A stretch of 64,000 nt of DNA. It comes from Pocillopora damicornis. Taxonomy: Eukaryota. This document shows, one piece after another, positions 1 through 64,000 of the stretch. The position numbers and the translations under genes are program-made. The notes below the pieces were generated by a model. The model searched no databases, was not told the origin of the DNA, and saw only the letters and a program-made list of their open reading frames with translations. Within the stretch, counting starts at the first letter, position 1; each line of letters starts with the position of its first letter. The DNA lies in contig NW_020844752.1 of assembly GCF_003704095.1 (NCBI RefSeq), forward strand, positions 1 through 64,000. The letters run 5' to 3'.

Positions 1-61
1 ACAGCGAGTTAATCCCAACGGCAGCATCTACAAAATAAATATGTCCTATCAAAAAGCTTAC

Positions 62-601
62 CTGCTTGTTGAGATTTGTAGCGGTGTCTATTTTGAAACA
101 TTGGATTTTCAAAGCCTCACTTTCGTTCTCAGGCGTTTCTGGTAGATTAAAATATTTTGTACAGTTCGTTGCAAAGTAGGTTAGAGGATTCCATGTTCTC
201 CCAGAGTCATTTGACTTCAAAAGGTACATTGCAGCCGGTAACTCGTGAAAAAAAGTTACCATAGACTGATACGGCATGAAAGTTCTTCGAACCTCTTGCT
301 GTAGAACAACAGGAAACTCGTAGTTTTTTGACTTCCAGAATGTATTGTCTCTAAAGTCGTCGTTTACAAAGTTAGCAGGATGTTTACGTTTCTCGTCGGA
401 CGCATTGCAAATTTTAGTGCAATCCAAGCCAACGCAGTATTGCTCTGACGGGTTACCGCAAGTTGAGTTCGCCGTAACATTAAAATGCTTTGAAATGTTC
501 AAAGGAGAAGGATAGCAAGGTCCAACACTACACGAATCTTGGCCCGAAACAGGTGCAAATATCGCAAATAAACACAACGCGACAAGTAGGTTCGAAGACA
601 C
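62..601 (-). CDS. 5' coding exon of a laminin N-terminal (LamNT/domain VI; netrin/laminin/usherin-like) secreted protein; gene continues off the left edge
   Basis: Hand translation of an open minus frame (62-649): VSSNLLVALCLFAIFAPVSGQ (signal-like) then DSCSVGPCYPSPLNISKHFNVTANSTCGNPSEQYCVGLDCTKICNASDEKRKHPANFVNDDFRDNTFWKS...PAAMYLLKSNDSGRTWNPLTYFATNC...NKQ. These are typical LamNT motifs (ANSTCG, HPA, TFWxS, KSxDxGxTW). Phase-0 donor CAG|GTAAGC at 62/61. No in-frame ATG upstream of the signal-like segment. Confidence 0.8.
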
Positions 602-847
602 AATTCGAACGCGGTTGCGATACCAAGCGTCCCCAGATTTGCCACATTCTCAATATCAAAACTGTTATCTTCCTCTTTCAATATTATTATGGATGTGATT
701 CCGTTCTTATTAACTTGATTTTACAATGCTGTCGGATGACTTTTGTGCTATAGTACCCTGAACTTGATTGGGGAGTGAAATAAATAAGGCTTGGCGCACT
801 TTTCACGGTTGATTACATGCCCGATGGGGATTGGAAGAATTCAGGAA

Positions 848-889
848 AGTTATGCAAACCCACGACTGCGTTTCGGGTTTGCATAACTT
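848..889. repeat. Short inverted repeat (hairpin) within a dispersed-repeat fragment
   Basis: AGTTATGCAAACCC...GGGTTTGCATAACT arms around a ~13-nt loop. Confidence 0.5.
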
Positions 890-3800
890 TCGAGAGTTCT
901 CCCAACCTCCCGAGTGAAGTGAAATTAGTAAAGAGAGAAATTGTGAAGGGAAACAAATAAGTCTTGAAACACTTCTGAGGTGTATCGAGTAAAAAGCGTT
1001 ACCACAGTAAGGAAACTTCCCATTACTCAATTGTGTCATAAATCTACTTTCCTAAGTAAAAATAAAATAACTAATTAGAAGTATTGTATTGTAGATATAC
1101 TATATTGATTATTGAATAAAGGACAGTTGAATCAGAGGAATGAAAGGAGTCACTTGACCTATGAATACTCTACAACTTCCGAACTACATTTACTTTTTTT
1201 ATAATCTGCACTCGAAGGTTACCTTCTGTGAGCAGTTTTTCTCTGTTACAGAGCCAAAGTCATCAAGTAACAATTAAAGCTGTTCTGAGTTTTGTACCAC
1301 GGTGGAATTTGTGTTTGACAACCAGCTTCAACGAGAAATTAATCTCTAAACAGCGCTAGCAATCGCGCTCTATCCCTCACTTGGTATTTTTTATATACTT
1401 TTAAACTGTTTAAGCACTTAGGTAGAGGAAAAACTTGCTTAAGCTAACAATAACAGAAAAGGAATTTTTGCCACTAGACTTGAAAAATAAATTGAAAACG
1501 TTATTGATCAAGAACTGTAGTCTTGTTACTGTTCAAATATTGACAAAAGACGATTATTAGGGTGTTTGCCGCTGCATTGTTCATCTTTTCTCAAGTACAA
1601 CGTAGTTTAAATTAATTTTAAAGGTTGGTGAATTCACATTATTCAAAATTCATTCAAAATGCGCCAATCGCAAAAAGGATGAGGCACGCCGTTGTAGGAA
1701 ATCTCTAGTAACCAAAATATTAGTCCAATCCATCAATTAGTGCTATCGCCATTTAGTTGACTATTCCAAACCCAAGAAAAAAATCCATCGTTTTATGCAA
1801 TCCTATGTTTATCAGTTCAACTCAATCATGGCCACAATTTTTTCCGCGGTTTTCGGAGTCTGTTCCTCAAAAAGCTGAAAAATTGTTTTACAAAATGTAG
1901 GTGAGCAAACTCAAGTAGTGGCAGAAGACCAGGCTGAAATATTAGATTCAATTATTTATTTGATTCGGGCATTGCAAAGGATAACAGACGTCCTACCATC
2001 GGGCTTTATGACCTTTGATAAAGTCACTTACAGGCGCTACCTCATATATGCTAACACTGCCACGGAATCAAATGACTCGTACTTAGTCTACCTCATCGCC
2101 TAAAGAAGGTTACACTGGCATTGCAGCTGTAAAGTGGCGATCCACACAGGAAGTAACCAAGTCGAGAGACAAACGTTCATACAATTATTTCTAAAAGTTT
2201 AGTCAAGGAATCCCAGAAGAAGGGAATCCGCCTCCTAAATAATAAAAGTAAAATTCCGTCTTTTTCCCGATGCCTCGTCGGAGATGAAAACGTCTTTTGA
2301 GAAACGATTGTGCATGCGATCCACACATAACTTGGACTTTGAAAGAAAGGTTCGAGTAAGCGTGAGATGAGAACAAAAGGCCTTGAATTAGGAAAGAGGG
2401 GTGTTGACTGTGACGCTATTCAGCCAGTGTATATTTAGTCAAATTCCGAGACCGATCAGTTGAAAAAGAAAATTTTGAAGAGGCATTTTAGAGGAAAAGT
2501 TTTGTAAAGTTACAATGCAGTGCAGTTTATTGAGACCATAAAAAACGAAACCTAGCTTTGACACACACGTTTCTAGCAATTTTTAAGAAAGGCAAAACAT
2601 AAATATTGTAAATAACGTATTTGCATTATCTAGCTTCGTACTGTAAAAGAAAATCACGTTCTGTCCGCAGCCTGAAGTTCGTTTCTACGATCTCTGAGTG
2701 AACTTGTGGCTATATTGATTTCCTTGTAATCGTACCAAGAGCCCATTACCTGTCATGTCTATTACTAATAGCTCTTTAAGTTTTAAAAGTTTGCTTCCTC
2801 TACTACCCTTTTGTTTATCCTATTTCATGCAAATTATTCTTCCATTTTTTGTTCACGTTCTTTTCAATTTATTTTTAGTCAGGATCGGAACGCGTCCAGA
2901 GAGCGTGTCCAGGTCCATCTCTCTTATTCATTCATCTTCATGTCTTATGTAGAATTGTAATATCCCAGTCGATTCTTGCCTTGATGCTTAACATAATTTT
3001 ATAGTAAGTAATACAATTTAAACAAGAGGATATCAACTCTTCTCTCAAATTTTAAAGCGTATTTTTGTCGTCACGCTTTATCCTTGTAAACCAGGGTTTT
3101 TTTTATCCGACGGATTAAGAAACTTGTATAAAACATGCTTTTCAGGCGTTTTAATTAACAAGGTTACGTTATAATCTCTTTTACTATCATAGCGCATCAG
3201 CCTTTGTCATTCGAACAGAAAATACATACTAGATTATGCTTACACAGCAATGAATACTAATGGTGCTCACATATCTCACGTTTTTTATTCCCTTGTGCAT
3301 TTGTCAAAACCTGTGAAGTACGTGTCTACATGATTTACAGCGTTTTCTCCCCCACTTAGGGGTTGTGCTCAGGCGGAAACAGCTTTCAGGGACTGTAAGA
3401 AAATATTGATATTCTCTAGGGGTCTGTGATAACTAAACTACTAGGAATAGACTTAGATATTACTGTCAAACCTCTCCACAACTGCATGCCACATTAGGAA
3501 CATACAAAAGACGTAAGCAAAACAAAATGAGTAAGGTACAACGATCAATGCATTACAATTATTGCTAATCCGTTTTCTTAACTTTATTTCTTTTTCAGGT
3601 GGAACGCCCTTAAGTGAGGAATTGATAAAATTGATGTGCTTCGCTTGCACTTACTCGGTGCTTTTGCACGACTAAAGAAGACTGCAGACACGATTAACCT
3701 TTTGCACACTCGGTAGCAAAAACGTTCACATCTAAAAAGCGGTTTTTTTGCTATACATGTTCATGATAACAGACATTAATTGCACGCGGTGAATGATGGA

Positions 3801-5688
3801 AGCTATCCATGCTTTCCTGAAAGAAAAAAGATTTTCTTAAAAAATATATTTCCCGGGAATAATCAGAAAAGAAATTTCTGACCATGGAACTATACGAACA
3901 ATTCCTTTTGAGTCGTGCGGCGTCATCGTTCGTGGGTCATGCTTTTCAGGTGTCAAGATTTTTGCCGTCGAGTGTATTCAAATTCCTAAACCGTAGGCTT
4001 CTTCAAAATTCAAAAGAAGGTTGTTCAGTGAAGTTAAACTAATTCTCGTGGAAAATCAGTTCTATAGTCAGGATCAGATCAAAGGTTTACTCGTTTAATT
4101 AGAAGCAAAAATTAATAGAGATCTATTTCAAAACATACAATTTCATGAAGAAAAGTGTACTCATAACTTAATAAGCTTTTAATTTTGTTCAGGAAAAATT
4201 GAAAGTCATTATTATTAACTTCCCCTGTTTAAAAACAAATAATAATTGAAGACCTCTCTTTAGATTATTTGTTATTGTTCGACCACCAACCGTTAAAACT
4301 TGACAACTTTAATTTAGCTTTCTCCAAATGGTGATGGTTCTTATTTATTTTGCTTTAAATGCACAATATTCGTATTCAGTTTAGAAAAATAATCATTCAA
4401 TTTTGTAATTTCCGTTCGAATGACGCGAATTGAATAGGAAGTTTGATTTTTACAGAAAGTTTAAAAATGTTCGCACCATTCTTGAGTTCCTGTCAAAATA
4501 GAAATTAAGTTTGAATACATTCGCCTCCTTTTTTTGTCACTTCTGCCACCATTTTATTATTTCCTTCGTTTTTTTTACAAAGGATAGGAAAGCTACCAAA
4601 GTAATAATGCAATAGTTCGCTACCTGAGGAAAGACAGCGACGTTAATCTAGGATAGCTAAAATTTAAAATCGGTTTGATTTCACACGTAAAAACGTGAGG
4701 AAAGCAGGGCATATATATTGTATAATTTTATGAAAAATGAGCAAATAAGATGTAGACGGCAAACCTCTTTTAACGTCACAAAATTAAAGAAAACTTTGTA
4801 TTTATCTGGATGAGCATTAGTTTGTGGGTTCAGATAGTAAACTGAATAAAAGACCTGATTCCTTCTCACTCTTTGACCCCAGAGAGTTTTTCCCCTCACG
4901 TCAATATCAAGAGTGACGATAGTTGCAAAAAGGTGGCAGTTGATTTGAGCGGGTACATTAATAAACCCAAGTACATAAAATATATTCCAGGTGGCCACAT
5001 TTACTCAAACAGCGTTCGTGTACAGATCATTGCATTTAAAAACAGGAAACAATTTTTTTTCCAAATTGGTCAAAGAGAAATAAAGAAATTCTGTGGTGGA
5101 TGAGTGAATTTGTTTCGAAACACGGTTTTCGTTTTCTAGAGAAGATAGGGTATTACTCAATAATCCGTAGAATGTTTACCGACAGTGACAACATACAACT
5201 ATATGTAAACGGAATTTAGAATGGCTCGTCTTACTCCACGGAAATAATGGGTGAAACAATTTTCTAAGAGAAGTAATTAAATCCATCCTCAGTCTCGAAA
5301 TCTTCTGTTATATCTATGACTGCATCGACTTTGTGCAACACGATAAGCAAAGGAATGACTTCTTAGTAATAAAATCATAAAAATTTATTGAATATCAGTA
5401 AAAGGCGGAAAACATCCTTAATCATTTTTTGATTTCATATCTTTAAAAGGCCGGAATCGTCGGCGTCGATTACGTAAAAGTGTTTATGCTCAAACAGCCA
5501 AAACAATTATAGATTTTTAATTAGAGCTTTATTTTATTACAATTCCGGTTCGGTCAAGAAAATTACTGCTGAAGTGTTTGTGTTGACATTTCTAAGGGCA
5601 AATAAAATGCGGCCGCTTTAGAAGTTGGCATCTCTCCTTTAAAACTCAGCGATACGAGAGGAACAAACTGTCGCAAAATTATTCCAAC

Positions 5689-6734
5689 ATGAACGCTAAA
5701 TTTCTGCTGGCTTTTACACTCGTCCTTCTTGCAACTTTCGTAGCGGAGAATGAAGCCTTTACCGCTGGTGGAGGGGGAAATCTTCCTTTTTCAGGAAAGC
5801 GCGACCTAGCCAAGTCTGTAAGTTCTCTCAACTGTTTTTTTTGTTACTGTGTTTTTTTAAGCAATGCTCAATATAACGTTTTGTGATGAACAACACTTTT
5901 CATCTGCCTTCTTACTATAGTGACTCCCTAGAGTTATCGGTGTTAATATTTTCCTATTCAAAATTTAATCGCGTGTTGTTGTGTTTTTTTAAAAGTAATG
6001 CTCAATATAACGTTTTGTGATGAACAACACTTTTCATTTTCCATATAACTATAGTGACTCCCTAGAGTTATTGGTGTTAATATTCTCCTATTCAAAATTT
6101 AATCGCATGCTGAGCACCCAGGTAACGAGAGTAAAAAAGTCATTCAAATAGAGGTTTCTGTCAAAATAAAACAGCAAATTCTTTGTACTAACCAGCAAGG
6201 AAATGTACGCTAATAGTTACATGAAATAGCTTTGAGATCTTGGTAGTGAACAGGCTAATTTTTTCAATCTACCTAGTAGATCCGATGTTCGAAAATAGAC
6301 CGAGCAACTAAAGTTTCACTCTCGCACAGGATTATATATCGCGAGTAACGACACGTGGGTAACGTGAGAATGTGTAAGCTTCACAACTGAAAAGATGATT
6401 TTTGCGCCATTCTGTCCAAAAAATTACTTTCATTAAATGCTCTTCGTCCCTTCGGAGAGTTAACTTTATTTTAAAGTAGGTGGGGCCGTACAAGTAAAGG
6501 AGAGAGGAGGGCGAACTAGGTTGTGGCATTGTGATGTATCGTAGCTTTTTTGGTTAAAGGGTATGTCACATGCACCCTTAGACACCTCCTGCTCTCTTCG
6601 TCCCATCCATACCCTTAGCATTCACTCACCAGTGATTTGTCTTATGATAGCACCAACTGGCCGGGAGAGCCTTGTGTACAGCTGCTAGAGAACACTGCAA
6701 GAGGGAATTTGTATTGGAGGACATCAATGAATGA
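5689..6734 (+). CDS. Small secreted neuropeptide/hormone-like precursor, 70 aa, 2 exons (5689-5817, 6651-6734)
   Basis: Spliced product MNAKFLLAFTLVLLATFVAENEA|FTAGGGGNLPFS-GKR-DLAKSHQLAGR-ALCTAAREHC-KR-EFVLEDINE*. Has a signal peptide, a G-K-R amidation/convertase site and a second KR site. Donor TCT|GTAAGT and acceptor GATAG|CAC are both phase 0. AATAAA at 6806-6811. Confidence 0.85.
5850..6110. repeat. ~130-bp tandem duplication in the peptide-gene intron
   Basis: AATGCTCAATATAACGTTTTGTGATGAACAACACTTTTCAT...ACTATAGTGACTCCCTAGAGTTAT...CCTATTCAAAATTTAATCGC occurs twice in succession. Confidence 0.85.
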
Positions 6735-6805
6735 AGAGGTGGAGGAGATCAGGACTGAACTGAAGCTTACTATTGCCTCTTGTTGCTCTTGTAAAATCAC
6801 TAATT

Positions 6806-6811
6806 AATAAA
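6806..6811 (+). promoter_or_regulatory. Polyadenylation signal of the peptide precursor gene
   Basis: AATAAA ~70 nt after the TGA stop. Confidence 0.55.
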
Positions 6812-7000
6812 GAGTGAAATAAGAAATCTTTAGTCAGATGTCACGTTTGCTATTTACAAAAACAAATCTGTGTTTTCAAAGTGACCTCTTGAAAAAATAA
6901 TGATTAACTAAGCATGTTAAACTAAGGCCTATCAGATAGTTCTCGGCACTCAAATTTAACCTTTCTGTGTTGGATAATAATACTGGAATGTAGGCGCTGG

Positions 7001-7370
7001 CAATGCATCGATTAATCCCACGCTTCAACAAACCCTCCGGGTAACCCGCTGGGTATTTGAACTTTTAAAGATTGGTATCTTCAAATCCCCTCCCCTAGGA
7101 CAAAAATTGCGTTCAAATGCCCTACCCAATTTTCTTGTGAGGCAAAATCAGCAGCCGAGACTTTATACACATTGACTAAGCTTTAAACCCTAAACCTTGA
7201 GAACCCTTTCCTCGAGCCATTCACTCGCGATAGTGAAATATTTACCTTACACTGGAAAGACTTGACACTTCTGGTTCAAATTTCACCCCAGCCAGACAAG
7301 GTTCAACTTCCCCAACCCCCGGACACGGACGACGATCAAAATGCCCATGGGTTGCCTTGGGGAATGTGGT
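7001..7370. mobile_element. Degenerate non-autonomous TIR-type dispersed repeat
   Basis: Imperfect inverted ends (CCCTCCGGGTAACCCGCTGGGTATTT vs AAATGCCCATGGGTTGCCTTGGGG) with internal TCAAATxCC motifs; non-coding. Confidence 0.35.
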
Positions 7371-7530
7371 CGGCAAATAAGTACTAAGTTTTTGTTGACA
7401 ATAACTTCCTTACCTTTCTTAAGGTCGTCTAACTGAACTTTCCTCAGGTAGACAACCGCTGCACGTAGCTTTCAACGCAAAAAGAAGCCCATTCTTTATT
7501 CCTTTTCTAAACGCATCATTACAAATGCCT

Positions 7531-7742
7531 TTAACCCTTTAACTCCCAGGATCTGATTATGAATTCTCCCCTCTAGCTGCTACACATTTCTTAGTAAATA
7601 ACTCACAAGAATTTGGTGTTAGATCAGGACCACCAACCTCTACCTGATAAGGTTGAATATCCTCACTACATATTAGCTAGATAATGTATGGATATTATAG
7701 GGAGAAGTTACAAGTTAATCGCTTCTGGGAATTAAAGGTTAA
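7531..7742. mobile_element. TTAA-flanked MITE (piggyBac-type ends)
   Basis: Starts TTAACCCTTTAACTCCCAG and ends CTGGGAATTAAAGGTTAA; ~210 bp; non-coding. Confidence 0.7.
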
Positions 7743-7800
7743 CACGCGAAGGAAATTCCGTGCGAGAACTGATTCATCCTTAGTCGTTTCCAGTGGGCTG

Positions 7801-8003
7801 TTAACCCTTTACACATCAGTATGCATAATCTCCATACTACTCTTTATACATTTCTTAAGGCGCTGACAAGGAGATTTTGTTTACTGATCAAAAGCTTCTA
7901 CTGTTGGTAATTACTTCCTTCATTCTCATGACCCTAATGTTTGATTCTGGGGTGATATTGTTGGGAGAAATTAGATGCTGGTCACTCTTAGGGTTTAAAG
8001 GAT
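7801..8003. mobile_element. TTAA-type MITE, family also at 15070, 17993, 28621
   Basis: TTAACCCTTT...CATCAGTATGCAT...GCTGACAAGGAG...GGAGAAATTAGATGCTGGTCACTCTTAGGG, shared with the other copies in this window. Confidence 0.75.
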
Positions 8004-9430
8004 TTATATGGAAAACGGACTCTACATTTATCATCTTTTTATTACTGTGATATGCTACATGTACCGAAAATAATTTTCAACTGAACTAAACACAGATTAT
8101 ATCTACTATGATGTTATCGTATATTCCGTTCAACCCGCTTCACCGCGTGACATCTTATGTGACCAGCACACAAATGCGTCACGTAAACCAAGAAGCGAGA
8201 TCTGGTAAAGCAGAATATACTTAGCACCAAGCGAGAACAAATAATCTATCTAAGCCCGTGGGAACAAAGTAGAAGCATTATTAATCATCACTTTCGGACA
8301 AACGAATGAAAATGAACAACGATAGTCGAACAAACATTATCGCACATATTTATTGAGACCAGATTTCTGCTTCATAGAAGCAATTAGCTAAACCGTACGG
8401 AAAAGCGACCTTAAAACTACACGACGTGAAAATCTCAAAGGCTTTGTATGATTAACTCAACGCACGCATAAGATAATGATAACTAATGTCAATATGTTTA
8501 AGCCATCAGTAAAATGGTCATTTGATGAATGCCACAAAAAAAGGGACAACCTTCCCAACGTGATGTTTTTAACGCAGTCAATTCAAAGCTGAAACCAAAA
8601 AAGATCTTTAGGTTTGGAGGTCTAAATTCTTCCTATGCAGCCTTTCCTTCGCTTTGAACTGATTTCCTCTAACCTCATTGGTTAGCTGCTCTGTGTGTCA
8701 TAGCCAATCAGATTTTTTTTTTTTTTTTGCATGACATTTCTGAAAAAAATTAGCACCGATGTGTCTTCTCTTGAAATCGAGTGTCGCAGTTGCATTGTCA
8801 CCTAGCTTTTTTAGAGTCTAAAGAGAATCTAAGCGAAAATGAGACATTATGATACGATCCCTGGCTAGCGAGTACTGGGACTCACTTTGTCGTGATGTAG
8901 AGCAATTAAGAAACATGTTGAATACAAAGAACAACTACGTTTCAACATATAAATATTTACAAGCAACAATGTCATATTTAAAACTTAAAAATTTCCTATA
9001 CAACAATTCTGTCATCCTTTGTGCAATATGCCGTCTGAATTTGAACGTGTTCCGCTGGACCAAAGCAAGTCACGGCATTTGTGAAACAAAGTTTCAATAA
9101 ATATTCTAATTTTCCAAGAAACTTGTTCAGATTTGATCCGTCATCGTCTCTTGTCACTAAGGCTCTGAGGAAATCTAAAATATAACAATGAATGTTAGAC
9201 ACAACAAATAGCACTACAAATCGTATGCAAACTAAATTATCCCTGGCTATTTTCAATACAACTGAATTTGGCTGACACGTCAAAAAGGAAAAACCCCTTG
9301 AACAAGGAAGGAGCGAAAAAAACGACGAAGCTTCATTACTTAAAACCACGTGAAAGGAAACGAAGATAGGTCCAAAAACGGAAGATAAACATAAAAAAAA
9401 AAATTCTTTAGTTCATCTTACCTGTAAGCT

Positions 9431-12400
9431 TTATGTTATAGGCTCTTTGACTGCTCGTATAACTTGTATGTTTCCATTATCCATAACAGAGGCTATCTCG
9501 CTTACCGGTGAATGATAAGTTTGTCTGAAGACCTAAAAACAATGTTAAACACACGCGATAAGCAACAAAGACGTGGAAGAAAAGCCAGAGAGAGCAACGA
9601 AGAAAAATAGTAACAAACACCACGCGTCAATTAATTTAAAGAGGCCGTCAAAAAAACTGTACAGCATAACAATTCCGATCTCACATTTAATAAGCATTTT
9701 GGTTTGAGAATAAGGAACTCATTATCGTAAAATATATATTGTCTTGAGTACTACCGTATTCTTAATGAAAATCCTCACATACAAAAGAGGAAAAGAGTAA
9801 TTGCCATAGGTACATTCACTGAGAGTTTTAAGAGGGAGGAGGCTGTGGACCACATAGATCGAAGTCTTTATTGAAAGACAAATTAAAACAAAGTTGAAAC
9901 AAGGAAAATGTGAATATTCTTACCTGAGGTCCAAAGGAGGGTTTTCCCTTTTTCTCTCTGTATATCAAGTAAGCTATAAAAGTTCCCATGGCGACGGCAA
10001 AAGTGCCGAATACAACGCCAAGAGCTATGATACCACCATCACTGACACCTGTTGCTTTAGGCGGTTCGGTTACAGCAGATTCCTTTACACTGTGAAGGGT
10101 AAAAATAGAACCAAATAAGCAACATTACACTTCGAATCAAGCCAAAAATAGTTTTAGGTCTTGCAAACATATAGTGTTCTAGTAACTGGCGAGTGAAAGA
10201 AAGAAAGGCGAAAAAAAAAAAAAAACTATGGTAACTCGAATTAATACCTTGGTGAGTGGTGATCACTCGGGGTATTTAGGCTCCCTCCTGGCCACACAAT
10301 TTTTTTCCTTATACTGAGTCCATGATCCGGGGAGGGGTCGTAAGAACCAACTTTCACCCATGAATCTCCATTTAGGTTCACAACATCATAAATTGCCGGC
10401 GCATCTTGATTGGAATCGAAGAACTGTTTTCTTCCGGTTGAGCTGTCAAATCCTGTACTTGCGTCTTTCATTTTGCGTAATTCTGTCATTATCTCCTTTT
10501 GCACGTCCGCACGGGAGGAGTACTGCGAGGCGGAGAGCGTTTGGATGAATAACATTCAAGGGGGGGGGGGGGGNNNNNNNNNNNNNNNNNNNNNNNNNNN
10601 NNNNNNNNNNNNNNNNNNNNNNNNNNNNNNNNNNNNNNNNNNNNNNNNNNNNNNNNNNNNNNNNNNNNNNNNNNNNNNNNNNNNNNNNNNNNNNNNNNNN
10701 NNNNNNNNNNNNNNNNNNNNNNNNNNNNNNNNNNNNNNNNNNNNNNNNNNNNNNNNNNNNNNNNNNNNNNNNNNNNNNNNNNNNNNNNNNNNNNNNNNNN
10801 NNNNNNNNNNNNNNNNNNNNNNNNNNNNNNNNNNNNNNNNNNNNNNNNNNNNNNNNNNNNNNNNNNNNNNNNNNNNNNNNNNNNNNNNNNNNNNNNNNNN
10901 NNNNNNNNNNNNNNNNNAGAACAGCATCTTAGATTGGGGTCCTTTAGCTCAAAAATTGTAAACGTAATTTTTAGACCTTTAGTTCGTAACTGGATTTAGT
11001 TTTAAACAAACTTACCTTATTTATGGTTCCCGCTTCATGAAGTCTTGTTAAAGCATGCGCATAAGCAAGAACAGAATCATAGACCTGAGCAACATAAGCT
11101 GAAGCCTGTGGAATGAATGTTACCAGAAGTTAACACTTGGATAATATAATTAAGACGCCGATCTCTCTCTACTTCTGGTGAAAACTCTGTAAACTTGGGT
11201 TAAAATACGATTGAATTTCAAGAGCATACAGAATACAGTTTCAGCGATTTAATCTGGTTAAATCTATTAACTTAAAAAAAAAAAGAAAAAAAAACCTTAC
11301 ATCAAAAAGGAAGTCGTTGGGAAAGATGGGAGAAGTGCGGATAAGATAACGAAAATACAAACGAACCTGTAGCACTCTAGGAGAATGGATAGGACCAGGG
11401 TACATGGATGCGTCTTTTTCTTTCCAGGTCTTTAGCAGTTTTTGGTAAAGTGCTCCTTCACCGTGTTTAGGCCTGGTGCCTACCATACCCTGCATTGCTA
11501 GTTGTAAGTTGGGGGACTCCACGAATGGTGATGTGGTAGCACCGTCAGTTCCAATCCACGTCCACCCTTTACCGGTCATACTCTGGTAACGGGAAAAAAA
11601 AAAAGAAACAATGTGACAACGGAAGACAAACACAATAAGCCATGTGAAATTCTAACACAGCTCCAAGGCTAGGGGGGAATAAAACAAAATAAATTAATTA
11701 TTCATCCCTCATTGTCAATGTGATTTCTTACGTTTCATTTCCCCAAGCCACGGAGCCAAGTATTAATGATATTATATCGAAAATGGCCTCTTCAAGCCAG
11801 GAAGGGAGGAAGAGGTTCTTTAAAACAGGAATATTCTCCTCCGAGTAAAACGATAGTATCTGAGTAATAAATCTACTGAACCCCCAATATGTTGGGTAGA
11901 TAACAATGACAAATCAATTTGTTACCTGTTCTATCGCTTCTTGAAAAACTTTTTCTGCGTCATCAGTCGTGGCACTAACCAAGTTTACTGCTGTCCCAGC
12001 TTTCTTTATCTGTTCAAAGAGACATTTGTTATAAATTTTGTTTCGTTGGAAATGAGATAAGGAAATTTTGAACACGATTTCGTTACCCCTCTGAAGGGAG
12101 TACCAAGGAAAGCCGAAAAACGAAGGNNNNNNNNNNNNNNNNNNNNNNNNNNNNNNNNNNNNNNNNNNNNNNNNNNNNNNNNNNNNNNNNNNNNNNNNNN
12201 NNNNNNNNNNNNNNNNNNNNNNNNNNNNNNNNNNNNNNNNNNNNNNNNNNNNNNNNNNNNNNNNNNNNNNNNNNNNNNNNNNNAAGCAATGTGCAATAAG
12301 CTTTCAGTGGCTGCCTGTAGTAATTATACATACACTGGTGCTAAGTGTCTCACCTCTTTAAGATATTCCTTGATACTCAATTTTGTTTGCGCTTCAAACC

Positions 12401-15400
12401 GTTGCTCAGTGACAATGTCGACTCCTTTCTTCCGCACTTCTACGGCAAACTTACGAGCGAGCTCTTCACTGTACAGATCAAGTGTCGTTACAGTGGACAA
12501 TTGCGTCCACTTGTATCTTTCAACCAGCTTAGCCAGAGCTTTCCCTTGGAACACATCAGAAGCGCATGTGCGAAAGAGGTGTGGATAATTCTTCTTGTCT
12601 GATAGTAGCGCAGACGTGGAAGCGTACGACATTTGAGGAATATTCTTTTGTTTCGTGGCTTCAGCAATTGCGATGGAACAGGCCGACCTGGCTTCTCCGA
12701 TGATAAGATCCGCGTCGTCCGGAAGATTCTGAAAGAAAAGACATAGTGGTCGACTCACATAACCAATACATTAACCAGCAAGTTAGAGATGACAATAAAT
12801 CATCTCATCAGCTGTAGGGTGATATCTTTATAAAAACCATTCCGAACTAATTCACAGAACAAATAAGCAATTAAAGCCGACAACCTAACGGCGAAAACCT
12901 TGACGAATTGAGTTTAAGTTATTATCCTACCTGTGCTGCACGTCGGCAAGTTTCCGCATTTTCTCCTCCATCAACAAGAACATAGCTAAAGGCCACCTTG
13001 AAAGGGCCCGTATTTACGAGCTCCACAGCGATCCTGAAGGCTGCCTGCCACTCTAGCCCCAAGTCCCTTAACGGCCCAAGATCTTCATGAGTTGGAAAGA
13101 AAGCGGCGATCTTGTAAGTTGGTCGATCTTTGCCAGGAATCCTTGTCACGCCACCAGGGAACACTATATCTCTTCTCAAACCGATTTTCTTTGTTTTGGA
13201 GTCGTACTGACCGACCGTAATCCAATTGTTACCCTGAAGGATCAAGAATATTCTCGCGTTCAACAATTAGATTCAAGTTCTTAAGACATCGTATTGTTTA
13301 TTTCGTGTGCATATTTTTTTTCCTCCACGTTATTTAAATGGCCGTTTTGTCATTGACAAATTTTCATCACGTTGGATTTCTATGGAAAGTTTGTTCCATC
13401 ATTTGTCTGATATGTGGTATAAGTTTCTCCTTACGAAGTTTTAAGTGTCCTTTAACCTTCACGATTTCAGTTTTTTGGAAGTTTCTCGTTGACATACTTC
13501 ACAGGGTCGTGTTAAACCTCTCCAATCTCATATATGCTTCTCTCCATCTGCTCATGCTTACATATTGATGTCTACCATCAATGGGAACCTATCATTTGAA
13601 GATTTCACTCAAAACTCCCTTAAAACAACATTAAGTACTTACCACAAGATTAACAACATCGTACAGAGGAGGGGGATCTTGATTCTGATCGAAGTACATC
13701 ACATTGTTGGTACCAGTCGCGCTCGGATATCCTGAACTGAAGTCATCAAATGTTCTTAACTTCTGATACAGTTCGTCTCTCACAGTCTGCACGTCTGATG
13801 TTCTGCTAATGACTTTCTTATTGACCAGGTCTGACAGAGCCAGAGCCACACCATGTACTGCATCAAACAGCTGCGCAGTGAATGCCGCTGACATGGGAGT
13901 CTGGATGAACAGAGATGCAATAACGTAAGTAAGCAAAACTGATAACAGTTTAAAAAAAACAAATCACATCAACCTTTACAATTTTCCTAAAACAAAGGTG
14001 TGGTTGTAGAGGATATTATCAAGGATGCATGTATAAATTAAACGCCTCTTTTCCCCGAGAAATTTTCCTGTTTATCTGTTTTTACTTGAAGTAAAATTCA
14101 CTATTCTTGTGATGGTTTCAACGAAGTTTGAGTGATGAGACCCCAATATCAATGTGATTTTAATGCAAAGGATACCAACTAAGCGAGACGAATTATACAT
14201 TTATATCTGTACTACTTACACTCACCGGCTTACTGTGTACAATTCCAGGATACGTTGTGGAGTCTTTCTTGAGCCAAGCTGCCAGAAACTTCAAATAAAT
14301 ACTTCCCTCTCCATTCTTCGGCTGTGTTCCTATCATACCTTCCATAGCCCGTTCCAAGTCTTTCTGTTGGTTGAAAGTGGAAGAGGTTGCACCGTCGGTT
14401 CCAATCCACACCCAGCCTTTACCCGTCATGCCTAGCTCTTTGATCTGTTGGAAGACCGTCTCAGCATCCTGACGAACCATGCTGATGAGGTGGACTTTTG
14501 AACCAGACGATTTCAGCTAGAAAACGGAAGACAAACTGGTAAGATATAATTCATGGTATGGCAAGAAGGACAAATAGCTGAACTATGAAATTGAACTTTT
14601 TGAATGTGTTTACTTTCTTAATGAAATTTCAGCCGGGTCAAATCGAGGAAACTAATCTCACAGTCGTATGGCGATTATAATTGTCTGCACCCCAAATTTC
14701 AGGCCGAATCGAAAGGCTCAATTACCTTTTGTATTTTTGGTCGGACGGTGGCTGCTCGTGCATTTACATCGAACCGTTGACTGCTGACCACACTGACCGG
14801 CACATCAGCCATGCCTGTGACTTCTTTTTCAAACATGTCCGCAAGATCTTTTCCGTAAATATCGTTTGTAGCCACAGTGCCGACCTCCGGGAACATGTAC
14901 TTTCGGAATAAAGCTGAGAGAACGGCAGCTTGATGCACATCAGATGGGCAAGTCCTAAAGAAATACTTGTAACTGGTCTTGTCCGAGAAGACGGACGAAG
15001 TGGAGCCATAGGAGATCTGAGGTATTCTGTTGGTTGAAGTTCCTGAGAATGGAAATAGGAGTAGGAAAATGAACCCTTTACACCATAACATCAGTATTCA
15101 TATTCTCCATACTGTTCTCTAGACATTTCCTAAGGCGCTGACAAGAAGAATTTGACTAACAATCAAGAGATTCTTTCGTTGGTGATCATTTCCTTTATTC
15201 TCCTGACCTTGATGTTTGATTTAGGGATAATGGTAAGGAGAAAGTAGATGCCAGTCACTCTTAGACAGTACCACACAAGGTTACAGAGGAAAAACCATTC
15301 ATTAGACACCCACAGGTTGAACAGATAAGTCCTTAAATGAAGACACCACATGTAAAGGTTAGAGGGCATTTGCTTCGGTCGTTAGCAAAATTGTTGTCCC

Positions 15401-18400
15401 TTATATGCAGGTATACCCTGAAAAGAGGAGTCTTAATAGAGTGGTTCTATTATCATACATCTCTGCAAGTAGAGAGGGGTGGAGGCGGTATACTCGCGCC
15501 CTCTGAGTAACCGTCAGCAGAAAAGGCTAGATATAAATTCAGTGCTGGCTGAAAATGCCATGGACAGATTCCTTTCTTCGTGATTGCCTGTCTTGTAGCA
15601 GTTACACCCCTCATCAGTGATGTGTACTTTTTACTAAATAAAGATAATGTACCAAGTATACTGCGAAATCAATGGACTGTTGTGGAACTCACCTAAAACA
15701 GTAGCAGCGGCTTGAGAGCATGAAGAACGATAAGCACCAATAACAGCAACGACGCCGTCTTTCGCAAGTTGATCAGCCGCCGCTCTGCACGAGGAATTAG
15801 CATCTACACCGCCATCTTGAATTTTGATATCGAAATCCACTGCCAACGTTGGGTCCTTGTTCATCATCTCCACAGCAACGCGAAAAGCCGATTCAAACTC
15901 TTTACCGAGTTCGGACAGTCCTGCCAAATCTGGGTGAATCGGGGCGATGAAACCGATTCTAAACGTCGTCTTACCGGGTAGTCCTTTGTCAGTTGGTGGA
16001 ATTTTGGTATTGCCTGGCCAAATGATGACATCCATTCTTTCGACTCCGATGGTTTTGTTCCATTTCCCCACCTTTTTCCAAAGCTTTCCCTGAAGGAGGC
16101 GGAACGAAGTGGTTATTGCCTTTTATCACTAGCTAATAGCAATCGCTTATAGTTTGTTCTCGAGAATTGGAATTGTTTATCAATGAAGATTCATTACAAA
16201 TCAAGGAGTACCAGACAAGTTATATAGGAGTGAGAGTGGATGCGCAACTGTATTTCTAGAAATACAACTGCGGTGGTATCATAACCTGATGTTAGGTGTC
16301 TAGAATATTCAAGGGGCTGCTGTTAGTGATTTGTTTTCCTACTGCTTAGTGATCAAGTATCTGTGATAGAGTACAAGCGAGGGTTGTGAGCAGGATCCAA
16401 AACATTCATCGACAAAAAACAATAAAATATGGAATGAGAAAAAAAGACAGACTCGGTTGATTCTAACCTGAAGATTTCCAACATCATATCCTGGAGACTC
16501 GAAGTAAGTGGGACCTTACGAAGAAAAGAAAGCTGATCAGTTTTCCCTCTTACCTTCAGTACCTATCATGTACGACTGGAAGACTCTCACCGGTCGTGAT
16601 AAAACAATCGCTATCGAGATCGTTAAATTGATGTATTCTGAACTACTACTCCGTTTTCAAAATCTGAACGCTGTACGAAATTGTAAAACTTAAAAAACAT
16701 GATATTGGTTTAATGTTCCATCCTTATGAATCTCTGTCGTACCTTGAGCACCGACAAATCCTGTGTTTTTATTGTTGAATTTCTTCAACTCATCAAAGAC
16801 CACCTTTCGTAACGTTGACGTAGAGTCGCTCTGCGAAAAACGAAGAAGAGGGAAGAAAAAATATTAATTAACTCCACTAAGATTGAGCGCAATGCATTAC
16901 TTCCGATATTACCCCGAGAATAACACTGTATTAACCGATGAAATAATATTGTATTTACCGAAGATATTTTGCCTTGTCTTGCTAATCTGTCAAAAGCCAA
17001 GTAATAAGCATAAACAGCATCAAACACTTGTGGGACATACACGGACGTCCAAGGCATCTAAAAGGTGCAAAGAAAAAAAAGCTATTATGACTGGAGTTTA
17101 CAATGGTCAAACCCCTAATTAATACATTACACGCAGAGAGAGATGCATCAATTGATAGACCCCACTTTACGCGATTGCCTTTAAATGAAAGGTAACAAAA
17201 TCAAAAGGCCAAGCAGTACAGAGTTAAGTACTGCAAAGAGTAATCAAAAATTCAAACTAAATACAAGCAAATTTCCCGACTGAAAAAATTAACCCGGTTG
17301 CGATCGATTAAGTGAGAGTTTCCTGAATCAAACAAAACGCACAGTAGAGCGAACCTCAAAAATCCCACGTTATTATTTTCGACGCTCAACTGAAAACCGT
17401 TGTAGAGTAGAGTAAGAACAACCCGGCACGAAATTTTTCAGCATTAAACATATACTGCCCGTATTCAGACGTACATTGTCATAAATAATTCCTGGATACT
17501 GTTTCCTGTTGTCTTTGTGTTTCATCCACCTGAACAGCATTCTGAGAATCCATTTTCCTATCCCTCCTATAAAAAGAGAGTGAAATAAAAATTGAACGCG
17601 GTGAAGGCAAATTAACCTCAAGGAAGGATAACACCTCTCTCAGTCGATCAAAATAGGCTTTTTGCTTTTCGATGTACTCGACCTGCAGCTTGAATTTTGA
17701 TCACGTACCTTTGGGCATAGTTCCCACAGTTCCTTGCATTGCTTGTGTAGCTGTGCTCTGATTGGTCGGTGGAGTAGCCAGGACACCATCACTTCCTATC
17801 CACACCCACCCCTCCCCAGTCATACCCTGCAAGGAAGGAAGTATAGAGACACGCAAGAACAAATTAAAAACATGATAAAATAATCTTAGCCACAAAGCCC
17901 AATTGGTGACCAAACTCTAAAAATTGATATGGATATTCTCCACACTGTTCTCTAAAAATATTCCTAAAGTACTGACAAGGAGAATTTAACGTTTAACCCT
18001 TTACACCCTAACATTAACATGCATGTTCTCCATACTTTTCTCTTTACATTTCCTGAGGTGCAAAGAGAATTAGTTTCAAAATTGAAAGAGTCTTTAGTTA
18101 GTGATCACTTCCTTTATTCTCCTGACCTTAATGTGTGATTCAGGGGTGATATTGAAAGGAGAAATTAGATGCAAGTCACTCTTGAGGGTCAAAGGGTTAA
18201 ATGTGAAATCTCTTGTAGGCTATCATATCCCTTTTTCTCATAACTTTAATGATTGATTTATCTGTGATTCTGCAAGGAGAAATTGGATGTTAATCACTCT
18301 TTGGTGTTGAAAGGTTAAGACAATATGGTTAATATTAGGAATCAAAGAAGCAAACGTCCAGCGAATGTTAGAAATCTTGAATCTAACGACAGTTGAATAA

Positions 18401-21400
18401 CAACCGAAACAAACATCACTAAAATGACTGTAAGTCATCACTCTAAGTCACCTTTGCTTTTGCAGCTTTAAATATGGCGCGGGCTTCTTCTGGTAAGGCA
18501 AACACGAGGTTAACTCTCGTTTGAGCATCTTTTAGCTACGAGATTAAAACATAAAAAACACTTAAGATCAAAATAACAACAGCTTGAGAGAAGAAGTAAA
18601 GAGCTTTAATTACGAAATAAACAAATGTGCCATTTCCTACGCGATTTTGCGATGATCTCATGCTAATCCCGATAATCAGGATGCAAAGTATAATCCCGGT
18701 TGACAATCAACGACTCTCAGCGAAAATCCAGAAGGAGGGTCTTATAATACGTGACCAACATCGTTAGGTGATAATTTGTCAGGGTGGAGAGAGTGGGGGT
18801 CCAATAATAAGCACATCAATAATCAAGCGTTTTAGGTATTTTCACACCTTAGATTATTTTAAAGTGGATTTACACAACAGAAACAATCCGTTGAGAAAAA
18901 AATCCAGAAAGAACAAAAGATAAGAGTTTACCTTCAAAGAGAAAGCAATTCATTTTGGCACCAATCTGTCCCGATAAAGACAGTCTGTGTTTCCAATTGT
19001 GACTAATTTTAGCTTTGGTCAAGTTAAAACTCGTTTATAAACAACGATGATGCAATTTCAAAGCCATTAACACCATTTCAGGGTGGTAACAAGACGTGTT
19101 GTGTAACCATTCGACTCTTAAGTAAACATCGATTACTTGACAAAACAAAACAGTTTTGAAATGACAAGCTGCACAAACCACATTGACTTCGCTAGAAAGG
19201 TTTCCATCAAAACTTTGACACACATGCTTTAAATGCCATTTCGGTGTATGCTTTTAAACTCCACCCTTCAAATACTAATGTCAACAAACCATTTTGATCA
19301 AAATAAAAGAAAGTCCCTCACCATTTGAACTTTGCTGTCTATATCTCCTGAGGTTGCCATAGCTGGTAATCGTGCAGATGCATGGATTCTAATTCCTTGC
19401 AATCGCGCAGCTGTTTCAAAAGCATCAGCCAGGTTTTTACCATACCCGTCAGACGTAGCAATGGTACTGACCTACGTGGTAAGACAAAAGGAACTATTAA
19501 GGAAATGAGGGAATGTTTGCAATTTCGGACAACAAGCAGCCTCAACCCAAGGAATTTTTTGTTGGTAATGCAGAACATTTAGAAGGTTGTGGGGCGAAAC
19601 TCGTGTCTACTATATGAAAAAAACAAAAAAAAATGATGTATCATTTATCTTAGAAATACAATGTTAGCAACATTTTAACTCATTCATCCACGCGTTTTAT
19701 GTAGATGTAGCACTTACCCTCTTCGCGTACCAGGTTCTGGAAAGAATATACTTATCATTACCCGAGAATTTCTTAACTCAATCCTTTAAAACTTTTCTGA
19801 TTGTTTGACGGAATAGTTCTTAGATCAAATTATATTACCATTATATTCGCCTCAAAAAGAACAAATTCCAAGTGAGTAGGGGTAAAGCTTAGTTAAAGGA
19901 AAAATACTTCTTTAAACGTAGAGTTAGGCAGAACCAAGTAGAGGACATAACCATTTATGAATCAAAAACATGCAGGGAGCAACTCACTTCGGGTTCTAAG
20001 CAAAGCCATTACTAAGACTAATTCCACGGCTGAGTTGTACCCCACATATTCAAACATGCTACACTTAAGACAACGAACTTTACATGTACCTATTACAACG
20101 CATCTCCATTTACTCATGAATTATTTTTTGGTTGAACCGGGCCTGTTAGCACGTAGTAAAGGTGTTCTAAAGCAGACGCCAAGTTGATACTTACTCGTCT
20201 CCAGTTAAAAAGAGTCACCAACCCAACCAAAGCTTCTGCCTGGGCAACGTCACTGGCGCACGTTCTGAAGAATCGAGGATATTTCTTCTTATTGGACAAC
20301 TCTGCTGCCGTTGACGCATAAGATATCTGAGTCATGAACGGCGCTAAAAGAGAGCCATACAAAAAAGACTGTTAATGTAAGACAGTTCACCCCCATCGTA
20401 GCCAGCTATAAATCATTTTTTATCAAATATACGTTAACACATTTGTCGGGGCGTTTTCACTTTGTCTTCACTTTCGACGCCACTTTCTTAGGTCACAATC
20501 AAACGTGTTAACGCTAGCAAAAACGTGTCTGATGTTTCACGATTTCATCGCCTCGTAAAAGTCGACATCAGGTTGTGTCACTGACACTTTCTGCTGTCAT
20601 GCACTATCGTTACGTGAAGTAAAAGGGGCCAGTCTTTAACACTTTATTGTTGTGCCTTTCTGCTCTGTCATCTCACTACGCTCCTTCTTATGTTTGCGTC
20701 AGTTAACTGCAACTTTCATTAAGGGGAAAGAAACTGATTAGGGGTCCGGAGAGCTCCAGATCAGGGAAGGTTTTCCGTAACCAAATCGACTTCGAAAAAA
20801 AGCTTTAACTATTTATGATCTCTTGGTAAAACTGCATCTGTTATAAGCTGATAAAGTTTTTCTTTCAAGTTGTTGCAGCGTTACAGCGAAACATTTATAC
20901 GATGGTTTAAATTGGCACAACTGTCTTCCAATGTGTAAGTGCGATAAAATGAATATTTCAACTGTAATAAAATGTTGTAAATGGTTACATCCTATTTAGC
21001 TGCGTGAATCATACGCATACCATGTGATTCTTCTCTCTCAGATACCAGCACAATAATTATATTTCAAAATCAGAAGTACAATTCGGTGCCAAACAGTTTA
21101 CTTCTACGCCTTTTCTTAAACAAAAGTTTGCGAATAGCGAAGACTAATCAGGGAAAGAACCAACATTCGTATTTAAAATTGACACGCACGGTTACAAGAT
21201 GTGTCCTGATATCAAAACGAACTGAATATCTACGAATTTTTTCGCTCACCTTTGTCTCTGAAGTATTGATGAGATGCTTGGGAACAAGAGGAACGCATTG
21301 CTCCAACAACTCCAACAATGTCTGGATCGGCCGCTAGCTCCTGTGCAGCGATTTTACAGGTCTTTGATGGATTGGTGCCGCCATCTTTGATCATGGCTAT

Positions 21401-22710
21401 AAGGAGAAACATTGTAAACATTTAGAGAAGTGTGAAAAAGACCCCTTAACATAGCGCTACTACATATTATTAAGCTAAAATCATTTTAAAAGAGATGGTC
21501 CCTCTTTATCTCTAGATAAAAATGCGAATTTCATTGTAACAACACGCAACATTCCAGGTTGCTTTCTTGCCCATACTTGGCTACATGTTGGGAACAGTAG
21601 GCAGAAAATTTGAGAGTGCAATGATGCTTACAATACGTACTAGAACGATTATTAAGAAATTCATCTTTAACTTTCTACTCTTAATGAAATCTGTTTCAGG
21701 ATGTCTAGAACGAGACTATATCAGAGAAGAACAGTTATAAAAGTAGGCAGCCACTTAACCCATCATGGGAATAAATCAATAAATATGTGTATCTTCTAAT
21801 GTTCAGTGCTTGAACGCTCTACTATAACTCGATTAATAATTGGGTTGATTAATCTAATTATTCCCCAGATAATTTCAAACATAATTTCCCTGCTTTGAGT
21901 ATGCCAAATTTAATTTGTTCCTTTTTCTCAAAATGAACCTCACTCTTCAAAAATTTTCTAAGGAGAAACGTTACCTCACACACATAACATTATACCCTAA
22001 ACCATTCCCAATAGAGAAAAGATGAGTGAAACCAATTGATGGAGACCTCTCGGCCTTGTAACGAAAGAAATGTCATGGTTTTAATTAGGAAAAAGGATAA
22101 CCCTCACTCAAAAAAAGCGAGAAAGATCGCCAATTCTTGGCGCGCAAACACAAACGGAAAGGATCGTGATGGGATTGCTTTGTTCTAAAGTTTAATTCCC
22201 TCTCAAGCGTGTTCAAGAGTATAAGTAGGTGTTTTAAGCCAATTTACCACAAACAGTATAAAGTGAATTCTTACTTTTAAAATCCATCGAAAGTCTTATT
22301 TGACTGCCAACTTTCGGCTTGACAGCCTCTTCATTTATGACTTCGATTGCTACCTTGAACGCCGAGCTCTGAAAGTACAAAGCAATTAGGGTGAGTTTCA
22401 GGAACGTAGCAAACTGCTGGGTCACTAATAATCCTCAAGTAATAGGTAATAGCAAATTACTAACCAGTTCTTCTCCCAGCGATGCCGTGGCTCCAAGAGA
22501 GTTGTCTAAAGCGCCGATAAAGCCCAACTTGATAGTTATGTTCTTGGCTTCGACAGGTTCTGGGAACAAAACGGAGACGAAGGGATGAGGAATGTTCAGA
22601 AAATGGTTAAGTTCTTCGAGACCGCGTTTCAGAAATGGCAAAAGTGAAGCTTTAGATACTGGATTTAGAAGCAGACAAAGAAAAATGACTGCAAAAGTCG
22701 GCGCGTTCAT
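9431..22710 (-). CDS. Single-pass membrane protein with three tandem Venus flytrap (ANF_receptor/LIVBP-like, class C GPCR-type) domains, ~1395 aa, 23 exons
   Basis: Exons, all GT-AG and phase-compatible with no internal stops: 22710-22465, 22368-22275, 21396-21250, 20343-20195, 19471-19322, 18535-18452, 17826-17709, 17566-17475, 17057-16959, 16830-16743, 16514-16468, 16089-15693, 15042-14726, 14516-14226, 13900-13643, 13233-12931, 12728-12354, 12009-11926, 11582-11367, 11105-11016, 10522-10248, 10089-9924, 9532-9431. Signal peptide MNAPTFAVIFLCLLLNPVSKA. The motif set AFxxAxE / GxxRSxCS / QxSYxST...FRTCxSD / MTGxGWxWIGxDG / QxxDxV / Ix(W/F)PG occurs three times. TM GGIIALGVVFGTFAVAMGTFIAYLIY; tail REKKGKPSFGPQVFRQ...KEPIT*. 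Confidence 0.9.
10574..10917. other. Assembly gap (intronic; preceded by a poly-G run)
   Basis: Run of N. The flanking exons join in phase and align with the other repeats, so no exon appears to be lost. Confidence 0.95.
12127..12283. other. Assembly gap (intronic)
   Basis: Run of N. The flanking exons join in phase (YLKE|IKKA). Confidence 0.95.
13125..15970 (-). other. Venus flytrap domain 2 (approximate limits)
   Basis: TFRIGFIAP...GAYRSSCS...PQISYGSTSSVFSDKTSYKYFFRTCPSD...NDIYG...WIGTDG...AQLFDAVHG...IVFPGGVTRIPGKD. Confidence 0.85.
15070..15263. mobile_element. MITE copy (intronic)
   Basis: AACCCTTTACACCATAACATCAGTATTCATATTCTCCATACTGTTCTCT...GTCACTCTTAG matches the 7801/17993/28621 family. 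Confidence 0.75.
15990..22540 (-). other. Venus flytrap domain 1 (approximate limits)
   Basis: ITIKLGFIG...GAMRSSCS...QISYASTAAELSNKKKYPRFFRTCASD...SDGYG...WIGSDG...PQVFDAVYA...IIWPGNTKIPPTD. Confidence 0.85.
17993..18200. mobile_element. Full-length TTAA-flanked MITE, preceded by a partial copy (~17915-17990)
   Basis: TTAACCCTTTACACCCTAAC...GAGGGTCAAAGGGTTAA: TIR CCCTTT/AAAGGG bounded by TTAA. Confidence 0.8.
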
Positions 22711-23678
22711 GACTTGTAAAGAGACAGAAATGAATACAGTGAGGAACGAAAGGTAGGAAGGCCTCGAGCTGACGTGTTTACACTATCACGTTTCAAAGTA
22801 ACTTTACGGTAATACTATTTCTAGAAGACTCCAGTTCAGACCGGTAAGCTTTATCGATGGGGTAATGCTTTCCACTAACAAAAACAAAATGGTTAATTAT
22901 AGGATGGACAAGCAATGTTTAAAGTTTGATTTCCTGAGGTATTTCCTATTTGTTGTCATCCAAAAATCTTTTTCAGTTTGAACACTTGCTGAGCGAAATT
23001 TGAAGGTCTTTCTTGTGGGGACCCCAAGTGACTTTGTAGTACACTTTATATTATTATTTGATGGTGAAATAAGAAATAACTATTGAGGATTACATGGAGC
23101 CATCCCTAAAAACTGACACGTGAGGAAATTCTTCACAAGAGAAGTTTGACTTGTGAGTCACATCAATGGAATGTTATCCTCCCTTAGTAAAGATTTGTAG
23201 GAGTAGAAATATGGTGACTTTGCAACATTGAAAATACGAAAAATCAAATCATTTTTAACTGTTCAATTCAATGAACCTCAAGTGAAAGTTTCAAGCCGAA
23301 TAAAAGTTGGACCTTGCCCAATTAACGAGCCACCCTGAAAAGAGAGCTTTAATAAGCTTAACGCAGTCAACTACTGTGAGACAAGTACCCTGTCTTCTAG
23401 AATACAACCCAACAGATTACAAATAGTGCGCTGTTACATTGAATCTTGTTTAACACCTAGTTGAAGAACTCTATAGGCACTACAAAAACCAATTCCTTCC
23501 CGTGTGTCTCTAAAATTGTCTAGAAATGATTAATTACCCTTTGTGTTCAGGCGGCACGCAATGGGTCACCTTTTTTACTACAGGCCATCGCTTGCCCATT
23601 CTACAACACTTACCAACTTTAACTGCTGCAAGAACATATAGAATAAGAGAAATCTTCGCGAGAAACATTTTGTGAGAT

Positions 23679-26600
23679 TTAGCTGCTTAGCAAGGTTGTT
23701 GCCGTTTCACACTCTGAACACTTTTCAAGTGAGGAGGTCGTTAGCACCGGTAGGGTTAACCCACCGTTTTTAAATGCGTCAAACGGTTCCGCACGCGGAA
23801 ATCCGCATCCTTCAAACTTACTCCGCATACATTGCAACGCATTCTTTCTACTGAGCAATTTGGTCAACTTTTTTTCATGATTAGGTCTTCGCAACCTCCA
23901 ATGAGAAGGCTTAACGAACAATGACTTAAAAGTTCCAGAAATACATTTATCTTAACGATCATACCTACAGGAAAGACGAAGAAAGAAATGTTTTCAACAT
24001 CTTGACATTCCTCCAAGTTGAATAAACTAACCATTCTGTAAATTGACAAAGGGGTCAAAAAATCTTCAAAACAAACAAATGGTACAGGAGAGGAGGAGCT
24101 GTTTGTTCTGAAAAAATAACAGCTAAATAATCTGGTAACTATGGGTAAATAAGTCCATTTGAAAGAGAGAAAAAAAGGGGTAAAGCGAAAGCTCCATTCA
24201 TTGTTATATGTGTATCATCACAGAGGTTTCAATTTGGTACACATTTTAATAACAACCTGTACACGTTTGGAAATCATTCCAAACTCAACCGAGCTTTTTT
24301 TTTTTCGTATGAAGTGTCTCTTTGAGAAATTCAAGAGGCCGTTTAAAGGATTTTTCACCTCATCATTAGAAACAATCCAAAATAGCATTTAAAGATGTGA
24401 TTAAACCGATTGAACCTGAGAGATAAATCGTCTAAACCATCGCTCCACTTGTCCAATCGCATGCAGAAGAAACTCGATATGGATCGTAGCGTGTTGCTAA
24501 ACAGACAGAAACTATCTGCGCTAATCAGCCACTGACTGGCACGTTTCCTGATTAAGACAAAGGTGATGGAAAGACAGCATATCTATGTTTTGATTGTCAC
24601 ATAAATGGCCAATTTGAGGTCCAGCATAAAGGCGGTGCTCTGTGATAAGTGGGTCCCGTTCCTGAAGCATTCGTAGAATTTGCGATTCAGAGATAAGATA
24701 ATGGGATTGCGGTGTCCCTTGTTAACCGAGAAGGAAAAGTAGCAAGTGGACATTTATCACACACAAGAAACAATATTAAAGTTTCAAAACTTAATCCAAG
24801 TTATTGATTCAGGCTGCAAGAGTAAAATAAACTGAGTTGCGTTCGAGTCCGTGACGCTCAGAAAGATAAACACATATCAAGATCCAGACCTGACGCGTAA
24901 CTGTAAATTGACACCACGCAACAAGATGGCAACAGATCATTAATCATTATTGTTTGTCGGGTATAACAACTGATGAAATCCTGCTAACAAGGTTCTGCTT
25001 GGAAAATGTTTAACCCACTCGTGAAGCTCCATCAGTACGATGCACTTTCTTGCGCTAAGAAACAAAAAGTTAAACTGCATGATGGAAACAGATGCCTGCA
25101 CGGAAGATCGGGTGAAGACAAAGGAATGGCAACGCCCTAAAGAACAGACACTCTTTCTTTCATTTGTTACGTGGCGTCTTCAATTTGGGTGAGCGTTGCA
25201 TGTGCATGCTTTTTCTCTGATAAACATCTTTCTTGATTCTCCTTAAATAAAATTCTACCTTGTGAACAAGGCCAAAACCAAACTTGTTGATATTTGTATA
25301 TTGTAACGGCGAACCGATCTGTGAAATTGATTTGTGCTGAACCATGATGGAGTGATTCGTTTTCCCTTAAAGGAAAACGGTATTTCAGAGCATTTCAGGG
25401 CTTTCATCATAGTATAAGTTTCAGTTCATTTCTTGCAAATTACACCAAAGTCATTCAGCTACAGTTGAGCAAACAAAAGTCGGTTGAATACTGTCTTACT
25501 GTCCTCAGAGTGCTAAACCTTTCGCAACGTATAAACTTGCTGTAATTCTGGCTGTGATGTCTTCACAACATTCTACTTCATGTTTCACTTCTCAAACTAA
25601 AAAGTAACTTGTAAATTCGGCTCCAAAGAACATTTTTTCTTCGCAGATACGAAGTAAAACACAACATATAACTAACGCAGTTTTACATTATTCTGGTTGT
25701 TTCGAAGAGGTTTCATTCCACAGTTAATCTCCAGTGTTGGGCATCCTCAAATTGTTTTGGGATTACAGTGTTCTTACAAACAGGTGATTATAACTTCTAA
25801 GGCGAGAACCGTAGACCAATGATACATTTTTTTGGTAGGGTTTCTGTTAATGTTACATGAGTTGTATTCAGTGCTATTTGGAGCTGAAGTTGGTCAACCA
25901 CTCGGCTAACGAACAACATGTAGTTGCCTAAGATTGTACGCCTTCATCAAACAAAACAATATTCCACGGATGGTCTATTAACAACTTTCACACTTTAATG
26001 GAAGGAAGTAATCGATTGAATCTATTCTATTCCATGTTCGGAAGCTTAAATCTATTAGCAGGGGCATGCCACACAGACCAAGGCACTAGCTACTTAAGTA
26101 ATCACTGTATTACACGCGCCTTCGATATGCAGTTTGGTTTGCGATCATGATATTGGCGTCGAGAGCTTGAAAAAAAAACGCTACGTTATGATATTTCCGA
26201 GTAAATTCTTACGGTTAAGTTGTTATATATTTCTATTATGTTGTGCTAATTAATCGATTACATTCGATTATATTCAAAGTCGAAACGATCGCTTATCGCA
26301 AATTGAAAAATCGTTCTACAACTTGGCTACTTTCAATCGGTTTGAGTCCAAATTGAATTGTATGACAATTGCAATAGTAATTTTGCTGAGAATTACTGCC
26401 GCCATAAAGATGTATTATTCTTGTTTTAAAATTTAACCTTGAAATTTATTCTCCACGGGCCTCAGAACAACTTGGGCGATCTTCGTGGCAACAGGCACAC
26501 TTTTCAAAGTACTGAATTAAATGGCAGAACTCTATTTAACGCACTACAAAACTAAAACGCCGCTTCTAAATGGCTTCTACAAAGACGACATCTGATTAAG

Positions 26601-29600
26601 AGTTTCATAGGTAAAACTAACGTTTGCAAAGACGAATCTTTGCTCTCTTTTGTGCTAAGATTCCCTAGGCCCATTTATTAAGCGATAATTGAAGCAACTG
26701 AGGGGTAAGGAGATCCTGAAAGCTTAGCCTTCATAGAGCTTGAAAATATTTTAACGACTGCTTAGTTTTCCCACGTAATATCATAAAACATGCACTCGCC
26801 CGTTTGTTTCTACCTGTCCCTGATTAAGTTAAAAGTATTCCTCAAGTTGCTTTCACAGAAAACGTACTTAACGCTGTGTTAAGGTTCTCTCATTTTCGAG
26901 TGATATCCCGACACAAGTGAAAGTCAACTGCAAAGCATCTTCTTGACTTAGTGTTCTCTTTGCATTGAGAAAATTTTCACCTGTCTTTAAAATCGAGGGG
27001 AACTTTGATGTTTAATTCAATAAGTTTATTAGATCGTTTTACTCTATCTGTAACCCTAACACGAAGCACGACTAAACCATGGTGTTTGCTTTCTCGATGA
27101 ACCGCATTCCAATCTTCTATTATCTGAGAACCGAAGGTTGTCAGTCTCCTAATTGAGAAAATCGTCGTTTTATCTTAAATCTATCCGGGAAATAGATACA
27201 GAAATAATTTTTTTCTCCGAACTTCTGTATGAAGCACTAGCATAGCCTAAGAACTGCATCAGGTAAAGGTAGAGGAACTAAACTGCCAGCATCTCCTGTC
27301 ACACATCAGCAATGGGGGTTACATACCTATTGCTAGATCTCCCACTTTGAAACGAGAGGTTAACAACCGCGGCCGAACAGCCTGGCAATTTTCATTCAAC
27401 TGGGCAAATTTCTCATTGGTACGTTTTGTTCAACAGAGGAATACTCTAAGATAAACCACTAGTTGAATTGGTTATGTATGCATGAAAATGTGCGCGACCA
27501 TTGACTTGTCGATGGAATTTGTTTGTGAAAAGGCAAATACACTGAAATTAAAATTTACTTAGTTTTGGTTCCCTCGTAGCTGAACCGAAAAAAGGCTTTA
27601 GAAAATAACTCACAACTTCAGACAAACTGGGAAACAATGAAGCTTAACAGCGTGGTTCATTAGATAACACCTGCCGTAACATATTAATCAGACAAAAATT
27701 ATCATGAAGGCAACATCAGAACAGAGTCGTTTTCCCCTACAAGTTTTTCGACTGGTTATTCACAATTCCCCAAAAGTTTATTTTCTTCGAATCCAATTTT
27801 CAAAAGCTAGCTTACTTGTTACCTCTACAGTTAATTTTTGTGAGGTATCAGAGTAAGTTTCTGGCCTCAATTCCAGCTTTCCCTCTGTACAACTGTACAC
27901 TAATTAGCTACAGAAAATCATGCAACCATTTGTCAGTTTGTTTACTAGATTTCGCAAGTCAATAATGTAAGACCCAATGTACCAACCTCAATGCGCCATG
28001 CCCTTAATTGAATTTGTACTGTGAAGTAGCTGTTTCGGTAAAGATAAAATACGTGACATTTGTAATTTTATAAACCCCTTTCACTAATAAAATTATCGTT
28101 TGATTCTATTTCAGTTTTTGGTGCGATTTAAAAGTCGAGCACAACCTCTTCTGAAGCGCAGTGTCACAATCTCTAATAGAGCGTCTTAAGTAATCAGTTC
28201 GCCCTTCTTTTGATCCTGTAGAATTTTTACTTAAAATATATTTTAATAGAAAACTATAACTTTGATCGTTCAAATAGATAGCCATAACTTAGATTTCTCG
28301 CACACTAAGCTGTGCTTATCGCTAAGCCTTCGACTGAAAATCAATCTGCTATCTCAGAGAGAAAGATGTCTTGATATTTTAACTGTTCTCTTCATTCATG
28401 TATCCCCATACTGTTTGATAAAGATCTCCTTTCATAACTGATCGGACTTGCCGGAGCCGTAAAAATGCCGAGTTCTTAATTAACGAGAACATATCAAGTG
28501 TTGAGGAATAGAGTTTCAGCCATTTAAGCCACTCTTCAAAATATACATTAAGGAGGCTTCATAAGGAGAGACATAATCCTTAAAATACTTCAAATGAAGG
28601 TTTTTGGCGGAGGCCTACAATTAACCCTTTACACTCTAACATCAGTATGCACACTCTCCATACTGTTCTCTAACATTTCCTTGGGTGCCGACAAGGAGAA
28701 TTTGTCTAACAATCAAGAGCTTCTGAAGTTGGTGTTCAGTTCCTTTATACTCCTGACCTTAATGTTTGTTTCAGGGGTGATATGGTAAGGAGAAACTTGA
28801 TATCAGTCACTCTTAGGAGTCAAAGGCGGCTTTGCGAAAACCTGTCAGCACGTAGTATCCGAAAATCATCACAACATACAAGAATTCCAAAATTAACAAC
28901 TCACCAGGACCTAGTCCTTCTTTTCATGTAAAATGCCGCTGATTGAAAATATTTCGGCGCAAGTTTATAGTCTGACCAAAATAGCAACTACTTCAAATGC
29001 GGTATTTCTCATGTGAAAATCAATACTTTTCTTGATACGCCCAAATTCAAACGGTATAACCGCGATAGAGGAGGAAAACCCTAAAGAATTTCAGTAACTA
29101 TCTTGAGGTCGCTTCTAGATCGTCTCTTGTGTTACAGGAAAGGTAGATACATGTTCTCGAAGGGAAAGAAGTCTTGCAATTGTATAATTCATTGGAGAAC
29201 ACGACCTCCGAGAAAGGATGAAATGGGTTCAGAAAAGTTAGACCCAAGGGACTTCTGTAGTTTTGGATAAACTTAATGTAACAATAAAAGGCTGTTTTTA
29301 GTAGCTTAAAGACTGACAAAGTAAGAATCAAGAGACAATTAAATAATTGCAAAGTTGTAACTAATGGCAGTGAAGTCCTCAGTAGTGTTGTTCTACCTTT
29401 TTTTCAATGTGAGTTTAGTTACTAGATAATTTCACAAAACACAACAATATTAATAATAATAAAAAAAAATTATTTAAAATATTACGCTTCATGTTATGTT
29501 CGTATCCTCCTCGATCATTTCTAGTTTTCAAGATTTGAAACCAGAAGTGCTACATCCTTCTATCGGCTTTTATTCCTTGATTAACTTATGCATGACTTAT

Positions 29601-31825
29601 GGTGTAAATTTCCCTGCACAGCCCTCAGTTCTATTATTTCAGGAATGCTAAAAGATTATTTTATGGTTACATCAAAACAGCTATCCTAAAATAAGTATCT
29701 TTTACATTAAAAACTCGAACCGAACGATGTAAGGCCACCATGATACCTTTTACATGAGTTCCAACAGCAACATCTTAAATTGCTATGTTGAGATAGATTC
29801 CTAGGCAAAGAAATATCTCTTTGAACAATGCTGATCGCGATTAGAAACAAGTTCGTTAATGAAAGACTGAGATTACAACATTTCCTCTGCTGCTAGTACA
29901 GCAAAAGGAGAAATGTTTCAGTTCTGTTCTTCCCGCGGATATGTTTTCTGTAGTTCATCTGGCGAGGTATTCGCGTCACTCGGTATTAAGAAAAAATGTT
30001 CGTAAATTGAACGAAATACTTTTTTTAACCAGTTCAGCACCGCATGTGCTGAAAAGACAACCGAACCGGTTTTCCCGAAGATAGAAAATTAGCAGTAAGC
30101 TGGCGATAAATTATAAGACCAGGACGTAATATTATTTCGGCTGTCAAAATTTTTAGCGGTGATGGATTGTAAATTAATTTTGCTTCCTGGAATGTTAACC
30201 ACATCAAGTAAAGCATTGTCTTCCTTGAAAAACCACCACGTAAAGTCGCAGGCATTTCCGTCAAAAGTATTCCCAGGGGCAGTTAGGGGGTGGACTCCAA
30301 AAGGCCTGTTTTGACCCATCTCCCAATATATTTTTATTCAAGCAAAATCGATCTGTCCGGGCCTTTTTTCAAGAAACTTTTTGTGTCTTATCGAACATTT
30401 CTTGCCAAGATTGAAGTATGATCAACAGACGTGACTAGCCCACATTTCTTCAGGCCGCTCTAATGAAAACCGCAGAACACATTTCCTTTGGAGGTGAGAA
30501 AGTCGAGACAAGAGTATCGAATAATCGCGTTGCAGTTTGGTATTACAATATTTCATTCGCGCATCTGTCTTGCGATCAAAACATTTCTGGAAGTAACAAA
30601 GGCTGAGGATCGGATTTTAGCTTATCATCAAACCCGTCACATTTTTTAAGTGACATAATGGACCTGTAAAAGCTTCGTATTGTGAAGGAAGGATTATGAA
30701 CCGCACCAAGTGTTTACATTAGCCTCGCACGTCACTCCAAATTAAAACATATACAAATACGAAAGCGAGCAACTCGTGCTTCATTAAAGCATTTGCAAAA
30801 ACAAAATACTCTTTGTGCCGCGTGAAATAAAAAGATTTTAGAACTAAAATGGAACACAGGGGAAATCCAATTGATAAAGATTGGGGTATAATCTCTTTTT
30901 TTGGGTCACTTTCTCACCCACATCATTATTTCACACCTTGATGTGTCTACATGAAAATAGAAAGCATACCTTCGTAACAAAAGGAAGGTATTTGGGAACG
31001 GCTTTTTGAAATGTTGTTTCTAAGGTTTGTAAAACTCAAACACTTAACAAGGTTTACAAGCTAGTTTCTGATCGGACTCATCATTAGAAAGAGCTATATC
31101 AACCGAGTCAAACGGGTTTCCAGTTGTAATTGGTTTTTCCTCCATGGAGAGTGAAATAATCCCGTGTAATAAATATTCAAGATGAATAGAACTGAAGCAG
31201 AAAGTGCCTCGCGAAACAATTTCCCGGCACATAATCAAAGAGTAAGAGGTGAAATAAGGTCCAACAGGTAAAAATTACTACACAAGTAAAGTAAAGAAGA
31301 ATCAGAAACTATCAACAGAATCAAGACGGGCGTTTAAATTAAGAAAACTTAATCCTTCGCGCGTGATCACAATGTAGTTATTTCGACAGTCTCTACGTTG
31401 TAGTCATGTTTGCTAGCTCTACATGGTTGAAAGGGACGCACAAAATGCAAAGCTGGCTGACGAAATCGCTTCATGATAAGGATATTGACCTATCTGAAAT
31501 TGTTTAGGGCTTAGTGAAAGCTATGCGAAATAGAAAACACCACGATTTTCGACAGAAGTCACAAGGGCCTCCGTTCTAATTTGTTTTCCCTTTCGAATTA
31601 GTGCATCCTCTTAAAAGAAAATAAAAAAATAGACCACAGCAGAGCGCAGGAGTGGTTTAAATTAGTGGCAAACTTACCTAATAGCTCGCCGGATGGAAGA
31701 AAAATGTGTACAAAGATATTAGCCAACAAAACAAGCAGCAAGATAAATCCTATGACTAAAACGTGTATCACCCAACGCGGTCGTTTTCTCCCCGAATTTA
31801 ACTCGTGGTAGACTTTCATCCGCAT
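23679..31825 (-). pseudogene. Decayed intron-containing exostosin-like (GT47+GT64) glycosyltransferase pseudogene
   Basis: First exon 31825-31678 is a clean type II anchor (MRMKVYHELNSGRKRPRWVIHVLVIGFILLLVLLANIFVHIFLP). Later exon-like blocks keep splice sites (~31170-30970, 30663-29747, 29254-28905, 27445-27327, ~26980-26870, ~25365-25259, ~23964-23679) but carry many stops and frameshifts. Residual motifs occur in EXT order: LLLELM, FHPFSEVV (cf. LPFSEVI), FEVVAIL (cf. FTAVVL), SSNR at an exon end (cf. SLNNR), FGLVHK (cf. AAFYHK), RKNALQCM...F (cf. RxxCxNxF). The family assignment is by eye only. Confidence 0.5.
28621..28826. mobile_element. MITE copy
   Basis: TTAACCCTTTACACTCTAACATCAGTATGC...GTCACTCTTAGGAGTCAAAGG. 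The overlapping 64-aa ORF is spurious. Confidence 0.8.
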
Positions 31826-34800
31826 TGTTGCTGAAATGTTGACTGAAATGTTCCCTTCCCTGATTAGTAGTGCTAAGGTTATCGATCGACTGGTCTGTGA
31901 GGTCTTGCAGCGTTACTCCTGTTACTACGAACGGCGTCTTGAAAAGAGTGATTACATTAGCAATAACATGTTGAGAGGAAATGAATTAAATACTTGTACT
32001 ACGTAATGCGCGCGTCATGCCATTAAAATACACGCAGACGCCTTTGATTGTTAACTTGGTTTCCGCCAATAGGACACCGCGCTCAGGTTTTATCTCGGAA
32101 AGTGGAAAAGCTTTCAAAACTAGGGTTAGGTTAATTTTTGAAAGTCTTTGAAAGAACTACAAGCACGGTAGACAGTTACGCTCACAGCAGAGGATGCAAA
32201 GACGTCTGGAAATTACATCTGAGCCTTCGTTTAAAATGTTGATGTAAAAATTTTGTCGCGCAGGAGTTAACAAATTCACTCTCATATCGTACTTGCTATT
32301 TTTTAAAAAAATTTTTTTGGTAACTAGATTGTGCGCACAACAGTCAAGCGCGAAAACTCTTAGGGATAAAGATTGAGTTATCGATGAACTTACATGTCTT
32401 TGACTTGTTGACAAAGAGAAAATAATCTCAATTGTTTGACATACAGAGGGAAAAATATGAAATGTTCTTCAGAATATTTCACCGCACCAAAAGTGGTCTT
32501 GCAATGATAAATTGACTTCAAAAACTCCAGAGTCAAACTTTCAATAAACGCACTAGTATCTAATGTAAATCTCTGTTATGCAAATATCTTGTGCTGTATC
32601 AAATGTACCGATTATCAATTGTAATCTCGAGAAAACTGACAGCAAAGGTACGCGTTACAGACAAAGTTATCAACGCTACATGCTAGAGAGAAAACTTGCT
32701 GACCAGGTGAGCTGAAAAGAATTTAAATTAACTCTCAAAACGCACTACAGACCCATGCGAATGGAGAGAGGTACGAGAGTGACCCATTGAGAAGAGTCGG
32801 GGCCTGAGATGAGTTACATCGCATCATAGAACACTTTACTAATCCAAGCTTGACCTTTGTACATTCTAACAAGGTAACGAAAATGTCCCGCGGATTAAAG
32901 ATTTATTGTTCTGCGTGGAGGGTGGCCATTTATTCCTTAAAACGGGTTCGAAACTAATTCCATAAAAAAAAATCCGCAAGAGAAGGCATTAACCTACTCA
33001 TGAGGGTGAGCTGTATTTATTTCAATCATCTGTTTTGTTGCGTTGCAAACAAAGGATGAACCTAACGCAAGGAAGTTAAATCCGCTTTGTGTACTTACCA
33101 TCGTGTTAATAGTTACAACTTTATTATGTCTGAAGCAGTTATCACTCAAATGATTTCACATTTAGTTTTTAGTCTTACACATTCTTCTACACGTCCCCTT
33201 TAAGTGAGGGAATTCTCACCCCAGGCCATCATTTTAAAGTTGACACAGAAATACAGACCGAGGCCCACTCACTTTTAAAATAAGGTAAAACAAATGTAGA
33301 ATTAGTAGCAACAATGACCGACAGGTTGAAAAAGAAAAAAATGTTTAATGCACTCAGGCAGAAAGGAAAAAATGCACGGCACAAAAGTACATTCGAGGAT
33401 AATGTCCGGCGCGTTAAATGTCTGCGCATTCCCTACGAAAATGAAAGGCAAATGCATGATACACATTGCGTTGCATACACATTGCATATTTCATCCGGTT
33501 ATACCTTCATTTTACTCCTTCGTTTCTATTTCGAATCCTGTCGGACTCGTTTTATCTTTTTATAGCGGTGAGATAATTCTTTAAAAAAATTAAATCTTCT
33601 ATTGGTGAGAAATTGCCACTTGAAGAATCTGTTAAAAAAAAAGCTTAAGAATGTCCTTCTGCGGGATAAACAAAGACATTGGATTGTGTAAAATTGTATT
33701 TAAACTTACACAAAGGTCAAAACCGCGATAAATAGTATCTTACTAATTCTTCCGCTAATAATTGTTCAGTTTGTTCGGTGGCTTTAAGTCACCGAATCTC
33801 CTTGTTGTGCCCTCTGACTACACCCGGCTTTTCGTATTTGCAAATATCGATATCGATAAAGCAACAAACTACGGAAAACTGATCCACTCATTGTATGTTG
33901 TTTTTATAGAGAATCACACTAAAGCGCATCTCGGTAACTTCAAGTTTTACAGACATGATAACGAATTTTTTTTTTTTTATGAGTTTAACACCTTCATAAG
34001 AAATCAATCTCACAACTCGATAATTCTTCAAGAGCCAGTAGTAGCTTACAATATTCCTGGCTCCTACGGTGGTGTTGAGGTGAAGGAGATGATAAAAATT
34101 TCCTCATATGTCTGTTTTGTATAAGCGAATGGGTGTCTGGCAGACTGGAAACCGCCAAAGAAAAAAAAATTCTCATGAATGCAAGCTTGAATTAGTTGGA
34201 CACACAAATTCAGCCTCAGTCCCAGTACTTAGTTGTTAGGCGAAAATTTAAGTGCTGACGAAAAGAGAACTTTGTCACCACGTTATTACTCAATCATGAA
34301 ATGTGGGAAAGCTGTAATTGGTAATATTTTCGCTGGAATCTTTGTGACATCCGGGCAAGGCGCCTGTTCGACTTTGGTTAATTTTTGTCACCTTCCTGCA
34401 GGCCTTCTTAATTGAATCAGTTAGAAAAAAATGGTCCTTGGTCCTCATTTGAGCCGAAAAACGCTCTTTCGCTTAAACCTTCCGGAGTAGCGTGTCTGCT
34501 GGTGCGACTTTCACAAACTAATTCAAATATTATTCATAATCCACGTATGGCGCCGAGGATTTCAGTCAGTTTGTGTCAAAAAGTGAAAAATGAAGTAAGA
34601 ATGACCCCACTGAAACCCCATGAGTCCGCACACAACATACTTTTATTCATGAAAGAATCTTCGCTAAATACTCCGCTTTTTCTAAAAGATAGGATTAAAG
34701 GAATTAACGTCACCGATAATTTGTGAGATTAAGAACCCAAATGTGCATTTCAAACGCAAAGTTTCGCTTCGAATTGACCATATCTTGGCTCTGTACATTT

Positions 34801-37800
34801 CCTTCTTCCAGACCACATTCCGGACACCATAACTCATTCTCACACATATGTCATTTTTACACCTTACACTCTTAAAAACTCACTCAAACCCCTACTTTTC
34901 TCTCATAATACTTCCTTTTTCTTGGAGACTGCTCAGTTTGCTACAGAGCAGCAAAGTTTACAAGTTAGACGCGACTCCGATTCACTGTCCAGTGCCGCTG
35001 TCAAAGACGGACAGCACAAACACGCTTTTGTAAACTCGCCGACTTGTGCTTCAGATTTATTTCGCTGTTTTTTCGCTCTAAACGAACCACTTTCGGAGCT
35101 ATTAAGGATCTGCCACAACGAGAGGAAATCCCAGTGAGTGATTTATAGCTTTAGCTTAAACTGCGCTGAAGTTTTCGCATAAATCAAGTGAAGCTTCGCG
35201 ACCCGCGACAAGGGGCGGTCGAACCGAATATCGGTTTGCTCGGATTACATATTTACATTTACAGAAAGAGATAAAACCCACTTACCTCTAAAAATACATA
35301 GTATCAACATAGAAAAGATCCGCATCCATGCTCGGGACGGTCCCATTTTCGGCCAGAAGGCAAGTTGTTACTTTGTTTAACTGCGACTGGAATACAAACA
35401 ATCAAAGTGCTTATATACTCTCTTATGGCCACTCAGATGTTGCGGCGTGCAACAGATAACAGAGCAATGACCGGCATGACAAGAGAGTTTTCTAGCGGGG
35501 CTACCTGCCACAGATGTCATCGCTTACCTGACATGTGTCAAGAGCGGGGAGAATTTGATATACGAGTATATGACAGCTAAGGCTACTTAGCAAGGACCTT
35601 ACGACCTATTTCTTTTAGCCAAATTTTCCAACCCGTTGCGATCTGTTTTATTTACTCTTCCTTTTGGTCCGCACTAAACAGAGAGTGGAAAGGGAGTTTT
35701 AAATCGATAAACACTGGACTCTTCTATCATTCCGGCCAACAACATGTAATGTGCAAAAGAAGGAAGACTTTCAAGAATTTTCACAGCTGCAAACCAATCA
35801 CAAGTCGCGACTGAACATATGGTCTAACCGCACAAAAGTGTTATAAACCAATTGCCCCTTCAAACCCATTCAAGGCTCTCTCGTTTTAACAACTCCAACC
35901 TCCGTTTTATTTGGAGACCTGCGAGTTTTTTTTCTTTGCAGCGGTTTTCTGCTAAGAAACTATTTAGCTAGAGTAAGAATTAAACATTCGCGTGGAGTAA
36001 CGATTTTGATACAATAGCCCATTCGGCAGTTGTCAGGTTAGAACTGGTTTGCTGATTATATCACTACTAATTACTCTTATTAGTATCACAAATACCGCCT
36101 TTGGGAGATCACATAGCGCTATTGGGATGGGCTCTAACATTTGACACTACACATGTGAAAATCATCTGCTAAATTCATGCGTTGTGGGAGTCAAATCTTA
36201 CTTTGCGCAAATTTACTTTCTAGAGTGTGCAGTTTTTGCGCACTTTTGGCAACATTTCGAGGCTATCACTACTTGAGATCTTCTAGTGTTAATCCATTTG
36301 CTTAACATAAGGTCTGTGGGGAGCTCAGCCATGAATACTTGGCAAGCGGAAGTGATGTTGATTTACGAGCTAATGACAAGGCCGGAAATCCACTTGTCAA
36401 AGGAAGAACGCGATCGTGTTGTCCGAAACTGAAGGACTGTGGGAAGGCTGAACTTGAACAACAACAACAACATGTGGAACGAATTATCCAGTGGCGAATT
36501 TTTTTTCAACTTTGTTGTTTTCTATTCCCGGTATTTTACAATTTCTATCATAAAATATATGTCGTTTGGTACGGAAAATGATTCACCGGAACGAGAGTTT
36601 TTCTCATTGTAATAATAACGATATTTTCAACAATCCATAGCAAGGTTTTTGTACAATACGGTTAAACCGATTGTTTTTCTACAGGAAACGATAGCTTTTT
36701 TCCAATTACTTCTTGATAATAATTTTGTAAAATCTCCTATGCAGGCCCAACAGCCGACAGATAATCCCAAAAGCTGATCTACAATGATAAGTGAAAAGTA
36801 TGAAATACAGTCTCCATTATTTGCTTTCAAGGTGAAGCCATTTTAAATTGCTTTTTCTAATAAATGAATCAATTAAATAAACAAGAAAATTTAATGTGAC
36901 AGCAGGCGATGCTGGAAGGGTCGGGGTTTCGTACAAATTCACATTTGCTCAAGAACTCTGAAATACTTTGTTTTATAGCCTGAGAGGGGTTTTTGTAAGG
37001 GGAAAAATTGAGCAATTCTTCGGGCAATAATTATTTTTGTATGTCATTCACAAGGGATTACTTGAATAAATTGAAACTATTCTAAATAAATAAACAAATT
37101 AAAAAATAAAGAAAAGACACGAGCCAAACCTTTTTAAAGATCAACAGGGTAGTCGTTAAAGTGTCTATAAAGGTGAGAAACTTAACAACTGGTGGTTCAT
37201 CGATGACTTCATAAAAACACATTCAAGAGAAGGTCATGATCGATTTTTTAGTCAGGGACATGCAAATCTGCCTAAATCTTGGAGATCACAATGTAGAGGT
37301 AAGCTGGAAAATCAAACAAAAGACAATGTTCAATTCAACCAATTCCCTTTTGTCTATTTTAGGACACACGACCAAATGCGTAGCTCGTTTGTTGTAAGCC
37401 AAAAAAAGATGAATAAAGAACACACGCGAGGGGACAGAAGTCATTCGTACCGTTTGAAGCTTAGTCACGACATCAGTTTAATTTTTTTTTGCGGCTCAAT
37501 ACAACGTGAACAAAGGAAAAGCCTGAAACAGGTCATCAAGAACAGGGCATCACAGTGGTCAGCATAAACTTCAAAGAAAGTTTATGGGGAACTGAACAGA
37601 AGAAACACTGTTTAAAGGCAAACACTGTATTGTTGAAAGGCTAAAATGGTAAGAAGTTGATAGCGTGTTAGGCTTAATGAGGTAGTTTGTACAAAAAATT
37701 TCATAACAGAGGGTGACTAAATTAACCCTCTTCGAAATCTAAATATTCATTGAGCTTAGTTACAATAAAAGAATTACGTTTTATTTGCTGATATCTTTCT

Positions 37801-40800
37801 ACGAGATTTGACTGATGCTGCTCAAAGATGGATGGATGGATAGGGAGTCATCCTGGAGACATTCGAAAAGAACATCTCATTCCCTTCTAAGAATTTCAAT
37901 GACAAGCTTCGAATCACTTCAGTTTTCGTTGCAGATACTTGGTGAATAACTCTTTTACATCCTTGAAAGCAACTTACTTCACTTTAATGTAAAACATCAC
38001 TGAGGCTCAGCAGTTTAATATCAGTGCATGCCTGACACGAGTGTACCTTGCATAAGATTAATATGAAAATGATCAACACTTTCCAACTTATCATAAGCAG
38101 TGACTAAGCTTCAGTAAGAGTGCTCGAAACGAAGCAATATCATGTGAAAATTATTCTTCAAACACGAAAAATAAAATTTTCTGTCAACTGTTGTCTCAGA
38201 AACCTGACGAAATGAGAGAGAGAAATGCGCGATGGAACAACATCCGTCCAAGGGGAATGGCAACACACTTTAGAGGGTCGGGAAAAGGCCAAAAGGTTTA
38301 TCCGTTAGGCGTACAAATTGACGAATTTTAACCTTTAGTCGTAAAAAAAAATTAACCGTAGAAAAATTTCTGGTGACCACAATCGAAAGATATTGACCAT
38401 TAGCCGTAAATTGGCCGAAATTTTAATATTTAGCCGTAAAAGGTGCCGTCTCCCCATTGAGACTCTCACATCATAACTTCAGTAAAGCTAATTCAACTGA
38501 GATGGACTACCGCATAGTGGACCGTTAATCCCCATGTCTAAGACTTAAACCCTTGAAAAAAGAGATCTTGAAAAAGATGTCTGTGCTGACGAACTTTTTA
38601 TCGCCAGAGTTTGTCTAGTGTAATATTTGTTATGATGCTTTTGATATGCTGATGTTTGATCAAACCCGTGAAGTAGCAAATAAACAATAAACAAACATGC
38701 AAAATAAAAACGTGGTCGCGGTTCCAAGTTATAATACTGATTACTTTTGTTTAATGACAAGCCAGAGGTGACAAACAGCCATAAATCGACATAAAGACGC
38801 TTCTTCTTAAGAGTTAAATCGTGTTTTACTCATAAGCCGGAAAGCTTTAGAAACTTCAACAAGCCTGTTGCCTCAATCCGAATTACTGGGGATAAACACA
38901 GCTTTATCTGATCTTGAACAATGTCTGTTTATGGCCGATACGATCGTGGATCGTCATATGTGGTACAATTTGTCATTTCTGAGGCCATATTATCTCATCT
39001 GTCCAGAATTACCTTTGTTCCCTATTAATTATTCCTGCCTGGTCTTTATCATAAATATTCTGTTAAGGCCAGCTTCTCATTTTCTCGCCGTTTGCAAATT
39101 GGAGATATCTTGACGTAGCTTATTTGACATCACCCGGCTTAGAAGTTAAAACGTTTCTTCCATTCGGGTGAAGATAAGTGGAATAAGCAGAACATCGAAA
39201 GACTCCAATAAACTTTGAGATTATCGCCGTTTGAGTGCAGAGCAAGCTTTACATTTTTTAGTTCATCCACGCTAGTGTATGATCAACCCTTGAATTAAGC
39301 GCTAACTTAATCACCTCCATTATAAATCCGTCACATAAAGAGCAGTCTGATTATGTATACTGATAGTTATAATGTCTCCCTCACCCTTGAAGAAAAGTGC
39401 ATGAGATATAGAAATTTGCTTGCCTATTTACCTTTTGAAAGGTGTTCTGAGATCTCTTCGAGAGGCGACGTTATGAACGATACTCGTGTTTTTAAGAGGG
39501 ATATTCAGACACATTGTTTCAATCGAAATAATCTGGATTGTCTCAAACTTACTTTCAAATTTATCGAGAATTTTATCAGAAATTTCTTTACGAGTCATTT
39601 TTATGTTTAAAGATAGATTTCGATTCTAAAACAGTAATTAAACAATAAACCCCTGGATATACAGCAGATTGCTGAACACCGGAAACCTTTGACGCGACCG
39701 CATTTCAAACATTTTATTATTCCTCGTACTAGAGAAAGAGGTATACGCAATTTTGGTACTCACCTCAAAAATTAAGAGATAGCTCCACCCGATAGTCCAA
39801 ACAAGAGAGGAAGCGGCTATTCTGTTTTTGCGGGACAATCGTGTGATCTGCGGTGAAAGAAAGGAAATTGCATCAATACTTGGTCGTCTGCGTTAATCAC
39901 TGGGGCGGAGTTTTCGACAGGATTGCGTCAAACATGGGTAGAAGACTGCCCACAAAAATTGCCGACTTGTCATACAAGCACTTGAAAAACCTTCAGAGAA
40001 GTGCCTTAGAATATACGGAAAACTCTCAAAACTTAACAGGATGTCGTAGTTTCAAGTATTGGGTTGTAGAATTACAAAATAAAAATTTCATTTTTTATTT
40101 CGGTGTTTTTCTCAACAGATGGCGAGCGAGTGTCACCCCACGTCACACCTAAGTTTTGAACCATTGAGTTTATTTTTAGTAGTTTGCACGTAAAATATCT
40201 CAGAATTATCACCTAAAAACTTGCACCACTTTTAACTACATTTTTTTTATGGGAATCATGAAAGTTACCACTCAATGTCACTATATACACTATACTATAC
40301 ACTTTTCTGCCAATAGTACAATCCTTGAAAAAGTGACCAATTAAAATGTGTTGTTGTTTGATTTTGAAATCACCACACGCGGTCTTTAGTGGTTTGGCAT
40401 GATGGATTGCAATTTCATCATCTGAGCGGAGTCTGTGGATTGACTGAATTAAAAGATCGGCCGGCTTTATTGTTCACATCTTTGTAAAATATATATCACA
40501 GATTTAAATACCAATAAACAGACTTAGATCCATAACAGCCCCACCTTTTGTTGCGTTTCGTTTTATCTGTTCTATCAACTTCCAAGACTATTTAATATCA
40601 TTTGAAACTGCTTCTGGTTTATTTTTCATTGGAGAATATGGATAAGAGCAAACTTTGACATACTGTGTTGGTAGAGGAGGTCTACTTAAGCCTCAAACTC
40701 CAATTAACTGTCAATAACCGGAGAATAAAAATGCCCCTCAACCTGCTGGAGGGATCGATCACGACAGTCATTAGCAGGAAGTTGTGTCAAGTTTGGTTTT

Positions 40801-43424
40801 ACACGTTCAATTTTGCCAACAGCCTCACGGATAATTTAGGTTAATTACAGGGGTGGAGCTAAGAGCACATCAAGGCATCCGACACTAATTGTTTCAACGG
40901 GGCAAGGTGCTTTACCTGTCGCAGCAAATCTGCTGTCAGGAACGCATCTGTCAGAGAGCAAGCGGTGATGAGCACTCATTAATCTCATGACTCGAAGCCA
41001 AGAAGTTATATGAAAACTTAACAGCCCTGATGTGATGTTTTCCTTTTCCGTTCTCGTAAAAGATGTTTAGCTTATGTGTTTTGAGCAATTTTTTTCTCGT
41101 TCCTCTAGCGATCAAAACCATTTGGAATGAGCTATTTTGTGTACTCTGATTCCGTCATCCTATTATGCGAGGTTACTAAAGGTAACAAACAAAGGTTAAA
41201 CTGAGTTATCCCCTTTAAACGTTCAGCAAAAATTGACTCTTAAACGAGGATTTAAAGTAGTTAGTGCTTAACTGTTAAAAAAGGTTGTTGCGTCTATTTT
41301 TTGAGTCAAGAAAGATATATGTTCGACAAATGGCGATTTTGATCATAGAAGTAGTTGTAAGATAAGACTCTGCATGGCGTGAGGCTTAATAAAGTAAAGT
41401 GTTGTTCGATCGACCTATAGGCGTTTGGCAGGTGAGTGCCGCCGATTGGCCATCTACGCTGACAACAGCTGATCTAAACTAACAGCTAAAAGGTCTCCAC
41501 CTATTTGAGAATATCATTTGTGAAAAAACGTACTCCTGTGATACTCAAAAATTCAGTGCGTGCTCGGCTAAGACCCTTTTGGTGCTTTCTTTATGTTGCT
41601 GCGGGGGAATCATTAATCCATCATTTCTATAGTGGGTGAAGCATAAGTGCGAACAGCCCATTCGCTCAGTAACCTCCTTCAAGTGACAGGTTAAATGCCT
41701 GCGCCGCCGTTGGTTGTAAGCCAAGAGTTTGGGGTTACAGTGCCCGGCGAAACTCACGAAGGAATGGGGAGGAGAAACACTTATAACTGATGGCGACTTG
41801 TGCAATACCTCGAAAAAATTCAGCTTTATTTTTTTTAGGTACGTCATTTGAAATACTTTGTATTCTCCTTCAAGTAAAAGGAGGTTATGAACATCTGTAA
41901 AGACGATGATAAGACTTTTCTGTTTGGAAAGCTATGCCTTTTTTTCACCAATAGAAAATAAAAAATATAAACCTTACGCCCGTTCTTGAAGTGACATAAA
42001 ATAAATATTTCATCCTCTATGCCTTATTTTCTCTAAAAAGTTTTAACCTAAATTAAAAGAGTAGAACATGGGCTTAGGAATATTTATCTTATTAATCCCC
42101 ATTTATAGCATAATTTTTTTTGCAAAGAAATAGTTTGTCATATCTTCATTTTTTATCGTTACTATTTTAGCTCCTAAATTTTGAAATTCGGTTTAATATC
42201 ATGATTTCTATTTCAGAAACGTGGGGAGAGGAAGTGCTCAATTTTTTTTTTCTTTCATGCATTGTTTCATCTTAGGAGTGTGCACCTCTTCCGGTCCCTT
42301 GGGAATAGTCACGTGAGATTGATCCGCAACCGCCTTGCCAATGTGCATTGTACTTGTGTGGCAAGAAAATCGATACCACAAACATAAACAAACACTTCTT
42401 AATTAATCGAGTGTATTATTAATGGAACAACAGGTGTCTCCAATCAGAATTCTGAAATAAATAGACGTATTACTCTCTAGCAACCTTCTTGAGCAAATGT
42501 ATCCGAAAGTGTCGCTGAAAGTCTTGGAACACACGTGTCCTCACGTATATTCGGATCGAATTCGATGGAAATAATTACTGTTGCTTTACAGTCAATAAAA
42601 ATACTGGTCTGTATTTCACAGATGTTCTATAAAATACATGGACAATCCAAGAATGCAACGAAACACTTTGAAGTTGTTGACGCGGGAACGCGTAACTGTA
42701 ACTTTAAACATTACTGATCTGAATAAAGAAATGCCAAAGATATAAGATACTTATGTCTAACACACCAAATTCGAATTTACATAAAATTATTTAATCAACA
42801 AACCTTTTTCTGCAGTCTATGTCGAAATCCCAAAGCACAACTTCTCTTAACAAGAATCACAAAGTTTCGGTTGAAATTAATGCAGCTCTTATGAGTTCTT
42901 TCGAGCGGAGTTTTCCGCTTGTACCCAAGCTCTCGCGGATCGAGAACTATTTACAAGATGGCGATCATGACGACAGAAAGTATGGCGTATTTCAAAACAA
43001 TGTCCTTCGTCGAAGATGTCGATGCAAAATGTCAAGTGTTTGATACGTCATCTAGATGAATTAGCTCAATCCTCGCTGGCGAGGCCGCCTCCGATTTTCT
43101 TTTGCACGTACCCAAGTCACAGAGGCTGAAATTAAAGAATTAACCAATATGGTCGACTGATTCTCCTGAATCAGGAGAAGACCTGATCGAGCTGACTTCA
43201 GTTTATCGTGATGGGCAAGATAAGCAAAGGAAATCTCCAAAGGTAGGCAATCAGCGATAGTTTAGGAAACTCCCATACGAACAGTTAAGTCTCGATTTCG
43301 TCCAATCTTGATTTGGCCTTGTGCCTCGTGTCATACCATATTGATCAATTTAAATCTACTCTCTGCAAGCCTCTGTAAGTTTTCAGCACTAAGAGTACTG
43401 GAAGTTGAAAACAGTACTTTAACT

Positions 43425-43754
43425 GGTTAAGAATATATGAAGGTCATATATTTGAACTGCGGATTAAGACATGAATGAAAGTGATCTTCGCAGTGATGTG
43501 CACTACTTAGGCAGTAGTGAAAATAAGGCCTGAAAAAAATTCAGGCCTGTACGGGATTTGAACCCATGACCTCTGCGATACCGGTGCAGCGCTCTACCAA
43601 CTGAGCTAACAAGCCAACTGGGAGCTGGTCATGATGGTGGTTCTAAATAAACCCGTGAAGTGATGAATAGACGGTTAAGAATATATGAAGGTCATATATT
43701 TGAACTGCGGATAAAGACATGAATGAAAGTGATCTTCGCAGTGATGTGCACTAC
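43425..43754 (-). mobile_element. tRNA-derived SINE-like repeat in partial tandem (248-bp period)
   Basis: An ~83-bp direct repeat (43425 and 43673) flanks a tRNA-like module. Confidence 0.75.
43543..43615 (-). tRNA. tRNA-Thr(GGT)-like module, probably a SINE head or pseudo-tRNA
   Basis: GGCTTGTTAGCTCAGTTGGTAGAGCGCTGCACCGGTATCGCAGAGGTCATGGGTTCAAATCCCGTACAGGCCT has A and B boxes and folds as a cloverleaf with anticodon GGT, followed by a T7 terminator. It has a mismatch in the anticodon stem and C instead of U33. Confidence 0.45.
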
Positions 43755-44666
43755 GTGTGTGCCTAAGTAGTGCGCATTATTACTCAATCAAAGTTGGATT
43801 CTACAACCTTCCTAGGTAATTGATTAGGTAAATGTTATACTTCATAATTAAGTTTTTCTTACAGCTTCAACATTCTGCCTATTTGCATTTCTTTGAGCAC
43901 TCACAATGTCTTTGGAGTCAAACATTTGGTTGTGATATACAGAACTTGAAGATTGAATATGTGATAAGTCAATAAAGTTCTTCAGGAATTTGGGTTCAGC
44001 TTTCATTCCAGGTCAGCTGTTGGCATCAACTACCAAACACCAGTGAATGTCATTTCAGTGGCTGATATTTTACCAGGTAGGCTCTAAGTATGTTTTGAGA
44101 ATGACTAACACTTTTTCTTCCTATATGATTTGTAGATATATGAAAGACATGTAAAAGCAACCCTAAGATTCAGGAACTAGTTCAAAAGCAAGTGGGAGAT
44201 TTCACTTCAAATATTTAGCATAATGATAAGATAATATGTACTTGTATAACTTCATTAGGGTGAGCCATAACTTTTTGCACAGTATTTGTTAAAGGCTATA
44301 ATTACTGGTGAGGTGTTCCTGGTTGAAGAAACTGTGAAACTGCCTGGTATTTTCTTTTTTCTTTTATTCCATCTCTGTAAAAACTTCTCCCTTCATAATG
44401 ATGGCTTGTTTGTTTTTCTCAGGAAAATAGTGCAAGGGTGCATGTACTAACTGCTTGACCAGTGGAATACCTTAGACTCATAGTTTCATGGGTGATAAAA
44501 TCTAATCGTATCCAATAACTAATATAGTGACTTAAGAAATTTAGTTGGAGTAAATTGACGAAATTTACTCTTAGTGAAAACAAAGCCATGATCTTCACTA
44601 TTGAAAAGAACTAGAAAATTATATGTAAAAAAAAATTCTGGATAAGTGCTCTCTTCAATTAAACTA

Positions 44667-44822
44667 CTGGCTCTGGTTGTTTGAAGATTGGATGATGCTA
44701 TCCACTGAGCTGGATAAATCTCTATCTGGTGAATAACGCTGTACGTCTTGCTATTACTTATCCGCTGGGTAGCGATTTATCTGTTGGATAGTGTTATCCA
44801 CCCTTTATACAACTGGGCCCTG
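44667..44822. mobile_element. Palindromic ~155-bp MITE present in copy 1 only
   Basis: Inverted ends CTGGCTCTGGTTGT / ACAACTGGGCCCTG with internal GGATA/TATCC symmetry. Absent at the homologous site ~54612. Confidence 0.65.
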
Positions 44823-47800
44823 ATCCCTGGTTTACATGTGTTCCTGAAATTGTCATCTCAGTTTATTATTTTTTCTTTAACAGAAAGCATTTTGCACATT
44901 TTGGGTAGAAATGAGATCCAAGAAGCAATCCACAGAACATCAGATCCTGAAAAGTTTGAAACTGATTTGATAACAGCCTTAAGTCATTTCATTAGGCAGA
45001 CTCACCATACTGGTAAGTGTCAGAAATATTTTGCTTTCATCTCAGTATAGCCTGTGAGCCCCCATATGACCATTCTGCAGGAGGTTATTGCTTGACTTCA
45101 AATCTGTATAACATCAGTTAGAGATCTTTGTGATGTAATTGATGATGAGGAAGGTGGTTAAAAGAGTGGGTCATGGGGCCAATTTTCTAATTTCAGCATG
45201 TCTTTGTTGCTACTTAAATCTTCTTTTGAAAAGAAAAAAAAATTGAAATGATACATGTGCAGTAGAACAACAGCGCTGAACAGAGAGTGGAAAGGGAATT
45301 TTAAAATGATAACACCGGACTCTCTTATCATTCCAGCCGACAACTTGTAATGTGCAAAAGAAGGAAGACTTTCAAGAATTTTCACAGCTACAAATCAATC
45401 GCAACTTCCGATTTAACATAAGGTATAACCGCACAAAAGTGTTATAAACCAATTGCCCCTTCAAACCCATTCAAGGCTCTCTCGTTCTAATAACTCCGAC
45501 CTCTGAGGCCGTTTTATTTGGAGACCAGTGGGTTTTTTTTCCTTTGAAGCGGTTTTCTACTAAGAAACTATGTAGCTAGATTAAGAATTAAACATTTGCG
45601 AGGAGTAACGATTTTGATACAATAGCCCATTCGGCAGTTGTCAGGTTAGAACTGGTTTGCTTATCATATCACTACTAATTATTCTTATTAGTATCACAAA
45701 TACCGCCTTTGGGGGATCACATAGCGCTATTGGGATGGGCTCTAACATTTGACACTACACATGCGAAAATCACCTGCTAAATTCATGCGTTGTGGGAGTC
45801 ATATCTTTCTTACTATTGTATTGTTGAGAGGCTAAAATGGTAAGATGTTCATAGCATGTTAGGCTTAATGAGGTAGTTTGTATAAAAATTTTCCTAACAG
45901 AGGGTGATTGAGTGAACCCTCTTTGAAATCTAAATATTTATTGAGCTTAGTTACAATAACAGAATTGCGTTTTATTTGCAGATAACTTTCTACGAGATTT
46001 GATGCTGCTCAAAGATGGATAGAGAGTCCGTGATCCTGGAGGCATTCGAGAAGAACATCTCATTTCCTTTTCAGTATTTCAATGATAAACATCGAATCAC
46101 TTCAGTCTTCGTTGCAGATACTTGGTGAACTACTCTTTTACATCCTTGAGAGCAAATTACTTCACTTTGATTTAAAACATCGTTGAGGCTTAGCAGTTTA
46201 ATATCAGTGCTTGCCTGACACGAGTGTACCTTGCATCAAGATTAATATAACGTGGAAATCACCGACACCTTCCAAATTATCATCCGCAGTGACTAAGTTG
46301 CAATAACAGTCCTCGAAACGAAGCAATATCACGTAAAAATTATTTTCCAGACATTTTCTGTAAATGATTGTCTCAGAAAACTGACGAAATGATAGAGAGA
46401 TACGTGCGATGGAACAACATCCGTCCAAGAGCTAGGAATGGCAACATACTTTGGAGGTTCGTGAAACAGCCAAAAGGTTTATCTGTTAAGCGTAAAAATT
46501 AACGAATTTTTATCCTTAGTCCTTAAAAAAAAAATTAACCGTAGAAAAATTTCTGGTGGCCACAATAGAAAGATACAGACCGTTAGCTGTAAATTGGCCA
46601 AAATTTTAACATTTAGCTGTAAAAGGCTCTGTCTCCCCATTGCGACCCTCACATCACAACATCATTAAAGCTAAGTCTTAAACCCCGCGATCTTTTATCG
46701 CGAGAGTTTGTCTAGTGTAATATTTGTTATGATGCTTTTGATATGTTGATGTTTGATCAAACCCGTGAAGGAGCAAACAAACAGTAAACAAGCAAAATAA
46801 AAGTGTGGTCGTGGTTCCAAGTTAAAATACTGACTACTTTTGTTTAATGATAAGCCAGAGGTGACAAACAGCCATAAAGGCGCTTCTTCATAAGAGTTAA
46901 ATCATGTTGTACTCGTAAGCCGGAGAGCTTTAGAAACTTAAGCTTCAACAAGCCTGTTGCCCCAATCCGAATTACGGGGGATAAACACAGCTTTATTTGA
47001 TCATGAACGGTGTCTTGTTCATAGCCGATACGATCGTGTATCGTTATATGTGGTACAGTTTGTCATTTCTGAGGCCATGTTATCTCATCTATCCAGAGTT
47101 ACCTTTGTTCCCTACTAATTATTCCTTCCTACTCTTTATCATAACTATTCTGTGAAAACCAACTTCTCATTTTCTCGCCGTTTGCAGATTGAAGATATCT
47201 GAACGTAGCTTATTTGACATCACCCGGCTTAGAAGTTAAAACGTTTCTTCCATTTGGATGAAGATAAGTGGAATTAGCAGAACATCGAAAGACCCCAATA
47301 AACTTAGAGATTATCGTTGTTTGAGTTCTGGGCAAGCTTTACATTTTTGAGCTCATCCACACTAGTGTATGATCAACCCTTCAATTAAGCGCTAAATTAA
47401 TCACCTCCGTTATAAATCCGTCACATAAAGAGCAGTTTGGTTATGTATACTGATAGCTATAATGTCTCCCTCACCCTTGAAGGAAAGTATACGAGATATA
47501 GAAATTTGCTTGCCTATTTGCCTTTTGAAAGGTGTTCTGAGATCTCTTCGAGAAGCGAGGTTATGAACGATACTCATGTTTTTAAGAGGCATATTCAGAC
47601 ACATTGTTTCGAAATATTCTGGATTATTTCAAACCCACTGTCAATTTTTTCGACAATTTTATCAGAAATTCCTCAACGGGACATTTTTATGTTTAAAGAT
47701 AGATTTCGATTCTAAAACAGTCCTTAAATAATAGACCCCTGGAGATGCAGCAGATCGCTGAACACCGGAAACCTTTGACGCGACCGCATTTCAAACAAAA

Positions 47801-49249
47801 ACGATTATTCATTGTATTAGAGAAAGGAGTATGCGCAATTTTGGTACTCACTTCAAAAATTAAAAGAGATAGCTCCATCCGATAGTCCAAACAAGAGAGG
47901 AAGCGGCTATTCTGTTATTGCGGGACAATCGTGTGATCTGCGGTGAAAGAAAGGAAATTGTACCAATACTTGGTCGTCAGCGTTAATCACAGGGGCGGAG
48001 CTTTTGACAGGATTGCGTCAAATATGGGCAGAAGAATGCCCACAAAAATTGCCGCCTTGTCATACAAACACTTGAAAACCTTCAGAAAAGTGCCTCAGAA
48101 TATACGGAAAACTCTCGAAACTTAATAGAATGTCGTAGTTTCAAGTCCTAAGTTGTAGAATTACAAAAAAAGAATTTTATTTTTTGTCTTGGTGTTTTTC
48201 ACAACAGATGGCGAGCGACTTTCACCCCACGTCATACCTAAGTTTTGAACCGTTGAGTTTATTTTTAGTAGTTTGCACGCCAAACGAAAAATATCTCCAA
48301 ATTATCACCTCAAAGTTTGCACCACTTTTAACTGCGTTTTTTTCTTAAAGGGAATCATCAAAATCACCACTCAATGTCACTTTATAACCCTTAGCCTTGA
48401 TACACTTTTCTGCAAGAAGTACAATCCTTCCAGAAGTGACCAAATAAAGTGTGTTGTTGTTTGTTTTTGAAATCACCACACGCGGTCTTTAGAGGTTTGG
48501 CATCATGGATTGCAATTTTATCGTATGAGCGGAGTCTATGGATTGACTGAATTAAAAGATCGGAAGCTTTATTGTTAACATCTTTGTAAAATATATATCA
48601 CAGATTTAAATACCAATAAACAGATTTAGATCTGCAACAACCCCACCAATTTTGTTCCGTTTTATCTGTTTTATCATCTTTCAAGACCATTTAATATCAT
48701 TTGACACTACTTCTGGTTAGTTTTTTACTGAAGAACATAGATAAGAGCAAACTTTGACACACTGTGTCGGTAGAGGAGGTCCAGTTTAGCCTCAAACTCC
48801 AATTAACTGTTAATAACCGGAGAATAAAAATACCTCTCACCTGCGAGAGGGATCGGAAAGTACAGCTATTAGCAGGAAGTTGTATCAAATGTGGTTTGCA
48901 CGTTCAATTTTGCCCACAGCATCACGGATAATTAAAGGGTTAATTACAGGGGTGGAACTAAGAGCACATAGAGGAATCCAACACTAACTGTTTCAACGGG
49001 GCGAGTCGCTTTACCTGTTGCAGTAAATCTGCTGCAGAAAATCTACTGCCAGGAACGCATCTCTCAGAGAGCAAGCGGTGATGAGCACGCTTTAATCTCA
49101 TAACTCGAAACCAAGAAGTTGGTACATACTGTATGGTCGAACAACATATAGTCACTTTGTAAACTTTCATCATGTAGGCTATGTTGTTGAGTCAATTTGT
49201 GGAACTGTTATGTAGAACATCACTGTGTCAACTGGTGCAATAGATACAT

Positions 49250-49500
49250 CCATTTACATTGTCTACAGTAGATACAACTATCCTCACTGTCTACAGAAGG
49301 TACAACTATCTACACTGTCTAGAGAAGAAACAACTATCTACACTGTCTTCAATAGGTAGAACTATCCACACTGTCTGCAGAAGGTACAACTATCTACACT
49401 GTCTAGAGAAGGTACAACTATCTACACTGTCTAGAGAAGATACAACTATCTACACTGTCTACAATAGGTACAGCTATCTACACAATCTACAAAATGTACA
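49250..49500. repeat. Minisatellite, 28-bp unit, ~8-9 copies
   Basis: Consensus TACAACTATCTACACTGTCTAGAGAAGG. Confidence 0.9.
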
Positions 49501-51667
49501 TCTAGTTGTACCTACTGTAAACAGTGTTGTTGAAATTTGCTGAAAAAGTAGACTATCCCACCAAAACGAAAAGTAGCAAATTCCACACATAAATTATTCG
49601 ATCGCTCAAGGTTATACAACGAACGAAGATTCTACCAAATTTAACTCCACGTGAGTTTTCTTCGCCAGTGGCTCTGTCGCCATTTTTGTAGCAGTTCCGG
49701 TGGGGAAAGTGTAAAGGTATTCAGCGGATACGTATCTAGGGCTATAGAAACCATATAAGCTTCACGGAAATTACAGAACATTTCGCTTTAGCATACATGA
49801 CCTACAAGTGTTACCCGCGCTAGATGTAAATATAAGTCAGCTTCCAAATGGTATCAGTTGTTGATAACTTATGTTTGGTAAAACCCCACGTCTGCCTGCT
49901 TTATCCAGAACTGAGAATGCTACCATGCCATCCTGGTAAAATTTTGTGCAGTGACGAAGTTTATGTCTATCCAATAATTAAAAAAAAAAAGATATCGAGC
50001 ACGAGGTAATAGTTTGACAATTTGAGAGGAACTACAAAAGACATAACTCATAAAAAGCAAACAAAACAAAAAAAAAAAGCATTCTGTTTCAAGTTTTGGT
50101 AAAGACTGTAGCTTCCCAGTGTTTTCACTGTTTTTTTCTTTTTTTATGCGGTTTTGGTACAGTTTTCGGTACTTGTCATTTGCTTCTTTTCCCTTTCCAT
50201 TCTTTTTCAAGTCTTTGTGGATGAATCTAACAATTGAGTGCTGCATAAGGTAACATAAGGTAAAGGAAATCTATTTATAATAAATATGTTCACAGAAAAA
50301 TGCGTTTTTGCTGACTTTTCTATTTTTACCTCTTCTTTTCATCATTGTTATCTTTCCTTTTCCTTTTTTGGTTTCTGAGCATTTATCTTCTTCGGTTTTG
50401 GTATTTGTCACAATCGGAAAGGCCTCTCGATTTGCACATTTTGTTTGCATCGAGTCTTCCATTACACAACAACAGGGAATTTATGGCACATTTCGCATAG
50501 GGTTTAATAAGTAAAGTATTCATCAAACAGCCGAATAGTCGCGAGAGAGCCCAGGCTGAAGAAATCGAAGCTAAGTTTTTCTTTTCCCTTAGCTTACTTT
50601 GCCCAATTTTCTTTCTTTTTCTTTACTGCATTGTAAATTCGGAATGACTTTTCCCGCCAATTTAAGAGGAACTCTTTGTTACGAGACTAATTCGACCAAG
50701 GAATTCGATGATGCGTTCCATCGGTCGATCGGCAGCATGTATGCATCGACACACGCTTAATAAGGTGCGGAAACTGTGAATTTCTTCGGAGGCCAGTTTA
50801 CGATCGGACAACGACATCCCAACGTCAGAGTTCAGCACGTGGACATACTGAGAAAACGTCTACCTCCTTCTAACTTGCATTGTCTATCAAAGGATGATGA
50901 GCTTGAAATGGATTATACATGTGAAACGTGAAAGGAAGAAAACAGGTTAAAAAAATACATAAAACGGTTAAAGTAAAACAAAACCATTTCTATTTCAAGG
51001 AAAAAGAGTCTGTCAGCGACTTCTGAGCAACAGAAAACACCACAGGATTCAGAATATAACTAACAATTAACCAAGTGGCCCGAAAAAGAAAAACTGCTCA
51101 GAAATTAAAAAAAGGAAAAAGGAAGACAAAAATGATGATGATAAGGAGAAAAAGAAGAAAAAAACAGCAAAAACAAAATGCAAGTTTCGTGGGGAGGAGT
51201 TCCTCGACCCCCAAGCCAGTTTAAAAGTTACTCCTTGTCTGTCAGCTCTAAATCATACTCGGGGAGAAGTTATTCGGCCCCCAAGCCAGATTGAGAATAA
51301 CTCCTATAGCGTGATTCGAACCCGCGACCTCGATGACCTCTCATGCACTCGTTGCGCGCCTACGATTGCCGCTAGACCATCTCGAAACTACATATTATAT
51401 TAGCATAAATTGTCGGTGTAATGAATTTTAAAGTACCAGGCTGGGGGGGAGGGTGAGGAACTTTTTGTTACTGAGAGTGCAATCGAGCGTTTCCGGTCAA
51501 GATTAAAGGAAATTAATTATACAAAGAACTGAAAAAAGCGATCTACACGAGGAATATTAGCATATGTTATAATGGCGGACGGCTTCGTTTACTAAAGCTC
51601 GTTAATGTGATTCCTCAGTATTGCATTGCACATCTTTTACTGCGCATAAAAATCACGTTATCATATA

Positions 51668-51673
51668 AATAAA

Positions 51674-51713
<40 letters not shown>

Positions 51714-51915
51714 AAGAGTATAGCAGGTAATTTAGCGTTAACAACTGGGTTGAAAACGTAAATTAGCCACCGTAAAGGGTAAAAAAGCTGACGTTTCGAG
51801 CGTTAGCTCTTCGTCAGAGCGGTTGACGAAGGGCTAACGCTCGAAACGTCAGCTTTTTTACCCTTTAAGGTGGCTAATTTACGTTTTCAACCCAGTTGTT
51901 AACACTAAATTACCA
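51668..51915 (-). mobile_element. Penelope-like non-autonomous insert: inverted pLTR fragments with minimal hammerhead motifs, 13-bp TSD
   Basis: ~95-bp near-perfect inverted arms. CTGACGA-AGAGC-TAAC-GCTC-GAAAC-GTC on minus (51817-51790) and a mirrored variant on plus (51823-51850). TSD ACGTTATCATATA at 51655-51667 and 51916-51928. Confidence 0.75.
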
Positions 51916-53488
51916 ACGTTATCATATAGGCGAATAAGCGCGCTTAATGGATTTTAATTCATGGACCAGGTTAAAAGGCTCGATGGTCCGCTTTAGCTCT
52001 TTATTGAGCACACTGACCTATATTTTTTTTCGCATAATTCTGGTGTACAAATTATCCCTTTTTAGATTGGAGAATCTTATTTGGCCTTTTTGGCTCCGAT
52101 GAATCCCTCAATAAAGAAGATGGTAGTCCTCTTGTAATAACAAAATTTGCAGGGTTTAGCTTCAGCTCGCATTGCATATCGATTTGAAAACTGAAATGAA
52201 TAATACAGAAGTAACGTAGGAGAAAATAAATGGGGGAAAATAGATAACACGGTTGCAGAAACAAAACCATTTCCAATTTGAGGAAAAAGAGTTTTTGCCT
52301 GCGACTTCTGAGCTACAGAAAACACTACAGGATACAGAAGATATAGCTGACAACAATGAAATCACGAGGGGGATATATACCGCATGGTAGAACAACATAT
52401 AGTCACTTTGAAGAAATTTTACAGAGTTACTATATGTCGTTCTACCATGCAGTATATACCCGTACTCCAGAGGTTCGGCTAAGACCCCTTTGGTGCTTTC
52501 TTTATTTTGCCTAGTGGAAGTCATTAACCCATCATTTCCTTCGTGGGTAAAGCATGCATGAGTGTGAACAGCCCATTCGCTCAGTAACCTGCTTCAAGTG
52601 ACAGACCAAATGCTTGCGCGGCCGTTGATTGTAGGCCAAGAGTTTGAGGTTACAGTGCCCGGCGAAGCTAACGGAGGAATGGGAAGGAGAAACCTTAAAA
52701 CTGACGGCGGCTTGGGCACCTCGAAAAATTCAGCCTTATTTCTTTTTATGTACGTCCTTTGAAATCCAGTGAAATCTCCCCCAATCTTTGCTATGTTTTT
52801 TACTTTTTAGCTATAGTTGCCTCTTGTTTGTTATTCTATCTTTATCCGAATTTAAAATACTTTGTATTCTCTTTCAAGTGAAAGGAGGCTATGAATATCG
52901 AAAAAGACGATGATAAAACCTTGAGACGTTGCTGTTTGTGAAGGCTATGCCTTTTTTCACCAATAGAAAGCCAAAGATATTAACCTTAAGCCCGTTCTTG
53001 TGGTGACATAAAACAAATATTTCATCGTCTGCGTCTTATTTTACACCGTCCCGCTTGTGAAATTCAATATACCCAGGGTTTGTTCTCTATTAGTCCTCTT
53101 ATTTTCTCCAAGAATTTTAACCTAAATTAAAAAAGTGTAATATGGATTTAGGAATATTTTCCTTATTAATCCTTATTTATTAACATACTTTTTTTTTTGC
53201 AAAGAAATAGGTTGTCATATCTTCATTTTTTATCGTTATTATTTTAGCTCCTAAATTTTAAAAGTCGGCGTTATATCATGACTTCTATTTCGGAAACGCA
53301 AGGAGAGCGATGCTCCATTTTTCTCTTTTTTTGTAAGCATTGTTTGTTTCGTCTTAAGGAGCTCTTTTCTTAGATGACTTTCTTACTGTGTGTGCCTCTT
53401 TGGGTCACTTGGGAATAGCCATGTGAGGTTGATTTTCAACCGCCATGCAAACATATTCTGTACTTGTGTATCCAAAATAATATAACAT

Positions 53489-53588
53489 NNNNNNNNNNNN
53501 NNNNNNNNNNNNNNNNNNNNNNNNNNNNNNNNNNNNNNNNNNNNNNNNNNNNNNNNNNNNNNNNNNNNNNNNNNNNNNNNNNNNNNNN
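53489..53588. other. Assembly gap (100 N, probably unsized)
   Basis: Run of N at the position where exon 1 of the copy-2 gene is expected. Confidence 0.95.
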
Positions 53589-54004
53589 ATCTCTTCACTT
53601 GTGGAATCATTCCTGTTGTAGTCAAAAGCCCCACTGAAGCTCTTATACATAGCAGGCACTCCAAGTTTGTAGTGATAGTTTTGCCGGACAGTGATCCTAC
53701 CCTGATCAGAAAAGTTAGGTTGGTAGCTCATCTCAGTCCTTTACCATAAATATTTTCAGTACTAAATATTGCTTATATTATCCCAAAGACTTTAAAAGTA
53801 CATCTATTGCAATAGAGATGTCACTCCTTCTAAACCAAGTGACAAAAAATTGTTAGAGAAATATTACTCAATTGACTAAGTAAATGTTATACTTCATAAT
53901 TAAGTTTTCCTTACAGCTTCAACATTCTGTGTATTTGCCTTTTTTTTGAATATGTGTTAACTCAGTAAAGTTCTTCAGGAATTTGGGTTGAGCTTTTATT
54001 CCAG

Positions 54005-55852
54005 GTCAGCTGATGGCATCAACTGTCAAACACCAGTGATTGTCATTTCAGTGGCTGATATTTTACCAGGTAGGCTCTAAGTATGTTTCAAGAATGACTA
54101 GCCCTTTTCTTCCTATAAGATTTGTGGATATATGAAAGACATGTAAAAGCAACCTTAACATTCAGGAACTAGATCAGAAACAAGTGAGAGATTTCACTTC
54201 AAATATTTAGCATAATGATAAGATAATGTGTACTTGTATAACTTTATTCGAGTGAGCCATAACTTTTTGCACAGTTTTAGTTAAAGGGTATAATTACCAG
54301 TAAGCTGTTCCTGATTGAAAAACTGTGAAACTGCCTGGTTTTTTTTTTTTTCTTTATCCCATCTCTGCAAAAACGTCTCCCTTCATAGTGATGGTTTATG
54401 GTTTTTTTTGCAGGAAAATAGTGCAAGGGTGCAGTTTCATGGGTGATAAAATCTAATGATATCAAATAACAAGTTATAGTGACTTAAGAAATTTAGTTGG
54501 AGTAAACTGACAAAATTTACTCCAAGTGAAACTTAAGCCATGATCCTAACTCTTGAAAAGAACTAGAAATATGTTAAAAAATTTTTCTTGACAAGTGCTT
54601 CTTTCCAAACAAATGGTCCCTGGTTTACATGTGTTCTTGGAATTGTCATCTCAGTTTATTATTTTTTCTTTAACAGAAAGCACTTTGCACATGTTGGGCA
54701 GAAATGAGATCCAAGAAGCAATCCATAGAACATCAGATCCTGAAAAGTTTGAAACTGATTTGATAACAGCCTTAAGTCATTTCATTAGGCAGACTCACCG
54801 TACTGGTAAGTGTCAGAAATATTTTGCTTTCATCTCAGTATGGCCTGTGAGCCCCCATATGACCATTCTGCAGGAGGTTGTTGCTTGACTTCAAATCTGT
54901 ATAACATCATTCAGAGATCTTTGTGATTTAATTGATGATGAAGAAGGTGGTTAACACTTTAACTCCCAAGATCTCTTTAGCAATTCTCCTTACTGTCTGC
55001 CATACAATTCTTATAATGTTTGTTCAGAGAATTTAGTATTGGATCAACCAATTATCCCCTAATTGATATTTTACCTTATTCTCATCTCTTCTATGCTTGA
55101 TATTGTAAGAGAAATTCTGTCTTGATCACTCATGGGAGTTAAAAGGTTAAAAGAGTGGGTCATGGTGCCAATTTTCTAATTTCAGCATGTCTGTATTGTT
55201 ACTTAAATCTTCTTTAGAATCTTTTAATCATAAACAAAAAATTGAAATGATACATGTGCAGTAGAACAACACCCATCAGTTCATGTTGATTGTTTACCTC
55301 TGAACTGATCCCAGTTACAAGTTTGTTGTTAAAGTATTTGGATGAAGCAGTCATGAGAAAAGTATAATCCAAGATGATGTTCTAATGCTTATCCACAGTG
55401 GACCAGGGACTGTCATTGTTACCTATGCCAGTCCCAGTCTGTTGGAGTACCGCACCTTCGCAGTATACCTCAGCTCTTGCACACCCATTTGAACATCCAG
55501 AGGGAACAGGTTTGACGACTGGTTTAGTAAATTATGCACCAAGAAAGCCAATTCTTACTCAAATTCAAGATCTCAGTGAAAAAAGGTTCGTAGACCAAGT
55601 TCAGGAATCTAGGAACCTATTGGTAAGTGGCCAGACTGTGACTCAAGTCATGAACCAAGGACTGGCTACTCCTAAAGCCCCTCCTTCTATGGGACTTGGT
55701 ACTCAAGAAAATTCAGAAGCAGTGTTACCTGGTATTGAGACACTTTTGAATGCCATTCAAGTGGTGGAAGGTGAATCTCCAGCCACCGATAATGAAGCTC
55801 CTTGTTTCACAAAGATCACAGCTCTTAATGCTCCTGACTCTGTTAAATCAAG
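54005..55852 (+). CDS. Internal exons of an unrecognised protein (54005-54069, 54677-54805, 55399-55852); both ends unresolved
   Basis: Phase-compatible GT-AG exons with no stops: SADGINCQTPVIVISVADILP-ESTLHMLGRNEIQEAIHRTSDPEKFETDLITALSHFIRQTHRT-VDQGLSLLPMPVPVCWSTAPSQ...GIETLLNAIQVVEGES...DSVKS. No domain recognised. Confidence 0.55.
54951..55150. mobile_element. TTAA-flanked MITE with a demonstrable empty site in copy 1
   Basis: Filled: GAAGGTGG-TTAA[CACTTTAACTCCCA...TGGGAGTTAAAAGG]TTAA-AAGAGTGGG. Empty: GAAGGTGG-TTAA-AAGAGTGGG at 45158-45161. Confidence 0.9.
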
Positions 55853-56431
55853 GTTAGTTTGCGTGTTGTACTTGGTGGTAAAAAGAAGGAAAGATTTCCG
55901 CAATTTTTTCCCAACAAGATGACCGCTGGGTTAAAACCGTTTTTTTAAAGGATCAATATTTGCATATCTTGAAAATTGGAAATATTTAAAAATCGCTTAT
56001 TGCAATCAGCTTCACTTTTGAACGTCATCAGTTATTCTTGTTTCCTGTTTCTTTTCTGTTCTTCTCCTTTAACAAGCTTAATTTTTTTGTCTTGTTCAAG
56101 TTCAACACAGGTTAGATTGCACAGAAAAAAAGTTCATTAAAATAATCGACGTGCGTTGACTCGAGTTTTCACAATTGTAAAAACAACAGCATTGCAAAAA
56201 TCTTATAGCAAAAAAAATTTACAATTAATTTATAATAAAAGTTATTGTGACAATCTGTAAGTTTAGTCATCCCAGTTGCTTAAACGTTCTGTAATTTTAG
56301 TCATCCCAGTTGCTAAGACGTGATGTCATGGGGGAGGGGGGGTATTGTTTCCTTTCCATGTCATCCTCTACCCCCTCTAATTGTTTTGCAAATTTTCATA
56401 ACGATTCACTTTAATAACGCCACTGGGTCGG

Positions 56432-56531
56432 NNNNNNNNNNNNNNNNNNNNNNNNNNNNNNNNNNNNNNNNNNNNNNNNNNNNNNNNNNNNNNNNNNNNN
56501 NNNNNNNNNNNNNNNNNNNNNNNNNNNNNNN
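56432..56531. other. Assembly gap (100 N)
   Basis: Run of N. Confidence 0.95.
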
Positions 56532-56830
56532 TTAACTGGTGGAATAGATTATTATATTTATTTTGGCGAGTGGCTCATCTAACGGTGTTCGATTGATCAA
56601 GGAATCTTTCTATGCTTATTACTTGGGAAAATTGCGCCTCAGTCAACCAATACGATTTTTAAAAAACTCCAATTTGTTCACAAGCGTTTTCCTGCACTTG
56701 GAGCAAGGTAAGTGCATTTACTTCGAGGGATTGTCCTTTAATGGACTCCCTGTTATACATCAGCTTCTCTCCTGAATGGCTTTTGCGAGTATGTGTGGAC
56801 AATCATTCGAATTCACAAATTGCTACAAAT

Positions 56831-56980
56831 AATGGTAATTGAGCTGAGTGGAGTGCAATTTGGTCTTAAATCATATACGTAATTTCAAAATCAAACGAGT
56901 GTGCAGCGCGGGTTTGATTTGAAATCCCAAGTATGATATCAGACCAAAATTGCAGGACGCGAAGTTCAATTACCACTTTA
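56831..56980. repeat. Imperfect palindromic dispersed repeat (MITE-like)
   Basis: TGGTAATTGA...TGCAATTTGGTCT...TTTCAAAATCAAAC / GTTTGATTTGAAA...AGACCAAAATTGCA...TCAATTACCA. Confidence 0.6.
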
Positions 56981-58727
56981 TTACATCTGTTTTGTAATCG
57001 CAAAATTTATTCGCTCGATTTTTTTTTAGTCTGTAGAAATATTTTATTGATCCAGTCAGTATATTGAGCTGGTTTGTAAAAAGTTGTCCCTCATTTTCTT
57101 TTAATTTCGTTGATCTCTTTAAACAAGCCCTGAAATTTGATTGGTTGTTGTGTTTTAGTGAAGATATCTCATTGGCTAGGAAAAATATGCGATTTAGAGC
57201 TTAAAATGGTGCGATTTGTGTATGAATCGCATCGGCGAGATTCAATCAGATTGCAAGGATCGTAAGTGATTTCAAAAAGGATGCAATAAAGCTCGATACG
57301 AACGATTAGGGCGCGTGAGAGAACGAGTTTTAAACGAAAGAGTGAGTCCATGAGCGATCGAACAGAAAACTGGAACGGGGACAGAGAACGGTCAAGCATT
57401 TGAGCTTGGCTCACGCAGTTTTGACAAGCCTTGCACCTCTTTCATGAATAAACTTTTTTTTTATGTGCATAAAAATAAACCTTCCAAGCTTCTTTTCAGA
57501 ATAAAACTTGCATTTTCGAACATGTTGACAATACTATGCAAGCTAATTCATACGTACAGAACAAAACAGGAATTAGGCCCGCCCTTCATAGAGCTCTAGT
57601 GAAAACAGCTAGTGAAACGAAAGTGTTACCTCACCGTTTGCGCCACTAAAACTGGGGAATATCCGTGCAGTGTTATATCGTGAAACTCTCCGTTTAAAAT
57701 TTAATTCATGATGGTAAGGAACATTTTTTGTTGTAGGTGTAAAGGAAAGTGCTAATAATACTAATAATTAGGGATAAATATTTAAACACTTGGCAAAGCC
57801 TTAAATGCGTTAGGAGTTCCTTGATTTAACACTGATGACTGTTCGTTAAAGGAGGTTAGTTCTCAAACAAATACTGTCCGAGCAGATTTCAGGCCAAACG
57901 GAGGGCATTGGTTTTTTGCGTGCAGAGGTGACTTAATTAATAATTAAATTATATGCTTCTTTCTTGCAGACGTTTAAACAGGAATGGTGTGAGGTGTTCA
58001 ACATGAATGCCCCTTCCGATGCTAATTAACAGTAACAACGCACAGCAATTCCCAGACATGTTCTTTCTCCAAAGAAAAAGAGGAGTTTTTTTTACCACCA
58101 GCATCCTTGGGAGTGATCTCTGTAGAAGCAAGTAGTTTACAATAACTTTTTCTTCAGATCACCAAAAACAAGAAATATGACAACGCACACTTAAAATCCT
58201 GAATTAATTTTTTTGCTTTTTAATTTTCTCCGATTAAAAATAAACCGCTCTCAATCTCCAGCCCTTTTTGATTCACAAATGTGTCGAATTTGGTCCTAAA
58301 TCTCATTTAAGAATGTAATGATAACTTGATCCATTGCTGGACGGCAATGATGTACATAACATTTGTATTAAAAGCGATTGTGAAATTTTTCAGTATAACG
58401 TACGACAAATAATGGATTTTATCACCACGATTAAAATAAATCTCTCATACAGCCAACTTTTTACTAGTCTCCCTTGGTGCGTAAGTTTTTCACGATTATC
58501 CCTTTATCTTTATGCATAATTTAATGAGCCTGCTCCATGCATTTATAATTAATGGCGTAGAAAAAGATAATTTTATAATAATAAATTAGAAATCCATACA
58601 TGTTGCTTATTGGACTCGACAGAATTGGGAACATTCATAAAACATGTAGTAATGGAAGCTGCTTCACGGTTTATACATCATGAAAAATTTGCCTTAAATA
58701 ATTCTTGCTCATCATGCGTAACGATCG

Positions 58728-58929
58728 TTAACCCTTGAACTCCCACGAGCGACCAAGACAATTTCTCTTTACATTATCGACACAATATCAAGCAGAAAGG
58801 TGATAAGAATGAAAAAATTGATCTGGGGATTAGTGCTCCAATACCAAATTTTCCATACTTACATCATAAAAATTGCATGGCAGATATTAAGGAGAATTAC
58901 TTATGAGATCTTGGGAGTGAAGGGGTTAA
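58728..58929. mobile_element. TTAA-flanked MITE, opposite orientation to the 54951 copy
   Basis: TTAACCCTTGAACTCCCAC...GATCTTGGGAGTGAAGGGGTTAA. Confidence 0.75.
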
Positions 58930-59194
58930 TTTTCCTCGTACTTAACTACCCTTGTTTCCTTTTTAGTTTATTCTTGTATCTTTCCAGGCGCTTGACCTGA
59001 CTCGTAGTATTGCTATGATTAGCTTGATTTAACTCTCTTCCAAAAACCACCACAAAGCGCTATTGATTAGAATTAGCCTTGTCTCCAGGCAACGAAAAAT
59101 ATATCACTAAGAAAATAATTTCAATAATTTTCAATTTTAAATTTCCCCTCCTTTGAGATAACATGAAGTGCCCCTTCTCTACTCTCAACAATGA

Positions 59195-62100
59195 TCAAAG
59201 GCTCGTCACTGTTTCATTCTCAATAATTACTTCAGTGTCTCTTTTTATAACAACCCCATCAGTCTTTGAGGATATTTTCTTAATTGACTTCGTCATTACG
59301 GAAGATTTCCTTCTCCGCTGACCAGTTCTTTTGGTTGGAACCAGTCCATCCATGTCGTCCATCATTTGTTCTAGGAACGCCTGGTCATCAGTTTCCATGG
59401 GAACAACAGAAATGTCACGCACCGCGCGAAACTGACCGCAGTTGTTCAAGTGCTCGTTCTCGAGACGGAAGAAATTCCAAATAAAACGCCTGAAACATAG
59501 GAATTTGAGAAAAACACTGCCTTGAAGCAGACACTTCATTGTTCGTGAATTTTGAAAAAACTCCTTTCATCTTTCTAATTTTTAATTAGAAATACATATT
59601 AATATTCGTCATCTTTACGGTCCTAGTTCCTTTCCAGTTCATCAACCCCGTTATGTCTATCCTCGCAAAGTATTACTTTCAAGGTTTCCTTTCAGCAACT
59701 GGAAATTCGTCTTACAATAACACATGACGTTACATTTTCACGCAAAAACTTTACCCACTGGTTGTTTTTTGTAATGCTGTGGTTCGCACTTCATTTACCG
59801 AAAGAAAATAGAAAAAGAGGAAAACAATAACGAGTCACCACAGCCAGTATATGGAAATGATAGTGGTGTGTCAAACATCGGCGCCATTAACGCACTAAGT
59901 CATACGCAGTAAAGGTGGGCAATGGATTATAAAGGGATAACGTAAAAGTGCAGCATTGGGGAAAGTGAAAGAAGTATTGGACGCCGATTGAGTGAAGTGT
60001 ACAGTGCATGATGGGAAGGTGGAAGGGGAAAATAGTGTCAGGAAAACTTTGATGTTGGGAAAAAAGTCAATCAATCAGGATTGATATTTGTTTGTTTCAT
60101 TTTGCACAAAATTACCATTTGACTTACCTAAATACTTCGCACACTGATAAAATAAGCTTCAGAATCTCAGAATGAAATATTTCTAGTTCTCCTACAGAGA
60201 CTGTTAGCGTCCATAACAACCGGAAAATCAAGTCCTCCACCATAGCGAAGTAGTAAAATGCCTAAAAGGAAAAACGAAACAGTAGATTTTATGCTTGCCA
60301 CGAGGCTTCAGCCGATGACTAAGTACAATGTAAGTTTCTTCTGTGTCAATGCTTCCTTTAATTTCTTGTTCAGAAAGCAGCAACAATTATATAGACCTTG
60401 GAATCAAGTAGTTACAACTTGAATGACATGGATCACAACAGTCTTAGTAGATTCGTTTCGGTTTATCATCGATCCCTACTAAGTCTATAGCATGTTTCTT
60501 TCCACCCTTTAACCCTATGATTGACCAATACGTAATTTCTCCTAACAATATCACCAGGCTATCAGAAAAAAACAGGTGATGAGAATCACAAATACATCGA
60601 GTAAATGGTGTTTTAACAGAAAAGAAAGGAAGAATTTTAATCAAGATTTTTGAAGTGAATGGTTACAGTCCGTGTTAAGGAGCCATCGTTGCTGGTGTTC
60701 TATCCTGCATCCATACACCCAATCGAGAAATCTCCAACTCACCTTGGATCTATAAACCGTTTCCTCTCTAAGAAATATATTTTCGCCGGACTTTTTATCT
60801 AGTAGGCCCCAGTCCATCTTGATGTCCCAGGTCAGGGTGTAACACGTGCTGATAATAGCAGCAATGATCCAGAGCATGAAAAAATGATCAGACCGAACAG
60901 AGTCTGATTTGGCTGTGAAAAGAAAATATCTACTATCATACACAACCTAAAAACCTCTCTCACGAAATTCACGTTATTTTGCTTTAGATGCACATTCTTT
61001 GCTTTAATAGACGATTTATCTCCGAGATCAACGAAAGTAGCTGTACCCTCCTTCATTATTCCGAGACACGGTGGTTCAGTGTTTACTTTCCACAGACTTG
61101 ACCCGGATCAAATAATCCGGGCTCGACATCAGGCCTGGTTCATTGTGTTGTGTTCCTGGCCACACACTAAACTCCCACTGACTCTCCACACGAGGTAAAA
61201 ATGTGAACCGCCAAGAAAACCAGACGAGATAGTCACTGTGGACGACGATTGATGGATAAGCATTCAATCCCGAAGGAGAAGCAATAATCCTGGTCGTTTC
61301 ATGTTACAGGAATCAATCACAGGGTAAGAAGACTTTTTCATACCCCATATTTCTTGTTGATTGTTTTGCATCAGGTGATAGCGTTCCCCGCAGATGCCTC
61401 TTAACCCACTAAGCGATAACAGCTGCCAATATTTTAAGTTCTGATTGAATTTCCGCTAGCTGTGCTCTTTATACTTCAAGCCCCTGCTTGCAGCCGCAAG
61501 TCAGCGAAAAAGAATACATTTTATACCCATCACAACAAGAAGAAAAACGCCCTTACCAAGCGTAGAAAACGCCACCACGAAGAATGATGTGGAGTACTTG
61601 CCAGCGTTGACAAGATGTGGAAAGGCGTGTTTGGTGTCCCTGTACCGCCTCAAGCACTGAGCAAAACGGAACCAGGCAGGTAGGCAGGCAACGAGAGGAC
61701 GGATACCATATAATGTACCATCACAAATCATATCTTCCGCTGAAATAAAATATATATGCACATACATGCGGAGTAATTCGTTAAAAAACGAGGACAACAA
61801 AGCGCTTCTCTTTGAAGGAGTGCCAGAATTAGCAACCTCTTTATGGGCACGCTCAATTCCACCACCAACCTTCCGTTTTCAAGGGCAGGCTTGGTTACCG
61901 CGTTGCGTTCTGGAGCACCTTGACCTCAGTGCCTCTGTCAACTCACGAGAAATAACGAAGAGAAAATACAAAAATTCTGGATTGTCATTAACCTGGAATT
62001 TCCTAGACCTCCATCCAAATGGTAAAGAAATACTCCATATCACTTTATAACTCAATAAGAACCTGGAATGATCTTCAGCAGATGTAAGTCATTGAGCCCG

Positions 62101-63102
62101 TGAAGACGTTAGCCAATTAGTTGTAAAAATAGCTTTCATCGTTGCCCTTTAGAATGACTGGACCAGCTTTTGGGGAAATTGAAAAGAGGACTGACATTAA
62201 ATTTATTTTGGAGAAAGAGTGGACATTTCAAGATACAAAAATATATTATATAACAACTACACTCACAGTTAGTCACGTGCCAGTCATGAGCGTAGAAACA
62301 AATAATGAACTGGAAATCAAGAAGTGCCACAGCTAAACTGTTAAGTTGATCTGCCAGCCAGAAATCGGCGAATCCCACGTGTTGAAAAGGAGCAGTAAAA
62401 ATGCGAAACTTTAAAGAGAACAAATAATGAAATGTTACCATTCAGATAACTCCATTAAAATGGGTTAAGTTTTCCTTTCCGAGGGATGCTGTATTTTTGC
62501 AAATTTATTTTGATTTTGAATCACGTGCCTCAATTTGGCGACTTTTGGTTTGTGGGGATAGACTGAAGCGATTGGCCAATTAACAAATCTATAGGTGGCT
62601 GGAGAGTATGGAAGTGAACCGTAATCAGACGTCCCTAGATTTTAGTTTTCAGACGTTGGCAACTGTGCAAAGGTCGCACCTTCATAAGAAACCTTTGACC
62701 TAACGTGTCATGGCGCGACCTTTGTGCGATCAGTTATGAAAAACTTTCAAACTAAATGTTCCCAACCCTAGCCCAAGCCCTCACTTTATTACCTAACAAA
62801 AGAGGAGAAGTGAACAAGAGCGAGAATGAAATTGACATTAAAGCTGGAATCTTCGATTAAATTCCCAATGAATAAAGCTACATTTGCACTCTGAACGATG
62901 AAAAAAATTTGCCTTAACTCACCAGAACTCTAAGAAGCCAGAAGCGTGCTTTGTAATAGCAGATTTTGAACGGATTGATCGTGAACAAGAATAGGAACGA
63001 CACTAGAACCAAATTGGGAGAGAAGGATTCTATTCCTATCTTGTGACTAAACATGAACACCACAAGACTGATGGCCCACAGGACACCCAGCAACAGCGCA
63101 AC
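59195..63102 (-). CDS. XPR1: Xenotropic and polytropic retrovirus receptor 1 / SLC53A1 phosphate exporter, 3' six exons (EXS domain); 5' part lies beyond the window
   Basis: Exons 63102-62923, 62408-62267, 61739-61557, 60912-60743, 60261-60128 and 59489-59195 splice in phase. Hallmark motifs: [98 protein letters not shown]. Confidence 0.97.
61062..61315 (+). mobile_element. Degenerate tRNA-headed SINE in an XPR1 intron
   Basis: A/B-box-like remnants (GTGGTTCAGTG...CCGGGCTCGAC) followed by CATTGTGTTGTGTTCCTGG...GATGGATAAGCATTCAATCC...ATCCTGGTCGTTTCATG, resembling a common cnidarian SINE body (recalled, not searched). Confidence 0.45.
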
Positions 63103-63464
63103 CTGAAATGGTAAGAAACGGTTTGTGTGAGAGGAAAGGGCCAATTATCAGTTCTCTAACTCAACAATAACGCAGGGCGACGCCATCCTTGAGAACTAAG
63201 AAAATAAATTGAACAGGATGGCATTTGCCAGCACCTTTTATTGCAATGGCGGTTGACTAAGATTGTCTGTGAGCGATTATTTTGTCCCCTAACTCTTCTT
63301 CCTCCTTTTAAAGAGTACATTCCTTTGACTAACTCGATTATTTTGTAATTCAGTAATTTCTTTCAAAAGTGAGAATTTTGTGAAACGTACAGCGAACAAT
63401 TGTTTCTTAGGTGGAGTAGATGGCAGTTAGTGCTCTATGTGAGTCAAACCACAAACTTGTTTAT

Positions 63465-63627
63465 CAGGTAATTTAGTGTTAACAACTGGGTTGAAAACGT
63501 AAATTAGCCACCGTAAAGGGTAAAAGAGCTGACGAAGGGCTAACGCTCGAAACGTCAGCTTTTTTACCCTTTACGGTGGCTAATTTACGTTTTCAACCCA
63601 GTTGTTAACACTAAATTACCTGCTATA

Positions 63628-63672
<45 letters not shown>

Positions 63673-63678
63673 TTTATT
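63465..63678 (+). mobile_element. Second Penelope-like hammerhead-bearing palindromic insert, 15-bp TSD, in an XPR1 intron
   Basis: Near-identical to 51668-51915 but in the opposite orientation. CTGACGA-AGGGC-TAAC-GCTC-GAAAC-GTC at ~63529-63556. TSD CACAAACTTGTTTAT at 63450-63464 and 63679-63693. Confidence 0.8.
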
Positions 63679-64000
63679 CACAAACTTGTTTATGTCGACC
63701 AGGAGGGCTTCAGGGACATGGCAGAAACATAATGATTTTAAAAAGCCTTGGGATTCTCTTTTTACTACTCTATCCCTAACAGGAGTAAATGAGATTTGAT
63801 GTTCTATTGGGTAAAGGCACAAAATTGCTTGCGTCGAACAGGATTTGAGCCAGACGTCAGAAATGTAATGATTTCAGAAAGCTTACTCTACCTCTAACAG
63901 ATGTTGGTAACTGAGGTGGTCACGTGGGTCAAGTTCAAATATGAGCACGTGATTAACACCAGCTTGGCGCCAGCCCCAGGTATTCACGGCCAAAAGAAAA

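What the first reader, a model, noticed from the sequence alone, without database searches (positions are those of the whole stretch)
9431..22710. Triple Venus-flytrap, single-pass receptor with no 7TM, cyclase or channel domain
Seen: 23 phase-compatible exons give a signal peptide, 3 complete diverged VFT domains, a short P/T/E stalk, 1 TM helix and a ~45-aa tail ending at a stop. No further hydrophobic exons are apparent before the convergent gene. Established: animal VFTs normally occur once per chain, attached to a 7TM (mGluR, CaSR, GABA-B, T1R), an iGluR channel, or a kinase/guanylyl cyclase. Each unit ends in Ix(W/F)PG..P.(.)D without a cysteine-rich domain, as in GABA-B-type linkers. 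I know no characterised animal protein with this architecture. Inference: a multivalent amino-acid/metabolite sensor, co-receptor, scavenger or adhesion molecule that signals in trans, possibly in feeding chemosensation or symbiosis.
Basis: partly seen in the sequence, partly recalled or inferred. Interest (0 to 1): 0.92.

Follow-up and report, generated by a model that had tools for sequence, protein, structure and literature searches.

The report
Triple-flytrap single-pass coral membrane protein
A real, expressed coral gene encodes a membrane protein with three amino-acid-sensor (Venus flytrap) domains in a row, one membrane helix and a short tail; it is conserved across cnidarians but unstudied, so how it signals without a GPCR, channel or enzyme part is open.

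Summary
On the minus strand, 24 GT-AG coding exons (23668..9431) encode 1363 aa: signal peptide, three complete ANF_receptor flytraps (36-42% identical to each other), a P/T/E/S stalk, one TM helix with a GxxxG motif, and a 47-aa tail. A 5.3-kb cDNA contig and RNA contigs from four studies confirm the splicing and the stop codon. Both N gaps lie inside introns. No 7tm_3, NCD3G, kinase or cyclase domain is found, and no 7tm_3 match lies on the whole contig.

The gene is not unique. It is single-copy here and matches Pocillopora verrucosa LOC131795997. Same-length "uncharacterized" orthologs occur in stony corals, sea anemones, an octocoral and jellyfish. A sponge protein has the same layout. 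Other tandem-flytrap proteins occur in molluscs, echinoderms, nemerteans and protists. I found no paper on any of them.

All three flytraps keep the alpha-amino-acid-binding pentad but replace the glutamate-selecting Arg with Leu, Phe or Trp. The scan's note s1-762956 says the same of this stretch.

Best reading: a multi-site sensor of neutral amino acids that signals through partner proteins. That function is inferred, not shown.

The parts
31679..31825 (-). Alternative first coding exon (RefSeq isoform X2 type): basic N-terminus followed by about 25 hydrophobic residues, which looks like a signal anchor
   Evidence: tblastn of the P0151 N-terminus, 96% over 49 aa. An open frame is seen at 31601-31912.
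23614..23694 (-). First exon of the cDNA-supported isoform: 5'UTR from 23694, ATG at 23668, and a classical short signal peptide
   Evidence: L005 maps 1-81 to 23694-23614 at 100%. Exon model.
22560..22710 (-). It is an upstream extension of exon 2 with its own signal peptide.
   Evidence: tblastn of the P0152 N-terminus, 22710-22546, 95%. A homologous N-terminus occurs in another coral transcript, P0178.
15988..22551 (-). Flytrap 1 (residues 22-440), split over exons 2-13. Pentad S117 T142 D162 Y190 D271; the Arg78-equivalent is Leu50.
   Evidence: Exon-wise Pfam, Pfam on P0001, exon model, alignment to mGluR7, coordinates.
13126..15987 (-). Flytrap 2 (residues 441-863), exons 13-17. It is the slowest-evolving unit. 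Pentad S528 T553 D573 Y601 D685; the Arg78-equivalent is Phe471.
   Evidence: Exon 13 (16089-15693) is one open frame running from the end of flytrap 1 into flytrap 2.
10262..13125 (-). Flytrap 3 (residues 864-1270), exons 17-22. Pentad S943 T966 D986 Y1014 D1094; the Arg78-equivalent is Trp889.
   Evidence: Exon 17 (13233-12931) is one open frame running from the end of flytrap 2 into flytrap 3, and is covered whole by RNA contigs.
12127..12283 (.). Assembly gap inside intron 18 (12010-12353)
   Evidence: RNA joint 12009 to 12354 in four runs, and the contig letter count leaves no extra letters.
10574..10917 (.). Assembly gap inside intron 21 (10523-11015)
   Evidence: RNA joint 10522 to 11016 in four runs, and the contig letter count leaves no extra letters.
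10035..10261 (-). Stalk rich in P/T/E/S (residues 1271-1293); it spans the exon 22/23 junction
9966..10034 (-). Single transmembrane helix (residues 1294-1316) with a GVVFG (GxxxG) motif conserved in Hexacorallia
   Evidence: Hydropathy peak 2.26, tail alignment, and a helix at the equivalent place in the AF2 model of the Acropora ortholog.
9431..9965 (-). Cytoplasmic tail of 47 aa (residues 1317-1363), split over exons 23 and 24, with stop TAA at 9433-9431
   Evidence: RNA contigs cover 9422-9530 with no differing letters. Tail conservation is shown.
9175..9421 (-). 3'UTR intron (GT..AG) that begins 9 nt after the stop codon
   Evidence: Joint 9174 to 9422 in all four RNA runs and in L005.
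8030..9174 (-). Terminal 3'UTR exon. AATAAA lies at 8043. All RNA contigs carry a 32-nt insertion relative to the assembly at 8817/8818.

Best explanation
Shown: this is an intact, expressed, single-copy Pocillopora gene, the counterpart of P. verrucosa LOC131795997. It encodes a type I membrane protein made of a signal peptide, three tandem class-C-type Venus flytrap (ANF_receptor) domains joined head to tail by linkers of a few residues, a short stalk, one TM helix and a 47-aa tail. It has no effector domain. The three units arose by duplication inside one intron-bearing gene before the last common ancestor of cnidarians.

Inferred: each flytrap still closes on a small alpha-amino-acid-type ligand. 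The side-chain pocket lacks the basic residues that select glutamate. It carries a unit-specific Leu, Phe or Trp instead. The three sites therefore probably read neutral or hydrophobic amino acids with different preferences.

Inferred further: having no transducer of its own, the protein passes occupancy on through partner proteins. The likely routes are lateral association through the GxxxG helix, the conserved tail, or flytrap-to-flytrap contacts. That makes it a ligand-binding receptor subunit in the manner of NPR-C or a co-receptor.
For: Gene model and expression:
- establish the model and its expression.
- RNA rows come from at least 6 studies.

Domain content:
- Three ANF_receptor domains and nothing else.
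- No 7TM-like sequence in the window and no 7tm_3 match on contig C1387.
- Single copy in the genome.

Fold and nearest relatives:
- mGluR is nearest by sequence at E 1e-24, and CaSR comes next.
- The AF2 model of the Acropora ortholog has mean pLDDT 76, and 85-95 in flytrap 2.
- That model matches mGlu8, CaSR and mGlu2/3 flytraps at E 2e-24 with TM-score up to 0.75.

Binding residues:
- The mGlu1 roles of Ser165, Thr188, Asp208, Tyr236 and Asp318 are taken from PMC2680970.
- The pentad is kept 15 of 15 in this protein. Across 45 units of 15 species, Ser is kept 45/45 and Thr, Asp208 and Asp318 each 42/45.
- The Arg78-equivalent is never basic. It is Leu or Met in unit 1, Phe, Leu or Tyr in unit 2, and Trp in every cnidarian unit 3.

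Age of the triplication:
- Units 1, 2 and 3 each form a clade across Anthozoa and Scyphozoa, with SH-aLRT 99 for all three.
- In the smaller tree the support is 99, 94 and 99.
- Intron positions and phases are shared between units. The repeat block is bounded by a phase-0 intron.

TM helix and tail:
- In Hexacorallia the GVVFG motif, the juxtamembrane R-E-K-K-G-K-P-S-F stretch and an S-P-V-x-E-I-S motif are conserved. The C-terminus is hydrophobic-x-Val in all but Pocillopora.
- Against Nematostella, the TM helix is 57% identical and the tail 45%, but the stalk only 17%.

Topology: ESM Atlas places the protein nearest NPR3 clusters, score 0.95.
Against: - No ligand, partner or cell type is known, so every functional step is inference from conserved residues.
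- The tail is not conserved in the octocoral, the jellyfish or the sponge. Pocillopora itself lacks the terminal hydrophobic-x-Val. Tail-based signalling therefore cannot be the universal mechanism.
- In jellyfish, units 1 and 2 have lost two to three pentad residues, so not all sites need bind ligand in all lineages.
- Inter-domain geometry is not resolved (pTM 0.47).
- The homodimer test of flytrap 3 gave no verdict.
- iGluR amino-terminal domains show that ANF_receptor folds can serve purely as protein-protein modules.
Confidence: 0.5

Rival explanations
1. Ligand sink or buffer. The protein binds free amino acids at the cell surface and only sequesters, presents or internalises them, like the clearance role of NPR-C. 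It does not signal.
For: It has no effector domain. Its topology and language-model features are nearest NPR3, the clearance receptor. The ectodomain is far better conserved than the tail outside Hexacorallia.
Against: Stoichiometric binding is a poor way to clear abundant small molecules compared with transporters. The TM helix and tail are strongly conserved between stony corals and sea anemones, which argues for specific intracellular or intramembrane contacts.
Confidence: 0.17
2. Modulatory subunit of 7TM class C receptors. One or more flytraps pair with the flytrap of a conventional class C GPCR, much as GABA-B1/B2 or T1R heteromers do, and tune or gate that receptor.
For: The genome holds 30 or more mostly intronless class C GPCR genes. 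The flytraps are nearest mGluR and CaSR in sequence and fold. Class C flytraps work as dimers (established knowledge; PMC2680970).
Against: There is no evidence of any pairing. The single complex job addressed only a flytrap 3 homodimer and gave no verdict. No class C GPCR lies next to the gene.
Confidence: 0.15
3. Adhesion or scaffold protein. The flytraps act as rigid protein-protein interaction modules, as iGluR amino-terminal domains do, forming a long stalk. The conserved pocket residues are structural.
For: Head-to-tail flytraps with linkers of about five residues would give a long ectodomain. Most hexacoral orthologs end in a hydrophobic-x-Val C-terminus that fits a class II PDZ ligand.
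Against: The exact ligand-contacting pentad has been kept in all three units across Anthozoa, and in unit 3 across all Cnidaria. Protein-binding ANF_receptor domains do not need it. Only four N-glycosylation sequons are present, and no adhesion-type domain.
Confidence: 0.12
4. Gene-model artefact: three neighbouring single-flytrap genes, or a class C GPCR whose 7TM exons were missed.
For: The Polypterus 'CASR, partial' database entries with up to 11 flytrap hits show that such fusions do occur in annotation. The contig ends 9.4 kb downstream of the gene.
Against: One 5.3-kb cDNA contig carries the whole ORF. RNA contigs of four studies span flytrap 2 to the 3'UTR. The two unit junctions lie inside single exons. 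The stop codon is followed by 1.5 kb of UTR with a poly(A) signal. There is no 7tm_3 match in the window or on the contig. Orthologs of the same length occur in 12 or more cnidarian species.
Confidence: 0.02

Closest known systems
Class C GPCR flytraps (mGluR groups II/III, CaSR)
   Same: They are the best sequence matches (mGlu4/8/7 at E 1e-24, CaSR at 1e-19; exon 18 against mGlu2 at 3e-17) and the best fold matches (TM-score up to 0.75). The Ser/Thr/Asp/Tyr/Asp alpha-amino-acid pentad is kept in all three units.
   Different: There is no 7tm_3 and no NCD3G cysteine-rich domain. There are three flytraps per chain instead of one. The glutamate-selecting Arg78 is replaced by Leu, Phe or Trp.
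NPR-C / NPR3 (natriuretic peptide clearance receptor)
   Same: Its topology is an ANF_receptor flytrap + one TM helix + short cytoplasmic tail without an enzyme domain. It is the nearest ESM Atlas cluster by features, score 0.95.
   Different: NPR-C has one flytrap and binds a peptide at a dimer interface (established knowledge). By sequence the coral units are nearer mGluR, and no NPR entry is in the top 60 PDB hits. The tail shows no evident relation.
GABA-B receptor subunits
   Same: The flytrap joins the next module without a cysteine-rich domain (PMC12716839). GABA-B2 is a weaker PDB hit, at 2e-11 for exon 18.
   Different: GABA-B has a 7TM domain and one flytrap. The sequence is closer to mGluR.
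Venus kinase receptors (VKR) and receptor guanylyl cyclases
   Same: They are single-pass animal receptors with an extracellular ANF_receptor-type flytrap. VKRs are activated by amino acids (PMC2680970).
   Different: They carry a kinase or cyclase domain and one flytrap. Here the tail is 47 aa with no domain.
Bacterial tandem-flytrap sensors (BvgS, EvgS, CdgH)
   Same: They have two periplasmic flytrap domains in tandem on one chain ahead of a TM segment (papers found).
   Different: Their flytraps belong to a different periplasmic-binding-protein class. They have cytoplasmic kinase or cyclase modules. They are analogues, not relatives.
Uncharacterized database proteins with the same or similar layout
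   Same: Orthologs of 1320-1410 aa carrying ANF_receptor only:
- P. verrucosa XP_058969623/4
- Oculina (85% identity)
- Desmophyllum (83%)
- Acropora (75%)
- Nematostella LOC5515302 (61%)
- Exaiptasia (60%)
- Dendronephthya (47%)
- Rhopilema (41%)

Sycon ciliatum LOC135808291 also has three flytraps + 1 TM + a short tail.
   Different: None is characterised. One-to-one orthology of the sponge units is not resolved. Mollusc relatives (Haliotis, Bulinus) have two flytraps and long disordered tails. The Euglena, Hanusia, Rhodelphis and metagenome arrays are independent duplications.

Membership tests
ANF_receptor / class-C-type Venus flytrap superfamily (PF01094) | Match to PF01094 above the gathering score over the full bilobed domain | tested here: met
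   Three stretches, E 1e-149; the best covers profile positions 2-353 of 353. Exon-wise hits are collinear in three series. The fold matches mGlu8 and CaSR flytraps.
Class C (Glutamate-family) GPCR | 7tm_3 seven-helix domain (PF00003) | tested here: not met
   No 7tm_3 in P0001. No 7TM-like tblastn hit in the window below E 0.4. No PF00003 match on contig C1387. Only one C-terminal hydrophobic segment.
mGluR/CaSR/T1R subgroup | NCD3G cysteine-rich domain between the flytrap and the membrane | tested here: not met
   No PF07562 hit. Each unit has only three Cys.
Amino-acid-binding class C flytraps | Pentad equivalent to mGlu1 Ser165, Thr188, Asp208, Tyr236, Asp318 (PMC2680970) | tested here: met
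   All five are present in each of the three units of this protein. They are widely conserved in orthologs. Binding itself was not tested.
Glutamate-selective mGluR flytraps | Basic residues for the distal carboxylate (mGlu1 Arg78, Lys409) | tested here: not met
   The Arg78-equivalent is Leu50, Phe471 and Trp889, and is never basic in 45 units. In this protein there is no Lys or Arg at the Lys409 region. That region's alignment is less certain, and it is Lys in a few orthologs, such as Nematostella and Exaiptasia unit 1 and octocoral unit 2.
NPR-C (NPR3) | Single ANF_receptor flytrap + 1 TM + short tail | tested here: not met
   Here there are three flytraps, not one. The TM helix and short tail are as in NPR-C.
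NPR-C (NPR3) | Binds natriuretic peptides as a disulfide-linked dimer | not testable with these tools
   Peptide binding and dimerisation could not be tested here.
Receptor guanylyl cyclase / VKR / iGluR | Guanylate cyclase, tyrosine kinase or Lig_chan domain after the flytrap | tested here: not met
   Pfam finds none. The tail is 47 aa and disordered in the AF2 model of the ortholog.
Cnidarian triple-flytrap single-pass family (unnamed; LOC131795997 / LOC5515302 group) | Collinear full-length similarity, three units each orthologous to the same-numbered unit, one TM helix, short tail | tested here: met
   41-85% identity over 90-100% of the length to 14 orthologs. Unit clades have SH-aLRT support of 94-99. 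The TM helix and tail align.

The most novel reading that the evidence does not exclude
The triple-flytrap single-pass protein represents an old animal lineage (Cnidaria, the sponge Sycon, perhaps the two-flytrap mollusc proteins) of 7TM-independent flytrap receptors. In this reading it is a coincidence detector. It reads up to three different neutral amino acids on one chain. It then drives a separate transmembrane transducer through its GxxxG helix or flytrap contacts, which would be a 'split' alternative to class C GPCR signalling that 7TM-based receptor surveys miss.
Probability: 0.15. Interest if true: 0.8.

Novelty: new variant of a known kind. Interest (0 to 1): 0.6.

Why it matters
Flytrap domains are the ligand sensors of glutamate, GABA, calcium, taste and natriuretic-peptide receptors. 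In every studied animal case there is one per chain, wired to a 7TM, channel or enzyme module.

Here, three such sensors with intact amino-acid-binding residues sit on a bare membrane anchor. That layout has been conserved since before the last common ancestor of corals, anemones and jellyfish. So there is either an unknown way of coupling flytrap closure to the cell or an unknown non-signalling use.

Receptor surveys that search by the 7TM domain (for example PMC12716839) cannot see this family. Amino acids are classical feeding and settlement cues for cnidarians, so the protein is a concrete candidate for that biology. Nematostella has a clear ortholog and is genetically tractable, which makes the question directly testable.

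Tried and rejected
1. Complex prediction. A flytrap 3 homodimer (residues 864-1275, two copies) was tried. The machine was busy five times. The job then ran and returned no verdict. It is not evidence either way.

2. Structure. The first job failed. The second gave a usable fold per domain, but pTM is 0.47. I therefore draw nothing from the relative placement of the flytraps.

3. My own error, corrected. I first read the loose end at 8817 as the acceptor of a convergent plus-strand gene and the RNA contigs as chimeric. Mapping the cDNA contig showed it is a 32-nt indel within a long terminal 3'UTR exon. The plus-strand ORF 8843-9097 lies in that UTR and has no Pfam match.

4. 7TM exons. I found none in the window or on the contig.

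5. Headless 7TM genes as split partners. The short open frames with full 7tm_3 (C21, C2929) have flytrap exons just upstream, so they look like two-exon genes. C1390 was not checked.

6. Further relatives. The word-indexed search with an alignment and with the sponge protein added nothing. A blank there says little.

7. One-to-one orthology of sponge and cnidarian units. BLAST favours 2 with 2 and weakly 3 with 3, and is ambiguous for unit 1. The trees leave the long sponge branches unresolved.

8. Polypterus 'CASR/V2R partial' proteins with 3 to 11 flytrap hits. They have hydrophobic segments between units, so I take them for fused models of tandem receptor genes, not relatives in architecture.

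9. Literature. I searched for tandem or multiple flytraps in eukaryotes and for the gene symbols. Only bacterial BvgS, EvgS and CdgH turned up.

10. The joined window model. It was built only inside scripts, to compare with P0001. It was never sent to a search tool. Full-length searches used the database protein P0001, and window searches were done exon by exon by reference.

Full report
**1. Is it there?**

The window is AT-rich eukaryotic DNA. RNA and DNA runs that hold it are coral samples.

Stop-free segments on the minus strand between 9.4 and 22.8 kb carry three collinear series of ANF_receptor fragments. A whole-library HMMER search with exon 18 returned P0001, a 1363-aa ORF from a Logan cDNA contig.

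In a script I chained window exons against P0001. The result is 24 coding exons, all GT-AG, with a CDS from 23668 to 9431. It encodes 1363 aa and differs from P0001 at only two residues. The joined model stayed inside the script. Full-length searches used P0001, and window searches went exon by exon by reference.

The cDNA contig itself (L005, run ERR9592224, 5307 nt) maps collinearly to all 24 exons plus the UTRs. RNA contigs from four independent studies, laid on 8801-14800, show every predicted joint. All have CT..AC ends on the plus strand, which is GT..AG on the minus strand.

**2. The assembly gaps**

Gap 10574-10917 lies in intron 10523-11015. Gap 12127-12283 lies in intron 12010-12353.

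In RNA contig X1 the stretch between exon 10248-10522 and exon 12354-12728 is exactly 390 letters. That is the sum of the three intervening exons (89+217+84). So no exon is hidden in a gap and the frame is continuous. I did not read or fill the gaps.

**3. The ends of the gene**

*3' end.* The TM exon (10089-9924) is spliced to exon 9532-9422, which holds TAA at 9433-9431. RNA contigs show no differing letter in that exon.

Nine nucleotides after the stop a 247-nt intron (9175-9421) is removed. A terminal exon then runs from 9174 to about 8030, with AATAAA at 8043.

I first misread a loose end at 8817 as a convergent gene's acceptor. It is a 32-nt insertion, carried by all RNA contigs relative to the assembly.

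There is no 7TM-like sequence in the window. There is no PF00003 match on the whole contig C1387.

*5' end.* Three alternative first coding exons exist:
- 23668-23614, the cDNA type, with a short classical signal peptide.
- 22710-22560, an upstream extension of exon 2.
- 31825-31679, RefSeq isoform X2, which looks like a signal anchor.

Homologous alternative N-termini occur in other corals.

**4. Anatomy of the protein**

| Part | Residues |
|---|---|
| Signal peptide | 1-21 |
| Flytrap 1 | 22-440 |
| Flytrap 2 | 441-863 |
| Flytrap 3 | 864-1270 |
| Stalk | 1271-1293 |
| TM helix | 1294-1316 |
| Tail | 1317-1363 |

- Pfam finds three ANF_receptor stretches (E 1e-149) and no 7tm_3, NCD3G, kinase, cyclase or channel domain.
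- The units are 36-42% identical to each other.
- The two unit junctions lie inside single exons, 16089-15693 and 13233-12931. The tandem arrangement therefore does not depend on any splice.
- Each unit has exactly three Cys, in the same spacing.

**5. Origin of the three units**

Intron positions and phases are shared between units in the unit alignment:
- column 295, phase 0, in all three units;
- columns 326 and 480 in units 1 and 3;
- columns 432 and 536 in units 1 and 2;
- about column 183, phase 1, in units 1 and 2.

The repeat block runs from one phase-0 intron at column 536 to the next. This fits intragenic tandem duplication of an intron-bearing flytrap, followed by intron loss in units 2 and 3.

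In unit trees, units 1, 2 and 3 each form a clade containing stony coral, sea anemone, octocoral and jellyfish sequences. SH-aLRT support is 99 for all three in the large tree and 99, 94 and 99 in the small one. The triplication therefore predates the last common cnidarian ancestor.

Unit 2 evolves most slowly (branch lengths; identities).

**6. Relatives**

The gene is single-copy in this genome. All other matches are class C GPCR genes at about 30% identity, mostly intronless.

P0001's cluster holds P. verrucosa XP_058969623/4, named 'uncharacterized protein LOC131795997'. Full-length orthologs of 1320-1410 aa, carrying ANF_receptor only, occur in:

| Species | Identity |
|---|---|
| Oculina | 85% |
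| Desmophyllum | 83% |
| Acropora | 75-77% |
| Actinostola | 63% |
| Nematostella | 61% |
| Exaiptasia | 60% |
| Dendronephthya | 47% |
| Rhopilema | 41% |
| A second scyphozoan | 41% |

The calcareous sponge Sycon ciliatum has a 1383-aa protein with three flytraps, one TM helix and a short tail. Its units are nearest the cnidarian ones. BLAST favours 2 with 2. The long sponge branches leave one-to-one orthology unresolved.

Other tandem-flytrap proteins in the databases:

| Source | Layout |
|---|---|
| Haliotis, Bulinus (molluscs) | 2 flytraps + 1 TM + long disordered tail |
| Anneissia (crinoid) | 4 flytraps + 7TM |
| Tubulanus (nemertean) | 5 flytraps + 7TM |
| Unidentified eukaryote (metagenomes) | 3 flytraps + 7tm_3 |
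| Euglena | 4-5 flytraps + 1 TM |
| Hanusia, Rhodelphis, Flabellula | tandem arrays |

In the protists tested in the tree (Euglena, Hanusia, Rhodelphis and the metagenome proteins), the units of one protein cluster together. Those are independent duplications. Flabellula was not resolved.

The Polypterus 'CASR, partial' entries look like fused gene models.

Five full-text searches found no paper on any eukaryotic tandem-flytrap protein. They found only bacterial BvgS, EvgS and CdgH. Surveys that start from the 7TM domain, such as PMC12716839, cannot find this family.

**7. What the flytraps look like**

By sequence the nearest solved proteins are mGlu4/8/7 (E 1e-24), then mGlu2/3 and CaSR. For exon 18 alone, mGlu2 scores 3e-17 and GABA-B2 scores 2e-11.

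An AF2 model of the 1109-aa Acropora digitifera ortholog has mean pLDDT 76, and 85-95 across flytrap 2. It has a single long C-terminal helix and a disordered tail. Foldseek matches it to mGlu8, CaSR and mGlu5/2/3 flytraps at E 2e-24, with TM-score up to 0.75. pTM is 0.47, so I make no claim about how the domains are arranged.

**8. Ligand-site residues**

PMC2680970 gives the mGlu1 residues that hold the alpha-amino-acid moiety as Ser165, Thr188, Asp208, Tyr236 and Asp318. It gives Lys409 as a glutamate-specific contact.

I aligned 45 units from 15 species to a fish mGluR7, whose numbering gives R78, S159, T182, Y230 and D312.

- This protein keeps all five in every unit:

| Unit | Pentad |
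|---|---|
| 1 | S117 T142 D162 Y190 D271 |
| 2 | S528 T553 D573 Y601 D685 |
| 3 | S943 T966 D986 Y1014 D1094 |

- The Ser is kept 45/45. Thr, Asp208 and Asp318 are each kept 42/45.
- Unit 3 keeps nearly the full set in all cnidarians. Jellyfish units 1 and 2 have lost two to three positions.
- The Arg78-equivalent is never basic. It is Leu or Met in unit 1, Phe, Leu or Tyr in unit 2, and Trp in every cnidarian unit 3.

This agrees with the scan's note s1-762956, which I tested here. Binding of alpha-amino-acid-type ligands with non-acidic side chains, different for each unit, is therefore the most economical reading. It remains inference.

**9. Membrane anchor and tail**

In Hexacorallia the following are conserved:
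- the TM helix with GVVFG, a GxxxG helix-packing motif;
- the juxtamembrane R-E-K-K-G-K-P-S-F-x-P-Q-V-F stretch;
- an S-P-V-x-E-I-S motif;
- a hydrophobic-x-Val C-terminus. Pocillopora is the exception and ends E-P-I-T.

Against Nematostella, the TM helix is 57% identical and the tail 45%, while the stalk is 17%. Octocoral, jellyfish and sponge tails differ.

The ESM Atlas places the protein nearest NPR3 (NPR-C) clusters, score 0.95. NPR-C is the one well-known animal flytrap + 1 TM + short-tail protein.

**10. Mechanism and verdict**

*Shown:* a real, expressed, conserved single-pass protein with three class-C-type flytraps and no effector domain.

*Inferred, in decreasing confidence:*
- each flytrap binds a small amino-acid-type ligand;
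- the three sites differ in side-chain preference;
- occupancy is passed on through partner proteins, via the GxxxG helix, the tail or flytrap contacts.

*Rivals:* a non-signalling sink, a modulatory subunit of 7TM class C receptors, and an adhesion or scaffold role. A gene-model artefact is excluded for the main transcript. The one complex job, a flytrap 3 homodimer, gave no verdict.

*Classification:* the protein is a member of the ANF_receptor superfamily. It fails the defining tests for class C GPCRs, NPR-C, VKRs, receptor cyclases and iGluRs. I rate it a new variant of a known kind. It is already present in databases as 'uncharacterized' and is not unique in having tandem flytraps. It is unstudied, anciently conserved and directly testable in Nematostella.

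Noticed in passing
window 31679-31825, 23614-23668, 22560-22710 (minus strand): There are three alternative first coding exons giving three different N-termini: signal-anchor-like, a short signal peptide, and a long signal peptide. Homologous alternatives occur in other coral transcripts. The signal-anchor form would tether both ends of the ectodomain.
   Followed up: partly
window 8817/8818: All RNA contigs (four studies) and the cDNA contig L005 carry a 32-nt insertion in the 3'UTR relative to the assembly. This is an indel polymorphism or an assembly omission.
   Followed up: yes
window 9175-9421: A 3'UTR intron begins 9 nt after the stop codon and is spliced in all four RNA runs.
   Followed up: yes
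window exons 2-22, in the unit alignment: Intron positions and phases are shared among the three flytrap units. The repeat block is bounded by a phase-0 intron. Exons 13-16 total 1263 nt, so skipping them would stay in frame, but no such joint was seen in the part laid.
   Followed up: partly
window 2-649 (minus strand): An open frame at the contig start has a Laminin_N domain (E 1e-25). It is the first exon of a laminin- or netrin-type gene downstream of the finding.
   Followed up: no
window 60644-62441 (minus strand): Three exons match the EXS family (XPR1/SYG1-type phosphate exporter), E 1e-14 to 4e-21.
   Followed up: no
window 8843-9097 (plus strand): An 85-aa open frame that could be taken for the last exon of a convergent gene lies inside the 3'UTR of the flytrap gene and has no Pfam match.
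   Followed up: partly
P0011 and cluster (ENA metagenome contigs): A 1716-aa protein from an unidentified eukaryote has three ANF_receptor flytraps followed by a full 7tm_3 domain, so it is a triple-flytrap class C GPCR.
   Followed up: partly
P0113, P0191 (Haliotis), P0065 (Bulinus) and about ten similar representatives: Mollusc 'uncharacterized' proteins have two flytraps, one strongly hydrophobic TM segment near residue 1020-1055, and a disordered Q/P/S-rich tail of 100-800 aa.
   Followed up: partly
P0002-P0005, P0008, P0010, P0019 (Polypterus senegalus): 'CASR/V2R protein, partial' entries of up to 3927 aa carry up to 11 flytrap hits with hydrophobic segments in between. They are most likely fused models of tandem receptor genes.
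   Followed up: partly
Sycon P0021 C-terminus versus anthozoan tails: The sponge tail ends in F-S-P-V-N, which aligns with the anthozoan S-P-V-N/T/S-E-I-S motif. The match is short and could be chance.
   Followed up: no
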